Origin: Candidatus Humimicrobiaceae bacterium
GTDB lineage: Bacteria > Patescibacteriota > Minisyncoccia > Minisyncoccales > DG-74-1
DNA: 64,000 nt
Assembly: GCA_035530555.1 (NCBI GenBank)
Contig: DATKUR010000013.1
Coordinates: 239 to 64,238, forward strand
Reading direction: 5' to 3'
Part shown: positions 1 through 64,000 of the stretch, in pieces
Layout: every line of letters begins with the position of its first letter
Position numbering within the stretch: the stretch's first letter is position 1
Position numbers and translations under genes: made by a program
Notes under the pieces: model-generated
Databases searched by the model: none
What the model saw: the letters and a program-made list of their open reading frames with translations, nothing else
Told to the model about the DNA's origin: nothing

Positions 1-2953
1 CTACGCTTTGCCAACTTGACCATCCAGCCGCACCGGTTCCTGGATACCTTGCTCTCACCTGGGCATAATAAGTGCCTCCACCAAAATTAATATTATTATA
101 TGGTGAAGACGAACAGCAGTAAGAACACGGCGGCACCCATTTCGTAGTGCCAGTATCCTCAGTCAAACAGGTACTGCAGTCTGGATAAGAAACTAAAGGG
201 CCACCTGCACAAGCCAGATCGCTACAGATTTGGATCTCATAATCATAGGGTTCTGTGGTATTAATATTCCAAAAGAACCTTGGGATCCGAGATTGGATAC
301 AGGGGTTAGGGAAATCCCAGTCAAAATCGGAAATTACAGGAGTGGGGATTTCTTCAAAGTTAGCTACAATAGTATAATCACCATTCATAGTGATGGTAGT
401 CGAGGGATCATTGACGTCAGCAATAGTGCCTACATCTCCGGTCCAGTTGACAAACCGATAGCCGCTATCAGCAGTTGCTACCAGGCTAACCACCGTGCCA
501 GCGTTGTAGGGAAAGATTCCTTCGCCAGGTACAGTGACCGAGCCGTCGGCTGAACTGCTTGTGGTCAGGTCGTAGGTAAGAAGGGCAAATTCTGCCTGGA
601 CCTGCTTATCAGAATCCATGGATAGAATACATGTTGGGTTAATGCCAGAGCAGGCGCCTGTCCAACCAACGAAATATGAGTCGGCAGCAGGATTTGCAGT
701 AAGGGTAATCGTCGTGCCTTCGTCAAAATAACGAGAGCAAGTGGCAGGTCCAACGCAATTAATGCCTGGTGGACTACTAGCGGCCGTACCATTGCCTATT
801 ATGTTAAGGGTAAGCTCTGGTGTTCCCGGGTCCGGTTCGCTTGCATAATAAGCTTTGACTGTAGTAGTAACATAGTCATACCACGTTCCTTCTCCTATAT
901 AGCAACCTAACCCATCAGGAGATACAGACTGACAACCACTCCAGCCACCAAATAACACTTCATTGTCCTCAGGATCAATAATACTTGATGTTGCCCAGAG
1001 AGTTCCAATAAATTCATCAGGATCATTTGTATTGGAAAACGTATAGGGTGTTTCCCCTGTTAGCATCGCCCCCTTGCCGATAATATTTACTCCTGCTATA
1101 GGGTCACTTCCCAAATAAGCTTCGACCTTAACTTTTCTCTGGATACTATAATAGGACGTAACAGAACCAGAAGTATAAATTATTGATCCCTTGCATTGTT
1201 CTTGACTACCCACTGGATCCGGTTTACAAAAATTACTAAATCTGAGGCCAGCAGGTTGCAAAATACCATCCTCAGAAGCATTAATCCTTAAAACAATATC
1301 TCTGATTTCTCCCGCCACGATTTTCGAATACATACTATTGTTGTATGTGACATCACGATAGCCATCTGGGCCCAGTAAATCGCTGGGAGTTCCCTCTATT
1401 TGTTCTATTCTTGTTATTATTTTATTAATAGCATCTTTCAAATCAGAAGACATTGCACCGGTATTCGTCAGTTGTCTGGTCCCAATGTTTAATCTACTAA
1501 CCCCAAAATACATTGTATATGTAAAACTATTATTCAACCATATTGTCCTATTCAGTATTTTTGCGTTATAAGCAGCTGATCCCGACAGCCAAAAACTAAA
1601 AGGTTCTTCGTTATAACTATCAGGAGCTTCGAGAGTATAATTATAATCTTGATAACCATAAAAGGTTTCGTTGGTTTCGTAATCTCCGGCTTCAGGAACT
1701 TCTGGGCCCCCAGGGTTATCGGGAGTTACTTCGGTTATCTTAAAGGGAACCCCGGTAACTGAATTTAAGGCAACATTACTGCGAATGTTCAACGTAGAGG
1801 GCTCTACCGGCTCTATGGTAAAAGGCCACACTGGAAGCTTTTTTTCATTTCCCACATAATCATATGCAATGGCATAATATTTATATGTTCTTGGCTCAAG
1901 GTATACTTCGTATTCTCCAGTATAGCCACACGAGCCGGGAAAAACCGGACGCGGCCAATCCGTATAAGAGCAGGTGTGTACTAGTTCCAGACTGCCACCG
2001 TAACCATCATCAAGATAAAAATCGATTTTATCTATACCACTAGCAAGGCCAGCAGTATCATCATAGAATCTCGCATATATGTAGGGTGCCTGTTCTTCTC
2101 CTTCCTGCCTTGGAGCGCCACCTCTATAATCAAGAAGTGGCGGAAGGGAATCAAAATAGAATATGCTACTTGCCTTCTCATTATAAAAAGTGGATGGGGT
2201 ATTCCTCATTAAACTAATTCTCCAAACATATTGTCCTTGTCCAGTCAAGGTTGGGAGAGGAAAAACAATTTCTCCTTCGCTAATGTCTACTGTTTTGCTG
2301 ATTGAGAACTTTTGTGCGGTTTCGGCATGTATAATTTCCATTTTTATCTCGGTAATATTCTCAGGACGCGGCTCTTTATTAACAAAAATTTTTATTCCCG
2401 TAGAAGACGCACTAATCCATTGGTTATTATCCGGAAAAAGATAGACAAGATTTGGCTCTGTTATAAGGAGAGTGAGATAAAGCGTTTTTGACCATTTCTT
2501 TTGATTAAGTCCTCCTCCGCCAAACCTGACATTATTAGTCGCCTTTATGGTATAGTAGTCATCTTTACTCGCTTCAATATCTAAGACCATCTGACCAGCG
2601 TCTTCTCCTGTTTCTATTTCACAGGGTGTTTCAAAAGAGGCGAGATCGTTCAATGTCCCGCTATCGTAAATAACATACCCTATTCCTAGGTCGCCCCCTA
2701 CCGGCTCCGGATAATAAATGGCTTTGATTCTAAGAGTGTCTGCCACAAGAGCGTTTCCTTCATAATCTTTCAGTTCAACGTAGGCCCGCCAGTATCCCGC
2801 GCTACAAGAAGCATCACCTGTAGTTCCTTGGTCCTGATACCATCCTGCAGTGAAATTAATAGCATAAGCTTCTTGCGGAATAAAAAATAAAAACCCGGCA
2901 AACAATAAAACACCGAAAAAAACTAAAAGCTTTTTTTGATTTGATGTTGTCAT
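1..2953 (-). CDS. Large secreted surface/adhesin-like protein, C-terminus lies beyond the window (about 984 codons visible)
   Basis: Missing from the ORF track because there is no in-window stop. Hand translation from ATG at 2953 gives MTTSNQKKLLVFFGVLLFAGFLFFIPQEAYA (signal peptide) and stays open to base 2. Two InlB-B-repeat-like modules lie at about 370-810: NIIGNGTAASSPPGINCVGPATCSRYFDEGTTITLTANPAADSYFVGWTGACSG, and YDLTTSSSADGSVTVPGEGIFPYNAGTVVSLVATADSGYRFVNWTGDVG. A Cys/Trp FN3-like module lies at 1-300 (CSYCCSSSPYNNINFGGGTYYAQVRARYPGTGAAGWSSWQSV). Confidence 0.8.
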   Translation of the reverse strand, partial: MTTSNQKKLLVFFGVLLFAGFLFFIPQEAYAINFTAGWYQDQGTTGDASCSAGYWRAYVELKDYEGNALVADTLRIKAIYYPEPVGGDLGIGYVIYDSGTLNDLASFETPCEIETGEDAGQMVLDIEASKDDYYTIKATNNVRFGGGGLNQKKWSKTLYLTLLITEPNLVYLFPDNNQWISASSTGIKIFVNKEPRPENITEIKMEIIHAETAQKFSISKTVDISEGEIVFPLPTLTGQGQYVWRISLMRNTPSTFYNEKASSIFYFDSLPPLLDYRGGAPRQEGEEQAPYIYARFYDDTAGLASGIDKIDFYLDDGYGGSLELVHTCSYTDWPRPVFPGSCGYTGEYEVYLEPRTYKYYAIAYDYVGNEKKLPVWPFTIEPVEPSTLNIRSNVALNSVTGVPFKITEVTPDNPGGPEVPEAGDYETNETFYGYQDYNYTLEAPDSYNEEPFSFWLSGSAAYNAKILNRTIWLNNSFTYTMYFGVSRLNIGTRQLTNTGAMSSDLKDAINKIITRIEQIEGTPSDLLGPDGYRDVTYNNSMYSKIVAGEIRDIVLRINASEDGILQPAGLRFSNFCKPDPVGSQEQCKGSIIYTSGSVTSYYSIQRKVKVEAYLGSDPIAGVNIIGKGAMLTGETPYTFSNTNDPDEFIGTLWATSSIIDPEDNEVLFGGWSGCQSVSPDGLGCYIGEGTWYDYVTTTVKAYYASEPDPGTPELTLNIIGNGTAASSPPGINCVGPATCSRYFDEGTTITLTANPAADSYFVGWTGACSGINPTCILSMDSDKQVQAEFALLTYDLTTSSSADGSVTVPGEGIFPYNAGTVVSLVATADSGYRFVNWTGDVGTIADVNDPSTTITMNGDYTIVANFEEIPTPVISDFDWDFPNPCIQSRIPRFFWNINTTEPYDYEIQICSDLACAGGPLVSYPDCSTCLTEDTGTTKWVPPCSYCCSSSPYNNINFGGGTYYAQVRARYPGTGAAGWSSWQSV

Positions 2954-2958
2954 AATAT

Positions 2959-3387
2959 TTAAAATGAAGTTTCCACTTGGATTAATCTAGCTAAAAGAAT
3001 TCCATTTTCTGCCGAAAGGTAGAAAACCGTGGTCTGGGTTTCTTGTTTAACTTTTTTAAGCTCTTCTTCAAGGAAAAGATCGGGCTGGTAGAGGTTAAAG
3101 GTTGCTTTCGAAAAAATAGTCTCTTTGTCTGTTTTGAAGGTTTTTTGGTTAACCTTCATTGTCTCTGTGTTGAAATATAGAATAGTTATTTCTGATTTAG
3201 CTTCGTCAAACTCTAAAAACTTTCCGCTAAGAGAGGGCAGTTCCAAGTATGAATGGAATTTTTGTTCAGGTAGAAAAACTTCTAGGGGCGGAAGAATCTC
3301 CTGCTTTTGTAAGAAAAACTCAACGATAATGCCAGCTAAAATTAAAGTAGCTATCGCTATAACTATAATGAGGTAGCTTCTTTTCAT
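2959..3387 (-). CDS. Hypothetical N-terminally membrane-anchored protein (142 aa)
   Basis: ATG-started ORF with one N-terminal hydrophobic helix (YLIIVIAIATLILAGIIVEFF). Its stop lies 6 nt upstream of the start of the large surface protein gene, so it is probably co-transcribed. Confidence 0.6.
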   Translation of the reverse strand: MKRSYLIIVIAIATLILAGIIVEFFLQKQEILPPLEVFLPEQKFHSYLELPSLSGKFLEFDEAKSEITILYFNTETMKVNQKTFKTDKETIFSKATFNLYQPDLFLEEELKKVKQETQTTVFYLSAENGILLARLIQVETSF

Positions 3388-3420
3388 GCTGGTTTCATAA
3401 TATCACAATTCAAAACAAAC

Positions 3421-3444
3421 AAAAAAGCCCCGCGGCTGCGGGGC
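3421..3444 (-). terminator. Rho-independent terminator downstream of clpP
   Basis: On the minus strand: GCCCCGC-AGCC-GCGGGGC (perfect 7-bp GC stem, 4-nt loop) followed by TTTTTT. It sits 5 nt after the clpP stop. Confidence 0.7.
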
Positions 3445-3448
3445 TGCT

Positions 3449-4033
3449 TTATTCTTTCGTTTTTATCACCTCATCGATCAACCCGTATTCTTTAGCTTCC
3501 AGAGCTGACAAATAGAAGTCGCGGTCGGTATCTTTTTCGATTCTCTCTAAGGGCTGGCCAGTATGCTTGGCCAAGATTTTATTTAATTTGTCTTTGATTT
3601 TGATAATCTGTTTGGCCGTAATCTCCACTTCCACTGCTTCGCCGGTAATTCCGCCCATAACCTGATGGAGCAAAACCTCGGCATTGGGCAAGGCGAATCT
3701 TTTTCCTTTGGCGCCGGAAGCCAAAAGAGTGGCCGCCATAGAGCCGGCCAGACCAACGCAGACCGTGGAAACCGGGCATTTAATATATTGCATCGTGTCG
3801 TAAATGGCCAAGCCAGCCGTGACCACGCCGCCCGGAGAGTTGATGTAAAACTGGATGTCCTTTTCCGGGTCTCGGGATGCCAAAAATAAAAACTGGGCAA
3901 TAATAGAATTGGCCACGGCGTCAGCGACGGGACCCCCCAAAAAAACTATCCTGTCTTTCAACAAGCGGGAATAGATATCGTAAGCACGCTCTCCGTATTG
4001 GGTTTTTTCAATTACCGTGGGAATTAAGTTCAT
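3449..4033 (-). CDS. clpP: ATP-dependent Clp protease proteolytic subunit
   Basis: 194 aa. Family-typical N-terminus ([30 protein letters not shown]), catalytic Ser context GLAGSMAA, and His context LLHQVMGG. Confidence 0.95.
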
Positions 4034-4037
4034 ATGT

Positions 4038-6029
4038 TTATTTTACCAAAAAACTAATAATTAACAACGCCACTATATTAAGAACTTTTATCATCGGATT
4101 TAATGCCGGACCTGCGGTGTCCTTGTAAGGATCTCCGACGGTGTCTCCGGTAACAGCTGCTTTGTGAGCAAAAGAACCCTTGCCTCCTAAATTTCCCTCT
4201 TCGATATATTTTTTGGCATTATCCCAAGCCGCTCCGCCAGAGGTCATTTTAATGGCTAAGAAAATACCAACAATGATTGAACCAATCAAAAGACCTCCCA
4301 GGGCTTCCGGTCCCAAGGTGAAATAAATCAAAACCGGGAAAATTAAAGGCAGAAAAGCTGGCAGAATCATTTCTTTCAAAGCTGCTTTAGTAACAATATC
4401 AACGCATTTTGAATATTCCGGCCTGGCCTGACCCTCCATTAGTCCCGGAATCTCTCTGAACTGTCTCCTGACTTCTTCAACTACTTTACCGGCCGTCTTG
4501 CCCACTGCGGTCAGGGCCAGGGAGGCGAAATAATAGGTAATTATTCCGCCAAAGAATAAACCAACCAGAACCTTCGGATCGTCCAAGAGGAACTGAACTT
4601 CTTTTCCGGTCTTCAGTAATTCCTGGGTATAGGCTGAGAATAAAACCAAGGCAGCCAAGCCGGCAGAAGCTATAGCATACCCTTTAGTAGTAGCTTTGGT
4701 AGTATTACCGATCGCGTCTAAGGCATCAGTGTTTTTTCTTACTTCCTCTGGAAGGCCAGCCATTTCGGCAATTCCCGAGGCATTGTCAGTAATCGGACCG
4801 TAGGAATCTATAGCAATAATTAAACCGGCCAGAGAAAGCATAGCCACGGCAGCAATGGCCAGCCCATACATACCAGCTAAATTAAAACTGATTAAAATAC
4901 CAAGAGAAATTAAAATTACCGGCCAGATAGTCGATTTCATCCCTACGGCCAGACCGCTAATGATATTTGGGCCGTGACCGAATTGGGAAGCTTGGGCAAT
5001 GGATCTGACCGGCCAATATTTTTTTGAAGTGAAAAAATCAGTAATCAAAAACATTCCGCCGGCAATTAAAAGACCGATGACAACCGGCAAATAGAGATTA
5101 ACCGAGGCTATTTCCAAGCTTTGAGCAGTCTGAGAAATTATTGGATAAAAGCCAATAGCTGATAAAACCCCGGCAATAATAAGGCCACGGAAAAGAGCCT
5201 GGATTGGGTTTCCAGTTTCTTTAAGCTTAACAAAATAAGTTGAAATAATTGAAGCTAAAATGGCTATAGCAGCCAAATAAATAGGTAAAATGACTGCCGT
5301 AAACTGGTTGGGACCGGGAAACATTAAAGCAGCTAAAACCATAGCCGCCACTATCGTCACCACGTAGGTTTCAAACAAATCAGCCGCCATACCAGCACAA
5401 TCACCAACATTATCGCCTACCTGATCAGCAATAACCGCCGGGTTTCTGGGGTCATCCTCAGGGATTCCTTCTTCAATCTTTCCCACCAAATCAGCCCCAA
5501 CATCAGCTGCTTTGGTATAAATACCGCCGGCTAATCTGGCAAAAACCGAAATTAAAGAACCGCCAAAGCCCAAAGCGATTAAAACTTCTAAATCGTTAAA
5601 AAGAAAATAAAGGCCGGAAATAACTAAAAGTCCCAGGCCAACGACCAAAAATCCGGTGACCGAACCACCCTTGAAAGATAAATCAAAAGCCGGCTTCAAG
5701 CCGGATTTGGCAGCCTCAGTCACCTTAAGATTGGCCTGAGTAGATATCATCATACCAATTAAACCAGCTAAACCAGAGGCGGACGCGCCAATCAAAAAGC
5801 CAAAAGCCATCTTCCAGCCTAAAATCAACCAGAGAAGAAGAAATAAAAAGATCCCGACAATACTACATGTCTTATATTGCCTCTTCAAAAAAGCGATTGC
5901 CCCTTCTCTGATTGCTTGAGCGATTTCAATCTGCTTACCCGAGCCGGAAGAAGCTTTTTTGACTTTTCTAATCAAGAAACAAGCAAAAAATAAACTAAAG
6001 ACTGAAACAATGGTTGGAAAAAATAACAT
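4038..6029 (-). CDS. hppA: Membrane-integral H+-translocating pyrophosphatase
   Basis: 663 aa, highly polytopic. Signature motifs [18 protein letters not shown] and [16 protein letters not shown]. The Lys in GNTTKA is the residue associated with the K+-independent subfamily (established knowledge, not tested here). Confidence 0.93.
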
Positions 6030-6053
6030 AATAATTTACGAATTTTTTAATTT

Positions 6054-7280
6054 TTATTCTTTTGGTTTCTTCTTCTTGGTCTTTTTCTTTTCTTTTTTTT
6101 CTTCCTCTTCGGTTTCTGCTTTGTACTGTTCTTCATCTGCTCCTTCGGGGCTTCTGACGTCTATCTTCCAGCCGGTAAGCTTGGCAGCCAATCTGACATT
6201 TTGGCCGTTCTTGCCAATAGCTAAAGACAGTTGATCTTCTGCGACAACAGCTAAAGCTTTATTTTTAGGTCTAATTCTGACCTCTAACACCTTGGCCGGA
6301 CTTAAAGAATTGGCAATATAAGTTTCCGGCTCTTCGGAATATTCAATAATATCAATTTTTTCTCCGCCTAATTCGTTAATCACTGCTTGAACTCTGGTGC
6401 CTCTTTGACCGACCGCGCTACCGATAGGGTCAACTCCTTCAACCTTTGAGGCGACAGCGATTTTCGTCCTAGAACCCGACTCTCGGGCGATCGATTTAAT
6501 TTCTACCTGGCCGGCAGAAATCTCCGGAACCTCTAATTCAAAAAGTTTGGAAACTAATCGAGGGTAAGCTCGGGAAAGGAAAATAACCGGGCCCTTAGGT
6601 CCTTCTTCAACTTTTAAAAGGAAGAGTCTTAATCTCTGTCCTGGCCGATAAAACTCGCCCGGCACCTGCTCCTCTTTGATCAATATCCCTAAGGTCTTGC
6701 CGATATCAAGAAAAATGTTTTTTCCTTCTATCCTTTGAACAATCCCGGAAATAATCTCGCCCTCTTTTGTTTTGTATTCCGTCAAAATGCTTTCCCTTTC
6801 TGCCTCTCTGATTTTTTGCAGGATAACCTGTTTGGCGGTCTGAGCGGCAATACGGCCGTAGTCGCCCTTTGGCTCTAAAAGAATTTCCAACTCTTCTCCG
6901 GTTTTTATTTTCGGCTTTATTTTTTTCGCTTCCTCTAACAAAATATGCTTTTCCGGATTAAACCGGATCTTTTCTTCGTCCTCTCCAGTCTTAGCTAAGG
7001 AAGGCCCTTCTTCAATGTTTTTTTCTCTCTTCTCCTTCAGCTTCTCCAGTTCTTCTTCGGTATAAATCATCGATTTCGTAACCACTGATTTTATCTGCCA
7101 AAATTGAAGTTCGCCTGACCGATGATCAAGTTTGCATTTAATTACCTGGCCTTTTCCCCCGTATTCTTTTTTGTAGGCCGCGGCGATGGCTGATTCAATG
7201 GTTTCCCAAATCTTTTCTGGGGAAATTCCCTTTTCTTCAGCAATTTGAGCAATCGCCGAGGCAAATGACTTTATGTCCAT
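6054..7280 (-). CDS. nusA: Transcription termination/antitermination factor NusA with a Lys/Glu-rich tail
   Basis: 408 aa. NusA N-terminal domain, an S1-like segment, and two KH motifs (GQRGTRVQAVINELGGEKIDII and AIGKNGQNVRLAAKLTGWKIDV). C-terminal tail EEEEKKEKKKTKKKKPKE. Confidence 0.93.
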   Translation of the reverse strand: MDIKSFASAIAQIAEEKGISPEKIWETIESAIAAAYKKEYGGKGQVIKCKLDHRSGELQFWQIKSVVTKSMIYTEEELEKLKEKREKNIEEGPSLAKTGEDEEKIRFNPEKHILLEEAKKIKPKIKTGEELEILLEPKGDYGRIAAQTAKQVILQKIREAERESILTEYKTKEGEIISGIVQRIEGKNIFLDIGKTLGILIKEEQVPGEFYRPGQRLRLFLLKVEEGPKGPVIFLSRAYPRLVSKLFELEVPEISAGQVEIKSIARESGSRTKIAVASKVEGVDPIGSAVGQRGTRVQAVINELGGEKIDIIEYSEEPETYIANSLSPAKVLEVRIRPKNKALAVVAEDQLSLAIGKNGQNVRLAAKLTGWKIDVRSPEGADEEQYKAETEEEEKKEKKKTKKKKPKE

Positions 7281-7329
7281 ATTAATAAATCTGTCCGTTT
7301 GCCACGGACTATTTTAGCTTATCAAATCT

Positions 7330-7992
7330 TTACCACCAGGTCAATTTGTTTATTATTCTTGTTATTCTTAACCCCGAACAGGGCTTATCATTATCAAAAA
7401 TCAGTCGGTTGCTAATAAGGGTCGATTTCTCTTTTGCTAGAAAAATTTCTCTGACCGGACTCAGTCTCTTAACAAAAATTGGCGCCAAAGACGCCAAGAT
7501 CAAAATGCTAACGGTTTGAAACTGGCCGAAATAAACCGAAAGAAAAAAAGAGACAGCTAAGAAAAAAAATGTTCCGATTGAGGAGTTCCAAACTAGAGAT
7601 ATTAATATAAAAGGAATAACTGAAAAACCAGCTAGTTTTGGACTAAGAGCTAAAAAGGCGCCTAAAAAAGCGCCGACCCCCCGGCCTCCGGCAAACTTCA
7701 TAAAACAAGACCAATTATTACCCATAACCGCGGCTGCCCCACAAAGAGCCTGGAAAGGAAGAGATAGGCCAAAATTCTGAGCCAAGAAAACAGCCAAAAA
7801 ACCCTTGCCAATATCACAAAAACCGGTAGCTATCCCTTGCCAGACGCCAACATATCTAAAAACATTGGAGCCTGAACTTTTCCGCCAGCCAATTTTAAAA
7901 ATTTCCTTTCCTGAAATCTTAGAAAAAATAAAGCCGAAAGGAATCGAGCCCAAAAGATAACTAATAATGATAATGGCTATTGACAATGACAT
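7330..7992 (-). CDS. Divergent PlsY-family (acyl-phosphate:glycerol-3-phosphate acyltransferase-like) membrane protein
   Basis: PlsY-like N-terminus (IIIISYLLGSIPFGFIFSKISGKEIFKIG) and FAGGRGV motif. The GSGNxGxTN motif is degenerate (SSGSNVFRYVG). I prefer the internal ATG at 7992 (MSLSIAIII) because the track start at 8019 overlaps degV by 23 nt. Confidence 0.7.
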   Translation of the reverse strand: MSLSIAIIIISYLLGSIPFGFIFSKISGKEIFKIGWRKSSGSNVFRYVGVWQGIATGFCDIGKGFLAVFLAQNFGLSLPFQALCGAAAVMGNNWSCFMKFAGGRGVGAFLGAFLALSPKLAGFSVIPFILISLVWNSSIGTFFFLAVSFFLSVYFGQFQTVSILILASLAPIFVKRLSPVREIFLAKEKSTLISNRLIFDNDKPCSGLRITRIINKLTWW

Positions 7993-7996
7993 CTGA

Positions 7997-8899
7997 TTAG
8001 ATGGGCAAGCAGCCGGCAATAAGGGTGCCGGGACCAGAATTAGTGCCGATAATCGGCGGGACCAAAGAAATAAAAGCCACCTCTGAGGCCAGCTCTTTTT
8101 CCACTCTCTCTTTTAGTTGGTAAGCTAAATCAATGTTGTCAGTGTAATTTATTCCTATTCTTAATTTGCCGGATTTTTTGCTTTGATGCTTTAATTGATG
8201 GAAAATGGCTTTAAAAGTGTCCTTGGTCCAGAAATTAAAGCCAGTCAGACCAACCCTTCCCCTCTTTAAGCCAAGCATGGGCTGAACTCCTAAGGTTTTT
8301 AAAATCTTAAAGGCGGCCGCCTGTCGGGAAGACATTCGGCCAATTTTTTCTACCCAATAAGTTGTTTTCAAAAAGCCAAAAAATTTGATTTTCTCCTTGA
8401 GGCTATTTAAGGTTTTTAAAATTTCCTCTAAGTTCTTGCCTTCTTGAATAAGCTCAGCCGCTCTAAGGGTTAAAAGTCCTTCGGGGGTAGCCGCAGCCAG
8501 AGAATCAAAAATTTCAATTTTTGAAGGATCGGGCATAAATTCTTTTGCCTGCATAGCTGAGCTGTAAGTGGCTGATAATTTAGAAGACAAAGTAATCACC
8601 AGTACTTTTTCGAATTTATCTAAAGTTTTTTTATAAGCTTTTAAATAGTCTCCTGGCGAAGGCGCCGAAGTTTTTGGCCCGGCTTTGGTTTCTCTCATTA
8701 TCTGATATAAGTTCTTCTCGGGAAATTTATCCCATTCGGGAAAATATAATTTTATTCTAACAATCTCGATTTGAAAATCATTAATTATTTTTTCCGACAG
8801 AGCGCAAACATCATCAACAATAAGGCCGATCCTTCGGCTTTGGCCCTCGGCTGAGCTCGGTCGAACGCCCCCAAGGTTAGACTGAAATTTTTGAGGCAT
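7997..8899 (-). CDS. DegV-family fatty-acid-binding protein (FakB-like)
   Basis: 300 aa. DegV core motifs (GPKTSAPSPGDYLKAYKK, ITLSSKLSATYSSAMQA, GTNSGPGTLIAG). A 22-aa GC-rich N-terminal extension is absent from the paralog at 40255..41133. Confidence 0.85.
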   Translation of the reverse strand: MPQKFQSNLGGVRPSSAEGQSRRIGLIVDDVCALSEKIINDFQIEIVRIKLYFPEWDKFPEKNLYQIMRETKAGPKTSAPSPGDYLKAYKKTLDKFEKVLVITLSSKLSATYSSAMQAKEFMPDPSKIEIFDSLAAATPEGLLTLRAAELIQEGKNLEEILKTLNSLKEKIKFFGFLKTTYWVEKIGRMSSRQAAAFKILKTLGVQPMLGLKRGRVGLTGFNFWTKDTFKAIFHQLKHQSKKSGKLRIGINYTDNIDLAYQLKERVEKELASEVAFISLVPPIIGTNSGPGTLIAGCLPI

Positions 8900-8909
8900 G
8901 ATTTTTCTT

Positions 8910-9587
8910 TCAGTCGCCGTTAATTTTCTCGCCCAAAAAATAGCCTTTGAATCTGGGGATATTTTTTATTAGCAATAAAATTGTTCCAGCAGCTATTGGC
9001 AGAAAGATTTGAGGGTCATAAAAATAAAGAGCCACCAGACCGAAAAAGAGTCCGGCGAACCTGCCAGCCATTTGCTTACCAAAAATTGAAATAATGACCG
9101 ATATTTTTTTCCAGTTTATTTTTGTTTCAAAGCCGGTTTTTTCTAAGATGATCTGAGCCAAGATTGTGCAAAATACTACTGGTAAGCCCCATACTATAAG
9201 AGAGAAAATATCTAAATAAAGCAAAATCCCAATGAGACAGGCCGCGCCCCGACCGCCGGCAAATTTCAGAAAAATAGAGTAATTATGACCCAAAACAACA
9301 AAAAAACCGGCCATTATCAAGGCTAAAGAATTAAAAGGTAAAAAAAATTGGGCAAGAAAAATAGAAAAAGCGCCCTTAGCCATATCAACTATCAAAACAA
9401 CTAAAAACCCGACGACGGCCAGCTTCTTTGATTTTTCTTTTAAGGCCCGGACAGTATTCATTGCACCAACATTTCCCGAGCCAATCTTTCTAACATCCTG
9501 ACCGGTAAACTTTTTAACAAAAAAATAAGCCGTCGGAAAAGAACCAACGAGATAAGCAACGAGAGAAATTAAAAAGAAATTAACCAT
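8910..9587 (-). CDS. PlsY-family acyltransferase paralog
   Basis: 225 aa. LVAYLVGSFPTAYFFVKKFTGQDVRKIGSGNVGAMNTVR and FAGGRGAA motifs. Polytopic. Confidence 0.8.
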   Translation of the reverse strand: MVNFFLISLVAYLVGSFPTAYFFVKKFTGQDVRKIGSGNVGAMNTVRALKEKSKKLAVVGFLVVLIVDMAKGAFSIFLAQFFLPFNSLALIMAGFFVVLGHNYSIFLKFAGGRGAACLIGILLYLDIFSLIVWGLPVVFCTILAQIILEKTGFETKINWKKISVIISIFGKQMAGRFAGLFFGLVALYFYDPQIFLPIAAGTILLLIKNIPRFKGYFLGEKINGD

Positions 9588-9603
9588 TGAAAATTAGAAA
9601 TTT

Positions 9604-11160
9604 TTACAAAGGTATATTGCCATGCTTCCTGGCTATTTTACTTTCTCTCTTGTTTAGTAAAGACTCCAGGCATTTGACCAAGGTGTTTCTGGTGTCTTTG
9701 GGATGAATTATCAAATCAACCTGGCCTAATCTGGCAGCCTGATAAGGATTTAAGAAAATCTTTTCTAGCTCTTCAATTTTTTCTTTTTCCAGCTTCTTCG
9801 GCTCTCGGCTTTCAGCAATTTCTTTTTTATAAATAATTTTTACTGCCTGCTCAGGCCCCATCACGGCAATTTGAGCAGACGGCCAGGCAATAACCTTGTC
9901 ATAACCTAACTGCCGGGAACATAAAGCGATATAAGCTCCGCCAAAAGCTTTCCTCAATATTAAGCTGATTTTCGGAACGGTTGCTTCGCTATAGGCGTAT
10001 AAAACCTTGGCTCCGTGCCTGATTATCCCCCGATGCTCCTGGTCTTTGCCAGGAAGGTAGCCAGAAGTGTCAACTAAATTAATCAAAGGGATATTAAAAC
10101 AATCACAAAACCTGACAAACCTGGCCACCTTGTCTGAAGAATCAATATCTAAAGTACCAGCCATAAATTTTGTCTGATTAGCTACCAAGCCAACTGAATA
10201 GCCGGATAATCTGGCCAGACCCACCAAGCAATTGGCGGCAAAGCCTGCTTGGATCTCAAAAAAAGAATTTTTATCAAAAATTTCTTCAATCACTTCTTTC
10301 ATATCATAGCCTTTCTTCTTGTCTTCGGGCACTATTTCCAAAAGCCGCATACTTTCTCCTTCAAAAAATTCAGCCAAAAGACCTCTTTGCCTCGGCAAAT
10401 CTGCTAAATTGTTTTGCGGTAAATAAGAGAGGAGTTTTTTTACCCCTAAAAAACAATCTTTTTCTGACTTATAAATAAAATGATTGCAACCGGATTTTTG
10501 GCTGTGAATTGCAGCTCCTCCCAGGTCCTCAAAAGAAACTTTTTCTCCGGAAACAGCTCGAATCACTTCCGGTCCGGTAATATACATCTGCGAAATACCC
10601 TCTACCATAAAAACAAAGTCGGAAAGCCCGGGAGCGTAAGAGGCACCGCCGGCTGACGGGCCAGCAATGATAGAAATTTGGGGGATAACTCCTGAAGCCC
10701 GAATCATTGTTCTAAAAATGGAAGCGTAACCGTCTAAGCTAGATATTCCCTCTTGGATTCTGGCTCCCCCCGAATCGATAATACCAATACAAGGACAACC
10801 GGTTTTGGCGGCTAACTCAATTACTTTGGTAATTTTTTGACCGTGCATTTCTCCTAGAGAACCGCCCATTTTAGAAAAATCCTGACTGAAAAGATAAACC
10901 TGGCGGCCGGAAATCTTGCCAAAGCCGGAAACAACCGCATCTCCGGGAACTTTTTTCTCTGCCATGCCCAATTGATAAAAACGACTCTCAACAAAAGAAT
11001 CTAACTCAACGAAAGTTTCCGGATCCAAAAGCAGGTTAATTCTTTCTCGAGCAGTCAACTTTCCTTTTTGGTGCTGTTTTTCAATTAATTCCGAACTCTC
11101 CAGCTCCTCCCGTTTCTTATTTAGTTTTTCAATCTCATTTTCGAGAGCCATATTATTCAC
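9604..11160 (-). CDS. Acyl-CoA carboxylase carboxyltransferase subunit (PccB/MmdA-like)
   Basis: 518 aa. Fused N- and C-terminal carboxyltransferase domains (DSGGARIQEG, GPSAGGASYAPGLSDFVFMV, RKAFGGAYIAL). Confidence 0.9.
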   Translation of the reverse strand: MNNMALENEIEKLNKKREELESSELIEKQHQKGKLTARERINLLLDPETFVELDSFVESRFYQLGMAEKKVPGDAVVSGFGKISGRQVYLFSQDFSKMGGSLGEMHGQKITKVIELAAKTGCPCIGIIDSGGARIQEGISSLDGYASIFRTMIRASGVIPQISIIAGPSAGGASYAPGLSDFVFMVEGISQMYITGPEVIRAVSGEKVSFEDLGGAAIHSQKSGCNHFIYKSEKDCFLGVKKLLSYLPQNNLADLPRQRGLLAEFFEGESMRLLEIVPEDKKKGYDMKEVIEEIFDKNSFFEIQAGFAANCLVGLARLSGYSVGLVANQTKFMAGTLDIDSSDKVARFVRFCDCFNIPLINLVDTSGYLPGKDQEHRGIIRHGAKVLYAYSEATVPKISLILRKAFGGAYIALCSRQLGYDKVIAWPSAQIAVMGPEQAVKIIYKKEIAESREPKKLEKEKIEELEKIFLNPYQAARLGQVDLIIHPKDTRNTLVKCLESLLNKRESKIARKHGNIPL

Positions 11161-11680
11161 TAATAGTTCGTAGTTGTTCTTTCAACCCTTCAATAATTTG
11201 TTTTAGAAGCTTCCCGTTATCAACTTCTTTGCCTAGTTCTATTCTAAGCGAAGTGGCGATATTTTCCAAGTCCTTAGGGAATTTTTTAATATTGGTGTTC
11301 AAGCCGATCCCCATCACTGACAACTTAACTTCCCTGCCGATAATATTTTCAGTTAAAATCCCAGCTACTTTTTTCCCGTTTATCCAAACATCGTTTGGTA
11401 ATTTAATAAATGTCTCCAGGTTAAAATTTTCTTTTATCGTTTTCGCACAAATAAAGGCAGCTAAGATAGTCAAGGTTTGCAGGTCATCGATATTACTTTT
11501 GGGAAGAATAGCAGAAAAATAAAGCCCGCCTTTAGGAGAAGACCAGGCTGTTTTCTTTCGACCATAACCGCTTGTCTGTTCTTTAGCGACAACTATTGTC
11601 CAGGGATCTGCTCCTTTTTTAGCCAGCTCTTTGGCTTTCAAATTAGTAGATTTAAGGATTTTGTAATTTTTTATAATCAT
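11153..11680 (-). CDS. birA: Minimal biotin-protein ligase (catalytic domain only)
   Basis: 175 aa. GYGRKKTAWSSPKGGLYFS (the GRGRxGRxWxSPxG-type motif) and KLPNDVWINGKKVAGIL. No HTH domain and apparently no C-terminal domain. It sits inside the carboxylase operon and overlaps the next gene by 8 nt. Confidence 0.8.
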   Translation of the reverse strand: MIIKNYKILKSTNLKAKELAKKGADPWTIVVAKEQTSGYGRKKTAWSSPKGGLYFSAILPKSNIDDLQTLTILAAFICAKTIKENFNLETFIKLPNDVWINGKKVAGILTENIIGREVKLSVMGIGLNTNIKKFPKDLENIATSLRIELGKEVDNGKLLKQIIEGLKEQLRTISE

Positions 11681-11693
11681 AGTAAAGCTTGGG

Positions 11694-12110
11694 TTATTCT
11701 AATATTATTAAAGTGTCTCCGCTATTCACGGATTGATTTTCTTTAACTTTAATCTCCTTAATTTTGCCGTATCCTTCGGAAATAATTTCATTTTCCATTT
11801 TCATCGCAATCAAGGTGGCGACTTTTTTGCCAGGTTTTAGCGTTTCGCCAATTTTAACCGCGATACTGGAAATTGTTCCGGCCAAGGGACTTTTAATTTC
11901 TTTATCAATTCTTTCTCTGACAATAATTCCATTTCCTTTTGTTTCCCCATTCAGGTTTTTAGCGTAAGAATCAGTAAAGCGTGACTTACCTAATTCGTTT
12001 TTAGTAAAGAAAAAATCTTTATCGTTCACTTTTACTTTCAATGAGTCATCTTCTGTCTCCGATATTTCGATCCGATAGACTTTATTATCGATTTTAATTG
12101 TCGTTTGCAT
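11694..12110 (-). CDS. Biotin carboxyl carrier protein
   Basis: 138 aa. C-terminal biotinyl domain with the AMKME attachment motif (KVATLIAMKMENEIISEGYGKIKEIKV). Confidence 0.85.
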   Translation of the reverse strand: MQTTIKIDNKVYRIEISETEDDSLKVKVNDKDFFFTKNELGKSRFTDSYAKNLNGETKGNGIIVRERIDKEIKSPLAGTISSIAVKIGETLKPGKKVATLIAMKMENEIISEGYGKIKEIKVKENQSVNSGDTLIILE

Positions 12111-12137
12111 ATTACCGCCGGTTTACGCTGATATTTT

Positions 12138-13712
12138 TTATTCCTCAAAGATACTCATCCTTTCGGCTAATTTCCACTTATTAATCATAGAGGGTTCTGG
12201 CTCTGTTTTTTCTCCCCTGAAATTTTGATAAAACTTGGCGGCCAGCCGGGCTACTTCTTCATCACTTATGGCTTTTTCTTTTTCAGCTTTTCGTCCTTCT
12301 GGAGAGGCCAAGATTTTTTCAAAAACAATAATTTTTTGCGGAATGTTTTTTTCTTTCAAGATTTCAAGAATTTTTTCTCTTTCAATAAAGTCGGTTGATA
12401 GCCTTCCTTCCAAAAAACTCTGGTTCCCCAATAAGGTTTTGTAGAAAGGAATCAAGGTCGGCACTCCTTCAATGATATATTCCTGGAAGGCCCTTCTTGC
12501 TCTCCTAATGACTGATCTTCTGTCTTTAGCAAAAACAACCAGTTTTGCCAAGAGGGGATCAAAATAAGGCAAGACCTTTTGGCCTGCTCGGCAAAAACTG
12601 TGAATTTCAATTCCCTTGCCTCCGGGCGGTAAATATTTGTTAATCTGACCGGCTAGGGGGTGAAAATCAGCCAAGGCGTCTTCGGCATAAATCCTGAATT
12701 CCATCGCCCAGCCAAAAAACTTGATATGCTTTTGTTTAAAATCTAATTTTTCTCCACTGGCCACTCTAATTTGCAGTTCAACCAAGTCGAAATTAGTAAT
12801 CAACTCGGTTACCGGATGCTCGACCTGTAAACGAGGATTAACTTCTAAGAAATAAAAATTTCTGTCTCGATCAACTAAAAATTCTACTGTCCCGGCGCCC
12901 TCATAGTTTAAATGTTGACCCAGTTTTACTGCCAAACTTCCCATTCTTTCCCTTAGTTTTGAATCCAAAAATGGCGAAGGTGCTTCTTCTACCAGCTTTT
13001 GGTGTCTTCTCTGGATGGAACATTCCCTTTCCCCAAGATGCAAGACTTTACCTCGACCGTCGCCCAAGATCTGAAATTCAATATGGCGCGGGCTGATTAA
13101 TAACTTTTCAATAAAAATTTTTTTACTGTTAAAGGCACTCTCTGACGTTCTTTTCAGTCTCTGGAAGCTTTCCATTATTTCTTCTTTGTTTATCCGATGG
13201 ATTTCGGTCATGCCAATTCCACCTCCGCCGTCAACCGCCTTTAAAAGAAAGGGCGGCTTTGTTTTTTTTGCCACCTTGAAGCATTCCTTTTCATCGATCG
13301 CTCGTTGGGGCCCGGGCAATAAGGGAATACCTACTTTCCAAGCGATTTTTTTTGCTTCAACCTTGTCGCCGATTTTTCTTAGCGTTTCGGGGGTAGGCCC
13401 GATAAATTTTATTCCGTTGAGCCGGCAAAGTTCAGCAAAATCACCATTTTGGGCTAAAAATCCGTAACCGGGATGAACGGCTTCGGCTCCGGCCCTTTTG
13501 GCAATCTCAATTATTTTTCTCTGGTTAAGGTAGCCAGTCGCTCCTGCTTCGTCTAAATAATAAAATTCATTAGCCAGTTCTGTTTCCAGGAAATTATCTT
13601 CTTCGCCTTTTTGGGGACACAGCGCAACCGTTTTTATGCCTAATTCCTTGCACGTCCTAATAATCCTAATGGCAATTTCTCCCCGATTGGCAATTAATAT
13701 TTTATTAAACAT
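12138..13712 (-). CDS. accC: Biotin carboxylase (ATP-grasp) with about 75-aa C-terminal extension
   Basis: 524 aa. MFNKILIANRGEIAIRIIRTCKELGI, HPGYGFLAQN and EVNPRLQVEHPVTE are typical AccC motifs. Confidence 0.92.
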   Translation of the reverse strand: MFNKILIANRGEIAIRIIRTCKELGIKTVALCPQKGEEDNFLETELANEFYYLDEAGATGYLNQRKIIEIAKRAGAEAVHPGYGFLAQNGDFAELCRLNGIKFIGPTPETLRKIGDKVEAKKIAWKVGIPLLPGPQRAIDEKECFKVAKKTKPPFLLKAVDGGGGIGMTEIHRINKEEIMESFQRLKRTSESAFNSKKIFIEKLLISPRHIEFQILGDGRGKVLHLGERECSIQRRHQKLVEEAPSPFLDSKLRERMGSLAVKLGQHLNYEGAGTVEFLVDRDRNFYFLEVNPRLQVEHPVTELITNFDLVELQIRVASGEKLDFKQKHIKFFGWAMEFRIYAEDALADFHPLAGQINKYLPPGGKGIEIHSFCRAGQKVLPYFDPLLAKLVVFAKDRRSVIRRARRAFQEYIIEGVPTLIPFYKTLLGNQSFLEGRLSTDFIEREKILEILKEKNIPQKIIVFEKILASPEGRKAEKEKAISDEEVARLAAKFYQNFRGEKTEPEPSMINKWKLAERMSIFEE

Positions 13713-13714
13713 AT

Positions 13715-14368
13715 TTAAGTAGCTAATTGCTTTAATTCTCCTATTATTTTGTCAGTGATTTTTTCTAAAACTTGCTGATATTCCAACGAATCTTCTGCTA
13801 AATTTTGTGCCAAATTAAATTCTTCATTAAAAAACAAAGGCTTGCTGACACTGACTTCAATGATTTTCTTTATTTTCAGTTTTCCCTTAGGAGGCATCGA
13901 TTCAAAAGTTCCTTTAATTCCGGCTGCTATTACTGACACTCCGGTCTTCAAAAAAATTTTGGCCGTCCCGAATCTTCCCTTTTGAATCTCGCCGTTGGTT
14001 GACCTCCTGCCCTCGGGATAAAGCACCAAAATATTGCCCTTTTTTAAAACTTGAATTGCTTGTTTCAGGACGTTCTCCCGAGACCGATCATTTTTCCTAT
14101 CTAAAGGAATGACTCCGGAAATAAAATAGATAGCCCGAATCAACCATTTTATTACTCCTTTAAATCCGTCAATTTGCCCGATGAAATGGAACTTTCTGGG
14201 AACGCAAAGGTAGCTATCTATTATTATATCAAGATAGCTGACATGATTGGAAACCAGGATAAAAGGAGCCATAGGAATATTTCCCAATCCTCTAACTTCT
14301 TTTATTAAGAGTCGGCCAACGATCGGTTTCAAGAAAATTTTACAAAACCAAGAAATGACCGGATTCAT
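13715..14368 (-). CDS. plsC: 1-acyl-sn-glycerol-3-phosphate acyltransferase
   Basis: 217 aa. HxxxxD motif (SNHVSYLDI) and YPEGRRS motif. Confidence 0.85.
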   Translation of the reverse strand: MNPVISWFCKIFLKPIVGRLLIKEVRGLGNIPMAPFILVSNHVSYLDIIIDSYLCVPRKFHFIGQIDGFKGVIKWLIRAIYFISGVIPLDRKNDRSRENVLKQAIQVLKKGNILVLYPEGRRSTNGEIQKGRFGTAKIFLKTGVSVIAAGIKGTFESMPPKGKLKIKKIIEVSVSKPLFFNEEFNLAQNLAEDSLEYQQVLEKITDKIIGELKQLAT

Positions 14369-15273
14369 AAAATTTCTTTGACAATCTCGTCTATTATTTC
14401 CTGAGAACTTTTTATTTCCGAAATGCCGGCGGCCGATAAACCGGCTAAAAGGGGTATTTCCTCAACCTCTTTCCCGCCCAGGGAGCCGGCGATTTTTTCT
14501 GCTTTGATTTCTTCTGGAAAAGCGCCTTTTTCTTCCAATTTTTTCATCTGCTCTGACCATTTATTTTTTATCACCCTAATGGGATGACCGGTAAATCTTA
14601 AGGCAACTGTAATTTCATCAGCTGTTGCTTCAACTATTTTTTGTTTGTAGCCTTCAGAAGCCAAGCATTCTTTTGAGGCTAAAAATCTCGTTCCCATCTG
14701 GATTCCGTCAGCGCCTAATAAAAAAGCGGCTTTAGCGGTTTTACCATCATAAATACCGCCGGCGCCGATTAAGGGAAGGTTTTTTAACATTTTCTTTACC
14801 TGGGAAATCAAGCAAAAAGTGGTGTTTTCACCGATATGGCCGCCCGATTCCAGCCCTTCAACCACCACCGCATCAGCTCCGGCATCTTCCATTTTTTTAG
14901 CCAAACGAGGCGAGGGAACAACCGGAATTATCTTGACTCCGGCTGCCTGAAAATAGGAAAAAAGCGGAAGAGGGTTGCCACCACCGGTAAAAACAACGGG
15001 GACCTGCTCTCTTATTACTAATTTGACCAACTCTTCTGTTTTTGGGTTCTGCAAAAAGAGGTTGACGGCAAAAGGGTTTTTTGTCAGTTCTTTTGTTTTT
15101 TTAATTTCCGCTTCCAGCCAACTGGCCGGCATCAAGCCAGACCCAATAGTACCCAAACCGCCGGCATTAGAAACAGCCGAAACCAATTTGCTTTCTGAAA
15201 TCCCGGCCATCCCGCCTTGAATTATCGGGTATTTTATTCCTAAAAGCTTAATTAATGAATTTTTTTTAAGCAT
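14365..15273 (-). CDS. FabK-like enoyl-ACP reductase II / nitronate monooxygenase family flavoprotein
   Basis: 302 aa. IKYPIIQGGMAGISESKLVSAVSNAGGLGTIGSG and GADGIQMGTRF motifs of the NMO/FabK TIM-barrel family. Confidence 0.75.
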   Translation of the reverse strand: MLKKNSLIKLLGIKYPIIQGGMAGISESKLVSAVSNAGGLGTIGSGLMPASWLEAEIKKTKELTKNPFAVNLFLQNPKTEELVKLVIREQVPVVFTGGGNPLPLFSYFQAAGVKIIPVVPSPRLAKKMEDAGADAVVVEGLESGGHIGENTTFCLISQVKKMLKNLPLIGAGGIYDGKTAKAAFLLGADGIQMGTRFLASKECLASEGYKQKIVEATADEITVALRFTGHPIRVIKNKWSEQMKKLEEKGAFPEEIKAEKIAGSLGGKEVEEIPLLAGLSAAGISEIKSSQEIIDEIVKEIL

Positions 15274-15278
15274 TAAGG

Positions 15279-16296
15279 TCAGTTAAAAATATTAATTTCT
15301 TTACCTGACTTTTTTCTTTTAGCTAGTTTATAGATTAAATTAGCCGTATAGAGGTCTTGAATCGCCAAGCCGGTTGAATCAAAAATGGTGATTTCTTTAT
15401 CGTTTTCTCTCCCCGCTTTCTTGCCGTAAACAATCTCTCCCAAGGAAGCAACGATATCTTTTCTAGTTATAATCCCCTTTGCTACGGGAACATTTATTTC
15501 TCCTGAATGGCTTGCTTGATCCCAGCAGTCAACAACAATTTTCGCCCTTTTCAAAATATCAGGTTCTAATTCTTCTTTGCCGGCCGCATCAGCCCCCGAT
15601 AGCGTTAATATGGGTTCCAGGTAAAATCCATTGGCTTTTAATAATCGGCTTCCTGGTTGGGGTAACGGTAACCAAAATATCTTTCTGGCAGACTTCTTTC
15701 AGCTTTCCCTTTTTAATCCTGATTTTTTCTTTGGCTAAAATTTTTCCCAAGCTTTTGATTGCTTCCTCTCTAATATCGTAAATAGCAATTTCTTTTAACT
15801 TTCTTACCTTTGATATTGCCAAAATTTGAAATAACGCCTGAACACCGGCCCCGACTACTCCTAAGGATTTGGCTTCTTTTTTCGCCAAATATTTTGCCGC
15901 TACCGCTCCTCCGCCTCCCGTTCTTAAGGCAGTAATATAAGTTCCATCCATTAAAGCTAAGGGCAGGCCAGTTTTTGGATCATTCAAGATAATCACGGCC
16001 ATTACTGTTTCCAGTCTTATTTTTTCCTGACCGCCGAATGCCCGATGAAGGTGGGAATTTCCCGGATGAACGTTAACCAGTTTTGTCCCGGTCATCTCTA
16101 AAGTTTCTGAAAAAGAAGGCATTATTCTCAGATCGCCGTTGAATTTTTTGAAATTTAAATAAAGCTTGGAGGGCATTTGAACCTCGCCCCGGCCATAATC
16201 AAAAAAGGCCTTTTCAACAACATCAATAACTTTCTTAATCTCTTTTGGGGGAATTAATTTTTCAACTTCTTTTCGGGTCAAAATAAGCATAAACAA
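15279..16296 (-). pseudogene. Ornithine cyclodeaminase/mu-crystallin family gene (archaeal alanine-dehydrogenase-like) broken by a 1-nt frameshift
   Basis: Track ORFs 15589..16296 (N-terminal part, ends ...GTHINAIGG*) and 15279..15554 (C-terminal part) are in different frames. Deleting one base of the C5 run at 15593..15597 restores INAIGADAAGKEELEPDILKRAKIVVD, the family-typical junction. Confidence 0.8.
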
Positions 16297-16310
16297 AAAT
16301 TTCTAATTAT

Positions 16311-16829
16311 TCATTTTCTGTTTTTCTCCTCAAACTCTTTTTTCTCAATAATGGCCACTGAAAAACGAGTTTCGGTCTTTAATTCATTTCCAGCGAAAGC
16401 TTGAGCCTTGACTCTTGCTATTTTTGTCTTTGAATCTGGAATTGGATAAACTCCTAAAACTTCAGCCTTCAAAATTATTTTGTCTCCGGGGAAAATTGGC
16501 TTGAGAAATTGACAGCTCTTAACGTCATAAGCCAAGAAATGATAATTTTCGTGGTTTTCTATTGCCGAAGCTTTAGCTGAGGCGAGAGAAAAACGAAGTT
16601 CTTCGAACTTTCTTCTTAGTAAAATCGTCGAAAGTTGAGCTAAGGCTTCAACAACCAAAACACCGGGCATAATCTTGAAATCAACAAAATGGCCCTTGAA
16701 ATAATAGTCGTCTTTTGAGGTTTGGTAAAATCCGGAGATGGTATTGTCAGTAATTTCCTCTACTTCGTCCACAAATAAAAAAGGTTCCTGATAAGGAATA
16801 ATCTTTTTAATCTCTGCCTTGTTAAGCAT
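16311..16829 (-). CDS. fabZ: FabZ/FabA-like 3-hydroxyacyl dehydratase (hotdog fold)
   Basis: 172 aa. PYQEPFLFVDEV...YFKGHFVDFKIMPGVLVVEALAQ. It appears to carry an extra roughly 10-12 aa after the ALAQ helix (EELRFSLASAKA) compared with E. coli FabZ as I recall it. Confidence 0.8.
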   Translation of the reverse strand: MLNKAEIKKIIPYQEPFLFVDEVEEITDNTISGFYQTSKDDYYFKGHFVDFKIMPGVLVVEALAQLSTILLRRKFEELRFSLASAKASAIENHENYHFLAYDVKSCQFLKPIFPGDKIILKAEVLGVYPIPDSKTKIARVKAQAFAGNELKTETRFSVAIIEKKEFEEKNRK

Positions 16830-16880
16830 GATGCCCTATTATATCGGAAATCTCCCCCAATTTCAAGTCAAGCATCTGCT

Positions 16881-17873
16881 TTAAAATAAATGTTTATCAA
16901 GCAATTTCGCGCCCTCACCCGGCCGACAAACTATTGTTTCTATCACGCCTTCTAGACTCAAGAGTCTTTTATTGATTTCTTTTTCGTCTTTTTCCAGACA
17001 TAAAACCTTAACATTGGGCCCAGCGTCAATTGTGAAATAACATTTTAGCCCTTCCTCCCGCCAAGCTAAGACATTTTGGATGATTTCCATTGTTGCTGGA
17101 ATCCAGTAGATAATTGCCGGCTTGGTCGTTATCATCAGGGCGTGCATCTTAAGGCAATTGTGTTCTGCTGTTTGAGCGACTTTTTCAAAATCTCTTTCTT
17201 TTATCCCTTCTTTGATTGATTTTAAGTCATCGACTACTGTTTTGAGCCATCCTTCGTAATAAGGACATGTTCCAACGGTTTGGGCCATTCCAGCGCGGCT
17301 TGTCACCGGCTTTTTCCCTTTTTGAACAATTGTGGCAATCATCCGAAAATCCGGCCAGTAATCTCTATCAACGATGCTTTCGGCGTAGCTGTCCAAGCCG
17401 TCGGGCATTTCTCCACGATGCCATTCTACGAAGCCCCCAAAAATACTGCGACAAGCAGAACCAGACCCCTGTCTGGTAAGAATCGACAATTCTTTGGGTG
17501 ATAATTTTAGTCCTGCTGCGGCAGTCGCAGCAACCGTCAGTGCGGCAAAGCCGCTAGCGCTACTGGCTAAACCTGCCGCCACCGGAAAATTGCTTTCAGA
17601 AATAACTCTGGCTCGTTGTTTTATACCGGCCAAGCGGCTAATTCTGTCAATGTGGCCGTGGATATCTTTCTCGTCTTTTTGAAACTCTTCATCATTTATA
17701 ATAACGGTATGCTCTTTATATTTATCAGAGAATTCAACCGTGGTGGTGGTGGTCATACCATCACAAGTCATTGAAATATTACCGTTTTGAGGAAGGATTA
17801 ATTCCTTATCACGCTTGCCCCAATATTTGACCAAGGCGATATTGGCATTGGCAACAGCCGTGGCTTTCATCAT
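16881..17873 (-). CDS. mvaD: Diphosphomevalonate decarboxylase
   Basis: 330 aa. NIALVKYWGKRDKELILPQNGNISMT and the GLASSASGFAAL GHMP motif. Confidence 0.92.
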   Translation of the reverse strand: MMKATAVANANIALVKYWGKRDKELILPQNGNISMTCDGMTTTTTVEFSDKYKEHTVIINDEEFQKDEKDIHGHIDRISRLAGIKQRARVISESNFPVAAGLASSASGFAALTVAATAAAGLKLSPKELSILTRQGSGSACRSIFGGFVEWHRGEMPDGLDSYAESIVDRDYWPDFRMIATIVQKGKKPVTSRAGMAQTVGTCPYYEGWLKTVVDDLKSIKEGIKERDFEKVAQTAEHNCLKMHALMITTKPAIIYWIPATMEIIQNVLAWREEGLKCYFTIDAGPNVKVLCLEKDEKEINKRLLSLEGVIETIVCRPGEGAKLLDKHLF

Positions 17874-18853
17874 GATTTATTTTCTATTTTTAAACCTTGG
17901 TAATCAACATCAACCAAAACCGGCGTACCTCCGGCTTCTTTTATCGCTTTTTCTATCTCTTCTTTCTTCTCTCCTAGGGCGATAATACAGTCACCGACTC
18001 CGGCGCCGGATAATTTGGCGCCGGAGGCACCGACTTTTTGACAGGCCTCGATTAGTTTTTCAATGATTTCTGAAGAAACGCCGTATTCTACAGAGGGAGC
18101 TTTAAATTTTCTTAAAATTTCCTGGTTTTCGGTCATCAACCGGCCAACTTCTGGCCAGTTAGAATTCTCCATGGCTGTTTTTGCTTTTTCTACGATCTGC
18201 AAAATATCATCGTAAAGTTTTTCATAATACTCGGGGTTTTTCTCCATTTCTACTTTAACTGCCTTGACAATTTCCGAAGTACTGGCCTTAACGCCGGTAT
18301 AGCCGACTATTAAAGGAATGTTTTTAATTTCCAACGGCTCAATTTTTTTCCCGCCGGTTAAGAAATAAATCACTCCGCCGTAAATGGCCGCGGCAATATC
18401 AAAACCTGAACCCACGCTCTGAATATCTAAAACCGTTTTATAGGCCAAATCGAAAATTTCTTTCTTTTCCATTTTGACTCCAAAAAGTTCAGAAAGAGCT
18501 TTAATCGTACACACGGTTACCGCCGAACTTGAACCAAAACCGTATTTGGCCGAAAACTGACTTTCGGTTTTTATTTTAAACCCCGATTCAATATTATATT
18601 TTCTAAAAAAATTCTTAACCGCTTCCAAAACAAATCTAATCTCCTTCGGTTGCTCCTTATTTAAATCAGTTAAAGAAACGGTAAGGCCAGAAATCTTCAT
18701 CTCCGGCGCCTCAATTAGAATTTTATCTTCAGAAATTTTTTCTATTTCAACAAACAACCGCTGGGAAACCGCGGCAACCAAACAAGGCCGGTTGTAAACA
18801 ACGGCATGCTCTCCAAATAACATTAATTTCCCCGACGCGGAAACTTTTATCAT
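17870..18853 (-). CDS. mvk: Mevalonate kinase (GHMP kinase)
   Basis: 327 aa. SGKLMLFGEHAVVYNRPCL (GEH as in mevalonate kinases) and GFGSSSAVTV. Confidence 0.8.
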   Translation of the reverse strand: MIKVSASGKLMLFGEHAVVYNRPCLVAAVSQRLFVEIEKISEDKILIEAPEMKISGLTVSLTDLNKEQPKEIRFVLEAVKNFFRKYNIESGFKIKTESQFSAKYGFGSSSAVTVCTIKALSELFGVKMEKKEIFDLAYKTVLDIQSVGSGFDIAAAIYGGVIYFLTGGKKIEPLEIKNIPLIVGYTGVKASTSEIVKAVKVEMEKNPEYYEKLYDDILQIVEKAKTAMENSNWPEVGRLMTENQEILRKFKAPSVEYGVSSEIIEKLIEACQKVGASGAKLSGAGVGDCIIALGEKKEEIEKAIKEAGGTPVLVDVDYQGLKIENKS

Positions 18854-19018
18854 TTTTAATTCGTTAAATATAATTATTTAACTAGCCGATTAAAATCTCT
18901 TGTTTTAATCTTAATACCTTTTGATCGAATGTCAAACTCAAAAAATAAGCGAGTAATTTGAAAATAAATAGGTGGCAGCCGAAATGAACACCACTTATCA
19001 CACTCAACGTACTACGTC

Positions 19019-20020
19019 TTATTTCCCTTCCTCGTACTTCTTCATGGCTTTCTGCCATTCCCAGGCTTTTTTACCTGTAGGTCTCCAGCCCATCACTAAT
19101 TGCCTAAAATCTTCCCGATAATGGCTACTAAAATAGTCAACCGTTTCAATAGCTGAAGAAGCTAAATCATCTGAGACAGAAGCTATTTCTTCGTCGGTTA
19201 TCTTGATTCTTGAAGTGATCAATTCTATTGATTCCTTAGGGTCTAGCGGCGCCTTAATCTCCATCGTCTGCAAAATATTTCTACCTTTCTCATCTTTCTT
19301 CTCTAGGAGCAGGTGGACAATATCTTTTATCTTAAGATCGAAGCCGCGTAAAACGCCACGGACGAACTCTCGTTGAACTTCGTAGAGTGGATGAACAAGG
19401 GAATGCAACCTAAGAGGATAGATTTCTTCAGGATTAATAAGGGCTAAGCGATAGATACTTGCGATAGCAACCACTAGGCCTTCGTCTTTGTCGGGTTCAA
19501 ATTCAAAAGTCCGCCAATCACCTTTTTCATCGCGGAGACGATCCCCAGCCGCAAAACTACAACGTCGGGCAATTGCTCGAACTCCATTCTGCTCCATCTT
19601 ATCGGCAACAAAGAGAACAAAGCGGACTTTTTCCGCTAATGCCTCCGGAAACTTCTCCCTAGTTTCTGGGTCCGTCAACCATTTAGGATAATGACCATGC
19701 TTTTCAATAGCGTAGGTAATAGCCGCCCCTTCTTCTCTAGTTATGAGGCCGGCCCCCTCGAGAATCCGACGGGTTTCTTTGGCGCTGGCTCCTTCATCGC
19801 CCACTCCGGGCCCGCTGGGTGAACGGATAATATCATGAAACCAGCCGGCAGCGTAAGCTAACTCTTTTTCACGCTGAGTGAGCCCATAAATTTCTCCGAT
19901 CTTCTGAGTTAGCTCAGCAACTTTCCTAAGGTGAAGGGCACTGTGAGCTTCGGTCACTTCTAAGCTTGCCAGATACTGTACTGCCAGCCGGGCAATCTTT
20001 TTTTCCCACTCATCTCCCAT
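19019..20020 (-). CDS. HD-domain phosphohydrolase-family protein, paralog B (uncharacterised subfamily)
   Basis: H...HD...D pattern (AHSALHLRKV, WFHDIIRS, FVADKME). It aligns along its full length with 20906..21925. I prefer ATG 20020 (MGDEWEKKIARL, which matches the paralog's N-terminus) over the track start at 20080, which overlaps the HAD gene. Confidence 0.7.
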   Translation of the reverse strand: MGDEWEKKIARLAVQYLASLEVTEAHSALHLRKVAELTQKIGEIYGLTQREKELAYAAGWFHDIIRSPSGPGVGDEGASAKETRRILEGAGLITREEGAAITYAIEKHGHYPKWLTDPETREKFPEALAEKVRFVLFVADKMEQNGVRAIARRCSFAAGDRLRDEKGDWRTFEFEPDKDEGLVVAIASIYRLALINPEEIYPLRLHSLVHPLYEVQREFVRGVLRGFDLKIKDIVHLLLEKKDEKGRNILQTMEIKAPLDPKESIELITSRIKITDEEIASVSDDLASSAIETVDYFSSHYREDFRQLVMGWRPTGKKAWEWQKAMKKYEEGK

Positions 20021-20033
20021 AGTAAAATTATCG

Positions 20034-20789
20034 TTATGGCTTATTAAAAAAATATTTTGCCATCTCCAAGATATTTTCAAAAATAAAATCTGGCTTTTCT
20101 TTTTTTAAATGTATTTTCAGGCCCATTCCGCAGGTCACAGCTACCACTTTACACTGAGCATCCTTGACTGCCAATACATCAACAACCGAATCGCCCACAT
20201 AGATTGTTTCCTTTGATGGTATATTCAATTTTTTAATTATTTTAATAATTCCCTCTCCGGAAGGTTTCTTCTTTTTAACATCTGCTTCTGAAAGAATCAT
20301 TGAAAATCTTTTCAGGCCTATGTCGGACAAGTCTCTTGAAACAGACCTCGCACTTGCATTAGTAAATATCGCTAGTCTGAATTTTCTGGACAATAAATCT
20401 ACTGCCTTACTAACCCAAGGGTAAATCCTTATCAATTTTTTAGCCCCGGAGGAATTAAAAAACTCTTCATATCCTTCTTCTATTTTTTCACTAATTTCTA
20501 GCTCCTTCTTAGAAACTTTTCTTTTTATTAACTCATCTAAAAACTTTTCTGGTTCGTCTTTATTAATGATGCTATTTAACTTTAATCCAGTTTTTGATAC
20601 GGCCAAAAGGGCTTTTATTGCCTCGTGACTGTCGTTATATTTACCAATTCCCCGCAAATGCCAGACGTCGTCTGCTTTAAAACTATAACCAAGCCCGCAA
20701 GAACCAAATCCTCTTCTAAAACCTTCATTTATTGCCAGCGAAGAATCCCTAAAAACGCCGCCAACATCAAAAACAAAAAGATTTAACAT
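20034..20789 (-). CDS. HAD-IA-like hydrolase with an atypical motif I
   Basis: 251 aa. Motif I reads FVFDVGGVF (DxG instead of DxD). Motif III/IV reads KKKKPSGEG...YVGDSVVDV. It is AT-rich like the host genes, unlike its neighbours. Confidence 0.75.
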   Translation of the reverse strand: MLNLFVFDVGGVFRDSSLAINEGFRRGFGSCGLGYSFKADDVWHLRGIGKYNDSHEAIKALLAVSKTGLKLNSIINKDEPEKFLDELIKRKVSKKELEISEKIEEGYEEFFNSSGAKKLIRIYPWVSKAVDLLSRKFRLAIFTNASARSVSRDLSDIGLKRFSMILSEADVKKKKPSGEGIIKIIKKLNIPSKETIYVGDSVVDVLAVKDAQCKVVAVTCGMGLKIHLKKEKPDFIFENILEMAKYFFNKP

Positions 20790-20830
20790 GTTCTATTTTA
20801 TTTTAATAACTTCTAATTAAATAGCAAATT

Positions 20831-20869
20831 AAAAAATAAACAGGTGGTGTCCGCAAGCGAACACCACCT
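20831..20869 (-). terminator. Rho-independent terminator after HD paralog A
   Basis: On the minus strand: AGGTGGTGT-tcgcttgcgg-ACACCACCT (perfect 9-bp stem) followed by GTTTATTTTTT. A degenerate copy of the same sequence follows HD paralog B at 18961..18996. Confidence 0.75.
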
Positions 20870-20905
20870 ATTATGTTCTTAGCCAAACATTCAGTTTAGC
20901 TTTAT

Positions 20906-21925
20906 TTAGAACTTGCCCTCCATATAGTCTATCATACCTTGACGCCACTCGCGGGCTTTTTCACCCGCAGGAATCCATTTCAGCGCTAGGCGGTCAAGAT
21001 CTTCCTGGTAGCGGTGACTGAAGTATTCCACCGTCTCTAGAGCCGACGATGCTATGTCTTCTGAAGTACGAGCTACTGCCTCATCGACAATCCCGCTCTT
21101 CACAGTAATCAGCTTGGCTAAACCAGAGATATTCTCCAGTGCGGATATTTTCCTTACCTGAAGGATGTTTTCACCTTCACCGGTTTTTGTCTCCAGAAGC
21201 AGTCGGGCGATATCTTCCACGGTTAGATGTAATCCATGAAGAACACCGAGAACAAAATCTCGCTGAACCTCATAGAGAGGTCCGACAACCGGTTTTAATC
21301 TCAGAGGATAAATCTCCTCGGGGTTAATAAAGGCCAGTCGCAGAAGGCTTTCTATAGCGACGACTAGAGCCTCGTCCTTGTCGGGTTGAAACCCGAATTT
21401 GCGCCAGTCGCCTTTCTCGCTGCGGAGCCGATCACCAGCAACGAACTGGGAGCGCCGGGCAATCACTCTTACTCCGTTGGCCTCCATTTTGTCGGCGACG
21501 AACAGAGCAAAATGAAGCTTTTTCCCTAGTTCCTCCGGCACTATCTCTCTAGTCTCCGAGTCACTCCACCATTCAGGATAACGACCTTGCCTTGCAATCG
21601 CGTAGGCAATAGCCGCTCCTTCTTCCTCGTTTACGAGACCGGCTTCTCCGAGTATCCGGCGCGTCTCGTTGGCACTAGTTTTCTCGTCTCCAACTGTCGG
21701 ATCTTCTGTAGACGAACGAACCACATCGTGGAAACGGCCGGCCCCATAGTCCAGTTCGTTTTCTCGTTCAGTGAAGCCATAAATCGACCCCACCTTCTGA
21801 GTTAATTCGGCCACGTTCCCCAAATGAGAAGCACTATGAGCCTCAGAAACCCCGAGACCCATCTGCCGTCTCCTCTTGAGCTCTGCTTCTCCTAACCGAG
21901 CAATCTCCTCTTTCCAGTTTTTCAT
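20906..21925 (-). CDS. HD-domain phosphohydrolase-family protein, paralog A (uncharacterised subfamily)
   Basis: 339 aa. AHSASHLGNV, RFHDVVRS, FVADKME. Strong SD (AAGGAGGAGAT-ATG). 4-nt overlap with the upstream methyltransferase. Hand-counted sample lines give about 52-62% GC against about 33-38% in flanking genes. Confidence 0.7.
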   Translation of the reverse strand: MKNWKEEIARLGEAELKRRRQMGLGVSEAHSASHLGNVAELTQKVGSIYGFTERENELDYGAGRFHDVVRSSTEDPTVGDEKTSANETRRILGEAGLVNEEEGAAIAYAIARQGRYPEWWSDSETREIVPEELGKKLHFALFVADKMEANGVRVIARRSQFVAGDRLRSEKGDWRKFGFQPDKDEALVVAIESLLRLAFINPEEIYPLRLKPVVGPLYEVQRDFVLGVLHGLHLTVEDIARLLLETKTGEGENILQVRKISALENISGLAKLITVKSGIVDEAVARTSEDIASSALETVEYFSHRYQEDLDRLALKWIPAGEKAREWRQGMIDYMEGKF

Positions 21926-22962
21926 ATCTCCTCCTTTTTTGTTTTTTCCCCGACTGTTACCATTAGTAATCGGGAATCGGGTAAAAGCTGATGAGGGTTA
22001 CTAGTGATAACCCCTTGTTCTACTAGCCTTTCAAGCAGGGTAGAATTTACATCAAATCCTGCCTCTTTCATCTCCTCAATATATCTTTCAACCGGACGGT
22101 GACCTTCCAGGGGCCAAATTGAGTTCGGCCCCAGCCCCGTACCACTCTCCCTGAGGATCTGATGATATCCGAGCCAAAAGCTAGTAATATCCTTGTTCGC
22201 CTGCTCATCGAACCCAATTGATTCGGGTACGGAGCCACTTGGATAGTACTTGAGCCAATTCCTCAGGCCTGCTTCCTTTTCGGGCCAATCAAACGTTTGG
22301 AGAAAACGGTATACCCGAAAAGGATGCTCCCAGATTGAGTTATGCCAGTCTGCAAACACGGCAATCCCTCCAGGTTTAAGTACTCTATAATAGAGACCGA
22401 AAGGAATTTGGCTATGATGGTGGATTGAGGCTACGCCGATTAAAATATCGACGCTCTCATCTGCGATATACTGACTCATAATCAAGTCAGTATCACAGAT
22501 GATTCTATGCTTTATTTCGTTTTCCTCCATCATCTTCTTAGCCGCCTCAAGACTTGCTCTGGAAGGGTCCAGAAGCAAAAATCGAGATTTTGACTGGACA
22601 GCGGTCGGCAACTCCTTCCATATTGTAAGCGCTGACAGGCCGGGCCCCGCACCTACATCTAATATCAAAAATTCGTCACCGATAGGATATCTTCCCATTA
22701 TTGCCTTTACCACTTCGGCAGTTTTTTGCCGGAGTAAAGCCGGGTTATCGCCAAACCCTGCTTTTTTCGCGGCCTCGCTTACCAAAGCAAGTTGCCCTTG
22801 GTTACCTCCTTCCCATTCATCGCTATACAGTTCAACTACCCTCTCTTCGTCAATAGAAGATGGCAATCCCCAGGCACTGCGTGCATATTCAGGAGTTCGT
22901 GCAGGGGATCCCATCGGCATGGGCATTAGCGTCTCGTTGTGCCGGACATAATTATTGGCCAT
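21922..22962 (-). CDS. Class I SAM-dependent methyltransferase with about 95-aa N-terminal extension, substrate unknown
   Basis: 346 aa. Motif I is ILDVGAGPGLSAL and post-I is LLLDPS. AGGAGG SD lies 6 nt before the ATG. GC-rich. Confidence 0.8.
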   Translation of the reverse strand: MANNYVRHNETLMPMPMGSPARTPEYARSAWGLPSSIDEERVVELYSDEWEGGNQGQLALVSEAAKKAGFGDNPALLRQKTAEVVKAIMGRYPIGDEFLILDVGAGPGLSALTIWKELPTAVQSKSRFLLLDPSRASLEAAKKMMEENEIKHRIICDTDLIMSQYIADESVDILIGVASIHHHSQIPFGLYYRVLKPGGIAVFADWHNSIWEHPFRVYRFLQTFDWPEKEAGLRNWLKYYPSGSVPESIGFDEQANKDITSFWLGYHQILRESGTGLGPNSIWPLEGHRPVERYIEEMKEAGFDVNSTLLERLVEQGVITSNPHQLLPDSRLLMVTVGEKTKKEEI

Positions 22963-22998
22963 CTAGCGCCTCCTTTATCGTATTTTTATTTACTGCCA

Positions 22999-23052
22999 TT
23001 GTGACAGCTGTTTAGAAACTTCTCAATTAGAGCAGCCAAACAGCTGTCACAA
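22999..23052. repeat. Perfect 15-bp inverted repeat with a 24-nt spacer in the methyltransferase 5' leader
   Basis: TTGTGACAGCTGTTT (22999..23013) and AAACAGCTGTCACAA (23038..23052). Each arm also contains the self-complementary octamer ACAGCTGT. Confidence 0.9.
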
Positions 23053-23092
23053 CATGATAGATATTTAAACTTTTGAAAGAACTGTAATGCTT

Positions 23093-23121
23093 ATTATAAC
23101 TTTTTATTCTTAAATTGTCAA
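23093..23121 (-). promoter_or_regulatory. Consensus sigma70-type promoter for the methyltransferase/HD operon
   Basis: On the minus strand: TTGACA (23121..23116), a 17-nt spacer, then TATAAT (23098..23093). The predicted leader is about 120 nt and contains the inverted repeat. Confidence 0.7.
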
Positions 23122-23144
23122 GGATTTGTAAAACGCAGATTTTG

Positions 23145-23176
23145 AAAACAAAAGAGCGTTCATCTCCGAACGCCCT
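23145..23176 (-). terminator. Rho-independent terminator after the phosphomevalonate kinase gene
   Basis: Minus-strand RNA: AGGGCGUUC-GGAGAU-GAACGCUCU (9 bp including one G-U) followed by UUUGUUUU. Confidence 0.75.
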
Positions 23177-23233
23177 TTATTTATTTGTAATAATCCTAAA
23201 ATCGGGTATTCCTCATTCTCTCCGTCTTCTTCT

Positions 23234-24277
23234 TCAGTTTTTTTCAGTTTTCACTCCTTCGACTGCCAGCTCACTTTCCCAAGGGTCATAGCCGATATTC
23301 TTTATCAAATCAATCAATTTATTTTTGTCCTCGTGGTAGCATAAAACTATTCCTCCGCCACCGGCGCCGCATAATTTGGCTGCTCCGCCGATCTCTTGAA
23401 CAGACCTAGCGATCTCATCTATTTTTTTGGTTGAAACTTTCAGCTCAGCCAGATTTTTTTGAGTTTGGTTTATGATTTCTTTCATTCTTTGAAAGTTTTT
23501 TATTTTTAAAACATCTAGCATTTCATAGCTCATCTCCCCGATTTTTTTTATTCTTTCTGTCCTGTATTTTTCGTCCAGTTCCCTGACCAATTGGACTAGT
23601 TCACCGGTTGTTTTTTGCGGTGGGTCGGTATAAACAAAAACAAAATTTTCGAGCCTGTAAGGAACCTCGTCCTTCAAGGACTTTATTTCATTTTTCGGCT
23701 GAGCCTTTTTAAACCAAACTAAGCCGCCGAAACAACAGGCAGAGTTATCTCCGCCGCTTGGTGTGCCATGAATTATCTTTTCTTGCTGAAAAGCGATATC
23801 GTTTATCTCTTCCAACGAAAGATTTTTTTGGAACAATTCGGCAATTGCCTTTGTTGTAGCGGCTGCCCGCGAAGCTGAAGAGCCAAGCCCTGCGCCGGTA
23901 GGAATTCTACTGTCAATAGTTATCGAAAATCCCTTATTAATTCCTAGTCTTTTCATCGCCAGGCCAAGGACAGAGGCCCGATAACCCTCATATCCGTTTT
24001 CTTTAATAAAACTGAAAAGCTTAGAAAAATCTTTTTTCTCGTTGCCCTCGTCCCAAAAATCGAGCGTTTTTTGGGTAATTTCAAAAACTTGCTCAACTTT
24101 CCAGGTATGTGATATATCAGGCCAAGCAACATCTTGATAGGTTATATCTTCAGCGGGATTTATATTAACGTATGTTCGATTGCCTATAGCAGTGATGATG
24201 GCTGGCTCACCATAAACAACGGCATACTCGCCGATCAAATGAACTTTTCCCGGCGCCGATACTTTTATTTTTTTCAT
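23234..24277 (-). CDS. GHMP kinase, probable phosphomevalonate kinase
   Basis: 347 aa. APGKVHLIGEYAVVYGEPAI (GEY as in PMKs) and the GLGSSASRAAAT GHMP motif. Assigned as PMK by elimination, because MVK and MVD are present. Confidence 0.65.
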   Translation of the reverse strand: MKKIKVSAPGKVHLIGEYAVVYGEPAIITAIGNRTYVNINPAEDITYQDVAWPDISHTWKVEQVFEITQKTLDFWDEGNEKKDFSKLFSFIKENGYEGYRASVLGLAMKRLGINKGFSITIDSRIPTGAGLGSSASRAAATTKAIAELFQKNLSLEEINDIAFQQEKIIHGTPSGGDNSACCFGGLVWFKKAQPKNEIKSLKDEVPYRLENFVFVYTDPPQKTTGELVQLVRELDEKYRTERIKKIGEMSYEMLDVLKIKNFQRMKEIINQTQKNLAELKVSTKKIDEIARSVQEIGGAAKLCGAGGGGIVLCYHEDKNKLIDLIKNIGYDPWESELAVEGVKTEKN

Positions 24278-24330
24278 TTTTTTATTTCGTTATTTAGTAT
24301 TTATAATATTAAGAAAATCGACCTTGACCT

Positions 24331-25485
24331 CTATGATTTGGCCGTCTTTTCTAAAAATTCTTGATGCAGCTTCATATGACCTTTTTGAATGCCCTCGGTG
24401 CCCAAAACCGAAAGAGCGGCTAAGTTATTAGCCAGGCCGACAGAAGCTGCGACAATGCCCAATTCCTGGGCGTTTTTTACTCCTAAAATTTTTAGAGCCA
24501 ATCTGGCTTTTTTTGTTGAGGTAGCTCCGCCAACCGTGGCAATAGCTAAAGGAATTTTAATTTCTCCTTTTAAAAAATTTTCCTCCAGTCGCCATTTAGT
24601 CACGGGTTTATATTTTCCGTCTTTGGCAGCAAAACTATGAACGCCTGATTCAATCGCTCTGAAATCATTTCCGGTAGCCAGAGCCACGGCATCAATACCG
24701 TTCATCACGCCCTTGTTATGGGTGACGGCCCGGTAGATATCTGCTTCGGCCAATTTCTGACCATCTAAAATTCTCTGAGCGACCTTGATCCCGGAAAATT
24801 TCTCCAGAGCTAATTTTTTAATTGGGACCTTGCACTCAACAAAAACAATTCTTTTTTCTGCAAAATTAGAAATTATTCTTAGGCCAATCTCTGCTTTGGC
24901 AATTTTAGCCAAAAGGGGAGCAATTTTTTCCAGCATAGTATTGACGATGTTAGCTCCCATGGCATCTTTGGAATCAACGAATAAATAAAGAATTAAAAAA
25001 TTTCTTATTTTTTTAACTTTAAAATCTTTGGCTCCGCCAGAAATTTTTAAAAGAAATTTATTAGTTCTGTTGGCTCTTTTCAAGATTTCATTTTTATTTT
25101 TTAAAATCTCCTTTTTCGTTTTTTCAAAATTTTTTATTCCAATTAATTGCAATTGGCCAATCATTTGGTTGCTCAAGTATTTTCCGAAAAAACCGCCACC
25201 CTCCTTAATCAATTTGGCTGCCCGGGAAGCGGCTGCCACAACCGATGGTTCTTCAATCTCCATGGGCACAAAATAATGTTGGTTGTTAACCAAAAAATTA
25301 TTAGCGATTTTAAAGGGACCTAAATTGTTCTCTAAGTCAACAAAATCGGGCAGTTTCTGATATTGGTGAAACAGCTTTAAATCCCTCTTATCTAAAGAAG
25401 AAGGTCTGGCAATAATTTTTATTTTTTCTGCCAGCGAAAGTTGATGAAACTGGGAGACAGCGGAAGTTATTGGCTTTCTCGCCAT
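24331..25485 (-). CDS. mvaA: HMG-CoA reductase, class II type
   Basis: 384 aa. MEIEEPSVVAAASRAAKL and DAMGANIVNTMLE resemble class II enzymes. Confidence 0.9.
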   Translation of the reverse strand: MARKPITSAVSQFHQLSLAEKIKIIARPSSLDKRDLKLFHQYQKLPDFVDLENNLGPFKIANNFLVNNQHYFVPMEIEEPSVVAAASRAAKLIKEGGGFFGKYLSNQMIGQLQLIGIKNFEKTKKEILKNKNEILKRANRTNKFLLKISGGAKDFKVKKIRNFLILYLFVDSKDAMGANIVNTMLEKIAPLLAKIAKAEIGLRIISNFAEKRIVFVECKVPIKKLALEKFSGIKVAQRILDGQKLAEADIYRAVTHNKGVMNGIDAVALATGNDFRAIESGVHSFAAKDGKYKPVTKWRLEENFLKGEIKIPLAIATVGGATSTKKARLALKILGVKNAQELGIVAASVGLANNLAALSVLGTEGIQKGHMKLHQEFLEKTAKS

Positions 25486-26630
25486 TTTAGATATTGTTTG
25501 ATGGTTAATTTTTTTCCTTTTTTTAATTGAGAACCAAGGTCGCTTCTAAATTTTTTATTTGAAACTACTGTTCCTTTAATACAAATTGAGCTGGCGCCCC
25601 CGCCGTAACCGTTGATACCGATCTGCTGACCTTTTTCAGCTTTTTCCAAAACTCCGGCTAAGCAAATGAAAATAGAAGAGGTGTAAGAATTACCAATGTA
25701 AGGATTATATTTCAAGCCTGGACTGAACTTTTGCCTAAAAAATTTTTTAAATTCCGGAGTCTCTCTAACTCCATCAAGCTCTTTCTTGTACCCAAGGAAA
25801 AGACCCGGCTTCTTAAGACATTCGGCTAAGGTAAGGTGCTCTTTTTGTTTCAGTTTTTCATGCCGCCAAAAAAGAGCCGCCACCCACTCAACAATTTTGG
25901 GAAAAGGTGTGTGCATAATAAAGAAGTCAAACATCTCCAAGAGCCCTTTCTTTTCTGTTTTCAAAGATTTTAGATTTTTTTTCTTCCAGTTTTCCAAGGC
26001 CTTTTTTTGACACTCTAAAAAAGCCGGCTTGGTCAATGCTCCATTAACCTGTGGGAAGGGATAAGAAGAAGACGGAACCTTAAAGTCATCAATGTCAGCC
26101 CCATACTGGCCTAGGTTTTGATAATCTAGGGCTAAAATTTTTGGCCTGGCTTCAATTCTCATGGCTACGGCTGCGCAGCCCTGGGTCACTTCAGCCTTAG
26201 GATCTTCCTGGCTATAGATGGAACGATCAATAGATAAAGCTACGGCCGGTTTCCCGGAATTGGCTTGACTGTACTCGCAAGCTGAAATTAATGCCTGCAG
26301 TCCGCCAAGACAGGCAAATTTATATTGGAAAGGGACGCTGCTCAGGCCTAATTTATGGTTCAAAATTTTAACGCCCAGGGGCTTGGAAGCATCCGGGTCC
26401 GACTCGGTGCCAATATAGAATCTTTCCACATCTCTAAAGCTAATTTTCATAAGAGCTTCTGCAGCCAGTTCGGTGATAGAAGTTTGATAAGGAACTCTAG
26501 CCTCAACCACGCCTAAGCCTTCTCCAGCATAAGCTGAAGGGATCTTTCTTTTCTCAGCCAGTTCCTTAATTGAAATGAAATGTTTTGGAATGGCAATGCC
26601 AATTTGCGAAATCCCGACCTTGGAAGTCAT
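25467..26630 (-). CDS. mvaS: HMG-CoA synthase
   Basis: 387 aa, thiolase-fold initiation-enzyme family. Active-site Cys context FACLGGLQAL. Located in the mevalonate operon. Confidence 0.88.
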   Translation of the reverse strand: MTSKVGISQIGIAIPKHFISIKELAEKRKIPSAYAGEGLGVVEARVPYQTSITELAAEALMKISFRDVERFYIGTESDPDASKPLGVKILNHKLGLSSVPFQYKFACLGGLQALISACEYSQANSGKPAVALSIDRSIYSQEDPKAEVTQGCAAVAMRIEARPKILALDYQNLGQYGADIDDFKVPSSSYPFPQVNGALTKPAFLECQKKALENWKKKNLKSLKTEKKGLLEMFDFFIMHTPFPKIVEWVAALFWRHEKLKQKEHLTLAECLKKPGLFLGYKKELDGVRETPEFKKFFRQKFSPGLKYNPYIGNSYTSSIFICLAGVLEKAEKGQQIGINGYGGGASSICIKGTVVSNKKFRSDLGSQLKKGKKLTIKQYLKWRESQ

Positions 26631-26634
26631 GGTT

Positions 26635-27165
26635 TTATTTTCTCCGACTTTTAATTTTCTTAATAATAATTCTAAACCAAGGGGTGTATTTTTTTGGATT
26701 TTTCTTAATATCGGTCTTTAGCTCCTTTAATTTAACCCATCGCCAGTCAGCTACTTCTTTTTTGTCAGGCCTAGGTTTTCCGTCAAATTTACCGAGAAAA
26801 ACATGGTCAAATTCGTGCTCAATAAGACCGCCGAGCTTTGCTTTATAGATAAAATTAAAAGCTTCTTTTAATTTACAATTAATCCCCATTTCTTCCTTCA
26901 ACCTTCTTTCAGCCGCCAATTTCGCTTCTTCCTTCGGTCTGGGGTGAGAACAACAGGTGTTTGTCCAAAGTCCCGGAGAGTGATATTTTGATTTGGCTCT
27001 TCTCTGAATTAGGGTTTCCCCTTTCTTATTAAACAAGAGTATAGAAAAAGCCCGATGCAGTTTTCCTGCCAGGTGGGCTTCCATTTTTTCTTCTGTCCCA
27101 ATGGTTTCGTTTTTCTTGTTAACTAAAACAATTTTTTCCACTTTTTTTCTAAGTCTTTCTTTCAA
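26635..27165 (-). CDS. idi: Isopentenyl-diphosphate delta-isomerase, type 1 (Nudix)
   Basis: 176 aa. LHRAFSILLFNKKGETLIQRRAKSKYHSPGLWTNTCCSHP closely mirrors the E. coli Idi core. Confidence 0.9.
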   Translation of the reverse strand: MKERLRKKVEKIVLVNKKNETIGTEEKMEAHLAGKLHRAFSILLFNKKGETLIQRRAKSKYHSPGLWTNTCCSHPRPKEEAKLAAERRLKEEMGINCKLKEAFNFIYKAKLGGLIEHEFDHVFLGKFDGKPRPDKKEVADWRWVKLKELKTDIKKNPKKYTPWFRIIIKKIKSRRK

Positions 27166-28246
27166 TTAAATAATTAACGAATTCTTCTAACTTAGCTTTT
27201 GCCTTTGACTCGGGCAAAAATTTTTCGGCATCCTGCCAGCTCTCTTTAATAATCTTTCGGGCCACTTTTCTGGCATAATCTATGCTACCATATTTTTTGA
27301 TGATTTCTATCGCCTTTTTTCTTTCTTTCGGATTATCGGTGTGCTTATCCAAAATTGACAATAGTCTTTTCTCGTCTTTTCGATTGGCTTTTTTCAAGGC
27401 ATGAATAACAATTAAGGTTCTTTTGCCTTCCTTAATATCGTTGCCAAAGCTCTTGCCAAATTTTTTTCTTTCTTTTCCTTCTAGGGCCAGATCCAAAATA
27501 TCGTCTTGAATCTGAAAGGCAACTCCGATGGCCTCGGCCATCTTACCGATCTTTTCGGCCAGTTTATCGCTTCCTCCTGAAAGAACAACTGCCAGCTTAG
27601 CAGCTAAACGAGAAAGACAGCCGGTCTTGAAAGCACACATTTGTAAATACTCTTTTTGGTTAACTGTTTTAGCTTTTCCCTGGTGCCAATAAATATCTGT
27701 ACCTTGGCCAAGATGAATATTAATCATGTCTTGGGCGTAAGCCTTGTAAACCTTAGCTAGAACTTTAGGTTTAAATTTATTTTTACTTTTTATTAAGATT
27801 ATCAAGGGTAGGAAATATAAAAAATTCCCAGCATTTACGGCTACGTCAACGCCAAAAATTCTATGCAAACAAGGTTTTCCTCTTCTCAGTTCCCCTTGGT
27901 CTTCAACGTCGTCGGTTATAATGGAGCCATCATGCGCCAGCTCGGGAATGATCAAAAAGTCTTTAACTTTTCTAATGTCGCCACCGACGGCTTCAGTAAT
28001 CAGTAAAAATAAAGCTGGCCGCCATCTTTTTCCGCCTCGGTCCAAAAATTCATAAATGGGCTTAATAAGAACTTCTTGGGCCGCTTTTTGACTATAAAAA
28101 TAGCGGGGCTTGCCAAAAGCAAATTCTAGCCATTTTTTGTTTGCCTTCCGGGGAAGATATTTTTCAATCAGTTTGTCAATTTCCGACTTTTTCTTTTCCA
28201 GATATTCCTCTATTCCTTGGTGTTTTATTTTAGCTTGATCGGGCAT
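27149..28246 (-). CDS. Polyprenyl diphosphate synthase (GGPP-synthase-like)
   Basis: 365 aa. First Asp-rich motif DDVED with small residues (G, S) at positions -5/-4. Second motif FQIQDDILD. Confidence 0.88.
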   Translation of the reverse strand: MPDQAKIKHQGIEEYLEKKKSEIDKLIEKYLPRKANKKWLEFAFGKPRYFYSQKAAQEVLIKPIYEFLDRGGKRWRPALFLLITEAVGGDIRKVKDFLIIPELAHDGSIITDDVEDQGELRRGKPCLHRIFGVDVAVNAGNFLYFLPLIILIKSKNKFKPKVLAKVYKAYAQDMINIHLGQGTDIYWHQGKAKTVNQKEYLQMCAFKTGCLSRLAAKLAVVLSGGSDKLAEKIGKMAEAIGVAFQIQDDILDLALEGKERKKFGKSFGNDIKEGKRTLIVIHALKKANRKDEKRLLSILDKHTDNPKERKKAIEIIKKYGSIDYARKVARKIIKESWQDAEKFLPESKAKAKLEEFVNYLIERKT

Positions 28247-28250
28247 AGAT

Positions 28251-29393
28251 TTAGCGTTTACTGCAGGTATGGTTTCTATAAACCAAAATAAGCTTGAGGA
28301 ACTTAAAAATGTTTTTTCTTAAATTTGGCTTTGCTAAAAAATCTGGAAGGGCAGAAAGGCTTTTCAGATAAAAAATATCTTCCCCGGCTTTCTCTAGAAC
28401 CTCTCCAACTTCGTTCAGGCTTTTATTATCAAGTGAATACAAAACTTCCTGGGCTAGAAACAGTTTTTCATTAAAACAAGAAAGGAATTCAATTTTTGAA
28501 GGGTAAGAATCGACATCTTTGGAAAGAATACACTTGGCCGCCTGCTCTCCGGCGATCATGGCATTGCCAATTCCCCCACCCGTTATCGGATCAACCATAG
28601 CACCGGCATCGCCAACCAACAGCGCATTGTCTTTGACTAATTTTATGGATTTTTTCACCAGCGGAATTACGCCGCTGATATTTTTCAAAAAGCGGTAATT
28701 GCCCAAATCTTTTCTAATGGTGTTTTCCATAAAATCTTCAAGTTGTGCCCGAAGATTTATCTTTCTCCCAGAGCCCAAGCCGATATTAGCCGTATTTCTT
28801 GATTTTGGGAAAAACCAGGCATAACCTGAAGGGAATCTTTCTTGGTCAAAATAAAGTTTCATGGTATGACAATCCATTTCTTTTTCCACTTCAACCAAAT
28901 ATTGAAGACAGGGATAAATCGCTACTTTTTCTTGAAAAACCTTTCTTCTAATAATTGAAGCAGGGCCGTCTGCGCCAATAAGATATTTTGATTCAAACTC
29001 CTCACCGTCTTGGGTCTTAACCCTCCAAGTTTCACCTTCTTTCTTGACATCGGTTACTCTTTTTTGAAGACGAATTCTTGCCTGGCATTGGCTGGCTAAG
29101 AATTTTTCAAAATTTACCCTGTCTAAAATATAGCCCCCTTCTTTTGCCGAAAGATTGGCTGTTTTACCGTTTGGCAAAACTGCTTGACTCTTATCAACGG
29201 TAGTTGAAATCCAGTTTGGATCAGGTTTAATCCCAAGTCTGTCTAAAAAATATCTGGCTAATCCTTCGGCACACTGGACCGGCTTACCGATCTCCTCTTT
29301 CTGATCTAAGATCAAAGCATTGTTTAAGTATTTTCCGCAGACCAAACCGCCAGGACCGGCTCCAACAATGATTGTTTCAAAAAGACTTCCCAT
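28251..29393 (-). CDS. Geranylgeranyl reductase family flavoprotein
   Basis: 380 aa. N-terminal FAD motif IIVGAGPGGLVCG. GDAGAMVDPITGGGIGNAM is typical of GGR/digeranylgeranylglycerophospholipid reductases. Confidence 0.85.
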   Translation of the reverse strand: MGSLFETIIVGAGPGGLVCGKYLNNALILDQKEEIGKPVQCAEGLARYFLDRLGIKPDPNWISTTVDKSQAVLPNGKTANLSAKEGGYILDRVNFEKFLASQCQARIRLQKRVTDVKKEGETWRVKTQDGEEFESKYLIGADGPASIIRRKVFQEKVAIYPCLQYLVEVEKEMDCHTMKLYFDQERFPSGYAWFFPKSRNTANIGLGSGRKINLRAQLEDFMENTIRKDLGNYRFLKNISGVIPLVKKSIKLVKDNALLVGDAGAMVDPITGGGIGNAMIAGEQAAKCILSKDVDSYPSKIEFLSCFNEKLFLAQEVLYSLDNKSLNEVGEVLEKAGEDIFYLKSLSALPDFLAKPNLRKNIFKFLKLILVYRNHTCSKR

Positions 29394-29418
29394 ATAGTTT
29401 TATATAAAAAACACAATA

Positions 29419-30237
29419 TTACGAATAAATAGTTGCGAGAGATATCACAATATAAGAAAAAACCGCATAGGCATCAAAAATCCGATAATTCTTTTTAAAC
29501 ATAAGGAGTAAAAGAAAAAAAATAGTTAGAATAAGAAAGGGAAGTAAAAACTTTGAGAAAAAGAAAAAAAAGACTGGAAAAAGAACAAGAGGGTAGAAAA
29601 AGGCCAGGTATTTTAAAAGGTTTTCTGATTTTTTATAGCCAAGAAAGCAGACGGTAGTTTGCAGGCCAGCCCGGGAATCTGATTGATAGTCTTCTAAGTG
29701 GTTTCTTGTTTCCAGCATGGTTGATAAATAGAAAATAGAAAAAGCAATTAAATAGTGGGGGAGGGTCAGTTCTGGGCTAAAAATTAAGAAGGGGAAAATA
29801 AAAATTAAGGCTCCGGCAAAAAGACCATGAGAAATCAAGTCTAAAAAAGGCCTTGATTTCATTCTCAAAGGAGGGGCGGAATAAAAAAACCCGATCAAGC
29901 CGGCAATCAAAACGAACAAAAATATTTCTGTTCCAAAATAGCCCGACAAAAATAAAGCTAAAATGCCTGGCGAGACCGAAAGAAAAAAATTCTTCTTATT
30001 CTGAACCAAAAGACTCTTCACCTCTCTTTTTTCCCCGTCTTCCTTGATATCAAAGAAATTATTAACTGAAAACCCAAAGGCTAAAAGTAAAACACCGATG
30101 ATTGAGAAAAGTAAAATGTCCAAAAGAGGAAATAAAAAGCCTCGAGCAAGAATAAATCCTAAAATACCCAGCCCAAAATAAGCTCGCCAGTCTTTCATTC
30201 GATAATACTTAAAAAAAGACTTTAAATTAATTGACAT
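29419..30237 (-). CDS. UbiA-superfamily membrane prenyltransferase
   Basis: 272 aa, polytopic. Asp-rich motifs NNFFDIKED and NHLEDYQSD. Confidence 0.8.
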   Translation of the reverse strand: MSINLKSFFKYYRMKDWRAYFGLGILGFILARGFLFPLLDILLFSIIGVLLLAFGFSVNNFFDIKEDGEKREVKSLLVQNKKNFFLSVSPGILALFLSGYFGTEIFLFVLIAGLIGFFYSAPPLRMKSRPFLDLISHGLFAGALIFIFPFLIFSPELTLPHYLIAFSIFYLSTMLETRNHLEDYQSDSRAGLQTTVCFLGYKKSENLLKYLAFFYPLVLFPVFFFFFSKFLLPFLILTIFFLLLLMFKKNYRIFDAYAVFSYIVISLATIYS

Positions 30238-30977
30238 TAAATAGCTAAGCCGCCGTCGATATTAACCACTTCGCCAGTAATGAAGCCGGCCTCGTCTGAA
30301 GCTAGAAAGGCAACCAGACTGGCAACCTCTTCCGGTTTGCCAAGCCGCCCCAAGGAAGTCAATTTTAAAACCGCCTGCTTAACCTCTTGAGGTACTGTTT
30401 CTGTCAATTTTGATTCAATAAATCCTGGAGCTACGGCATTAACCCTTACCCCTAACTTCCCGACTTCTTTGGCTAAGGATTTGGTAAAACCAATAACGCC
30501 GGCTTTGGCGGCGGCATAATTCGTCTGACCGAAATTACCTCTTTGGCCTACCAGAGAAGAAATACTAATAATCTTCCCCTGGTTTTGAATGAGTAAGGGT
30601 AAGGCAGCTTTTGAGCAATTAAAAACTCCCGTTAAATCAACGTCAATCACTCTTTGCCATTCTTCTTTGGTCATTTTGGCTAAAGTTCGGTCAGCACAAA
30701 TTCCGGCATTATTTACCAAAACATCCAGCCGACCAAATTCTTTATGAATTTCCTGGGCCATTTCTTCTACTTCTTTCAGCTTTGAAACGTCAGCAAAAAA
30801 ATACCTTGCTTCTATTGCTTGCTTTTCAATTTCTTCCTTAACTTTCTTCAAGTTCTCTTCCTGGCTTTGAATATCGTTTAAGGCAATTTTCCCTCCCAAA
30901 GAAGCAAATTTTAAAGCAATGGCTCTGCCAATTCCCTGAGAAGCGCCGGTAATCAAAATAACTTTATCTTTGAACAT
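30237..30977 (-). CDS. fabG: 3-oxoacyl reductase (SDR, FabG-like)
   Basis: 246 aa. TGASQGIGRAIA, NNAG and YAAAKAG (YxxxK). Confidence 0.85.
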   Translation of the reverse strand: MFKDKVILITGASQGIGRAIALKFASLGGKIALNDIQSQEENLKKVKEEIEKQAIEARYFFADVSKLKEVEEMAQEIHKEFGRLDVLVNNAGICADRTLAKMTKEEWQRVIDVDLTGVFNCSKAALPLLIQNQGKIISISSLVGQRGNFGQTNYAAAKAGVIGFTKSLAKEVGKLGVRVNAVAPGFIESKLTETVPQEVKQAVLKLTSLGRLGKPEEVASLVAFLASDEAGFITGEVVNIDGGLAI

Positions 30978-31032
30978 CGAAATAAATTTATTTATTGAGA
31001 TGCGAAATGAATCAGAGATTCATTGAACATGT

Positions 31033-32130
31033 TTAATGTTTTTCAACTTCGTATTGAACTTCTTCAATTTTTCTGCCGACAATTGGAATATCCTCAATTT
31101 TAACTTTTTTAAGACATTCTGGCAATTTTTCTGTCATTGAAACTTCAGCGAAAATTCTATCTAAGTTTAAAGAATTGAAGCTGCTGAAAATTAAATTCAG
31201 ATGAGCGACAAATTGATCCGGTTTTTGAACCGATCGAGCCTCGGCAAGAGTAAAATATCGCGGCAAAACTTTATTCAAATTTTCGATAATTTCTTCTTCG
31301 GACCGCAAATACTTTAGGGCAAGGTAATTTTCCTTTTTCAAAAACTTTAAAATATTTTCGCTGGCTGAAGTTTTTCCAATTTTTAAAATCGGTAAGTTAA
31401 CAATTAAACCGGCTTTGAAAACTTCTTCTGAAATCTCAAAGACAAAGTCCCCTTCTCTTTTTTCAATAAAATTGGTTTTAGCTAGATCTAAGGGTAAGAT
31501 CTTATAATCCTGACAAACCTTGAGTAATTGGGATTTCTGAGCCGCGGCTTCAATAGGCACTTCATCAAAACTTTGACCGACAACCTTAATATTTTCTAAT
31601 TTTGTCCCCCGTTCCATTAAGTATTTAATAAAACTTTCTAAAAATTGAGGACTGGTGTTTTCGGCAAAATAAGGGTGTCTCGGCGAAACCAAGGTCGGTA
31701 AAATTAAGACTTTAGATGGTCGCTGAGGCAAAACCTCATCTCCCGCCTCGCCCTGCTTAATAGGGCTCAGCTTCTGGTTAATATCAATTCCGTCAATTAA
31801 TTCAAATGCTTTTTCTATTCCCTCTGAAATATCGTACTTTATTCGCCAAATAGCGACTGCGTTGTTATCGGCTGTTGTTTCAGTTTTAAACTCCTCACCG
31901 ATTTGGTATTCTCTGGTGCTTTTCCAAACCCACTTATTCCCGTTTTCATCTTCCAAAACCAAAACAAAATAGGGAATTTTAGGATGAAACGTCGTTGGAA
32001 TGGTTACCCTGGAAACTCCAATAACTTTAACCTTCTCGGACTTCATCTTCTCTAACACCGAAAAACACTCCGGACATTTTTCAATCGGATGCTGCCAAAC
32101 CCTTTGACATTTTGGACATTTATAAAACAT
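31033..32130 (-). CDS. Fusion protein: DUF35-type Zn-ribbon/OB-fold domain plus DUF362-like domain
   Basis: 365 aa. The N-terminus has CPKC...CPEC followed by an OB-like segment (VIGVSRVTIPTTFHPKIPYFVLVLEDENG), as in acyl-CoA-associated DUF35 proteins. The C-terminal roughly 250 aa (KVLILPTLVSPRHPYF...LIVNLPILKIG) resembles DUF362 as I recall that profile. Confidence 0.6.
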   Translation of the reverse strand: MFYKCPKCQRVWQHPIEKCPECFSVLEKMKSEKVKVIGVSRVTIPTTFHPKIPYFVLVLEDENGNKWVWKSTREYQIGEEFKTETTADNNAVAIWRIKYDISEGIEKAFELIDGIDINQKLSPIKQGEAGDEVLPQRPSKVLILPTLVSPRHPYFAENTSPQFLESFIKYLMERGTKLENIKVVGQSFDEVPIEAAAQKSQLLKVCQDYKILPLDLAKTNFIEKREGDFVFEISEEVFKAGLIVNLPILKIGKTSASENILKFLKKENYLALKYLRSEEEIIENLNKVLPRYFTLAEARSVQKPDQFVAHLNLIFSSFNSLNLDRIFAEVSMTEKLPECLKKVKIEDIPIVGRKIEEVQYEVEKH

Positions 32131-32133
32131 AGT

Positions 32134-33621
32134 TTAAGAGGAGTATTCCTCTGAAATTTTTCGGAAGTGAAATCCTTTAACGGCCATATCAATTATCATT
32201 GGAAAAAGTTTTGGTTTTTTAAAAAGGCTCCAAAAGAAAATTTTCCAATAATATAATCTTTCTTTCTCTTTTATCCCCAAAATCCAAACTGACCTTAAAA
32301 GGACCATGAATTGACTGAAATCAAATTTATAATTTCTCTTTTCTCTTGGTTTATATTCTTTCAAAAAATTCATTAATCTTAGATAATAATTTTTAGGAGA
32401 ATAGATATGGTTTATAACCATTTTATAGCCAGAGATTAAAGAATTAGAATTCATTTTAGGAACGAAATTAATGGTGCAATCTGTGTTACTGCCGGTAGGT
32501 TGAGAAATTAATCTTTTTTCTTTTTTTAGCCTTTCCCACAATTTTGTTTTCGGGGGAGCTTGCAAGAGCCCAACCATGGCTGTCGCTATCCCACTCTTTT
32601 GAATAAAAAGAATCATTCTGCCAAAAATTGAAGAAGTGTCTTGGTCAAAACCAATAATAAAACCTCCCTGGACTTGAAGGCCATGAATTTGAATAGTTCT
32701 AATTGACTCTAATAAATTTCGGTTTACATTTTGAAATTTTCCACATCCTTTCAAGCTTTCCTCATCAGGGCTTTCGATCCCAATAAAGACAGTGTTAAAG
32801 CCGGCTTTGACCATCAATTCCATTAATTTTTCATCATCAGCCAGATTAATTGAGACTTGGGTATTAAAAACAAAGGGGTATTTTTTTTCTTCCATCCAGG
32901 GAATTATGGCCGGTAAAATTTCTTTTTTTAGTTTTGTTCTATTCCCAATAAAATTATCATCAACGAAAAATACACTTCCCCGCCAGCCTCTCTCGTACAA
33001 CACATTTAATTCATTTAAAATCTGCTGCCTTTCTTTTATTCTAGGGATTCTGCCATTTAAAAAGACGATGTCGCAAAACTCACAATTGAAGGGACAACCT
33101 CTCGAAAGCTGAACACTCATTGAGGCATATTTTCTTAGACCAATAAGTTCCCAAAGGGGAACCGGTGTCTTGGTAATATCTGGATATTGACTAGAAGCAT
33201 AAATCTTCTTTGGAAAACCAGCTTCTAGATCTTTCAGAAAAAGAGGAAGGGTAGTCTCTGCTTCTCCAAGAACAAAATGATTAATCTTCTTCTCAAATTC
33301 TTCATACCCAGTGGTGAAAAGAGGACCGCCAGCAACAATTTTAGTACCGAATTTTTTGCATCTTTTAATAACATCTTCTACCGATTCTTTTTGAACAATC
33401 ATCGCCGAAATAAAGATAAAATCTGCCCACTGGAGGTCTTTATCGTTTAAATTTTCGATATTGAGGTCAACTAATTTTTTTCCCCAATCTTTGGGCAATA
33501 AAGCCGCTACTGTCAACAAACCTAAGGGTGGAAAAGCTGCTTTTTTCCCAATAAAAGGGAGAGCATATTTAAAGCTCCAAAAACTCTTAGGAAATTTTGG
33601 ATACAAAAGCAAAATTTTCAT
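32134..33621 (-). CDS. B12-binding (class B) radical SAM enzyme with DUF4070-like C-terminus
   Basis: N-terminal cobalamin-binding-like domain (MKILLLYPKF...PPLGLLTVAALL). CxxxCxxC cluster motif SRGCPFNCEFCDI. I prefer ATG 33621 over the track start at 33654. Confidence 0.85.
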   Translation of the reverse strand: MKILLLYPKFPKSFWSFKYALPFIGKKAAFPPLGLLTVAALLPKDWGKKLVDLNIENLNDKDLQWADFIFISAMIVQKESVEDVIKRCKKFGTKIVAGGPLFTTGYEEFEKKINHFVLGEAETTLPLFLKDLEAGFPKKIYASSQYPDITKTPVPLWELIGLRKYASMSVQLSRGCPFNCEFCDIVFLNGRIPRIKERQQILNELNVLYERGWRGSVFFVDDNFIGNRTKLKKEILPAIIPWMEEKKYPFVFNTQVSINLADDEKLMELMVKAGFNTVFIGIESPDEESLKGCGKFQNVNRNLLESIRTIQIHGLQVQGGFIIGFDQDTSSIFGRMILFIQKSGIATAMVGLLQAPPKTKLWERLKKEKRLISQPTGSNTDCTINFVPKMNSNSLISGYKMVINHIYSPKNYYLRLMNFLKEYKPREKRNYKFDFSQFMVLLRSVWILGIKEKERLYYWKIFFWSLFKKPKLFPMIIDMAVKGFHFRKISEEYSS

Positions 33622-34168
33622 ATGTTTTCTTTTTTTTGATAAAAAGTTTATCAAAAATAAATGAAAAAAATAAGCTAAAAGCGGGGGTAAAAATTAAAAC
33701 CGACGCTAACTGATTTTTCAAAAAAGGAAGGCCGGCAATGTAAGAAGTAATGAGCCCCTGGAAATTCATTGGATACATTCCGAAGGTTAACCACCAACCG
33801 AAATTCGTCCAAAGATAGAAAAATAAAACTGAAAGAATTCCTCCGCCGCTAATTTTCAAAAAATAATGCCTTGAGTCTCTCTTAAAAAAGATGCCAAAAA
33901 TGCCAATTAAAACGAAGACTGACCAGGTGAAAAAATAAACCGAGACGTTGCCAAAATAGAAATCCGAAAGAAAAATTATCAAAAGAGGAATAAGGGGAGC
34001 AAAAAAACCGCCCAAAAAAGAGCTCGAAAGCAAAGAAATAGCGGTCACCGCTTCAAGATTGGGGATACCAACTACTTTATTAAGAAAAATTTGTAAAACT
34101 ACCCCAAAAAGGATAACAAAAATTGCAAATAAAATCTTTTTTTTCGTCGGGGCTTGAAAAATTCCCAT
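33587..34168 (-). CDS. Polytopic membrane protein of unknown function
   Basis: 193 aa with about 5-6 hydrophobic helices. It overlaps the downstream radical SAM gene, so the two are probably co-transcribed. Confidence 0.6.
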   Translation of the reverse strand: MGIFQAPTKKKILFAIFVILFGVVLQIFLNKVVGIPNLEAVTAISLLSSSFLGGFFAPLIPLLIIFLSDFYFGNVSVYFFTWSVFVLIGIFGIFFKRDSRHYFLKISGGGILSVLFFYLWTNFGWWLTFGMYPMNFQGLITSYIAGLPFLKNQLASVLIFTPAFSLFFSFIFDKLFIKKKKTYENFAFVSKIS

Positions 34169-34191
34169 AAAAATTCTAAATTAAGGATACA

Positions 34192-34689
34192 ATGGAAACT
34201 TATTTTTTGCCAAGGGAGATGAGGTCGGAATTAAGAAAAATTTGGGGCATTCCTCTTTTTAATGGGAAAAAAAAGGTTCTTAATAAATTTCAGCAGTTTG
34301 CCCAAAAAAAGAGATTTAAAAAGGTAATTACCGTAGGCGATTATTGTTCTCTTACTTTACCTTCTGATATTAAAATTTTTGACGGAAAAATAAAGAGGGG
34401 GAAAGTAAGAAAGCTGCCAAAGTTCTCTCTTTATTGTAGCAATCCGCCAGGAACCATTCAAAAGGGAGTCTGGCTGATTATTAAAAAAGCGATTCAAAAT
34501 AAGGAAAATATTTTTATTGAGGGAGAAGAAGATCTTTTGGTTATCCCTACGGTCTTGCTTTCAGAAAAAAATACGGCTGTAATCTATGGCTTCCCCGATA
34601 AGGGAGTTTGTTTGATTGAAGTTTCGCCCCGCGTAAAAAAAACTTTTAAAGAACTCCTTAAGAAGTTTTCCTTAAAATGTGGCAAGTGA
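34192..34689 (+). CDS. DUF359-family protein, probable archaeal-type GTP-dependent dephospho-CoA kinase
   Basis: 165 aa. Family-like motifs VITVGDYCS, FDGKIKRG, NPPGTIQ, IEGEEDLLVIPTVLL and VIYGFPDKGVCLIEV. AAGGA SD lies 7 nt upstream of the ATG. Confidence 0.7.
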   Translation: METYFLPREMRSELRKIWGIPLFNGKKKVLNKFQQFAQKKRFKKVITVGDYCSLTLPSDIKIFDGKIKRGKVRKLPKFSLYCSNPPGTIQKGVWLIIKKAIQNKENIFIEGEEDLLVIPTVLLSEKNTAVIYGFPDKGVCLIEVSPRVKKTFKELLKKFSLKCGK

Positions 34690-35788
34690 CGCTTCCGCCG
34701 GTTCCGCCAACGTTATGGCAGAGGCCGATTTTAGGATTACCTTTAACTTGCCGCTTGCCGCATTCTCCCCTTAATTGATTAACGATCTCGTAAACTTGGG
34801 CTAATCCGGTGGCAGAGATCGGATGACCCTTAGCTTTTAAACCGCCGGAAGGGTTAACCGGCAACCGGCCGTCCAAATTAACCTTTCCTTGCCGGATTAA
34901 TTCTGCTCCTTTCCCGCTTTCGGCAAAACCCAAGTCTTCATAAGAGAATAATTCAACCGAAGTAAAGGCGTCGTGAATTTCAGCCACTTGAATATCTTCC
35001 GGCTTTATTTTAGCTTCTTTGTACGCCTGCTCGGCCGCCAACTCAGTCGCCTGGAAATGCCAAGGCTCTTTTCTGTTAAAGGTTAAAAGATAATCAGTAG
35101 CGAAACCAGAACCTAAAACTTCGATGTCAGTTTTTTCTTTTGTTAAAATTGCTGCGGCCCCTCCGTTGACCGATAAAGAGCAATCCATTAAACGAAAGGG
35201 AGAAGCAACAACTGGCGATTTCTTAATTTCTTCTAAAGAAACTTTCCTTTGATAGTAATAAGCCTTAGGGTTTAAGGCAGCGTTTTGGTGGTTTTTATAA
35301 GCAATCAAGGCCAAATCATCCATAGTGGCGCCATATTTCAGCATATATTGCTGCCAGACTAGGGCATTTTGAACCGGAAATAGAGTACCTTCTGGCTGCT
35401 CAATTACTCTCTCGGTGGCTGATAATATCCAATGAGCAGTCACCTCACCTTTGTTGTCAACTAGCTTTTCACCGGAAACAATTAAAATGTTATTAAACTT
35501 TTCCAGTTGTAAAGCCGTCCAGAGAGCCACTCCACCACCGGCACAAACCGAGGGTGTTTCAATGATCGGGACATTTGTCTTAAATAAATCAGCCAGAAAG
35601 GAAACCTTATGAGTCTGATGTTCGCTAAAACCTTCGGCGCTGGAAATACTGGTTAAAACAATTGCCTCAATCTGAGAAATCCTCATTTTGGCGCCTTCTA
35701 AGGCCTCAAGAGCGGCGACAGTTGCGAACTGCCACCAGGGTTCTTGAGAATAATCAAATTTTGTCATCCCTACTCCTTTGATATACAT
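34658..35788 (-). CDS. Thiolase-like acetyl-CoA acetyltransferase (archaeal/SCP-x type)
   Basis: 376 aa. Nucleophile context TPSVCAGGGVAL. C-terminal GLCHNVGGTGGS. Confidence 0.85.
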   Translation of the reverse strand: MYIKGVGMTKFDYSQEPWWQFATVAALEALEGAKMRISQIEAIVLTSISSAEGFSEHQTHKVSFLADLFKTNVPIIETPSVCAGGGVALWTALQLEKFNNILIVSGEKLVDNKGEVTAHWILSATERVIEQPEGTLFPVQNALVWQQYMLKYGATMDDLALIAYKNHQNAALNPKAYYYQRKVSLEEIKKSPVVASPFRLMDCSLSVNGGAAAILTKEKTDIEVLGSGFATDYLLTFNRKEPWHFQATELAAEQAYKEAKIKPEDIQVAEIHDAFTSVELFSYEDLGFAESGKGAELIRQGKVNLDGRLPVNPSGGLKAKGHPISATGLAQVYEIVNQLRGECGKRQVKGNPKIGLCHNVGGTGGSVTCHILRKTS

Positions 35789-35803
35789 ATATATAGCTTA
35801 GTA

Positions 35804-37597
35804 TTATAAGGACGTCCATCCGCTAATTAAAGTCCCGGGGCCCGTATGAGTACATATTACGGGCGAGGCTAAACCAATAAAGGGCACCTCAGCTTTTATT
35901 TCTTTCAACATCTGTCTTAGTTTCTCTGCTCCTTCTGGATTATCGGCATGTTGGATTATAACTCTAATTTTTTTCCCTTCTGATCTGACCTTTCGGCTTT
36001 CTTTTGAGATTTTTTTAAAAAGTGCTTCAGCCATATCTTTAGCAAAAGCTATTCCTCCCTCAGTTACTGCCCCATTTTTGATAGTTATTAAAGGATGAAG
36101 ATTTATTCTTTTTATTCTTCTTATCCAATTTGCCTGGGATTTGCTGGCTCTACCGCCAGCTTCTATCCATTTAGGGTCCTCAAAAATGACGTGGAGATGA
36201 GTCTGAGGAATCATTTTTTTTAACTCATCTAGAATATCATTAATCTCTCTTTGCCCTTGAATCATCTCAATAGCTTTCAAAACCAAGAGAGTTTGACTGG
36301 CCGCAGCCTGTAAAGAATCTAAAACATAAACTTTTTCCTTTTCCTCTTTCTCTAGCATTTCCCTCGCCTGGCAGGCCGAATTATAACAGCCAGAAACTTT
36401 GGAGGTTATGCTCAAACATAAAACCTTTTCAAACTTTCCTAACTGTTTTTTAAAAGCCGCCAAATAAAATTTTGGGGCAGGCTGAGAAGTCTTCGGAAAA
36501 GTTTTAATCTTTTGCCTATCAGCTTCTCTCATTTTTTGAAAAATATCTTCTCCGGGCAAATTCTCTCCCTCTGGCCAGTTAACAATGACATCAACTGTTT
36601 CAACCTGATATCTTTCTAAAACCTTCTCGGGCAATAAAACAATATTTCCTTCGGTAACAACGCCAATGGAAACTTTTCTGACTGATTCCTCGCCGGCCAC
36701 CTCTTTGGCCATATCTTCAAATCTTAAGTCTTGAATTTGCCCCATATTTCTTATTAGCTTTTTTACTTCATCGGGATAGTCCGTATGGATATGAACCTTG
36801 GCTTTGCTGCCAATCTGGACAATATCTATGGAATTACCTAGTTTCTTTAATTTTTCCTTGATCTCTTCTTCTCCAAACCTAGGGTTCTTGACCAAGGCAA
36901 TAATTTCGTAACGATGGGATAAAACCTGAACAAACCTCTTGATTTTTTCTGAGGGCCTTTCTTCTTTTTTTCTTTCTTTTCTTTCGCCCTCCAGGGCATC
37001 CAAATAACTTTCCAGAATTATTAAAAAACCCAAACCCCCGGCATCAACCACGTTGGCCTTTCTGAAAATTTCCATCTTCTCCCGGGTAGCCAAAAGAGCT
37101 TCTCTGGCTTTTTCGGTAGCTGTTTTTAAGATTTTGGTGATATTTTTTTCTTTTTCTGCTTCCTTCTTAAAGGTTAAAGCTGTTGCGTCAATAACGTCTA
37201 AAATTGTTCCTTCTTTAGGGCTTTGGATAGATCGCCGGGCCCGTTCAGCTCCTCCCTCAAAGGCAATAGATAGTTTTTTGGCATCAACCGGGTTTTTATC
37301 AAGTAAAGGCAGAAAACTGGCTAAAAAACCGACGTAAATCACGCCGGCATTGCCCTGGGCAGTAGTTAAAGCTCCATCCAAGGCTGCCTCAGAAACTTCT
37401 TTTAAATCTTTAAAGTCCTTTTTATCAATGGCTTCTTTTATCCCTGATAAGGTTTTAGCCAGATTGCTTCCGGTATCTTGGTCCGGAACAGGAAAGACGT
37501 TTATTTTATTGATCTGCTCTTTGTTCTTTTCAATCTTCTCATAGGACAAAAGGAGCATCTTCTTTAGTTCAGCTTGGCTAAGGTATTCCATGGCCAA
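35804..37597 (-). CDS. DhaL/DAK2 (FakA-type kinase) domain fused to a full DegV (FakB-type) domain
   Basis: 597 aa. The N-terminus has FPVPDQDTGSNLAKTL and AQGNAGVIYV (DAK2). Residues from about 310 to the end align throughout with the DegV at 40255..41133 (FQKMREA, KTSQPAPK, YNSACQA, DPKWIE, GKKIRV, GPGTLISG). Confidence 0.85.
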   Translation of the reverse strand: MAMEYLSQAELKKMLLLSYEKIEKNKEQINKINVFPVPDQDTGSNLAKTLSGIKEAIDKKDFKDLKEVSEAALDGALTTAQGNAGVIYVGFLASFLPLLDKNPVDAKKLSIAFEGGAERARRSIQSPKEGTILDVIDATALTFKKEAEKEKNITKILKTATEKAREALLATREKMEIFRKANVVDAGGLGFLIILESYLDALEGERKERKKEERPSEKIKRFVQVLSHRYEIIALVKNPRFGEEEIKEKLKKLGNSIDIVQIGSKAKVHIHTDYPDEVKKLIRNMGQIQDLRFEDMAKEVAGEESVRKVSIGVVTEGNIVLLPEKVLERYQVETVDVIVNWPEGENLPGEDIFQKMREADRQKIKTFPKTSQPAPKFYLAAFKKQLGKFEKVLCLSITSKVSGCYNSACQAREMLEKEEKEKVYVLDSLQAAASQTLLVLKAIEMIQGQREINDILDELKKMIPQTHLHVIFEDPKWIEAGGRASKSQANWIRRIKRINLHPLITIKNGAVTEGGIAFAKDMAEALFKKISKESRKVRSEGKKIRVIIQHADNPEGAEKLRQMLKEIKAEVPFIGLASPVICTHTGPGTLISGWTSL

Positions 37598-38287
37598 CTA
37601 TTTAAATTTTTCCTCTAGCTCTTTTAGAATTTTAGCTGCTAACTCTTTTCCGCCTAAGCCAAAAGAAAGACCCAAGGCAACTGAAATGGTAATTGCTACA
37701 CCGATGAAAATAACTAAAATCAAGGAGGGTGTTATTTTAAGCTGGTAGAGAATGGCCAAAATAGCAAAAAGCCAGATTGCCCAACGGATTGCCTTGCCTG
37801 AAAATCGCGAATAAGTTATTTTTTCCTTCTTCAGGGTACCAACCACAATCTTTTGAGAAAAATCAGCCAAAAAAACAGCCACAAGAAAAATTAAAATAGC
37901 AATAAAAATATTAGGATAATAACCAACCACTTTCCATAAAAATTGGCTGAAGGAAGTCAAGCCCAGGATTCTAGCGCTTAGAATTTCAGCAGCTATCGTC
38001 AAAAAAAGGATAACAAAAAACCATCTTACTATTTCGCCAAAAAACTTCGGAGCATTAAGCCGTGTATCTATTCTAGACAGAGATTCTTCTATGCCCATGC
38101 CCTTTAAAACTTGATTCAATCTAATTTTGCCCAGAAAATCGGCGGCTCTTTTTCCTAGCCATTGAGAAATAAGCCAGCCAACCAAGAAAAACAGAAAGGC
38201 TCCAAGGGCACAAAGCGGATAAGAAGCTGGAATTTGTATTAAGTATTTATAAACTTCTTCCCACATAAATAATTTATACGCTACCAT
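37598..38287 (-). CDS. Polytopic membrane protein (conserved-TM-helix type)
   Basis: 229 aa with 4-5 hydrophobic helices. No catalytic motif recognised. Confidence 0.55.
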   Translation of the reverse strand: MVAYKLFMWEEVYKYLIQIPASYPLCALGAFLFFLVGWLISQWLGKRAADFLGKIRLNQVLKGMGIEESLSRIDTRLNAPKFFGEIVRWFFVILFLTIAAEILSARILGLTSFSQFLWKVVGYYPNIFIAILIFLVAVFLADFSQKIVVGTLKKEKITYSRFSGKAIRWAIWLFAILAILYQLKITPSLILVIFIGVAITISVALGLSFGLGGKELAAKILKELEEKFK

Positions 38288-38838
38288 TTAGCGCGATTAA
38301 GCTTCAAATGATAACCGATTCTATTAGCAACTATATGTAATAAAAAGGTTAAAATAAAAAGGGTTATCCAGATTATTATCTCAATTTTTAAAATCGCTGT
38401 CAAGAAAATAGCCGAACCTATAACATAATTTGTCTGGTCGAATGGGATAAATCTGGCGCCCGGCGGCATCTTCAATCTTCGCTTGATAAAAGCAAAAAGT
38501 AGGTCGCCGAAAATTGCGCCGAGCGAAATCAAAAAGCCGAAAAGAAAAATATTAATCTGTTTATAATCTAATAGGGAAATTCTTTGGATTGCTGGAAATT
38601 GATAAAGATAACCCTGGACCAAGACCACCAAAAAACCGACACTCATCCCCAGTATTGCTCCCCGCCAGGATTTATGACTGCCGAGAATCGGCTGGCCTAA
38701 AAAATTTTTTCCGAAATCAATATCTTTATCTAAAAAATTAAAAAGGTTGGCCTTTCTGGCTAAAGGTGGGGCCATATTAGTAAAATAAGCGGGCAGGAAA
38801 AAGTAGAGACAAGATAAGATATATGTTAGAATACCCAT
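38281..38838 (-). CDS. carS: CarS-like (CDP-archaeol synthase family, formerly DUF46) membrane cytidylyltransferase homolog
   Basis: 185 aa. FFLPAYFTNMAPPLA, DIDFGKNFLGQPILGSHKSWRGAILG and GDLLFAFIKRRLKMPPGARFIPFDQTNY match the conserved blocks I recall for archaeal CarS. Confidence 0.72.
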   Translation of the reverse strand: MGILTYILSCLYFFLPAYFTNMAPPLARKANLFNFLDKDIDFGKNFLGQPILGSHKSWRGAILGMSVGFLVVLVQGYLYQFPAIQRISLLDYKQINIFLFGFLISLGAIFGDLLFAFIKRRLKMPPGARFIPFDQTNYVIGSAIFLTAILKIEIIIWITLFILTFLLHIVANRIGYHLKLNRAKW

Positions 38839-39600
38839 ATGAAATGCGATTTACACTGCCATACTGGCTATTCTTACGATAGCACAGCTGAGCCAGAAGA
38901 GATGATTGAGGCGGCGCTTCAAAAAGGGATAAACTGTCTGGCCATTTGCGACCACGGAGAAATTAAAGGCGCTCAGAAAGCAATCGAATACGCCAAAGAT
39001 AAGCCTATTTTAATTATACCGGGAATTGAAATAAAAAGTAAGGAAGGAGATATTTTGGGATTAAACATAAAAGAAGTTATTCCGAACAAATTATCAGCTA
39101 GTGAGACAATTAAAAAAATAAAGGGCTTAGGAGGGCTGGTAGTTATTCCCCATCCTTTTGGCTGGTCTTGCTCTTTTAGAGGAAACTTAGAGGACTTAAT
39201 TTCTAAAATAGACTGGTCCGAAGAGCTTCGTTCTTCTCGCGCTGAACCCAGTGATAACTGGGCGAAGAGGGAGAAGAAAACGAGGTTTTCTGCGACCGCC
39301 TCAGCTGGGGCCTTGGCAATTGAGATTTTAAATGCTTCAATATTCGGCCGTGGCAACAAAAAAGCTCTGATTTTCTCCCAAAAATACAACCTTTCTGTAA
39401 CAGCAGGATCCGACGCCCATTTCCCGAATTTTGTCGGCAGGGTCTATTTAGAAATTCCGGGCGATAATCTTTCTGTAGAAGAAGTTTTAAATCAGATAAA
39501 AAAAGGCGCTGCTAAAATCCATGGGAGAGAAGCTGACTGTTTGGAAAAAGCTGTCGATCATGTCAAAAGAAATATCGCCAGACTTAAAAATTTGATATAA
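38839..39600 (+). CDS. PHP-domain metal-dependent phosphoesterase carrying an in-frame insertion of about 33 aa
   Basis: 253 aa. MKCDLHCHTGYSYDS, AICDHG, VIPHPF and TAGSDAH motifs. The start codon abuts the carS start codon (CAT|ATG at 38836..38841). Confidence 0.85.
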   Translation: MKCDLHCHTGYSYDSTAEPEEMIEAALQKGINCLAICDHGEIKGAQKAIEYAKDKPILIIPGIEIKSKEGDILGLNIKEVIPNKLSASETIKKIKGLGGLVVIPHPFGWSCSFRGNLEDLISKIDWSEELRSSRAEPSDNWAKREKKTRFSATASAGALAIEILNASIFGRGNKKALIFSQKYNLSVTAGSDAHFPNFVGRVYLEIPGDNLSVEEVLNQIKKGAAKIHGREADCLEKAVDHVKRNIARLKNLI

Positions 39601-39681
39601 CGAAGCTTCGATTCGTTAAAATTGACCGTTCGATGAACTTTTAATTTACATTGTCTCTCGTTGAGTTTTCAGTTTAATTCT

Positions 39682-40281
39682 ATGTTAGAGGAAAAGAGAG
39701 AAAAATTTAAAAAAATTTCCAGCTGGACAGGAAATATTTTTTCTAAGTCTGGCTTAACGCCCAACCAATATACTCTAATCTCTTTTGTTTTTGTTTTAGT
39801 TGCTTTTTATTTTTTACTTAAGGAAAGGTTGGTTTGGGCCCTAATCTTCTTTTTATTGGCTACCTTTCTAGATTTTATTGACGGGGCAGTGGCAAAATTT
39901 TTGCAAAAAGAAACGAAAAAAGGTGCCTATTTGGACACCATTTGCGACCGCTACGTCGAGGGTATTATTTTATTAGGTTTTTTATTCTTATCGTTGTCTG
40001 ATTTTTTTCTACCGGCAAAAATCTGGATTTTTCTAGCTTTTTTCGGTTCTTTGATGACAACCTATGCTAAGGCAGCGGCTAAAGAAAAAGAGCTGGTAGG
40101 CCAAGAATTAAAAAAGGGCCTTTTGGGCCGAGCCGAAAGAATAATTTTAATTAGCCTGGCAATATCTCTTGGTATTTTTAATTTTTCCTGGATAATTTAT
40201 CCGATTGTTTTCCTGGCTATTTTTTCAAATATTACCGTTTTCCAAAGGATTTTTTTAGCTCTCACACCAAGCAACAATTAG
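39682..40281 (+). CDS. CDP-alcohol phosphatidyltransferase
   Basis: Motif DFIDGAVAKFLQKETKKGAYLDTICDRY, which fits DG(x2)A[RK](x8)G(x3)D(x3)D. I prefer ATG 39682 over the TTG at 39661. Confidence 0.85.
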   Translation: MLEEKREKFKKISSWTGNIFSKSGLTPNQYTLISFVFVLVAFYFLLKERLVWALIFFLLATFLDFIDGAVAKFLQKETKKGAYLDTICDRYVEGIILLGFLFLSLSDFFLPAKIWIFLAFFGSLMTTYAKAAAKEKELVGQELKKGLLGRAERIILISLAISLGIFNFSWIIYPIVFLAIFSNITVFQRIFLALTPSNN

Positions 40282-41133
40282 AGAATCCGGTCCAGTCAAA
40301 ACGCCAAGAATATTGTCTATCAAATTAAGGAAGGTGACTTCGGCTCCGCTTAACTCTTTTTCAACCGCCTCTTCCAATCTCTGGGCTCCTTCTAAGTTAT
40401 CACCATGGGTAATTGCTACCCTGATTTTTTTACCTTGTTTCCGCAATTTCTCAGTTTTTTCTTTTAACTCTTGGAAAAGGGCACTAGGAATATCTCTAGC
40501 GCCTTTTCTTATACCAACTGCCTTTATTTTTCCGTTTTTAATACCGAGTATGGGCCGGAGACCAATTTTTTCCATTTTCCTTATCCAGTCAGCCAAAAAA
40601 TGGGGAATTCTACCCGAGGACTCTATCCATTTTGGGTCTTTAACCATTGCAGCTAAGCAAATTTTTGGCCGGAATGATTCCAGCTCTTTTGTAATTTCCT
40701 CAATTTCTTTCCCGCCTTCAACCAAATCTACTGCCTTTAAAACTAAAAGTCCTAAGCCGGCGCTTCCGCTTAGAGAATCAATAATAAAAATTTTTGCTTT
40801 CTCCCCCGGTTCTAAAAAATTTTTTGCCTGACAGGCAGAATTATAGGTTCCTGAATGGACCGAAGTAATAGTAATGGTTATGATTTTTTCAAACTTGGTA
40901 AATTGTTTTTTAAAAATCTCTAAAAAATCCTTTGGCGAAGGTTGAGAAGTTTTTCCGAAGCTCTTAATCCCTGCTTTTTCAGCTTCTCTCATCTTTTGAA
41001 ACGTATTTTCCCCAGGAAAATTCTCAAGATCCGGCCAATCCATCTTGAGAGGAGCAACTTCAATCTGATATTTTTCAATTATTTCTTTGGGCAAATCTGC
41101 CGCCTCATCAACAACTAAGCCAATTTTTTTCAT
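40255..41133 (-). CDS. DegV-family fatty-acid-binding protein (FakB-like)
   Basis: 292 aa. KTSQPSPKDFLEIFKK and ITSVHSGTYNSACQA. Confidence 0.88.
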   Translation of the reverse strand: MKKIGLVVDEAADLPKEIIEKYQIEVAPLKMDWPDLENFPGENTFQKMREAEKAGIKSFGKTSQPSPKDFLEIFKKQFTKFEKIITITITSVHSGTYNSACQAKNFLEPGEKAKIFIIDSLSGSAGLGLLVLKAVDLVEGGKEIEEITKELESFRPKICLAAMVKDPKWIESSGRIPHFLADWIRKMEKIGLRPILGIKNGKIKAVGIRKGARDIPSALFQELKEKTEKLRKQGKKIRVAITHGDNLEGAQRLEEAVEKELSGAEVTFLNLIDNILGVLTGPDSLIVAWCES

Positions 41134-41136
41134 GTT

Positions 41137-41820
41137 TTAGATTATTTGCCAGTCTCGAGCATTGGCGATTTCTAATAATTTTTTGTCCGGCTCAACAGCC
41201 ACCGGGTTACCAACTAATTCTAGTATTGGTAAATCAAAGACGCTATCTGAATAGGCAAAACTCTCTTTAAAATCCATCACAAGGTTATTGTCAGTTAAAA
41301 ATTGCTTTACTTTTTCGGCTTTTCCCTGGGCAAAACAAAGAGGAGGAATTATCCTGCCGGAAAACTTATTTCTAATAATTTCCAGCTCGGTACCAACGGC
41401 AAAATCAATATTGAGGCGACTTGAAAAAACTTTAATTAAGTCCTGGAAACTGCCGGAAGTTAAAATAATTAAATAGCCACTTTCTTGATGCCTTTTAAGT
41501 CTTTCAAGCACATTCTTTTTTAAAGTTGGTAAAAGATAATCATCGGTTAACCAGTCAAAAATTTCTTTTGCTTTTTTAGTGTCTATCCCTTTCATTAGCC
41601 GGGCCATATCTTCGCCCCATCTTTGGTAATATTTTTTAGTTGAGATAAGACCTATTTTCCAAAAAGGAGTTAAGGCAAAGTTACTGGTTAAAAAACAAAA
41701 AATAGAAAAGAGCCTTTCTCTCTTTTTTAAATAATACTTCAGCAACCCAGACCAAAAATGACTGCTGACTAACGTCCCGTCGAAATCAAAAAGAGCAATT
41801 TTGACCCTAGAATCCTTCAT
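41137..41820 (-). CDS. HAD-IB family hydrolase
   Basis: 227 aa. Canonical motif I ALFDFDGTLV. Capped HAD-IB-like architecture. Confidence 0.8.
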   Translation of the reverse strand: MKDSRVKIALFDFDGTLVSSHFWSGLLKYYLKKRERLFSIFCFLTSNFALTPFWKIGLISTKKYYQRWGEDMARLMKGIDTKKAKEIFDWLTDDYLLPTLKKNVLERLKRHQESGYLIILTSGSFQDLIKVFSSRLNIDFAVGTELEIIRNKFSGRIIPPLCFAQGKAEKVKQFLTDNNLVMDFKESFAYSDSVFDLPILELVGNPVAVEPDKKLLEIANARDWQII

Positions 41821-42419
41821 TATGTTGTTTTACTTAGTTTAAATTTTGGCTCCCTGCCTTCTCTAAGCCTTTGAATGTTTTCTCGGTGAGTCCACCAGAT
41901 TAAAGCAAATAATACAAGGCCAAGGATAAAATAAGCTAAGGAAAAAGAATTAAACCAAAGAATCAAAGGCAAGAAAGAAACCAGTAAAAGATTGGTAAAA
42001 CTCATTATTTGAAAAAGGGCTAAAATCAAAAGCCAAATTAAAATCAAAATCAAGAATTTCTGCCAACCCAAAAGAACAAATAAAACCCCGACGGTGGTGG
42101 CCACCCCTTTGCCTCCTTTAAAATTCAGCCAGACCGGGAAAATATGGCCTAGTACCGAAGCGATAGCTACCGGAGCTATTTGCCAGTCAAGAAATAAAAA
42201 CTTTGTAGCTAAAAAAATCGGGATTACTCCTTTCAAAACATCTAAGACTCCGACTAATAACCCCCATTTTAGACCTAAGCCCCGCACAACGTTCGTTCCG
42301 CCAATATTCCCTGAGCCAACTTTTTTAATATCAACACCTTTGAATTTGGAAATTAGAAAGCCCCAAGGAATGGAACCCAGGAGATAACCAAAAATAATTA
42401 ATAAAGCTGAATTAAGCAT
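41820..42419 (-). CDS. plsY: Acyl-phosphate:glycerol-3-phosphate acyltransferase, canonical copy
   Basis: 199 aa. FGYLLGSIPWGFLISKFKGVDIKKVGSGNIGGTNVVR and FKGGKGVAT. Confidence 0.9.
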   Translation of the reverse strand: MLNSALLIIFGYLLGSIPWGFLISKFKGVDIKKVGSGNIGGTNVVRGLGLKWGLLVGVLDVLKGVIPIFLATKFLFLDWQIAPVAIASVLGHIFPVWLNFKGGKGVATTVGVLFVLLGWQKFLILILIWLLILALFQIMSFTNLLLVSFLPLILWFNSFSLAYFILGLVLFALIWWTHRENIQRLREGREPKFKLSKTT

Positions 42420-42807
42420 ACGCTACAGCATTTTCAAAATGGGAAACTTGCGCTTTTCTCTCTTTTATCATAACCGAAATAACATCAATTTGCCATTTTG
42501 AATTTAAAGGAATCTTTTTTGTCATCAGCCAGCTCTCGGCCATTGTTTTTAGTTTTCTTTGTTTTGAAAAATTTACCTTTTCTTCTGGATAAATGGTCAT
42601 ATCCTGGGCGAACGAAGCGAGCCGGAGGGTTTTGACTTCTACAAAAATAATTATATCGTCTTTTTTAGCCACAATGTCAATCTCACCTTTTTGAGGACTA
42701 CCAGGCAGACGAAAGGAATAATTTCTATCTAAAATCTGGTAGCCCTTATCTCTGAGATATTTTTCAGCAATCCTCTCGCCGAAACTGCCGGTCTCTTTTG
42801 TACTCAT
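42412..42807 (-). CDS. YraN-family (UPF0102) endonuclease-like protein
   Basis: GERIAEKYLRDKGYQILDRNY...GEIDIVAKKDDIIIFVEVKT. I prefer ATG 42807 (MSTKETG) over the track start at 42840. Confidence 0.8.
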   Translation of the reverse strand: MSTKETGSFGERIAEKYLRDKGYQILDRNYSFRLPGSPQKGEIDIVAKKDDIIIFVEVKTLRLASFAQDMTIYPEEKVNFSKQRKLKTMAESWLMTKKIPLNSKWQIDVISVMIKERKAQVSHFENAVAYA

Positions 42808-42877
42808 ATGGAACGTACAAAATTGTTTTGCAATTTTCACGTTCGTACAACGTAAAAATCTTTGATTTTGTACGTTG

Positions 42878-42948
42878 TGGACCCACCGAGAATCGAACTC
42901 GGACCTTACCCATGCGAAGGGTACGTAATACCGTTTTACTATGGGCCC
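42878..42948 (-). tRNA. tRNA-Ala (anticodon CGC)
   Basis: Hand-folded cloverleaf: GGGCCCA TA GTAA AACGGTA TTAC G TACCC TTCGCAT GGGTA AGGT CCGAG TTCGATT CTCGG TGGGTCC A. The G3:U70 Ala identity pair is present. No encoded CCA. Confidence 0.9.
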
Positions 42949-42950
42949 AT

Positions 42951-43021
42951 TCGGGGTGCTGGGAATTGAACCCAGACCGCAGAGTCCCGAACCCTGTATA
43001 CTACCGTTATACTACACCCCG
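42951..43021 (-). tRNA. tRNA-Pro (anticodon CGG)
   Basis: Acceptor CGGGGTG/CACCCCG, anticodon arm CAGGG-TTCGGGA-CTCTG, T arm CTGGG-TTCAATT-CCCAG. In my hand fold the D/anticodon junction is one nucleotide shorter than canonical. No encoded CCA. Confidence 0.8.
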
Positions 43022-43025
43022 CAGA

Positions 43026-44495
43026 TCACGTCACCCAGTATTTCTGCTTAGTCATTTCATCTCTTTTAATCTCCAGCTTTTCTCTTTCTTTTCTTGCCTC
43101 TTCGGCAAGTTTTTTTAACTTTTCGTCTGACAATTTGCTTAATTTCAAAATTTCTTTTTCTAAAAGCTCTTTTTTATTCTTTTGAGGGTCTTCCAAGGCA
43201 TATCCCAGCAGGACGTCCAAAATCTGCCCCACTTTAGGACCCGGCTCAATCCCTAAAGCTTTCATCACGTCTGAACCGGAAACCTTTAATGTCTTAACCG
43301 AAATCGGATCCTGAGCAACCTTATCAATTATATATCTTAAATGTCTGAGCTTATAAGGCTCGGCTTTCGGCACCCCAGAACCGATGCGGTCACACATTCT
43401 CAATTGTAGTAATTCTTCCATGTTTTCCGATCCTGCCTGGCGAACCAATCTCCTGACCGAGGAGTTGCCCACTTCATCTACGTTGTAGTAAAAAAGGTGA
43501 TATCTAACCAGTTTGGTTACTTTTTCAATATCTTTTTTAGAAAACTTCAAGCGGCTCAAAATCCTAACCGTCATTTTGGCGCTGACCACCTCGTGGTTGT
43601 AAAAAGTGGCGTCTGGTCCTTCGCCCCATTTTGTTTTTGGTTTGCCGATATCGTGGAATAAAGCAGCCAGTCTAACATATTTGTTAAAATTTTGCTTGGC
43701 GGCATAATCCAAGGAACGCAGATAATGCTCGTAACATCCATAGATATGATGCTTGTTTTGGGTAATTTTGTAGCCCTCTTCCAATTCCGGAATAATATAT
43801 TTCAGCAAACCGAGCTCCCTTAAAAGATCTATGCCCGAAGCTGCTCTCTCTGACATGATAATCTTCAGAAACTCATCCCTAATTCTCTCTTTTGATATTG
43901 CCTGCAACCAAGGAGAATTTTTTTTGACAGCTTGGGCTGTTCTTTTTTCAATTTGCCAACCCTCGCCGAGCGTAACGCTAAACCTCACTGCCCTTGCCAT
44001 ACGTAGGGCATCTTCATCAAAACGCTCTTCGACGTTGCCAACTGCCTTAATTATTTTTTCTTTTAAGTCTTTCTGCCCATTATACGGATCAACAATTTTA
44101 CGCCTTGCATTTCCTTCTTGAGTTTCCAAGGCCATCGCATTCACGGTAAAATCTCTTCTTGCCAAATCTTCCTGAATGGTTTTAGCAAATTTTATTTCAT
44201 CGGGATGGCGCTTATCAGTATACTTTGCCTCTGAACGATAGGTGGTAATTTCTATTTCTTTTAGCCTCGGGGTTTCGCTGTTAGCCTGGACAGTAACCGT
44301 AAAAAATTGATTGCTGTAAAAACTCTGAGGAAATATCTTTTGAATCTCTTTCGGTTTAGCGTTTGTCGCCACGTCCCAATCCTCCGGTTCCGCTCTCCTC
44401 AAAAAATCTCTGACACAGCCGCCGACAATATAAGCTTCGAAGTTATTTTTTTTTAACTGCTCAATGACGAATTTTAATTCTTTTGGGATTTCCAT
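43026..44495 (-). CDS. cca: CCA-adding tRNA nucleotidyltransferase with HD domain and a charged C-terminal tail
   Basis: YIVGGCVRDFLRRAEPEDWDVATNAKP and LFHDIGKP. The track start at 44531 is a TTG; the ATG at 44495 (MEIPKEL) is the more likely start. Confidence 0.9.
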   Translation of the reverse strand: MEIPKELKFVIEQLKKNNFEAYIVGGCVRDFLRRAEPEDWDVATNAKPKEIQKIFPQSFYSNQFFTVTVQANSETPRLKEIEITTYRSEAKYTDKRHPDEIKFAKTIQEDLARRDFTVNAMALETQEGNARRKIVDPYNGQKDLKEKIIKAVGNVEERFDEDALRMARAVRFSVTLGEGWQIEKRTAQAVKKNSPWLQAISKERIRDEFLKIIMSERAASGIDLLRELGLLKYIIPELEEGYKITQNKHHIYGCYEHYLRSLDYAAKQNFNKYVRLAALFHDIGKPKTKWGEGPDATFYNHEVVSAKMTVRILSRLKFSKKDIEKVTKLVRYHLFYYNVDEVGNSSVRRLVRQAGSENMEELLQLRMCDRIGSGVPKAEPYKLRHLRYIIDKVAQDPISVKTLKVSGSDVMKALGIEPGPKVGQILDVLLGYALEDPQKNKKELLEKEILKLSKLSDEKLKKLAEEARKEREKLEIKRDEMTKQKYWVT

Positions 44496-44566
44496 CAGCT
44501 TAATCTTATCTTGATTTCTCAAATTTTTCAATCGCTCAAACGGGAGTAAAGAATGAAGGAAAAAAC

Positions 44567-44595
44567 TTGTTTTCTTTGCCTTTTTTTATTATAAT
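44567..44595 (+). promoter_or_regulatory. Sigma70-type promoter upstream of tRNA-Arg
   Basis: TTGTTT (44567..44572), a 17-nt spacer, then TATAAT (44590..44595). The tRNA starts at 44606. Confidence 0.6.
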
Positions 44596-44605
44596 TAGTC
44601 CAAAC

Positions 44606-44678
44606 GCCCTCGTGGTGTAATGGATAACATATCTGTCTTCGGAACAGAGGACTCCAGGTTCAAATCCTGGCGAGGGCA
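44606..44678 (+). tRNA. tRNA-Arg (anticodon TCG)
   Basis: 73-nt cloverleaf: GCCCTCG TG GTGT AATGGATA ACAT A TCTGT CTTCGGA ACAGA GGACT CCAGG TTCAAAT CCTGG CGAGGGC A. No encoded CCA. Confidence 0.88.
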
Positions 44679-44680
44679 CT

Positions 44681-45103
44681 ATGAAAAAATTTCCAATTTT
44701 ATTTTTAATTGTTTTTTTAGGGGTGACATTTCTACCCTTGGTCTCTCGGGCAGCCTGCCCTACTACCGGATTGGTGCCGTGCGGAACACCTGATTGCCCG
44801 TGTAATTTTTGTCATCTTTTTGTCATGTTCCAGACAATAATTGATTTTGTTTTAGCTTATCTTGTTTTTCCGATTGCCACTCTGCTAATTATAATAGGTG
44901 GAATAATGTTCTTTCTCTACGCCGAAAATCCTCAGAAAGTAGAGCAAGCCAAGTCCCTGTTGACTGCGACAATAATCGGTTTAGTTGTAATTTTTTCTTC
45001 CTGGCTTGTTATAGGTCTATTTTTTACTGCCATCGGATTGTCTGATTTCGCCCTCTCGTTTACCGGCCCAGAAAATTGGTTCACGGTTGATTGCCCAATA
45101 TAG
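44681..45103 (+). CDS. Small VirB2/TrbC-like 'T4SS pilin' family protein
   Basis: 140 aa. Signal peptide (…PLVSRA|A), Cys motif CPTTGLVPCGTPDCPCNFC, two hydrophobic helices separated by YAENPQKVEQAKSLL, and a C-terminal Cys. It starts 2 nt after tRNA-Arg and stops 9 nt before tRNA-Lys. Confidence 0.75.
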   Translation: MKKFPILFLIVFLGVTFLPLVSRAACPTTGLVPCGTPDCPCNFCHLFVMFQTIIDFVLAYLVFPIATLLIIIGGIMFFLYAENPQKVEQAKSLLTATIIGLVVIFSSWLVIGLFFTAIGLSDFALSFTGPENWFTVDCPI

Positions 45104-45112
45104 CCCCTAATC

Positions 45113-45185
45113 GCCCCCATAGCTTAACTGGTAAAGCACCGGTCTCTTAAACCGAGGAGTCCAGGTTCGAGTCCTGGTGGGGGCA
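45113..45185 (+). tRNA. tRNA-Lys (anticodon CTT)
   Basis: 73-nt cloverleaf: GCCCCCA TA GCTT AACTGGTA AAGC A CCGGT CTCTTAA ACCGA GGAGT CCAGG TTCGAGT CCTGG TGGGGGC A. There is a C27-A43 mismatch. No encoded CCA. Confidence 0.88.
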
Positions 45186-45273
45186 CAATCCCCCGTACTA
45201 AAATTCAGCATAGGGGAAGCTACGAACAAGGGACTTTTTTTTATTAATAGAAATAGTATAATAAAATCGAATT

Positions 45274-45540
45274 ATGTTAACACCTGAAGAAAAAACAAAA
45301 ATTATTGAGAAGTACAAAAGCCACAAAACAGATACCGGCTCTGTTGAAGTTCAGATTGCTCTGTTAACCGAAGAGATTAAAGAATTGGTTCTGCATTTAA
45401 AATCTCATCCTAAAGATTTCCATTCAAAGAGAGGCTTGCTGAAAATGGTTGCCAAAAGAAGAAAATTCCTTAACCGCCTCAAAGAAGAAGACCCCAAGGG
45501 ATACAAGGATATTATAAAGCAAATAGGATTAAAGAAATAA
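45274..45540 (+). CDS. rpsO: 30S ribosomal protein S15
   Basis: 88 aa. DTGSVEVQIALLTEEIKELVLHLKSHPKDFHSKRGLLKMVAKRRKFLNRL. Confidence 0.95.
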   Translation: MLTPEEKTKIIEKYKSHKTDTGSVEVQIALLTEEIKELVLHLKSHPKDFHSKRGLLKMVAKRRKFLNRLKEEDPKGYKDIIKQIGLKK

Positions 45541-45541
45541 T

Positions 45542-46045
45542 ATGGCGATAAAACATGTTGGCCAACGTGTGGGAATACTTATTGACGTCCAGAATCTTTA
45601 TCATTCAGCTAAAAACTTATATGGAGCGCGGGTTAATTTTCGGGAAATCCTAAAGCTGGCGGTTTCGGGAAGAAGCCTTATCCGGGTTTTCGCCTATGTA
45701 GTCAGAACCAAAACTGGCGAGGAAAAGCCATTTTTTGAAGCCTTAACCAAATTAGGAATTGAAACCAGAATTAGAGACCTTCAGGAATTTTATGGTGGCC
45801 TAAAAAAAGCCGATTGGGATGTTGGTATTACTGTTGATGCTATCAGAATAGCTCCTGACGTGGACGCGATTGTTTTGGCTTCTGGCGACGGTGATTTTTT
45901 ACAATTGGTTGAGTATTTAAAAAATCGCGGCAAAAGAATCGAGGTTGTCGCTTTCGGCAGATCGGCCTCAGCCAAATTAAAAGAGGCGGCCGATGAATTT
46001 GTTGACCTGGAAAAAGAGCCGGGGAAATATCTGTTAAAAAAATAA
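45542..46045 (+). CDS. NYN-domain (LabA-like) predicted ribonuclease
   Basis: 167 aa. VGILIDVQNLYHSA and IVLASGDGDFLQLVEYLKNRGKRIEVV. Only 1-2 nt separate it from rpsO upstream and pnp downstream. Confidence 0.8.
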   Translation: MAIKHVGQRVGILIDVQNLYHSAKNLYGARVNFREILKLAVSGRSLIRVFAYVVRTKTGEEKPFFEALTKLGIETRIRDLQEFYGGLKKADWDVGITVDAIRIAPDVDAIVLASGDGDFLQLVEYLKNRGKRIEVVAFGRSASAKLKEAADEFVDLEKEPGKYLLKK

Positions 46046-46047
46046 TT

Positions 46048-48192
46048 ATGGAAAAGTTTAAACTTGAAATTGGGGGGCGTGAGATGATAGCTGAGTTCCA
46101 AAATCTGGCCGAACGAGCCAATGGTTCTTGTCTTTTACGCTATGGCGATACTTTGGTTTTGGCCACTGCCGTCATGCCAGAGCACGAAGCTAAAGGAATG
46201 GGGTTTTTCCCTTTAACAGTTGAGTACGAAGAAAGATATTATGCTGCTGGCAAAATTAGAGGCCCCAGGTATATCAAGAGAGAAAGTCGTCCTTCTGACG
46301 AAGCAATTTGTAACGCCAGGTTGATTGACCGAGCCATACGGCCCCTCTTTCCCAAAAATCTTAACCGAGAAGTTCAAGTGGTTAATACGATTTTATCTTG
46401 GGACGGCCAAAATGATCCAGATATTTTAGGCCTTATGGCATCTTCTTTGGCTTTGATGATTTCTAATATTCCCTGGTCAGGCCCGACTGCGGCGGTCAGA
46501 ATAGGTTATGTTGATAATAAGCTGATTTTAAACCCAACCTATGAAGAGAGGGGAAGAAGTCAAATTGATTTAATTTTAGCCGGAGTTAAAGAGGGTGACG
46601 GACTTTTAATCAATATGATTGAGGGTAGCTTTGAAGAATCAGAAGAAGATTTAATTATGGAAGCGTTAAATTTTGCCAGCCCTCATTTAAAAAAACTGGT
46701 TGATTTTCAAAAAGAAATTTTCGAAAAAATAGCTAATAAAAAAATTGCTTTAACAGCGTCAATACCTGATTCTGAATTAGAGAAAGAGGTCAAAGAATTT
46801 TTGAGCAGGAGACTAGAAAAGGCCCTGTATCAAGGGAGTGGAATCGAGCAAATGGCAGAAGTAAATGCCCTCAAAGAAGAGCTGGCCTATTTTGTTGATA
46901 ATAAATACCAAGATGCAGGAAAAATTGAGTACGCCCAAGGTGTTCTTGAAAATGAAATCGACAAACTTATTCATCAAAAGATAATTAAAGAAGGGAAAAG
47001 ACCGGATAATAGGAAATTAGACGAATTAAGGCCCCTCCATTGTCAAGCCGGCTTATTGCCAAGAACCCATGGATCTGGACTTTTCTGCCGCGGTCAAACC
47101 AAGTCTCTTTCTATCTTGACTCTGGGAGCGCCAGAAGATCAGCAATTATTGGAAGGCATGGAGACTGTAGGCAAAAAAAGGTTTATGCACCATTATAATT
47201 TTCCGCCTTATTCAGTTGGCGAAGTAAAGCCGATGAGGGGACCCGGAAGAAGAGATATTGGCCATGGGATGCTGGCAGAAAAAAGCCTCCTGCCCCTAAT
47301 TCCTTCTGTTGAGGAATTTCCTTATACGATCAGGGTGGTTTCAGAGATTCTATCTTCTAACGGTTCAACCTCAATGGCTTCGGTTTCCTCTTCCTCTTTG
47401 GCTTTAATGGATGCCGGTGTCCCCATCAAAAGACCAGCCGCTGGCATTGCCCTAGGCCTGATGTCTGACGAAAAAGGTAATTACAAAATCTTAACTGATA
47501 TCCAGGGACCGGAAGACCATCACGGCGATATGGATTTCAAAGTCGCCGGAACCGAAAAAGGAATAACCGCCGTCCAGATGGATGTTAAAATCAAAGGAAT
47601 TACCGAAAAAATTATAAAAGAAACTCTTGAACAAGGGAAAAAAGTAAGACTAGAAATTTTAAACGAGATAGCCAAAGTTTTAGCCAAGCCCAGATCAGAA
47701 TTGTCTCCCTTCGCTCCCCGAATTTTAACTTTACAAATCAATCCAGAAAAAATCAGGGAAGTAATTGGGCCAGGAGGAAGGGTAATCCATGAAATAATGG
47801 GAGAATGTCAGGTTTCGATTGACATCGAAGAAACTGGAAAAATTTTTATCACTGCCGAAAAAGAAGAGGCGGCCGAAAAGGCTCTCGTTTGGATAAAAAA
47901 CATTACCCGAGAAGTTAAGATAGGAGAAATTTTTCAGGGAAAGATAAAAAGAATTTTAGCTTTCGGTGCTTTTGCGGAAATCTTGCCGGGGCAAGAAGGA
48001 CTAATTCATATCTCTCAATTGGCTCCTTTCAGGGTTAACAAAGTGGAAGACATAGTTAAGGTTGGCGATGTTGTTCCAGTTAAAGTGATCTTGATTGATG
48101 AACAAGGAAGAATAAACTTATCCTTAAAAGAGGCCAAGTCCTCGTGCCTACGCACGGACGATAAGGACAAACTTTATGGAAGAAAAAAATAA
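46048..48192 (+). CDS. pnp: Polyribonucleotide nucleotidyltransferase (PNPase)
   Basis: 714 aa. Two RNase PH domains, a KH domain (GPGGRVIHEIMGECQVSIDIEETG) and an S1 domain (GEIFQGKIKRILAFGAFAEILPGQEGLIHISQL). Confidence 0.95.
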   Translation: MEKFKLEIGGREMIAEFQNLAERANGSCLLRYGDTLVLATAVMPEHEAKGMGFFPLTVEYEERYYAAGKIRGPRYIKRESRPSDEAICNARLIDRAIRPLFPKNLNREVQVVNTILSWDGQNDPDILGLMASSLALMISNIPWSGPTAAVRIGYVDNKLILNPTYEERGRSQIDLILAGVKEGDGLLINMIEGSFEESEEDLIMEALNFASPHLKKLVDFQKEIFEKIANKKIALTASIPDSELEKEVKEFLSRRLEKALYQGSGIEQMAEVNALKEELAYFVDNKYQDAGKIEYAQGVLENEIDKLIHQKIIKEGKRPDNRKLDELRPLHCQAGLLPRTHGSGLFCRGQTKSLSILTLGAPEDQQLLEGMETVGKKRFMHHYNFPPYSVGEVKPMRGPGRRDIGHGMLAEKSLLPLIPSVEEFPYTIRVVSEILSSNGSTSMASVSSSSLALMDAGVPIKRPAAGIALGLMSDEKGNYKILTDIQGPEDHHGDMDFKVAGTEKGITAVQMDVKIKGITEKIIKETLEQGKKVRLEILNEIAKVLAKPRSELSPFAPRILTLQINPEKIREVIGPGGRVIHEIMGECQVSIDIEETGKIFITAEKEEAAEKALVWIKNITREVKIGEIFQGKIKRILAFGAFAEILPGQEGLIHISQLAPFRVNKVEDIVKVGDVVPVKVILIDEQGRINLSLKEAKSSCLRTDDKDKLYGRKK

Positions 48193-50386
48193 AAAGATGA
48201 CGTTCCCAGAAGAGGTAGAAATAAGAACAATGGCAAAGGATATTGTTAAGACGAAAGAGACTGAAGTCCAGAAAGAAAAAGAAAGAGTGGTCGCCCTACA
48301 AGAAGATATTGTCAAGTTAAAAGCAATCGAGGCCCAAAAAAAAGAGAAAGGGAGGGCTAGTCTCCAAGAGGACGTTGGTAAATTGGACGAGGCTGAAACT
48401 CAAAAAGAAAAGAAAGAGAAAGAGCCGATTAGAAGAACTGTGCCGCCCCAAGCGCCGTTACCGCCCATACCGCCAACTCCACCACCTCCGCCACCTCCTT
48501 CAGCAGAGGAAAGCGAGGAGGAAAAGAGAAAAAAAGAGGAAGAAGCAAAAAGAAAAAGAGAAGAAGAAAAGAAAAGGCAGGAAGAAGAGATAAAAAGAGA
48601 AATAGAAAGGGAAGAAAAAATAAGACAGACAGAAGAAGGAAAGAGAAAGCAAGAGGAAGAGGAAGAGGAAGAGATAAAGAGAAGGAGAGGGGAGGAAGAA
48701 GAAAAAATAAGACAGACAGAAGAAGGGAGGAGACAAGAAGAAGAAAAGAGAAAGCAAGAAGAAGAAGCGAAGAAGTCTCCCCTAGAAAAAAGAAGGAGCG
48801 CTTTGGACCAAGAAGAGCTTCGGTTGCAGAAAAAATTAGGATTATTAATTTCGGAGAGGAAAAAGCCACCCGAAGAAGAAAAGTCTAGGCTCTTACTAGA
48901 GATTGAGAAATTCAAAAAAGAAAATCTTGCACCGATTTTAACAAAGGAGGGAGAAATAAAAAAAGAAAAAAAACTGATTGAAGAAGCTGAAAAAAAGGCT
49001 TCATTCAAGGGGAAAAAAGAAATAGAAGAAAAGAGGTGGCAAATTGAAGAAGAGAGAGAGAAGGTGGAAAAGGAAAGATGGCAGGTAGAAGAAGAGGTCG
49101 TCAAGCTTCAAGAAAAGATAAAAGAGATAGATTTAAAAATTGATCAGTTTTCGGGAGAGGAAAGTAATCTTAAAAAAGAAATTGAAAATATCACAAACGA
49201 GAGAGAGGCAATAGATTTAATACACAAAAAGGCAAGTTTGGAAAAAGAACTTAAGCTGATCAAGGACCAAAAAGTAACCGCTGAAGCGAAATCAGAAGTT
49301 TTAATTGACAAAAAGAAGGAGACTGAAAAGGTTTTAGCTGAGATCCTGGAGAGTGAAAAAGCGCTGGAAGAAGAAGTGGAAATACTTGAGAAGAAAGAGG
49401 AAGCGACAACCGACTTAACCGAAAGAAAAAGAATCGAAAAAAGGAGGGGGGACGCCGAAGGAGAGAGAAGGAAAACAGAAGAAGAAAAGTGGCAAGTAGT
49501 ACGAGAAAAGGAAGAAAGCGAACAGCAGACTGAAGGTTTCAGGGTTGAAATAGAAAAATTTAAAAAACAAAGGGAGGAATTAGAAGAAGAAATTAAAGAA
49601 ATTGATGTCTCCCTTGGAGAATTAAAAAAAAGAGGGGTGAAAATTGAGGAGCTTACAGTCCTAGCTGGGGTCTTTTATAAACCTCAAGGGAAAATAGAAA
49701 AAATTGAAGAGATGCCGTCGGAAGAAAGAAAGGCGCCCTTAGAAAAAGCAACCGAAAAAGAGCCGCCAAGCGAAGAATTACCAGAAACCCCGCCAGCAGC
49801 CAAAAAAGAGGAGCTAACCGAAGAAGAAACGGCCAGAATAGAAATAGGAGAAGAAACTGAAAACAAAATAAAAGAAGCTTTGCGAAGAAAAAAGGGGAAA
49901 GAAGAAGAAGAGGCTGAAAAAATAAGAAAAAGGGTTAGAGAATTATTGGCTTCAATAAAACCGGTCACGCCCTCGTCTCCACCAGAAGAAATCGAAGAAT
50001 CAGAAAAAACCCAAGAACCAGGAAAGGTTAAATCTGCTCCGTTTTCTTCTGCTACCGACCAAGGGGCAGAAAAATATCGTCCTCCTCTTGCAGAACCTCA
50101 TAAAAAAGATGGTGTAGCAGCCGAAGAACCTTCTCTGGAAACGTTGATACCCAAGCCTTCTTTTAAAAAGCCACGGTCTTTCGAAAAAATTTTAATCAGA
50201 GGGTTAATCATCATTCTCCTTTTAATAATAATTCTCTTCTTTTATTGGCTTATCGTCTTGAGACCGACCAAAGAGGTTATAGGGGAGAAAGGGGAAAGTT
50301 CAACGGCAATTTTTGTAAAGCAAAAATTCATTTTGCCGTCCTTGACGAATTGTAAAACTTTTACTGATTCGAAAAACATTGTTTAG
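48176..50386 (+). CDS. Glu/Lys-rich coiled-coil protein with a Pro-rich segment and a C-terminal transmembrane anchor
   Basis: 736 aa. PPQAPLPPIPPTPPPPPPPS, then several hundred residues dominated by E/K/R with internal repeats. Single hydrophobic helix ILIRGLIIILLLIIILFFYWLIVL about 60 aa from the C-terminus. The start overlaps the pnp stop by 17 nt. Confidence 0.7.
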   Translation: MEEKNKKMTFPEEVEIRTMAKDIVKTKETEVQKEKERVVALQEDIVKLKAIEAQKKEKGRASLQEDVGKLDEAETQKEKKEKEPIRRTVPPQAPLPPIPPTPPPPPPPSAEESEEEKRKKEEEAKRKREEEKKRQEEEIKREIEREEKIRQTEEGKRKQEEEEEEEIKRRRGEEEEKIRQTEEGRRQEEEKRKQEEEAKKSPLEKRRSALDQEELRLQKKLGLLISERKKPPEEEKSRLLLEIEKFKKENLAPILTKEGEIKKEKKLIEEAEKKASFKGKKEIEEKRWQIEEEREKVEKERWQVEEEVVKLQEKIKEIDLKIDQFSGEESNLKKEIENITNEREAIDLIHKKASLEKELKLIKDQKVTAEAKSEVLIDKKKETEKVLAEILESEKALEEEVEILEKKEEATTDLTERKRIEKRRGDAEGERRKTEEEKWQVVREKEESEQQTEGFRVEIEKFKKQREELEEEIKEIDVSLGELKKRGVKIEELTVLAGVFYKPQGKIEKIEEMPSEERKAPLEKATEKEPPSEELPETPPAAKKEELTEEETARIEIGEETENKIKEALRRKKGKEEEEAEKIRKRVRELLASIKPVTPSSPPEEIEESEKTQEPGKVKSAPFSSATDQGAEKYRPPLAEPHKKDGVAAEEPSLETLIPKPSFKKPRSFEKILIRGLIIILLLIIILFFYWLIVLRPTKEVIGEKGESSTAIFVKQKFILPSLTNCKTFTDSKNIV
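48503..48775 (+). repeat. Near-homopurine tract of about 270 nt with an internal 29-nt direct repeat
   Basis: By hand count only about 17 pyrimidines in about 273 nt on the plus strand. GAAGAAAAAATAAGACAGACAGAAGAAGG occurs at 48611..48639 and again at 48698..48726 (87-nt period, encoding EEKIRQTEEG twice). Confidence 0.85.
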
Positions 50387-50413
50387 GTTATATAAAAAAT
50401 ATATAATTAAAAA

Positions 50414-52462
50414 ATGATTCAGGCTATTAAAGAGAAGGTCCAATCGACCGTATCATCTTTTGGGACGTGGGGAGCTTCCGAACGAATGGCTCTTGCAATT
50501 ACAATACTCTCTGGCGTTTTACTTTTACTAGTTTTTTTAGTAATCGTAAAATTTGTCCTACCTAAAACCGGCGTAGAAATCAGTATTTCGCATCCGGAAA
50601 AGGCAAAAGCTGGAGAAGAGGTAACCTATACCGTAACTGTTAAAAATACCGGTACCGTTGTTTTTAAAAAACCAGAACTAGTTTTTAACTACCCCACTTT
50701 TTCTTTACCAGAAACAACTCTATACGAAAGGAGGCAGTTGGAAGACATTTACCCAAGAGAAGAAGAAACGTTCACCTTCAAGGCCCGGCTTTTTGGCATG
50801 GAAGACGAAGTGAGAAACTTTGAAGCCTGGTTAAACTATTCTACCGAAGGGCAAACGGAAATCACTAGGTCAAAAACCGCCCGTTTCTCTACCGTTATTT
50901 CCGAGGTGCCGATAGACTTAGTTCTGGATATTCCCGAGAAAGCTCCGGCACATCCTAAAGAGAAATCCGAATTTGTTTTCAGGATAAGATATTTTTCTTC
51001 TATCGAACAAGCTATTCCCAACCTAAAATTGTCAGTAGATTTTCCCCCTGATTTTAATTTTCAAGAATCAATCCCTTCAATGGCCGAAGGTCAAGAAATT
51101 GTTATTCCGATATTGGAGCCATCGGCCGCAGGAAGCGTGGAAATAGCGGGGAGCTTCCCCGCAGGGTACGACATTGGAAAAGAATTAGAATTCAGCGCCC
51201 AGTTATCCATTAATCTTGGAGGGACAGACGTTCCTCTGAAAAAAGAATCTGTCAGAACAATAACTTATGAACCAGTTTTTTTATTTTCCCAAAAAATTAA
51301 TAATCAAGAAAAATATTTTCCTTACGCCGGAGAAAAACTCTATTATGAAATCTATTTTAAAAACGTCCACGATGAGCCCTTAAGAGATTTATCTTTAACC
51401 GCAGTTTTGGAAGGACCTCTCTTTGACCTAGAAACTATTGAGCCCCCTCTGGGAACATTTACCAAAGGAACGGACTTTATTTCCTGGGACGGGGGGAAAA
51501 TCCCGGAACTTAAATATTTAACCCCGGGTCAAGAAGGAAAAGTGGAGTTTTGGGTTACCTTAAAAGATGATTATAAACCAAAGGATATATTCGGAACCAA
51601 TGCTTTAATAAGCAACCGAGTAATCTTGGGAGGTTTTGAAAGAGAGTTTAGAAGCCGAGTCAACTCTTTGATAAAAATTACTCAAGAAGGTTATTCCAGA
51701 GATAAATATGGATTTTTTGAAAATTTGGGGCCTCAACCTCCAAAAGTTGCCGAAGCCACCCAATATACGGTTGTTTGGAAACTTGAAAACTATTATAACT
51801 GGCTAGAAGACGCGGTAATCAGGGCCTCTCTTCCTTCCGGGGTTTCTATCAGAAGCATCAAGCCCGCTCAGGGAGAAATAACGGTTTTAACCTATCCTAC
51901 TCCAGTAATAAGCCCTTATCCCGATATCCCAACGACTTTCAGGTTTGACAAGCCGTTATATGAGGGAGTGAAAGGAATAGAGGTAACATATCTTCAACTC
52001 ATCCTCAGGACAGAAGTGCCCCGTCTCTATCCGGCGTACGTCCCAGCCACTGGCTATTTCGGACCGACAACTCGTGAGGCCTTAAAGGGCTTTCAAGAAA
52101 AATACAAAAAAGAAATTTTGGATCCCCAAGGACTTCCAGCTAGCGGCTCTGCTGACGAGTTAACTAGGTTAAAACTTAATGAATTATTAGCTAAGGTAGC
52201 TCCCCCGGCCTTTGCCGAAGTAACCTGGGAAGTCGGAAAAGTCAAGCCAGGGATAGGAGCGCTGGAAGATCCTCTGTCTGCTGCCTTTCAAATTACTTTT
52301 ACCCCAGAAATGGCTCAAAAAGGAAGAATTGCAACTTTGATTAACGAAGTCAGGATTTCGGCAAAGGATCAGTGGACAGAGCTTTTAATTTCCACGAACG
52401 GCGAGGCAATAGACACTACCCTGCCTCATGATCCTACGGTAAAGTCTGGAACAATTCGTTAA
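50414..52462 (+). CDS. Membrane-anchored surface protein with beta-sandwich (CARDB/DUF11-like) repeats and a peptidoglycan-binding-like domain
   Basis: 682 aa. N-terminal TM helix (MALAITILSGVLLLLVFLVIV). AGEEVTYTVTVKNTGTVVF-type repeat openers. YFGPTTREALKGFQEKY resembles PG_binding_1. Confidence 0.6.
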   Translation: MIQAIKEKVQSTVSSFGTWGASERMALAITILSGVLLLLVFLVIVKFVLPKTGVEISISHPEKAKAGEEVTYTVTVKNTGTVVFKKPELVFNYPTFSLPETTLYERRQLEDIYPREEETFTFKARLFGMEDEVRNFEAWLNYSTEGQTEITRSKTARFSTVISEVPIDLVLDIPEKAPAHPKEKSEFVFRIRYFSSIEQAIPNLKLSVDFPPDFNFQESIPSMAEGQEIVIPILEPSAAGSVEIAGSFPAGYDIGKELEFSAQLSINLGGTDVPLKKESVRTITYEPVFLFSQKINNQEKYFPYAGEKLYYEIYFKNVHDEPLRDLSLTAVLEGPLFDLETIEPPLGTFTKGTDFISWDGGKIPELKYLTPGQEGKVEFWVTLKDDYKPKDIFGTNALISNRVILGGFEREFRSRVNSLIKITQEGYSRDKYGFFENLGPQPPKVAEATQYTVVWKLENYYNWLEDAVIRASLPSGVSIRSIKPAQGEITVLTYPTPVISPYPDIPTTFRFDKPLYEGVKGIEVTYLQLILRTEVPRLYPAYVPATGYFGPTTREALKGFQEKYKKEILDPQGLPASGSADELTRLKLNELLAKVAPPAFAEVTWEVGKVKPGIGALEDPLSAAFQITFTPEMAQKGRIATLINEVRISAKDQWTELLISTNGEAIDTTLPHDPTVKSGTIR

Positions 52463-52496
52463 AAACAGTGGCGGATTTACACGGAACTATTTAAAT

Positions 52497-52865
52497 ATGG
52501 ATAAAAAAATAATCGGCGAATTAAAAGAAATCTTAGAAAAAGAGAAGACGACCATTGAGGGACAGTTAAAAAAGATTGCCAAAAAGGATGAAAATCTTCC
52601 CGGTGATTGGGATACTGTCTTTCCAAAATATGATGGCGGAGAGTCAGGCGGCGCCGCCTTAGAAAAAGCGGCTGATGAAGTCGAAGAATACAGCACTTTA
52701 TTACCCATTGAGTACAGCTTGGAACTCCGTTTAAAAAATATTGATTCGGCTCTTGAAAAAATTAGAAAAGGAAGTTACGGAAAGTGTGAAAAATGTCAAA
52801 AAGAAATTCCAATTAATCGCCTTAAGGCTTCTCCTGAGTCTCGTTTTTGCTTGGATTGCAAATAA
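52497..52865 (+). CDS. DksA/TraR-family C4 zinc-finger protein
   Basis: 122 aa. N-terminal coiled coil and C-terminal CEKC-x17-CLDC. Confidence 0.8.
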   Translation: MDKKIIGELKEILEKEKTTIEGQLKKIAKKDENLPGDWDTVFPKYDGGESGGAALEKAADEVEEYSTLLPIEYSLELRLKNIDSALEKIRKGSYGKCEKCQKEIPINRLKASPESRFCLDCK

Positions 52866-52882
52866 TTTTTAAAAACGACTGC

Positions 52883-54397
52883 ATGCCATCAAAAGTTTTT
52901 TCAGCGGCTATTGTCGGTTTAGAAGCTCAAGTTGTAGAAGTAGAAGTAAATGCCTCATATGGACTGAGGCATTTTGAAATTGTGGGATTGCCGGACAAAG
53001 CGGTTGAAGAGTCTCGAGAAAGAGTTGGGTCAGCCATCGAAAGTTCAGGTTTTCAATCTCCTCACCATCAGCCGGTCAGGGTTTTAGTTTCTCTGGCTCC
53101 AGCTGACTTAAAAAAAGAAGGTTCGGTCTACGATCTGCCCATTGCTTTAGGTTATTTATTGGCAGCTGAGAAAATTAAATTTAAACCAGAAAATAAAATT
53201 TTTCTAGGCGAACTGGCCTTAGACGGCAGATTAAGGCCGATAAAAGGAACGGTTTCTTTTGCTGTCGCCTGCCGTGAAAAGAAAATCAGCGAAATAATTT
53301 TACCAAAAGAAAATACCCCCGAAGCCAGCTTAATTAAGGGAATAAAGATAATTGGGGTAGAAACTCTGAAGGAGGCCATAGATTATCTGGAGGGCAGAAA
53401 AGAAATTTTACCTGCCCCTTATTCAACTTTTAAGGCCAGGCAGAAAGATTATTCAATTGACTTGGGCTATATCAAAGGACAGGAATTTTCTAAAAGAGCC
53501 TTAGAGATTGCTGCAGCCGGCGGTCACCACCTTTTAATGATGGGGCCACCAGGAGCAGGAAAAACCCTTTTGGCCAAAGCCATCCCAACAATTCTGCCTC
53601 CTTTAAATTTTGAAGAATCTTTAGAAGTGACCAAAATCTACAGTATTGCCGGGCTTTTGCCGAAAGACCAGCCTTTAATTAATTTAAGACCGTTCCGCTC
53701 CCCTCATCACGCCTCTTCCGAAGTGGCCTTGATCGGGGGAGGAAATCCTCCTCGACCAGGCGAGATTACTCTTTCTCACCGGGGAGTTCTTTTTTTGGAC
53801 GAATTTCCTGAATTTCACCGCGATGCCTTAGAGTCCCTGCGCCAGCCGATAGAAGAAGGGGAAATCCGCGTCCTGCGGTCAAAATATTCTTTAACTTTTC
53901 CCGCTCGCTTTACCTTGGTGGCCGCTGCCAACCCCTGTCCTTGCGGTTATTATGGTGATCCGGAAAAAAATTGCAGCTGTGCCAATTCCCAAATTCGCAT
54001 GTATCGAAGAAAACTCTCCGGGCCTCTCATAGATAGAATCGATCTTTTTATTAATGTTCCTCAATTGAAATATGAAAAGTTGGTTTCGCCAGATGAAGAA
54101 AATTGTTCGGTAAAAATAAGAGAGGAAGTTGAAAAGGCAAGAAAAATCCAAAAAGAAAGGTTTGGCAAGGATTTAACCAATTCGGAAATGGAGATCCCTC
54201 AAATAAAAAAATACTGTCAGGTTGATTTGACAGGCCAAGGTTTGTTAAGAAATGCAGTTGATTCGGGTAAATTATCGGCTCGGGGATATCATCGCGTCCT
54301 AAAAGTAGCCCGAACTATTGCTGACTTAGGAAATTCAGAAAAAATTTTATTAGATCATTTAAGCGAGGCTTTGATGTATCGAACCAAGGAAATATAA
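52883..54397 (+). CDS. comM: YifB/ComM-family Mg-chelatase-like AAA+ ATPase
   Basis: The N-terminus SAAIVGLEAQVVEVEV is typical of the family. Walker A is GPPGAGKT. CxC-rich insert PCPCGYYGDPEKNCSC. I prefer ATG 52883 over the track start at 52847. Confidence 0.88.
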   Translation: MPSKVFSAAIVGLEAQVVEVEVNASYGLRHFEIVGLPDKAVEESRERVGSAIESSGFQSPHHQPVRVLVSLAPADLKKEGSVYDLPIALGYLLAAEKIKFKPENKIFLGELALDGRLRPIKGTVSFAVACREKKISEIILPKENTPEASLIKGIKIIGVETLKEAIDYLEGRKEILPAPYSTFKARQKDYSIDLGYIKGQEFSKRALEIAAAGGHHLLMMGPPGAGKTLLAKAIPTILPPLNFEESLEVTKIYSIAGLLPKDQPLINLRPFRSPHHASSEVALIGGGNPPRPGEITLSHRGVLFLDEFPEFHRDALESLRQPIEEGEIRVLRSKYSLTFPARFTLVAAANPCPCGYYGDPEKNCSCANSQIRMYRRKLSGPLIDRIDLFINVPQLKYEKLVSPDEENCSVKIREEVEKARKIQKERFGKDLTNSEMEIPQIKKYCQVDLTGQGLLRNAVDSGKLSARGYHRVLKVARTIADLGNSEKILLDHLSEALMYRTKEI

Positions 54398-54422
54398 AAT
54401 GCGCGGATCAATCCTGCGCATT
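54398..54422. terminator. Bidirectional hairpin terminator between convergent genes
   Basis: AATGCGC-ggatcaatcct-GCGCATT (perfect 7-bp stem) with T-rich runs on both strands. It sits between the comM stop (54397) and the M23 peptidase stop (54447). Confidence 0.6.
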
Positions 54423-54446
54423 GTTTCTTTCTAAGAAGATATTTTT

Positions 54447-55589
54447 CTAAAACCGGGAGCCAATGCGGTATCTGGCAAAAGAGTTTTCACCTCCTCTAAC
54501 TTCGAAATGAACATGACAGCCGGTAGCTCCTACGGTTTGGCCGGTGTTCCCTATTCGGCCGATAATAGTGCCCTGGGAAACATCGGTGCCGCTACTGACT
54601 GAAATTTCTGACAAATGGGCGTAAAGAGTAACTAGGCCATTGGGATGAAGAATTGTCATATAGTTTCCGTAACCATTGTTCCATCCGTAAGCTGTCCGCT
54701 GAACCGTCCCCTGGGCTGCGGCAAATACCAGCGCGCCGCAAGAATTGGAAAAATCAATCGCATTATACCAGTGAAGTCCCTGGCTAATTATGCCTTTGGT
54801 GGGAGCGATAAAATAAACAGAACTAACCGGTGTTTGGGTAGCCACTGATTTAGACGAAAGCGAAGGCATCACGCCATTGGGAACAATAAGAATGTCTCCG
54901 ATATAGATATCGTTCTCATCGGAAAGATCGTTAAAGGCCACTACCTCGCTCATTTTTCCTTTATAGGTTCTGGCGACCTCAGAGACAGTGTCACCGGATC
55001 CGACGTGGTGAATTACTCCGGAGACCGGCGGAATAACCAGTTTTTGGCCGATCTTCAGTGCCGATTTCCTGGTTAAATTATTCGCCCAAAGAATAGTATC
55101 TAAAGAAACACCAAACTGATCCGCCAAAGAAGATAAGGTATCGCCACTCTCAACAGTATATTCGACGATCGCTTTTTCCTCATTTTCAAACTCAGAGCTT
55201 GTAACTAGGGTCCCCAAGACCTGGGTAGAAACCATAACAGGCGGTGTGGCTGCCCGGAGACCACTTTCTTCAACCAGAAGGAGGTTAGGCGATCCTGTCA
55301 AAAATCCATTTGTCGAGCTCAGGAAGTGATTTTGGGAAAGGGTCTCTGAAAATACTTCAGGGGAAGCGGTTAAAAAAGAAAAACCCTCTGATAAATGAAG
55401 TGAGCTTCTGGCAACGCTAGGGGAAGTACTTAAAAAAGGTGAAATAGAAAAAATAATAAAAAGGGTAACCGAGATTACCCTCATAAAAGAGAAAGGGTCT
55501 TTTGAGGACTCCTTAATGTTTCTTAAATATTTTCTAATTTTTGCCCCGTTAGAAATTAATCTTCTAACAGGGTTCGTATAAGGGGACAT
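54447..55589 (-). CDS. LysM-domain M23 family peptidoglycan endopeptidase
   Basis: Two LysM repeats (YTVESGDTLSSLADQFGVSLDTILWANNL and HHVGSGDTVSEVARTYKGKMSEVVAFNDL). M23 motifs (HWYNAIDF, GNTGQTVGATGCHVHFEV). Start taken at ATG 55589, with 55484 as an alternative. The longer track ORF overlaps rsmA. Confidence 0.85.
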   Translation of the reverse strand: MSPYTNPVRRLISNGAKIRKYLRNIKESSKDPFSFMRVISVTLFIIFSISPFLSTSPSVARSSLHLSEGFSFLTASPEVFSETLSQNHFLSSTNGFLTGSPNLLLVEESGLRAATPPVMVSTQVLGTLVTSSEFENEEKAIVEYTVESGDTLSSLADQFGVSLDTILWANNLTRKSALKIGQKLVIPPVSGVIHHVGSGDTVSEVARTYKGKMSEVVAFNDLSDENDIYIGDILIVPNGVMPSLSSKSVATQTPVSSVYFIAPTKGIISQGLHWYNAIDFSNSCGALVFAAAQGTVQRTAYGWNNGYGNYMTILHPNGLVTLYAHLSEISVSSGTDVSQGTIIGRIGNTGQTVGATGCHVHFEVRGGENSFARYRIGSRF

Positions 55590-55653
55590 AGGTCCTTTTT
55601 CTATTGTCTTAAAAGCACGGGTTTCTGTCAAGGGCTTATGATATAATAGTGGA

Positions 55654-56484
55654 ATGGATTTAGCTTCAAAATCAGAAGTGAAAAGTCTGCTTAAAAAATA
55701 TCGACTTCGACCGTCGAAAGGACTGGGGCAGAATTTTTTAATTAACAGAGGAACTATCGACAAAGTTATTAGGGCAGCCGATTTAAAGCCTGAAGATATT
55801 GTATTGGAAATCGGACCGGGGCTGGGTGTTTTAACCCGAGAGTTAGCCAAAGAAGCAAAGAAAGTTATCGCCGTAGAAAAAGACCCGAATTTGGCCATAA
55901 TTATGAGTAAAGAATTAATAAAGGAGGTGAGGAATATCGAAGTAGCCCAGGGTGACATTCTAAAAATTCTTAATTCTAAGCTCCCAACCCCTAATTCATA
56001 CAACAAAGTTATTGCTAATCTACCTTTTTATTTAACGGCGCCGGTAATTAGAAAATTTTTAGAATCTGACATCCAGCCCAAATTAATGGCTTTGATTATC
56101 CAAAAAGAAGTAGCTCAGAGAATTTGCGCCAAAATCCCAGACATGAATTTATTAGCCATTTCAGTCCAGTTTTACGCTCGACCCAAAATAATCTCTTATA
56201 TCTCCAAAAAATCTTTCTGGCCACAACCAAAAGTAGATAGCACTATAATTAAAATAACAACCGACGATAGACAATCAGGAATCAACAAGGATTTGTTTTT
56301 TAAAATTGTTAAAGCCGGCTTTTCCCAGCCAAGAAAACAGTTAATAAACAACTTGTCTAAAAAATTAGGGATTGATAAAATAAAAATAGAATCTTGGCTG
56401 TTAAAAAATGATATCCAGCCAGAACAAAGAGCCGAAACATTAACGGTTAAAGACTGGATAAAATTAACTGAAACAATAAGGTGA
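55654..56484 (+). CDS. rsmA: 16S rRNA (adenine1518/1519-N6)-dimethyltransferase
   Basis: 276 aa. GLGQNFLIN, VLEIGPGLGVLT and ANLPFYLT. An extended -10 (TGATATAAT, 55639..55647) ends 6 nt before the ATG. Confidence 0.93.
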   Translation: MDLASKSEVKSLLKKYRLRPSKGLGQNFLINRGTIDKVIRAADLKPEDIVLEIGPGLGVLTRELAKEAKKVIAVEKDPNLAIIMSKELIKEVRNIEVAQGDILKILNSKLPTPNSYNKVIANLPFYLTAPVIRKFLESDIQPKLMALIIQKEVAQRICAKIPDMNLLAISVQFYARPKIISYISKKSFWPQPKVDSTIIKITTDDRQSGINKDLFFKIVKAGFSQPRKQLINNLSKKLGIDKIKIESWLLKNDIQPEQRAETLTVKDWIKLTETIR

Positions 56485-56487
56485 ATT

Positions 56488-59400
56488 ATGGCTTCTTCTA
56501 AAAAAATTATCCTTTTACTCCTTTCTTTTTTCGTTTTAGGATTTATTTTGTTTCTTTCTAAGACGTCATTAGCGGCAGATACAACGCCAGTATATTGTAC
56601 TATTACCAACTGCGGAGCAAGCGAAAAGGTAGAATGTGGTGAAAAATATAGAAGATATTGTGAATCATGTTGCGATGAGGATGGAGGAGATTGTGAACCT
56701 TGTTGCCCTTGTTGTACTCAATATAGATGTAGAGGTAGTTGGACTCAATATAGGGCCAGTAGTGAAGATTGCGAACCCACCATCGAGAGAAGAGTCTGTA
56801 AAAGTGTCTGTAGTGGAGATGGCAGTGAATGTTGTTCTTGCGGCGGCTGTAAAATAGAGTGTGGCGTATGGGAAAGCAGCGAGAAGGTCGGTGCGTCAGA
56901 AACGTGTGAAATATGCAAAAGTTGGCAAAAAGCCGTAAAAAATTCCTGTGAAAATCCGGATAGTATAAACTGGTGCGAATCAAGGCCGGAATGTAAGTGT
57001 TGCGGAGAGTGTATCGATAAACCCGAAAATCCCGAATATTGTATGTCTCCTTCCTGCTCTGTAAAAGCGGAGGCGAATAATGTTTATTTGCCGGTAAAGC
57101 TGGATTGGAAAGATGTCCGGGGCTTTTGGAGCGGAGCATGGAGCGGTGGAGGATCTACTATACAAAACTACGCCGGCTGCCAAGAAGGTTACATAGATTT
57201 TTGCTGGGAAGAAGCTAAGGCGCTAAATCCCGGTTGGAGCTGCCAGGGAGAAATAACAGATGAATACTTAGTCTGCTTAAGACGTGAAACAAAAGAAAAC
57301 TGTCAAGACCTGCTACAAGAGGATGAAGCGTGTAAAGAAAATTGTCCAGTATTAGAAGAAGGAGGAGATGAATGTTACAAGCCAGGCGAATTTGTTAACT
57401 ATTACCAAATCGAAATTTGGGGGGGGAGTGAAAGTTTAATAGATTGCACAACCCTACAACCAATTGACCGCTACAGCGATTTTTTAGAGGCTTCGGAATT
57501 CTTTGCTCCCTGCCTCTGTTTTTACAAATCAGGCTGGACTTATAATTGGCACGTTAGGGGCTGTTGCGACGACCAAGAAAGCACTTGTGGTCCCTGGAGT
57601 GATACATGGACATTTCACACCAATCCTGCCCCTGAGCCCACCTCTCCTTATGATCCTGACTGGGCCGGTTCGGGAAAGGCAGAAAACGTCTCAGCTACCA
57701 CATCTCTTGAGTGGTGCGGCATTGCTGACACTAAAGAGTATCCCACCGAAACCGAATGCAGGGCTGCCTGGGCAGAAATCGGAGCCCAGTATTATTGGGA
57801 TTATCAATACAACACCTGCCGTGAATATTCCCACCAGCTTTTGCTTTATTTAATTGAAAGCGGCAACAAGGTCTGCCATCCATATGCAACGGAGCCAGGA
57901 GAAAAGGAATGCAACCCGGAATTACTAAAACCTTTCAGTCCGGGTTCTACTCCAAATTCAGCATATCACCCTACTGAATTCTCAAATCAGATTTACCGGT
58001 TATTTACAAAAAACTTCACTTATTTTTGGCAAGCAGCCACCTGTAAAGATGACCACGCCGGAAACTGTACGGAATTCGGTCAAGAATGGAAATTTTCCCT
58101 GGCTAATCTTGATTTCTCGTTGACGCAAGTGGTCTCTCCAGGAAATGACCCCGAGGGGGGAAAGCCCGTCGGTTTTCCGGTTAATATCCAGTGGCTAGCC
58201 AGTCTTGGAACAATGTCTTATTGGTACGAAATATACGAGAAAGGTTCGGCTGTCCCGAAAATAACAGGAACTACTACCCAGCCCGGTATTATCTTAGACT
58301 CTCCCCGATTAGATTTAAATACTATTTACAAATGGCGGGTGAAATCCTGTTGGAGCTATTACGCCGAAGCTGATAGATGTGAAAATAGTTGGTCGAATTT
58401 CTTTTATTTTAAAACTACTGGCCAGCCGCCAAAGCTTATTTCCCCGGAAAATAACGCCGCCGAATTAGTGATTCCGGTCGAGTTTCAGTGGGAAAATATA
58501 GGAGGGGCCAAGTCTTATGTCTTTAAAATTAACGGTGAAGAAAAAATAGTAGAAAGGAGGACAGAAATTAATCTTGATTATCCTGAATTACTCCAGCAAG
58601 AAAGCTATTCCTGGCAGGTTAAAACCTGCGCTAAAGCAAATGGACAACTCTGCGGAAACTGGAGTGATGAGTATTATTTTACAACTTTCAAATTAGGAAC
58701 ACCGGTCAATCTTTGGCCAAAAAACGGCTCTATTATTTCCACCACTGATACGCACGGTTTTTCCTGGGACGAAGTATTAGGAGCCGAATATAAATATTAC
58801 GAATTCAAAATTCAATATAAAAAGGCTTCGCCAGAAGAAAACAGGCCGGTGTGTCTAGAAGGAGAAGGAGGATTCACAACCAAAATTATTCCAAAAAATT
58901 CACTCTATAACCAGTTAAAATGTAATGGTGAATATGAATGGCAGGTCAGGGCTTGCCTGGCTGCAAATTGTGAAGAGCCTCAGTCAACAGGAGACTGGAG
59001 CGCTTTGTCAACATTAACTTTAGTTTCAAAAGAGACAACTCAGGAAGTTTCAGAAGAAATAATAAGGGAGGTTTTGAAAAATACAGTTTATGCTGATATT
59101 TTTGCAAAGATGCCGGAAGAAACCAGTAAAAGGGTGGCCGAAATAGTTTCGGCAAAAACATTGGAAATTCTGGAGAATTACCCTGAAATAGACTGGTTAA
59201 CTCAGGCAGATACAACCCCAGAAGTCCCGAGAATTATTTTAGAACAAGTACTGGCTGACGGATATACAGATCATACAGAAATAGCTAACGAAGTAGGTAA
59301 AAGAGTGGCGAAAAAAGTAGAAGAATTACTTAAAACAATGCCGGATGAATTATTAAAGAGGGTGACAGAAAGGCTCCCAGAAGAAATATTAAAGATCTCA

Positions 59401-59964
59401 GACCCATCTGAAATACCAACTATGTTAGAAACAATAATAGGAGAGGAATGGGATAAATTGTCAGCTGAAATAATAAGCCAGGCCTCAGCTATGGCTGAAG
59501 TACCAGAAGGAGTTTTAGAGGCTAAATTATTAGAGATGAAAGCGGAAGCAATAAATGATACCCTGGGCGAGGTGGCAAAGGTAATTGCGGGAATACCGGG
59601 GCAAGTTGAAATGAGGAAGGGATTGGTTCCATGCGGCAGAACTTCAAACAACCCTGATACCGACTGGGACGAAACCGAGAGGTGCCAAATCAAACATCTT
59701 TTTATACTGGTTTACGTAATCATCGATTTCTTTTTATGGAAAGTTATACCAATTATTTTAGTTTTACTGACGCTGGCCAGCGGGGCAATATTTTATTTTT
59801 CGCTACAGGCGCAGAATCCCGAGCCCTTGGCTACGGTAAAGTCACTTTGGAAGGCGGCGGGAATTGGCTTGGCCGTTGTTTTCCTTGCCTGGACAGCTAT
59901 TTCTTTATTCTTGGCCATATTTGATTATCAGGTAGGCCTTTTCGGCCCCTGGTGGCAAATTTAA
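56488..59964 (+). CDS. 1158-aa secreted Cys-rich multidomain protein ending in a VirB2/TrbC-like pilin module
   Basis: Signal peptide (…SKTSLA|AD). Then a block with about 30 Cys in about 165 aa. At least six Trp/Cys-bracketed FN3-like modules follow, for example FQWENIGGAKSYVFKING...YSWQVKTCAKANGQLCGNWSDEYYFTT. Next comes an acidic helical region. The protein ends with LVPCG...C plus two hydrophobic helices separated by AQNPEPLATVKSL (59623..59964), homologous by eye to 44681..45103. Confidence 0.8.
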   Translation: MASSKKIILLLLSFFVLGFILFLSKTSLAADTTPVYCTITNCGASEKVECGEKYRRYCESCCDEDGGDCEPCCPCCTQYRCRGSWTQYRASSEDCEPTIERRVCKSVCSGDGSECCSCGGCKIECGVWESSEKVGASETCEICKSWQKAVKNSCENPDSINWCESRPECKCCGECIDKPENPEYCMSPSCSVKAEANNVYLPVKLDWKDVRGFWSGAWSGGGSTIQNYAGCQEGYIDFCWEEAKALNPGWSCQGEITDEYLVCLRRETKENCQDLLQEDEACKENCPVLEEGGDECYKPGEFVNYYQIEIWGGSESLIDCTTLQPIDRYSDFLEASEFFAPCLCFYKSGWTYNWHVRGCCDDQESTCGPWSDTWTFHTNPAPEPTSPYDPDWAGSGKAENVSATTSLEWCGIADTKEYPTETECRAAWAEIGAQYYWDYQYNTCREYSHQLLLYLIESGNKVCHPYATEPGEKECNPELLKPFSPGSTPNSAYHPTEFSNQIYRLFTKNFTYFWQAATCKDDHAGNCTEFGQEWKFSLANLDFSLTQVVSPGNDPEGGKPVGFPVNIQWLASLGTMSYWYEIYEKGSAVPKITGTTTQPGIILDSPRLDLNTIYKWRVKSCWSYYAEADRCENSWSNFFYFKTTGQPPKLISPENNAAELVIPVEFQWENIGGAKSYVFKINGEEKIVERRTEINLDYPELLQQESYSWQVKTCAKANGQLCGNWSDEYYFTTFKLGTPVNLWPKNGSIISTTDTHGFSWDEVLGAEYKYYEFKIQYKKASPEENRPVCLEGEGGFTTKIIPKNSLYNQLKCNGEYEWQVRACLAANCEEPQSTGDWSALSTLTLVSKETTQEVSEEIIREVLKNTVYADIFAKMPEETSKRVAEIVSAKTLEILENYPEIDWLTQADTTPEVPRIILEQVLADGYTDHTEIANEVGKRVAKKVEELLKTMPDELLKRVTERLPEEILKISDPSEIPTMLETIIGEEWDKLSAEIISQASAMAEVPEGVLEAKLLEMKAEAINDTLGEVAKVIAGIPGQVEMRKGLVPCGRTSNNPDTDWDETERCQIKHLFILVYVIIDFFLWKVIPIILVLLTLASGAIFYFSLQAQNPEPLATVKSLWKAAGIGLAVVFLAWTAISLFLAIFDYQVGLFGPWWQI

Positions 59965-59975
59965 AAACTTAAGGC

Positions 59976-60629
59976 ATGAAAAGCACTCCCAAACTTTTAT
60001 TAATAGGGATATTTCTTTTAATTTTGGGGCTTGGCTTAGTTGGTTGGTGGCATTATAGAAGTTTTGAAAAAGCTCTTTCTGGGGTAAAGCCGTTTGCCCT
60101 TAATTTCCCCGAGCTTGACTTTGAGTCTGAAGAAGAGTCTCAAGAGCCGGAAACTTTCCAGGAATTTTTAGTACCGTCCGGCGATTTAAAAATCACTTAT
60201 CCGGACTCCTGGCAAAGAATCGAGGATTCCGAATTTAATTTTACAACCTTAGATACTGAAAATGCGAAAACCCTGTTTTACGCAATAAGAGTTAGACCAA
60301 AAGAAACAAAAATGGCCTGGTTAATAGTTCAGGAATTAAATTTTGGAGAAGAAAAAGGGTTGGAAAAAATTATTGAAAAGATGAGAACTGCTGGCGATGA
60401 CCGTGAAATTGAGACAGAAATCCAAGATTTAGAGGTTAAAGGAAATATTGTCCAGTTTGAAATAACTCAAAAACAAGCCGGTTATTCAACAAGAGGAAAA
60501 GAGAAAATTATCTTAACCAAAGATAGTATTTATTCGATATTGATTTTCTCTTTGGCCTCCGATTGGGATTTGTTCCGGGAAGAAACGGAGCAAATTTTAA
60601 ACTCAGCCCAGGCTTTGCTTGCAGAATAA
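59976..60629 (+). CDS. N-terminally membrane-anchored protein of unknown function (bitopic, alpha/beta ectodomain)
   Basis: 217 aa. One TM helix (LLLIGIFLLILGLGLVGWW), an acidic linker, then a globular domain of about 150 aa. It lies between the two pilin-like genes. Confidence 0.6.
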   Translation: MKSTPKLLLIGIFLLILGLGLVGWWHYRSFEKALSGVKPFALNFPELDFESEEESQEPETFQEFLVPSGDLKITYPDSWQRIEDSEFNFTTLDTENAKTLFYAIRVRPKETKMAWLIVQELNFGEEKGLEKIIEKMRTAGDDREIETEIQDLEVKGNIVQFEITQKQAGYSTRGKEKIILTKDSIYSILIFSLASDWDLFREETEQILNSAQALLAE

Positions 60630-60652
60630 GCCTGTGTTATATTTAAATAACA

Positions 60653-61753
60653 ATGCCTAAAAAGACAAAATTGATAATTTCAATAACCCTCATCGGACTA
60701 CTGGCAATTGCTTCTTCAGCTCTGGCAGCCACCAGAACTGCCTGGCCCGACACGCCAGCGGGTCATCCTTTTCCTGACGAAGGAATTCCGGAATTAATCA
60801 GGTATTTTTATGAATGGGGAATTTTTCTCGGCGGACTATTGGTTTTTGTTGCTCTACTAATCGCTGGCTTCCAATATATGTCTTCGGCCGGCAATCCGGC
60901 GATGATGCAAGAGGCCAAAGACAGGATTAAGTCCGCCTTCATAGGATTAACTTTATTGTTGGGCTCCTGGCTGATTTTAAACACAATTAACCCTCAACTT
61001 ACTAATTTTCCCGAACTCGTGCTGGATTTATCCAGGGTCGCAGAAACCACTACCTCGAACTACATCGAAAGAAGCTCTTATCCCTGTGAGTGGGGTTATG
61101 TTTTTGGAGAGGAAGAATACAACGGCGAAGGGGGTTACATTGAGCCGGGCGGACCGGGCGGAACAATCAATGAATACCATCCAGGGGGATTTATTTTTAG
61201 TAACGGGGTCAGTTTCGATGAGCCAGAATCAGTGCAGGTCTGGCGACGTATCAATTGCTTCGGATATCCGAGTCCTGACGAAGAATCCGAAGCACAAGAT
61301 GAGCTGATTTTATCGATAAACCAGGCAATTGCTATGTGCCAAAATGAAAAATTAGCCGCGATGACGGAAGCCGAACTGGCCGCAGGAACACTGCCAGCTT
61401 GTAGCTCTACCGAAATAATAGCTATTGTAGAAGAAGACCTAAAAAAGAAATACGGAGGAGAAAGATTTGTAACGACAACCGACCCAGAAAAAGGCCCAAC
61501 GAACGATTGCCCTCCTTATAATATCATAGAAGAAACCTTTGATATTCCTTACAGCATTACTATTCCTAGGTATTTTATTAGTGACGGGAACTGTACTTTC
61601 CATCTGTCTGTGGGCACCTTGTTGGGGGGCATAGGAGGGTGTGGGGATAGAGTTTCTGAAATCTACGGTACCTATCCTAAGATTAAAGACTATACTGATA
61701 GAAATATAGAGTGCGTAACATTGGTGGCCACCCCTCGGGGGAAGGAGCTATAA
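60653..61753 (+). CDS. VirB2/TrbC-like pilin module with a C-terminal Cys-containing extension of about 250 aa
   Basis: 366 aa. Signal peptide (…SSALA|A). Two hydrophobic helices separated by SSAGNPAMMQEAKDRIKSAFIGL, the same helix-NP-x-AK-helix pattern as the other two pilin modules. A non-hydrophobic domain with about 8 Cys follows. Confidence 0.65.
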   Translation: MPKKTKLIISITLIGLLAIASSALAATRTAWPDTPAGHPFPDEGIPELIRYFYEWGIFLGGLLVFVALLIAGFQYMSSAGNPAMMQEAKDRIKSAFIGLTLLLGSWLILNTINPQLTNFPELVLDLSRVAETTTSNYIERSSYPCEWGYVFGEEEYNGEGGYIEPGGPGGTINEYHPGGFIFSNGVSFDEPESVQVWRRINCFGYPSPDEESEAQDELILSINQAIAMCQNEKLAAMTEAELAAGTLPACSSTEIIAIVEEDLKKKYGGERFVTTTDPEKGPTNDCPPYNIIEETFDIPYSITIPRYFISDGNCTFHLSVGTLLGGIGGCGDRVSEIYGTYPKIKDYTDRNIECVTLVATPRGKEL

Positions 61754-61766
61754 AAATTAAAATTTT

Positions 61767-64000
61767 ATGCAAAAACTAAATAAATTCTTTTTAATCGGAT
61801 TAGCTGCGGTACTGATTTTTTCCTTGGCTTTGCCTCAGTCGGTTTGGGCCAGTCTAATTCCCGGACCTTTTGATTACTTTGACATGGTATCCCAAAACGT
61901 CGAGGAGATTGCTGGGCCCATAATGGGAAAGGTCTTGACTACTTTTATTTTTTACGCTGCAGGCCTAATTGCCCTGAGCGCTACTGCTAATATTTTAGAT
62001 AAAGTAATCGTTGCGCAACCTGGCTGGATAGACCTTCAAACGCCCATGGTCCAAGAAGGATGGCATTTTACCGCGGGATTGGCCAATATGCTGATAATAT
62101 TAATCTTAATTTTTCTCGCCTTTCAGGTCATTTTAAAAATTGATACCATCGCGACAAAAAAGGCCTTCATCAGGCTTCTTATTGTCGCCCTTTTGCTTAA
62201 TTTCAGCATACTTTTTGTTGAAGTAGCCTTAGATGTTACCGATGTTTTTTACAACTCAATCTTAAGCAGCATTAGCACAGCGCCCGGTAGCGACTCTCTT
62301 TTTGGTTCAGTAGTCAATGTCCTGACTGGCGGTACGTCAAGAATAGTCAGAAATTTCACGGTAATGATAGGGGGATGGATGGCAACATTTCTTATCCCGG
62401 GAGCTGGAGCAATAAGAGAGTTTATTATTGGGATTGTTTTTGTCGCCATGTATTTACCCATGATAATAGGATGGGCGATTGAATCTATTTTATTTTTCTT
62501 ATTGTCTGGAGTGTTTTTAGTCTTTATTTTCGTCTTTGTGGCCAGGGTATATATTATCCAACTCCTCGCTATTTTATCTCCCCTGGCCTTCGTAGCCCTG
62601 ATTTTGCCCCAAACTGAAAAATACTGGAAAGAGTGGCTTGACCATCTTGTTCAGTGGATTATTGTCGGAATGTTTTTATTATTCTTCTTAGCTCTCTGGT
62701 GTGCCGGCATCCAGGGCTTAATGCCGACAGAAATGGACAACCCCTGGCTAGCGGCCATTCCTTTTTTAAGCTGGAAAGGAATAACCAAGCAGATGCTATT
62801 TTATCTTATAACGATCATCTATTTTGCAATTCTCCTTTTTGTAAGCAAAAGAGCTACACCAGCTATAGCCAACGAGATAATGGGCTTGGCAAAAAACATC
62901 GGGGGCACCGTATGGTCTGCCGGGGTAAAGCCACTTGCCGGAGGTATAGGAAAGCAGGCCGGATGGGCAGCAGCAGATCAAGCAACGGCAGAAAAAAAAT
63001 ATAGGGCAGAGGCCGAAGCAGCAAGGCAAGAAGGAAGAGAACCTCCTACAATGTCAAGAAAACAGAAAATAGGAATGGCAGTAGGAAAGTGGGCGGCACC
63101 TCCTATCCGTCTGAGCTATCGATTAAGGGGAACCACCCCGGAAAGGGAAGTCGGCAAAGAAATTGAAAGCGAAGTTGCTGATTTAGAAAGTAAATTTGGG
63201 AAAGACACCAAGAGCGCAATGACTGGCGGCCTTCCTTTGGGCTGGAGACCGGCTAGCCTCAAAAAGAAGGCAGCGTTGGGCCTCTATCTAGCCAAAACAG
63301 GTGGCGGAGGAGATAAAGGCCTTGGCCAGCTTAGTGAGGCTCAGCTCGAAGAAGCAGTGGCGACAACGGCCCAGTTCGCGTCTTATAAAGTAGAAGATAT
63401 AGCGAAGCACAGGCCAGAATTAATTGATAATCCAAAGGTCAAGAATCTCGTTCGGGAGGCAATGGTTTCGAAAGGGACGAGCCAAGGGCCGAATGAAAAA
63501 TTTAAAGACCATGACATAGATGAAATGGTCAGCGCCGGGGAAACAATTGATAACGAGGATATTAAAGAATTGCTAAAAAGTGATGCTGGAAGAATAAAAA
63601 TAATAAGAAAGGCAGCCTTCAAAAAAGCAGCTAGAGCAATGGAAACAGCTGATATTCCAAATCTAGACATTTCTACCCTGGAAAATGAAGACTTTCAGGA
63701 GGCAGTCGCCCGGTACCGAACCGATGTTGGCTTTATAAGAAGGATCGGTGAGGAAAAGGGGCAAGAATATGTAGACAAAATCCGGGCTAAAATGGAAGGC
63801 TTAGGGGCAAAAGAAGTTGCTAAAACCAACCTGGCCGTTTTACGGTCAGCAGTCTATAATCCCGGTTTCAAATCAATTTTCTCACCAATAACAAGCGCTG
63901 CAAAGAAGGAGGAAATAGAAGCCTTGGAAAGAGAGATAAAAAAACTCAGGGAGGCAATAGGGGCACAAAGAAAAACGACGACACCGCCATCGCCAGGAAC
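61767..64000 (+). CDS. VirB6/TrbL-like polytopic membrane protein with a long hydrophilic C-terminal region, truncated by the window end
   Basis: Missing from the ORF track because there is no in-window stop. Hand translation from ATG 61767 (MQKLNKFFLIGLAAVLIFSLALPQSVWA...) stays open to base 64000. About 8 hydrophobic helices lie in the first 370 aa, followed by a charged and Ala-rich region of more than 330 aa. The family call rests on topology and context only. Confidence 0.55.
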   Translation, partial: MQKLNKFFLIGLAAVLIFSLALPQSVWASLIPGPFDYFDMVSQNVEEIAGPIMGKVLTTFIFYAAGLIALSATANILDKVIVAQPGWIDLQTPMVQEGWHFTAGLANMLIILILIFLAFQVILKIDTIATKKAFIRLLIVALLLNFSILFVEVALDVTDVFYNSILSSISTAPGSDSLFGSVVNVLTGGTSRIVRNFTVMIGGWMATFLIPGAGAIREFIIGIVFVAMYLPMIIGWAIESILFFLLSGVFLVFIFVFVARVYIIQLLAILSPLAFVALILPQTEKYWKEWLDHLVQWIIVGMFLLFFLALWCAGIQGLMPTEMDNPWLAAIPFLSWKGITKQMLFYLITIIYFAILLFVSKRATPAIANEIMGLAKNIGGTVWSAGVKPLAGGIGKQAGWAAADQATAEKKYRAEAEAARQEGREPPTMSRKQKIGMAVGKWAAPPIRLSYRLRGTTPEREVGKEIESEVADLESKFGKDTKSAMTGGLPLGWRPASLKKKAALGLYLAKTGGGGDKGLGQLSEAQLEEAVATTAQFASYKVEDIAKHRPELIDNPKVKNLVREAMVSKGTSQGPNEKFKDHDIDEMVSAGETIDNEDIKELLKSDAGRIKIIRKAAFKKAARAMETADIPNLDISTLENEDFQEAVARYRTDVGFIRRIGEEKGQEYVDKIRAKMEGLGAKEVAKTNLAVLRSAVYNPGFKSIFSPITSAAKKEEIEALEREIKKLREAIGAQRKTTTPPSPG

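Follow-up and report, generated by a model that had tools for sequence, protein, structure and literature searches.

A VirB2-like pilin-family gene was found between two tRNA genes, i.e., tRNA-Arg(TCG) upstream and tRNA-Lys(CTT) downstream, in a 64,000-nt stretch of a Candidatus Humimicrobiaceae genome (hereafter the window). All three genes lie on the same strand, and the pilin gene is separated from its neighbors by only 2 and 9 nt. The same order, which the initial annotation had described from this one sequence, recurs in approximately 49 loci of many Parcubacteria lineages, usually with rpsO as the next gene. We consider it probable, with moderate confidence, that the three genes form one transcription unit and that tRNA end-processing by RNase P and an RNase Z-type enzyme frees a near-leaderless pilin mRNA.

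The tRNA-Arg(TCG) gene was predicted at 44606-44678 (+ strand; discriminator A44678) and the tRNA-Lys(CTT) gene at 45113-45185 (+ strand). ARAGORN and Rfam (RF00005, 67.3 bits, for tRNA-Arg; 70.1 bits for tRNA-Lys) concur on both genes, and their ends are where the initial annotation had placed them. The pilin-family ORF of 140 aa spans 44681-45103 (+ strand), from ATG 44681 to the stop codon TAG at 45101-45103. The distances claimed earlier were reproduced from the sequence and the tRNA calls, i.e., the ATG begins exactly 2 nt past the discriminator of tRNA-Arg, and tRNA-Lys begins 9 nt past the stop codon. The 5' junction is 'CT' (44679-44680, + strand), and cleavage of the precursor behind the discriminator would leave it as the entire 5' UTR. 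The 3' junction, from the stop codon to G1 of tRNA-Lys, is CCCCTAATC (45104-45112, + strand), which would be the entire 3' UTR after RNase P cleavage. The TAG is complete and followed by these 9 nt, i.e., the pilin gene of the window has no incomplete stop codon to be finished after cleavage. Neither tRNA encodes CCA; the discriminator is followed by CTA in tRNA-Arg and by CAA in tRNA-Lys. The tRNA-Arg cloverleaf is retained when the precursor is folded to minimum energy.

It had also been claimed that a Shine-Dalgarno site could not fit before the ATG. This stands for the spacer itself, which has just 2 nt, but a GAGG (44672-75) lies 5 nt before the ATG. This GAGG is part of the 3' strand of the tRNA-Arg acceptor stem, and it would be base-paired in the tRNA. 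With a 2-nt spacer and the sole GAGG inside the acceptor stem, no leader with its own ribosome-binding site was found on the mRNA side.

The promoter of the unit was recognized from the sequence at 44567-44595 (+ strand), with a -35 box TTGTTT (44567-72), a spacer of 17 nt and a -10 box TATAAT (44590-95). As claimed in the initial annotation, TATAAT ends 10 nt upstream of tRNA-Arg. Transcription is predicted to start at about 44602, 3-5 nt ahead of the tRNA. This promoter is absent from the list of the consensus scan because its -35 half matches only 3/6 positions. In most orthologous loci, a TTGnnT and (TG)TAAAAT/TATAAT pair is placed 7-13 nt before tRNA-Arg, and the promoter is taken as real because both its sequence and its position are conserved there. 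That it is a strong promoter is an assumption. The tRNA-Arg and pilin genes lie on one strand behind what appears to be a shared promoter, and none fits directly before the ORF. Since nothing fits in the gaps of 2 and 9 nt, co-transcription of tRNA-Arg, the pilin gene and tRNA-Lys is the natural reading and is strongly suggested by the sequence.

A promoter-like site inside the pilin ORF was listed by the consensus scan at 44809-44838 (+ strand; TTGTCA, 18 nt, GACAAT). Of 28 orthologues, 13 have such a site at the matching position, but its -35 half is forced by invariant Phe-Cys-His codons. The site could supply tRNA-Lys separately, and it is kept as a caveat, although it is largely forced by the codons. 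Most loci have no -10 box within 20 nt before tRNA-Lys. No terminator was called by the scan between tRNA-Arg and tRNA-Lys (44606-45185). A possible end of the unit is a run of 8 T at 45235-45242 (+ strand), read from the sequence and not called as a terminator by the scan. No canonical hairpin was found just before this run (fold z-score -0.23, not significant), whereas several orthologues have clear hairpin-plus-T-run terminators at the matching place. As the T-run has no proper hairpin, the unit may continue into rpsO.

The neighborhood is one of housekeeping RNA metabolism. The cca gene, encoding the CCA-adding enzyme, is divergent at 43026-44531 (- strand; Pfam PolyA_pol, HD and tRNA_NucTran2_2), and its true start is likely ATG 44495. 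A scan-listed promoter (TTGAAA, 17 nt, TAAGAT) has its -10 box 7 nt before this ATG. The cca gene is kept upstream of tRNA-Arg in 26 loci. The tRNA-Pro(CGG) (42951-43021, - strand) and tRNA-Ala(CGC) (42878-42948, - strand) genes, identified by tRNA search and Rfam, follow cca; the cca stop codon is 4 nt from tRNA-Pro, which is 2 nt from tRNA-Ala. The cca-tRNA-Pro-tRNA-Ala group is a second mixed mRNA-tRNA unit at the locus and is conserved in many loci. On the other side, rpsO (S15; identified by Pfam; ATG 45274) and a TATAAT (45257-62) 11 nt before its ATG take up 45257-45540 (+ strand). The rpsO gene follows tRNA-Lys in 30 loci, with a gap of just 5 nt in L009 and L022. An NYN-domain gene and then pnp are found downstream of rpsO.

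In domain search, the pilin ORF scored 38.8 bits with Pfam T4SS_pilin (PF18895), above the curated cut-off of 26.6 bits and at E = 1e-9. The score for TrbC (PF04956) was 17.7, below its cut-off. The layout of the ORF is VirB2/TrbC-like, i.e., a signal peptide, a Cys-rich stretch and a hairpin of two hydrophobic helices. The AlphaFold2 model (pLDDT 77.5) has helices at residues 4-21, 43-79 and 84-117. Foldseek found nothing significant in the PDB for this model, with the Aeropyrum conjugation pilus (8dfu) only in 11th place at E = 8.9, and a sequence-profile search of the PDB also gave no significant match. The label 'pilin' comes from Pfam and topology, and a role as pilus subunit is putative. 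The initial annotation had taken the ORF for a genuine gene, and conservation bears this out. In 48 homologues, P33, C34, G35, C41, C44 and C138 are invariant, and dN/dS values of 0.10-0.25 indicate purifying selection. A spurious ORF is ruled out by these results. No type IV secretion genes (virB4, virB6, etc.) were found near the pilin gene among the approximately 60 ORFs of the 64 kb.

Close homologues were collected by a metagenome scan with the single pilin query, which gave only 7 loci, and by exact-protein look-ups, which gave further close relatives. In 49 of 60 close-homologue loci, the pilin gene is flanked by tRNA-Arg(TCG) and/or tRNA-Lys(CTT), against 0 of 34 distant-paralogue loci (Fisher p = 2.3e-16). 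The distant-paralogue loci are tandem pilin arrays. The 5' gap ranges between 1 and 311 nt. Among 44 loci, 15 have a gap of at most 3 nt and 21 a gap of at most 10 nt. The junction 'CT' or another of 1-3 nt was found in L001, L008, L017, L045, L080-82, L087-89 and L091-94, and tight 5' junctions are spread over at least four separate branches of the cca-protein tree. On the 3' side, the gap from the stop codon to tRNA-Lys has a median of 11 nt over 43 loci. The stop codon abuts G1 of the tRNA (0 nt) in L017, L018 and L035, the TAG of L025 shares its G with the tRNA G1, and in L007 the ORF reaches the tRNA without a stop. The junction of L094 is A-CC-ATG, i.e., an encoded CCA overlaps the start codon. 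CCA is known to act as an anti-determinant of RNase Z in B. subtilis, and the encoded CCA of L094 counts against the RNase Z route.

The loci with wider gaps carry traces of the junctions. Where the 3' gap is expanded, decayed 5' fragments of tRNA-Lys stand directly after the stop codon, which indicates that the tight state is older than the expanded state. Partial 3' copies of tRNA-Arg and 5' copies of tRNA-Lys were found within expanded spacers. An Rfam scan with a permissive E-value over 11 expanded-spacer loci detected no tRNA-like or other structured RNA in the spacers. In L016, L020 and L090, a conserved ORF of approximately 250 aa with an HTH motif is placed between the pilin gene and tRNA-Lys. 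Pfam and PDB searches with this ORF gave weak HTH matches and nothing else. By eye, its 'YWAEGSK' might be a LAGLIDADG-like motif.

The lack of a Shine-Dalgarno site does not set the pilin gene apart; it is the rule of the genome, with such a site at only approximately 3 of 60 ORFs in the window. No clear Shine-Dalgarno site was found upstream of the pilin start in any orthologue, and all tight-junction loci start with ATG. In twelve orthologues with a wider 5' gap, the start codon follows a TATAAT-like -10 box after 6-9 nt. At this distance the predicted leader is 0-3 nt, equal to that of the tRNA-cut product. The same distance of 6-9 nt between -10 box and ATG is found for several first genes in the window, including cca. 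A leaderless pilin mRNA is supported independently by the -10 boxes of the gapped orthologues and by the Shine-Dalgarno-poor genome, in which leaderless translation appears to be the usual mode for operon-first genes.

In the preferred reading, a sigma-70-type promoter would give a single precursor with tRNA-Arg(TCG), the VirB2-like pilin-family gene and tRNA-Lys(CTT). We infer that RNase P would cut the 5' end of each tRNA and that an RNase Z-type endonuclease would cut past each discriminator. The RNase Z-type route fits because the tRNAs have no encoded CCA and the gene of the CCA-adding enzyme is adjacent. Genes for RNase Z, RNase P RNA and RNase P protein were not found within the 64-kb window. 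The freed mRNA would be approximately 434 nt long, with a 2-nt 5' UTR, a 9-nt 3' UTR and a 5'-monophosphate, and it would be translated as a leaderless message. A 5'-monophosphate mRNA without a hairpin should be unstable, which counts against the model. A wider proposal is held more tentatively, at somewhat less than an even chance. By this proposal, Parcubacteria would keep a genuine bacterial equivalent of mitochondrial tRNA punctuation, in which RNase P and an RNase Z-type enzyme excise a conserved, probably abundant envelope-protein mRNA that is then translated without a leader and with a 5'-monophosphate. Throughout the clade, cutting at the tRNA and transcription from the ATG would be interchangeable evolutionary routes to the same leaderless 5' end, and expression of tRNA-Lys(CTT) would depend on transcription through the protein gene.

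The junction could also reflect compaction without a selected role, as tight packing is general here. The three genes would be co-transcribed for no other reason than that a streamlined genome had shed its spacers, the order would persist through little rearrangement, and tRNA-defined ends would bring no benefit; the mRNA may even be made inefficiently, each precursor giving either a tRNA or an mRNA. We regard this explanation as unlikely. Tight packing is not specific to the pilin gene, since most intergenic gaps across the window fall between -23 and +55 nt and the cca, tRNA-Pro and tRNA-Ala genes are spaced just as closely. Some close homologues lie 0-7 nt after clpP (L003, L011 and L026) or 13 nt after tRNA-Leu (L042), and the 5' gap is as variable as given above. 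Close spacing by itself is ordinary in a compact genome, but the conserved order is not. The order is kept down to 33% protein identity despite spacer growth and insertion of foreign ORFs, and the relic tRNA fragments tell of junctions that were repeatedly disrupted while the gene stayed in place. Moreover, a leaderless-type -10 box is found at the right distance when the gap widens, so the near-zero leader seems to be maintained by two routes. The same relic fragments, together with the inserted HTH ORF, would also fit a pilin gene that is or was a cassette brought by recombination at tRNAs, with the tRNAs as sites of integration or exchange. The loci L091 and L092, with identical pilins and different tRNA-Lys regions, and the close homologues at other tRNAs in L004, L025 and L042 point the same way. 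This origin seems improbable, as no integrase was found, a single gene occupies the same site in approximately 49 loci, and the groupings of pilin loci match the cca tree where both were compared. It would cover origin and turnover, not expression, and is compatible with tRNA-processing as the source of the mRNA.

Two further explanations concern the 5' end alone. The pilin could be translated while still joined to tRNA-Arg, with the acceptor-stem GAGG as the Shine-Dalgarno site. All tight-junction loci have GAGG or GGGG 4-6 nt before the ATG, as expected from the tRNA-Arg acceptor GCCC(T/C)CG, and a few genes in the window do use GGAGG. Joined translation is nevertheless quite improbable, because the motif is tied up in a G+C-rich helix of 7 bp, the same start codon lacks a Shine-Dalgarno site in gapped orthologues, and approximately 95% of the window genes have none. 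The pilin mRNA could instead be a primary transcript, independent of tRNA processing, from a promoter hidden inside the tRNA-Arg gene. The T-loop sequence TTCAAAT, 15 nt before the ATG, is like a weak -10 box (4/6). However, its position 2 is not the key A, all tRNAs share the T-loop sequence, and such a promoter would need to function also with TTCGAGT or TTCGACT loops. The scan found no promoter in tRNA-Arg, where a -10 box that has A at position 2 is missing; the candidate was rejected, and a hidden promoter is considered highly improbable.

Mitochondrial tRNA punctuation was reportedly described by Ojala, Montoya and Attardi in 1981. The pilin mRNA resembles that system in being bounded within a few nt by same-strand tRNAs on both sides, in its predicted excision by RNase P and RNase Z, in having essentially no 5' leader and in the need for leaderless initiation. 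In single relatives (L017, L018, L035 and L025) the stop codon also abuts or overlaps the tRNA. Unlike in mitochondria, the unit is on a free bacterial chromosome, and it is a short one that has a promoter to itself rather than a polycistron as long as the genome. No more than one to three mRNAs at the locus are so bounded, the stop codon of the window is complete, and no polyadenylation is known for the pilin unit.

We class the pilin unit as a variant of the known mixed tRNA-mRNA operons. The E. coli thrU-tyrU-glyT-thrT-tufB operon belongs to this class. So does E. coli secG-leuU, where the mRNA is freed by RNase P from the tRNA that follows it (PMC2241853, PMC2190699). As predicted for the pilin unit, the E. 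coli operons have tRNA and protein genes under one promoter and terminator. However, the E. coli operons have mRNA leaders with ribosome-binding sites, tRNA-encoded CCA and exonucleolytic 3' maturation, whereas the pilin unit has a 5' junction of 1-3 nt, CCA-less tRNAs and an mRNA between two tRNAs. Leaderless mRNAs are found in Actinobacteria, e.g., Mycobacterium, and archaea (PMC4633059). As in these, the pilin start codon is within a few nt of the predicted 5' end and has no Shine-Dalgarno site, and the gapped orthologues and other window genes share the -10 box spacing. The pilin 5' end in the window is different in that it is predicted to come from endonucleolytic cleavage (5'-monophosphate), not from transcription initiation. 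A tRNA-snoRNA co-transcript was described in Thermococcus/Nanoarchaeum, and RNase Z was proposed to release the RNA in the Thermococcus case (PMC4247193), and the dicistronic tRNA-5S rRNA genes outlined for Yarrowia combine a tRNA with another RNA in a single transcription unit (PMC2566860). These cases differ from the pilin unit, because the released RNA is non-coding and the systems are archaeal or eukaryotic.

In Patescibacteria, the VirB2-like pilin genes of type IV secretion are placed in tandem arrays of 2-11 genes (bioRxiv 10.1101/2025.01.22.634366). The pilin gene shares PF18895 and the phylum with them, and the distant paralogues found here are those arrays. It differs as a single gene in a housekeeping RNA-metabolism neighborhood (cca, rpsO and pnp) with neither virB4 nor any further secretion gene in 64 kb. 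The term 'tRNA' does not appear in the main text of bioRxiv 10.1101/2025.01.22.634366. The tRNA-pilin-tRNA arrangement was also not found described in the literature searched on bacterial or CPR tRNA punctuation, leaderless mRNAs, PF18895 and RNase Z-made leaderless mRNAs.

If the preferred reading is true, it would give a bacterial example, natural and conserved, of an mRNA whose two ends are set by tRNA processing and which is made leaderless in this way, an arrangement usually taught as a mitochondrial peculiarity. The locus would offer a system for testing the translation and stabilization of 5'-monophosphate leaderless mRNAs. It would also indicate a general rule in the uncultivated CPR bacteria, i.e., scarce Shine-Dalgarno sites and -10 boxes at a distance of 6-9 nt from the start codon. 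One VirB2-like paralogue would be singled out as housekeeping-linked and probably highly expressed, distinct from the secretion-system arrays.

In public annotation, the ORF was extended by gene callers into the upstream tRNA in P0009, P0014 and P0024.

In the window, tRNA-Arg(TCG) lies at 44606-44678 (+ strand, Rfam 67.3 bits, discriminator A44678) and tRNA-Lys(CTT) at 45113-45185 (+ strand, Rfam 70.1 bits). Sequence, ARAGORN, and Rfam concur with the tRNA ends of the initial annotation. Between them, the pilin ORF of 140 codons (+ strand) runs from ATG 44681 to TAG 45101-45103. The short gaps claimed around it were recovered as well, i.e., 2 nt (CT) between A44678 and the ATG, and 9 nt (CCCCTAATC) between the stop codon and tRNA-Lys. 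Neither tRNA has an encoded CCA. The reported promoter, i.e., -35 TTGTTT (44567-72), a 17-nt spacer, and -10 TATAAT (44590-95) on the + strand, is present and ends 10 nt before tRNA-Arg. The consensus promoter scan did not call it because its -35 half is only a 3/6 match. It is believable because it is conserved in orthologous loci, most of which have a TTGnnT ... (TG)TAAAAT/TATAAT promoter 7-13 nt ahead of tRNA-Arg. GAGG (44672-75) is located in the 3' strand of the tRNA-Arg acceptor stem, and the ATG follows 5 nt further on. Therefore, the statement that there is no room for a Shine-Dalgarno site holds for the processed RNA but not for the precursor.

The pilin ORF matched Pfam T4SS_pilin (PF18895) with 38.8 bits (cut-off 26.6) and scored under the threshold of the TrbC/VirB2 Pfam profile. 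The ORF is conserved in 48 homologues of 36-99% identity, all from uncultivated Parcubacteria/Patescibacteria, in which P33, C34, G35, C41, C44, and C138 are unchanged. Pairwise dN/dS against four relatives was 0.10-0.25, so the ORF is a real gene under selection. The AlphaFold2 model (pLDDT 77.5) has one helix for the signal peptide and two more that form a hairpin, and this modelled topology is that of VirB2. Foldseek and the PDB profile search gave no significant match; the name pilin thus denotes family membership, and the function is putative. No type IV secretion genes were found among the approximately 60 ORFs of the window. A second T4SS_pilin-domain protein (60653-61753, 366 aa) has a long Cys-containing C-terminal extension, and its gene is preceded by two large ORFs without Pfam match (1158 aa and 217 aa; 56488-60629). 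The public gene calls of three homologues (P0009, P0014, and P0024, from loci L088, L089, and L090) begin within tRNA-Arg. Their N-terminal 'MDSVQDFGSWGEG...' is translated tRNA, because only 2-5 nt separate tRNA and ORF, which share a frame; such calls are a recurrent annotation artefact.

Homologous loci were collected by a family-alignment scan with one genome per species (79), a metagenome scan (7), and exact-protein look-ups (9). The named lineages among scan loci included Parcubacteria DG_74_1, Paceibacterota, Nealsonbacteria, and Yanofskybacteria. The tRNA-pilin-tRNA order recurs in relatives, i.e., a same-strand tRNA-Arg(TCG) before and/or tRNA-Lys(CTT) after the gene was found in 49/60 close-homologue loci and in 0/34 distant-paralogue loci (Fisher's exact test, p = 2.3e-16). 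In the latter, 5-11 pilin genes stand in tandem, an arrangement already described in Patescibacteria (10.1101/2025.01.22.634366). The wider order is also kept, with tRNA-Ala, tRNA-Pro, and cca (CCA-adding enzyme) on one strand and tRNA-Arg, pilin, tRNA-Lys, and rpsO on the other. Close homologues without Arg/Lys flanks are still packed tightly behind another gene, e.g., 0-7 nt past the clpP stop codon (L003, L011, and L026) or 13 nt past tRNA-Leu(TAG) (L042). In L004 and L025, the homologue lies between tRNA-His and other tRNAs.

At the 5' junction, tRNA ends in relatives were set by acceptor-stem pairing, and the gap was counted from discriminator to start codon. It was 1-3 nt in 15/44 loci, at most 10 nt in 21/44, and 17-311 nt in the others. 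On the neighbour-joining tree of the cca protein, the loci with tight junctions are members of the window's clade or stand separately (L045, L017, and L008), with gapped lineages interleaved. Twelve gapped lineages (L016, L020, L022, L009, L041, L024, L033, L019, L032, L007, L005, and L023) have a TATAAT-like hexamer 6-9 nt (mode 8) ahead of the start codon. Transcription usually starts 6-7 nt from the -10 box, so leaders of 0-3 nt are predicted, matching the length expected from cleavage past the tRNA discriminator. The -10 boxes in gapped lineages and the tRNA-adjacent starts elsewhere suggest that a near-zero pilin leader is preserved by two different mechanisms. In L094, the junction reads A-CC-ATG (about 1405-1411), with an encoded CCA overlapping the start codon.

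Across 43 loci, the median gap from the stop codon to tRNA-Lys was 11 nt, and 21/43 had 0-11 nt; in L017, L018, and L035, the stop codon abuts G1 of tRNA-Lys. In most loci, no -10-like hexamer occurs in the 20 nt ahead of tRNA-Lys, so its expression seems to need transcription through the pilin gene. The caveat is a promoter-like site within the ORF (44809-44838), found at the same place in 13/28 orthologues, whose -35 half is dictated by invariant Phe-Cys-His codons. Clear hairpin-plus-T-run terminators follow tRNA-Lys in many orthologues; the window has an 8-T run (45235-42) without a convincing stem. The 3' acceptor strand GGGGG of tRNA-Lys can pair with a trailer CCCCC 6 nt downstream (45178-45201, GGGGGCACAATCCCCC), as it also can in L001; L082 has a degraded form of the motif (CAATCCCTTG). 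In L025, one G serves both the pilin stop TAG and G1 of tRNA-Arg(CCT) (about 3838-3840), and in L007 (3403-3429), no stop codon precedes tRNA-Lys and the ORF extends 27 nt into the tRNA.

Where the 3' gap is widened, the pilin stop is followed closely by decayed 5' fragments of tRNA-Lys (L020, L016, L001, L013, L083, L090, and L091), and tRNA-Arg 3'-end copies were found in two expanded 5' spacers. A conserved ORF of approximately 250 aa is inserted between pilin stop and tRNA-Lys in L016 (2043-2792), L020 (3638-4414), and L090 (963-1733). It has an N-terminal HTH, a 'LYWAEGSK' motif, and partial tRNA-Lys copies on both sides; Pfam gave weak HTH matches only and PDB nothing. This ORF resembles a mobile gene or homing gene targeting tRNA-Lys. 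These relics and scars point to close spacing as the older state and to recombination-prone tRNA borders. Loci L091 and L092 encode an identical pilin protein and differ past its stop codon, i.e., a decayed tRNA-Lys copy within a 118-nt spacer in L091, and 9 nt followed by tRNA-Lys with a poorly pairing 5' acceptor strand (CTCCCGT) in L092. Either strain-level recombination or assembly collapse explains this difference.

The initial annotation's observation is confirmed, and its interpretation is supported in part and considerably strengthened by the comparative data. Co-transcription of tRNA-Arg, pilin, and tRNA-Lys is likely. A single precursor would start near 44602 and be cut by RNase P ahead of G44606 and G45113, and by an RNase Z-type endonuclease past A44678 and A45185. 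The RNase Z-type cut is the standard route in B. subtilis for tRNAs without encoded CCA. The tRNAs would be completed by the CCA-adding enzyme encoded next door, and the freed mRNA (44679-45112) would undergo leaderless initiation. To obtain both tRNA and mRNA from one transcript, a precise endonucleolytic cut is needed, because exonucleolytic 3' trimming of the tRNA would destroy the message. The full model, with one precursor, both kinds of cut, and a leaderless pilin mRNA, has the best support of the readings and is slightly favoured.

Tight packing is a locus-wide style, not confined to pilin, and also occurs at cca/tRNA-Pro in the window and tRNA-Lys/rpsO in L009 and L022. The cca gene (43026-44531, - strand, from Pfam and sequence) probably starts at ATG 44495, not TTG 44531, and would then have a promoter of leaderless type (TTGAAA, 17 nt, TAAGAT, 7 nt, ATG). 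Its stop codon and tRNA-Pro(CGG) are separated by 4 nt, and this tRNA and tRNA-Ala(CGC) by 2 nt, with a UPF0102 gene 37 nt further on. Past tRNA-Ala, there is a bulged hairpin (about 12 bp) that lacks a T-run (42878-44531 unit, - strand). A good Shine-Dalgarno site occurs in only about 3/60 ORFs of the window, and the ATG of several first genes lies 6-9 nt past a -10 box. The genome is compact, Shine-Dalgarno-poor, and apparently prone to leaderless mRNAs. Neutral compaction may instead account for the packing; set beside the near-zero leader of the gapped lineages, it is possible but rather unlikely as the whole explanation.

The uncut precursor could also be translated, with the acceptor-stem GAGG as Shine-Dalgarno site. 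The tRNA cloverleaf is retained in the minimum-energy fold of the precursor, and no convincing Shine-Dalgarno site precedes the pilin start in any orthologue examined; this reading is improbable. A pilin promoter hidden within tRNA-Arg is the least credible reading. The pilin gene may be a recombination cassette, for which the tRNA relics could speak and the conserved order less so. This is likewise improbable, bears on origin, and is compatible with the other readings.

By sequence arrangement, the unit subject to the processing model would work like mitochondrial tRNA punctuation. It differs from the strict form in being short, with its own promoter and a complete stop codon. More broadly, it is one of the bacterial mixed tRNA-mRNA operons, a class that includes tufB and secG-leuU (PMC2241853). 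However, the mRNA leader that defines both operons is absent from the pilin unit. It also resembles actinobacterial leaderless mRNAs (PMC4633059), although its 5' end would be processed and theirs are primary. Full-text literature searches found no report of the tRNA-pilin-tRNA arrangement, and the survey of type IV secretion in Patescibacteria (10.1101/2025.01.22.634366) does not use the word tRNA in its main text.

On the 3' side of tRNA-Lys, the window has rpsO, an NYN-domain gene, and pnp. The NYN-domain gene (PIN-like nuclease fold, 167 aa, 45542-46045) is kept between rpsO and pnp, also in L087 and L091-L094, and may be a candidate RNA-processing enzyme near the tRNA cluster. An archaeal-type isoprenoid ether lipid gene set was found at 16881-30237 and 38281-40281, mostly on the - strand. 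It includes the mevalonate pathway, i.e., HMG-CoA synthase, HMG-CoA reductase, GHMP kinases, and diphosphomevalonate decarboxylase, with polyprenyl synthase, geranylgeranyl reductase, UbiA prenyltransferase, CarS-like CDP-archaeol synthase, and CDP-alcohol phosphatidyltransferase. Bacterial lipid genes, i.e., three PlsY copies, FakA/DegV, and acetyl-CoA carboxylase, adjoin this set.
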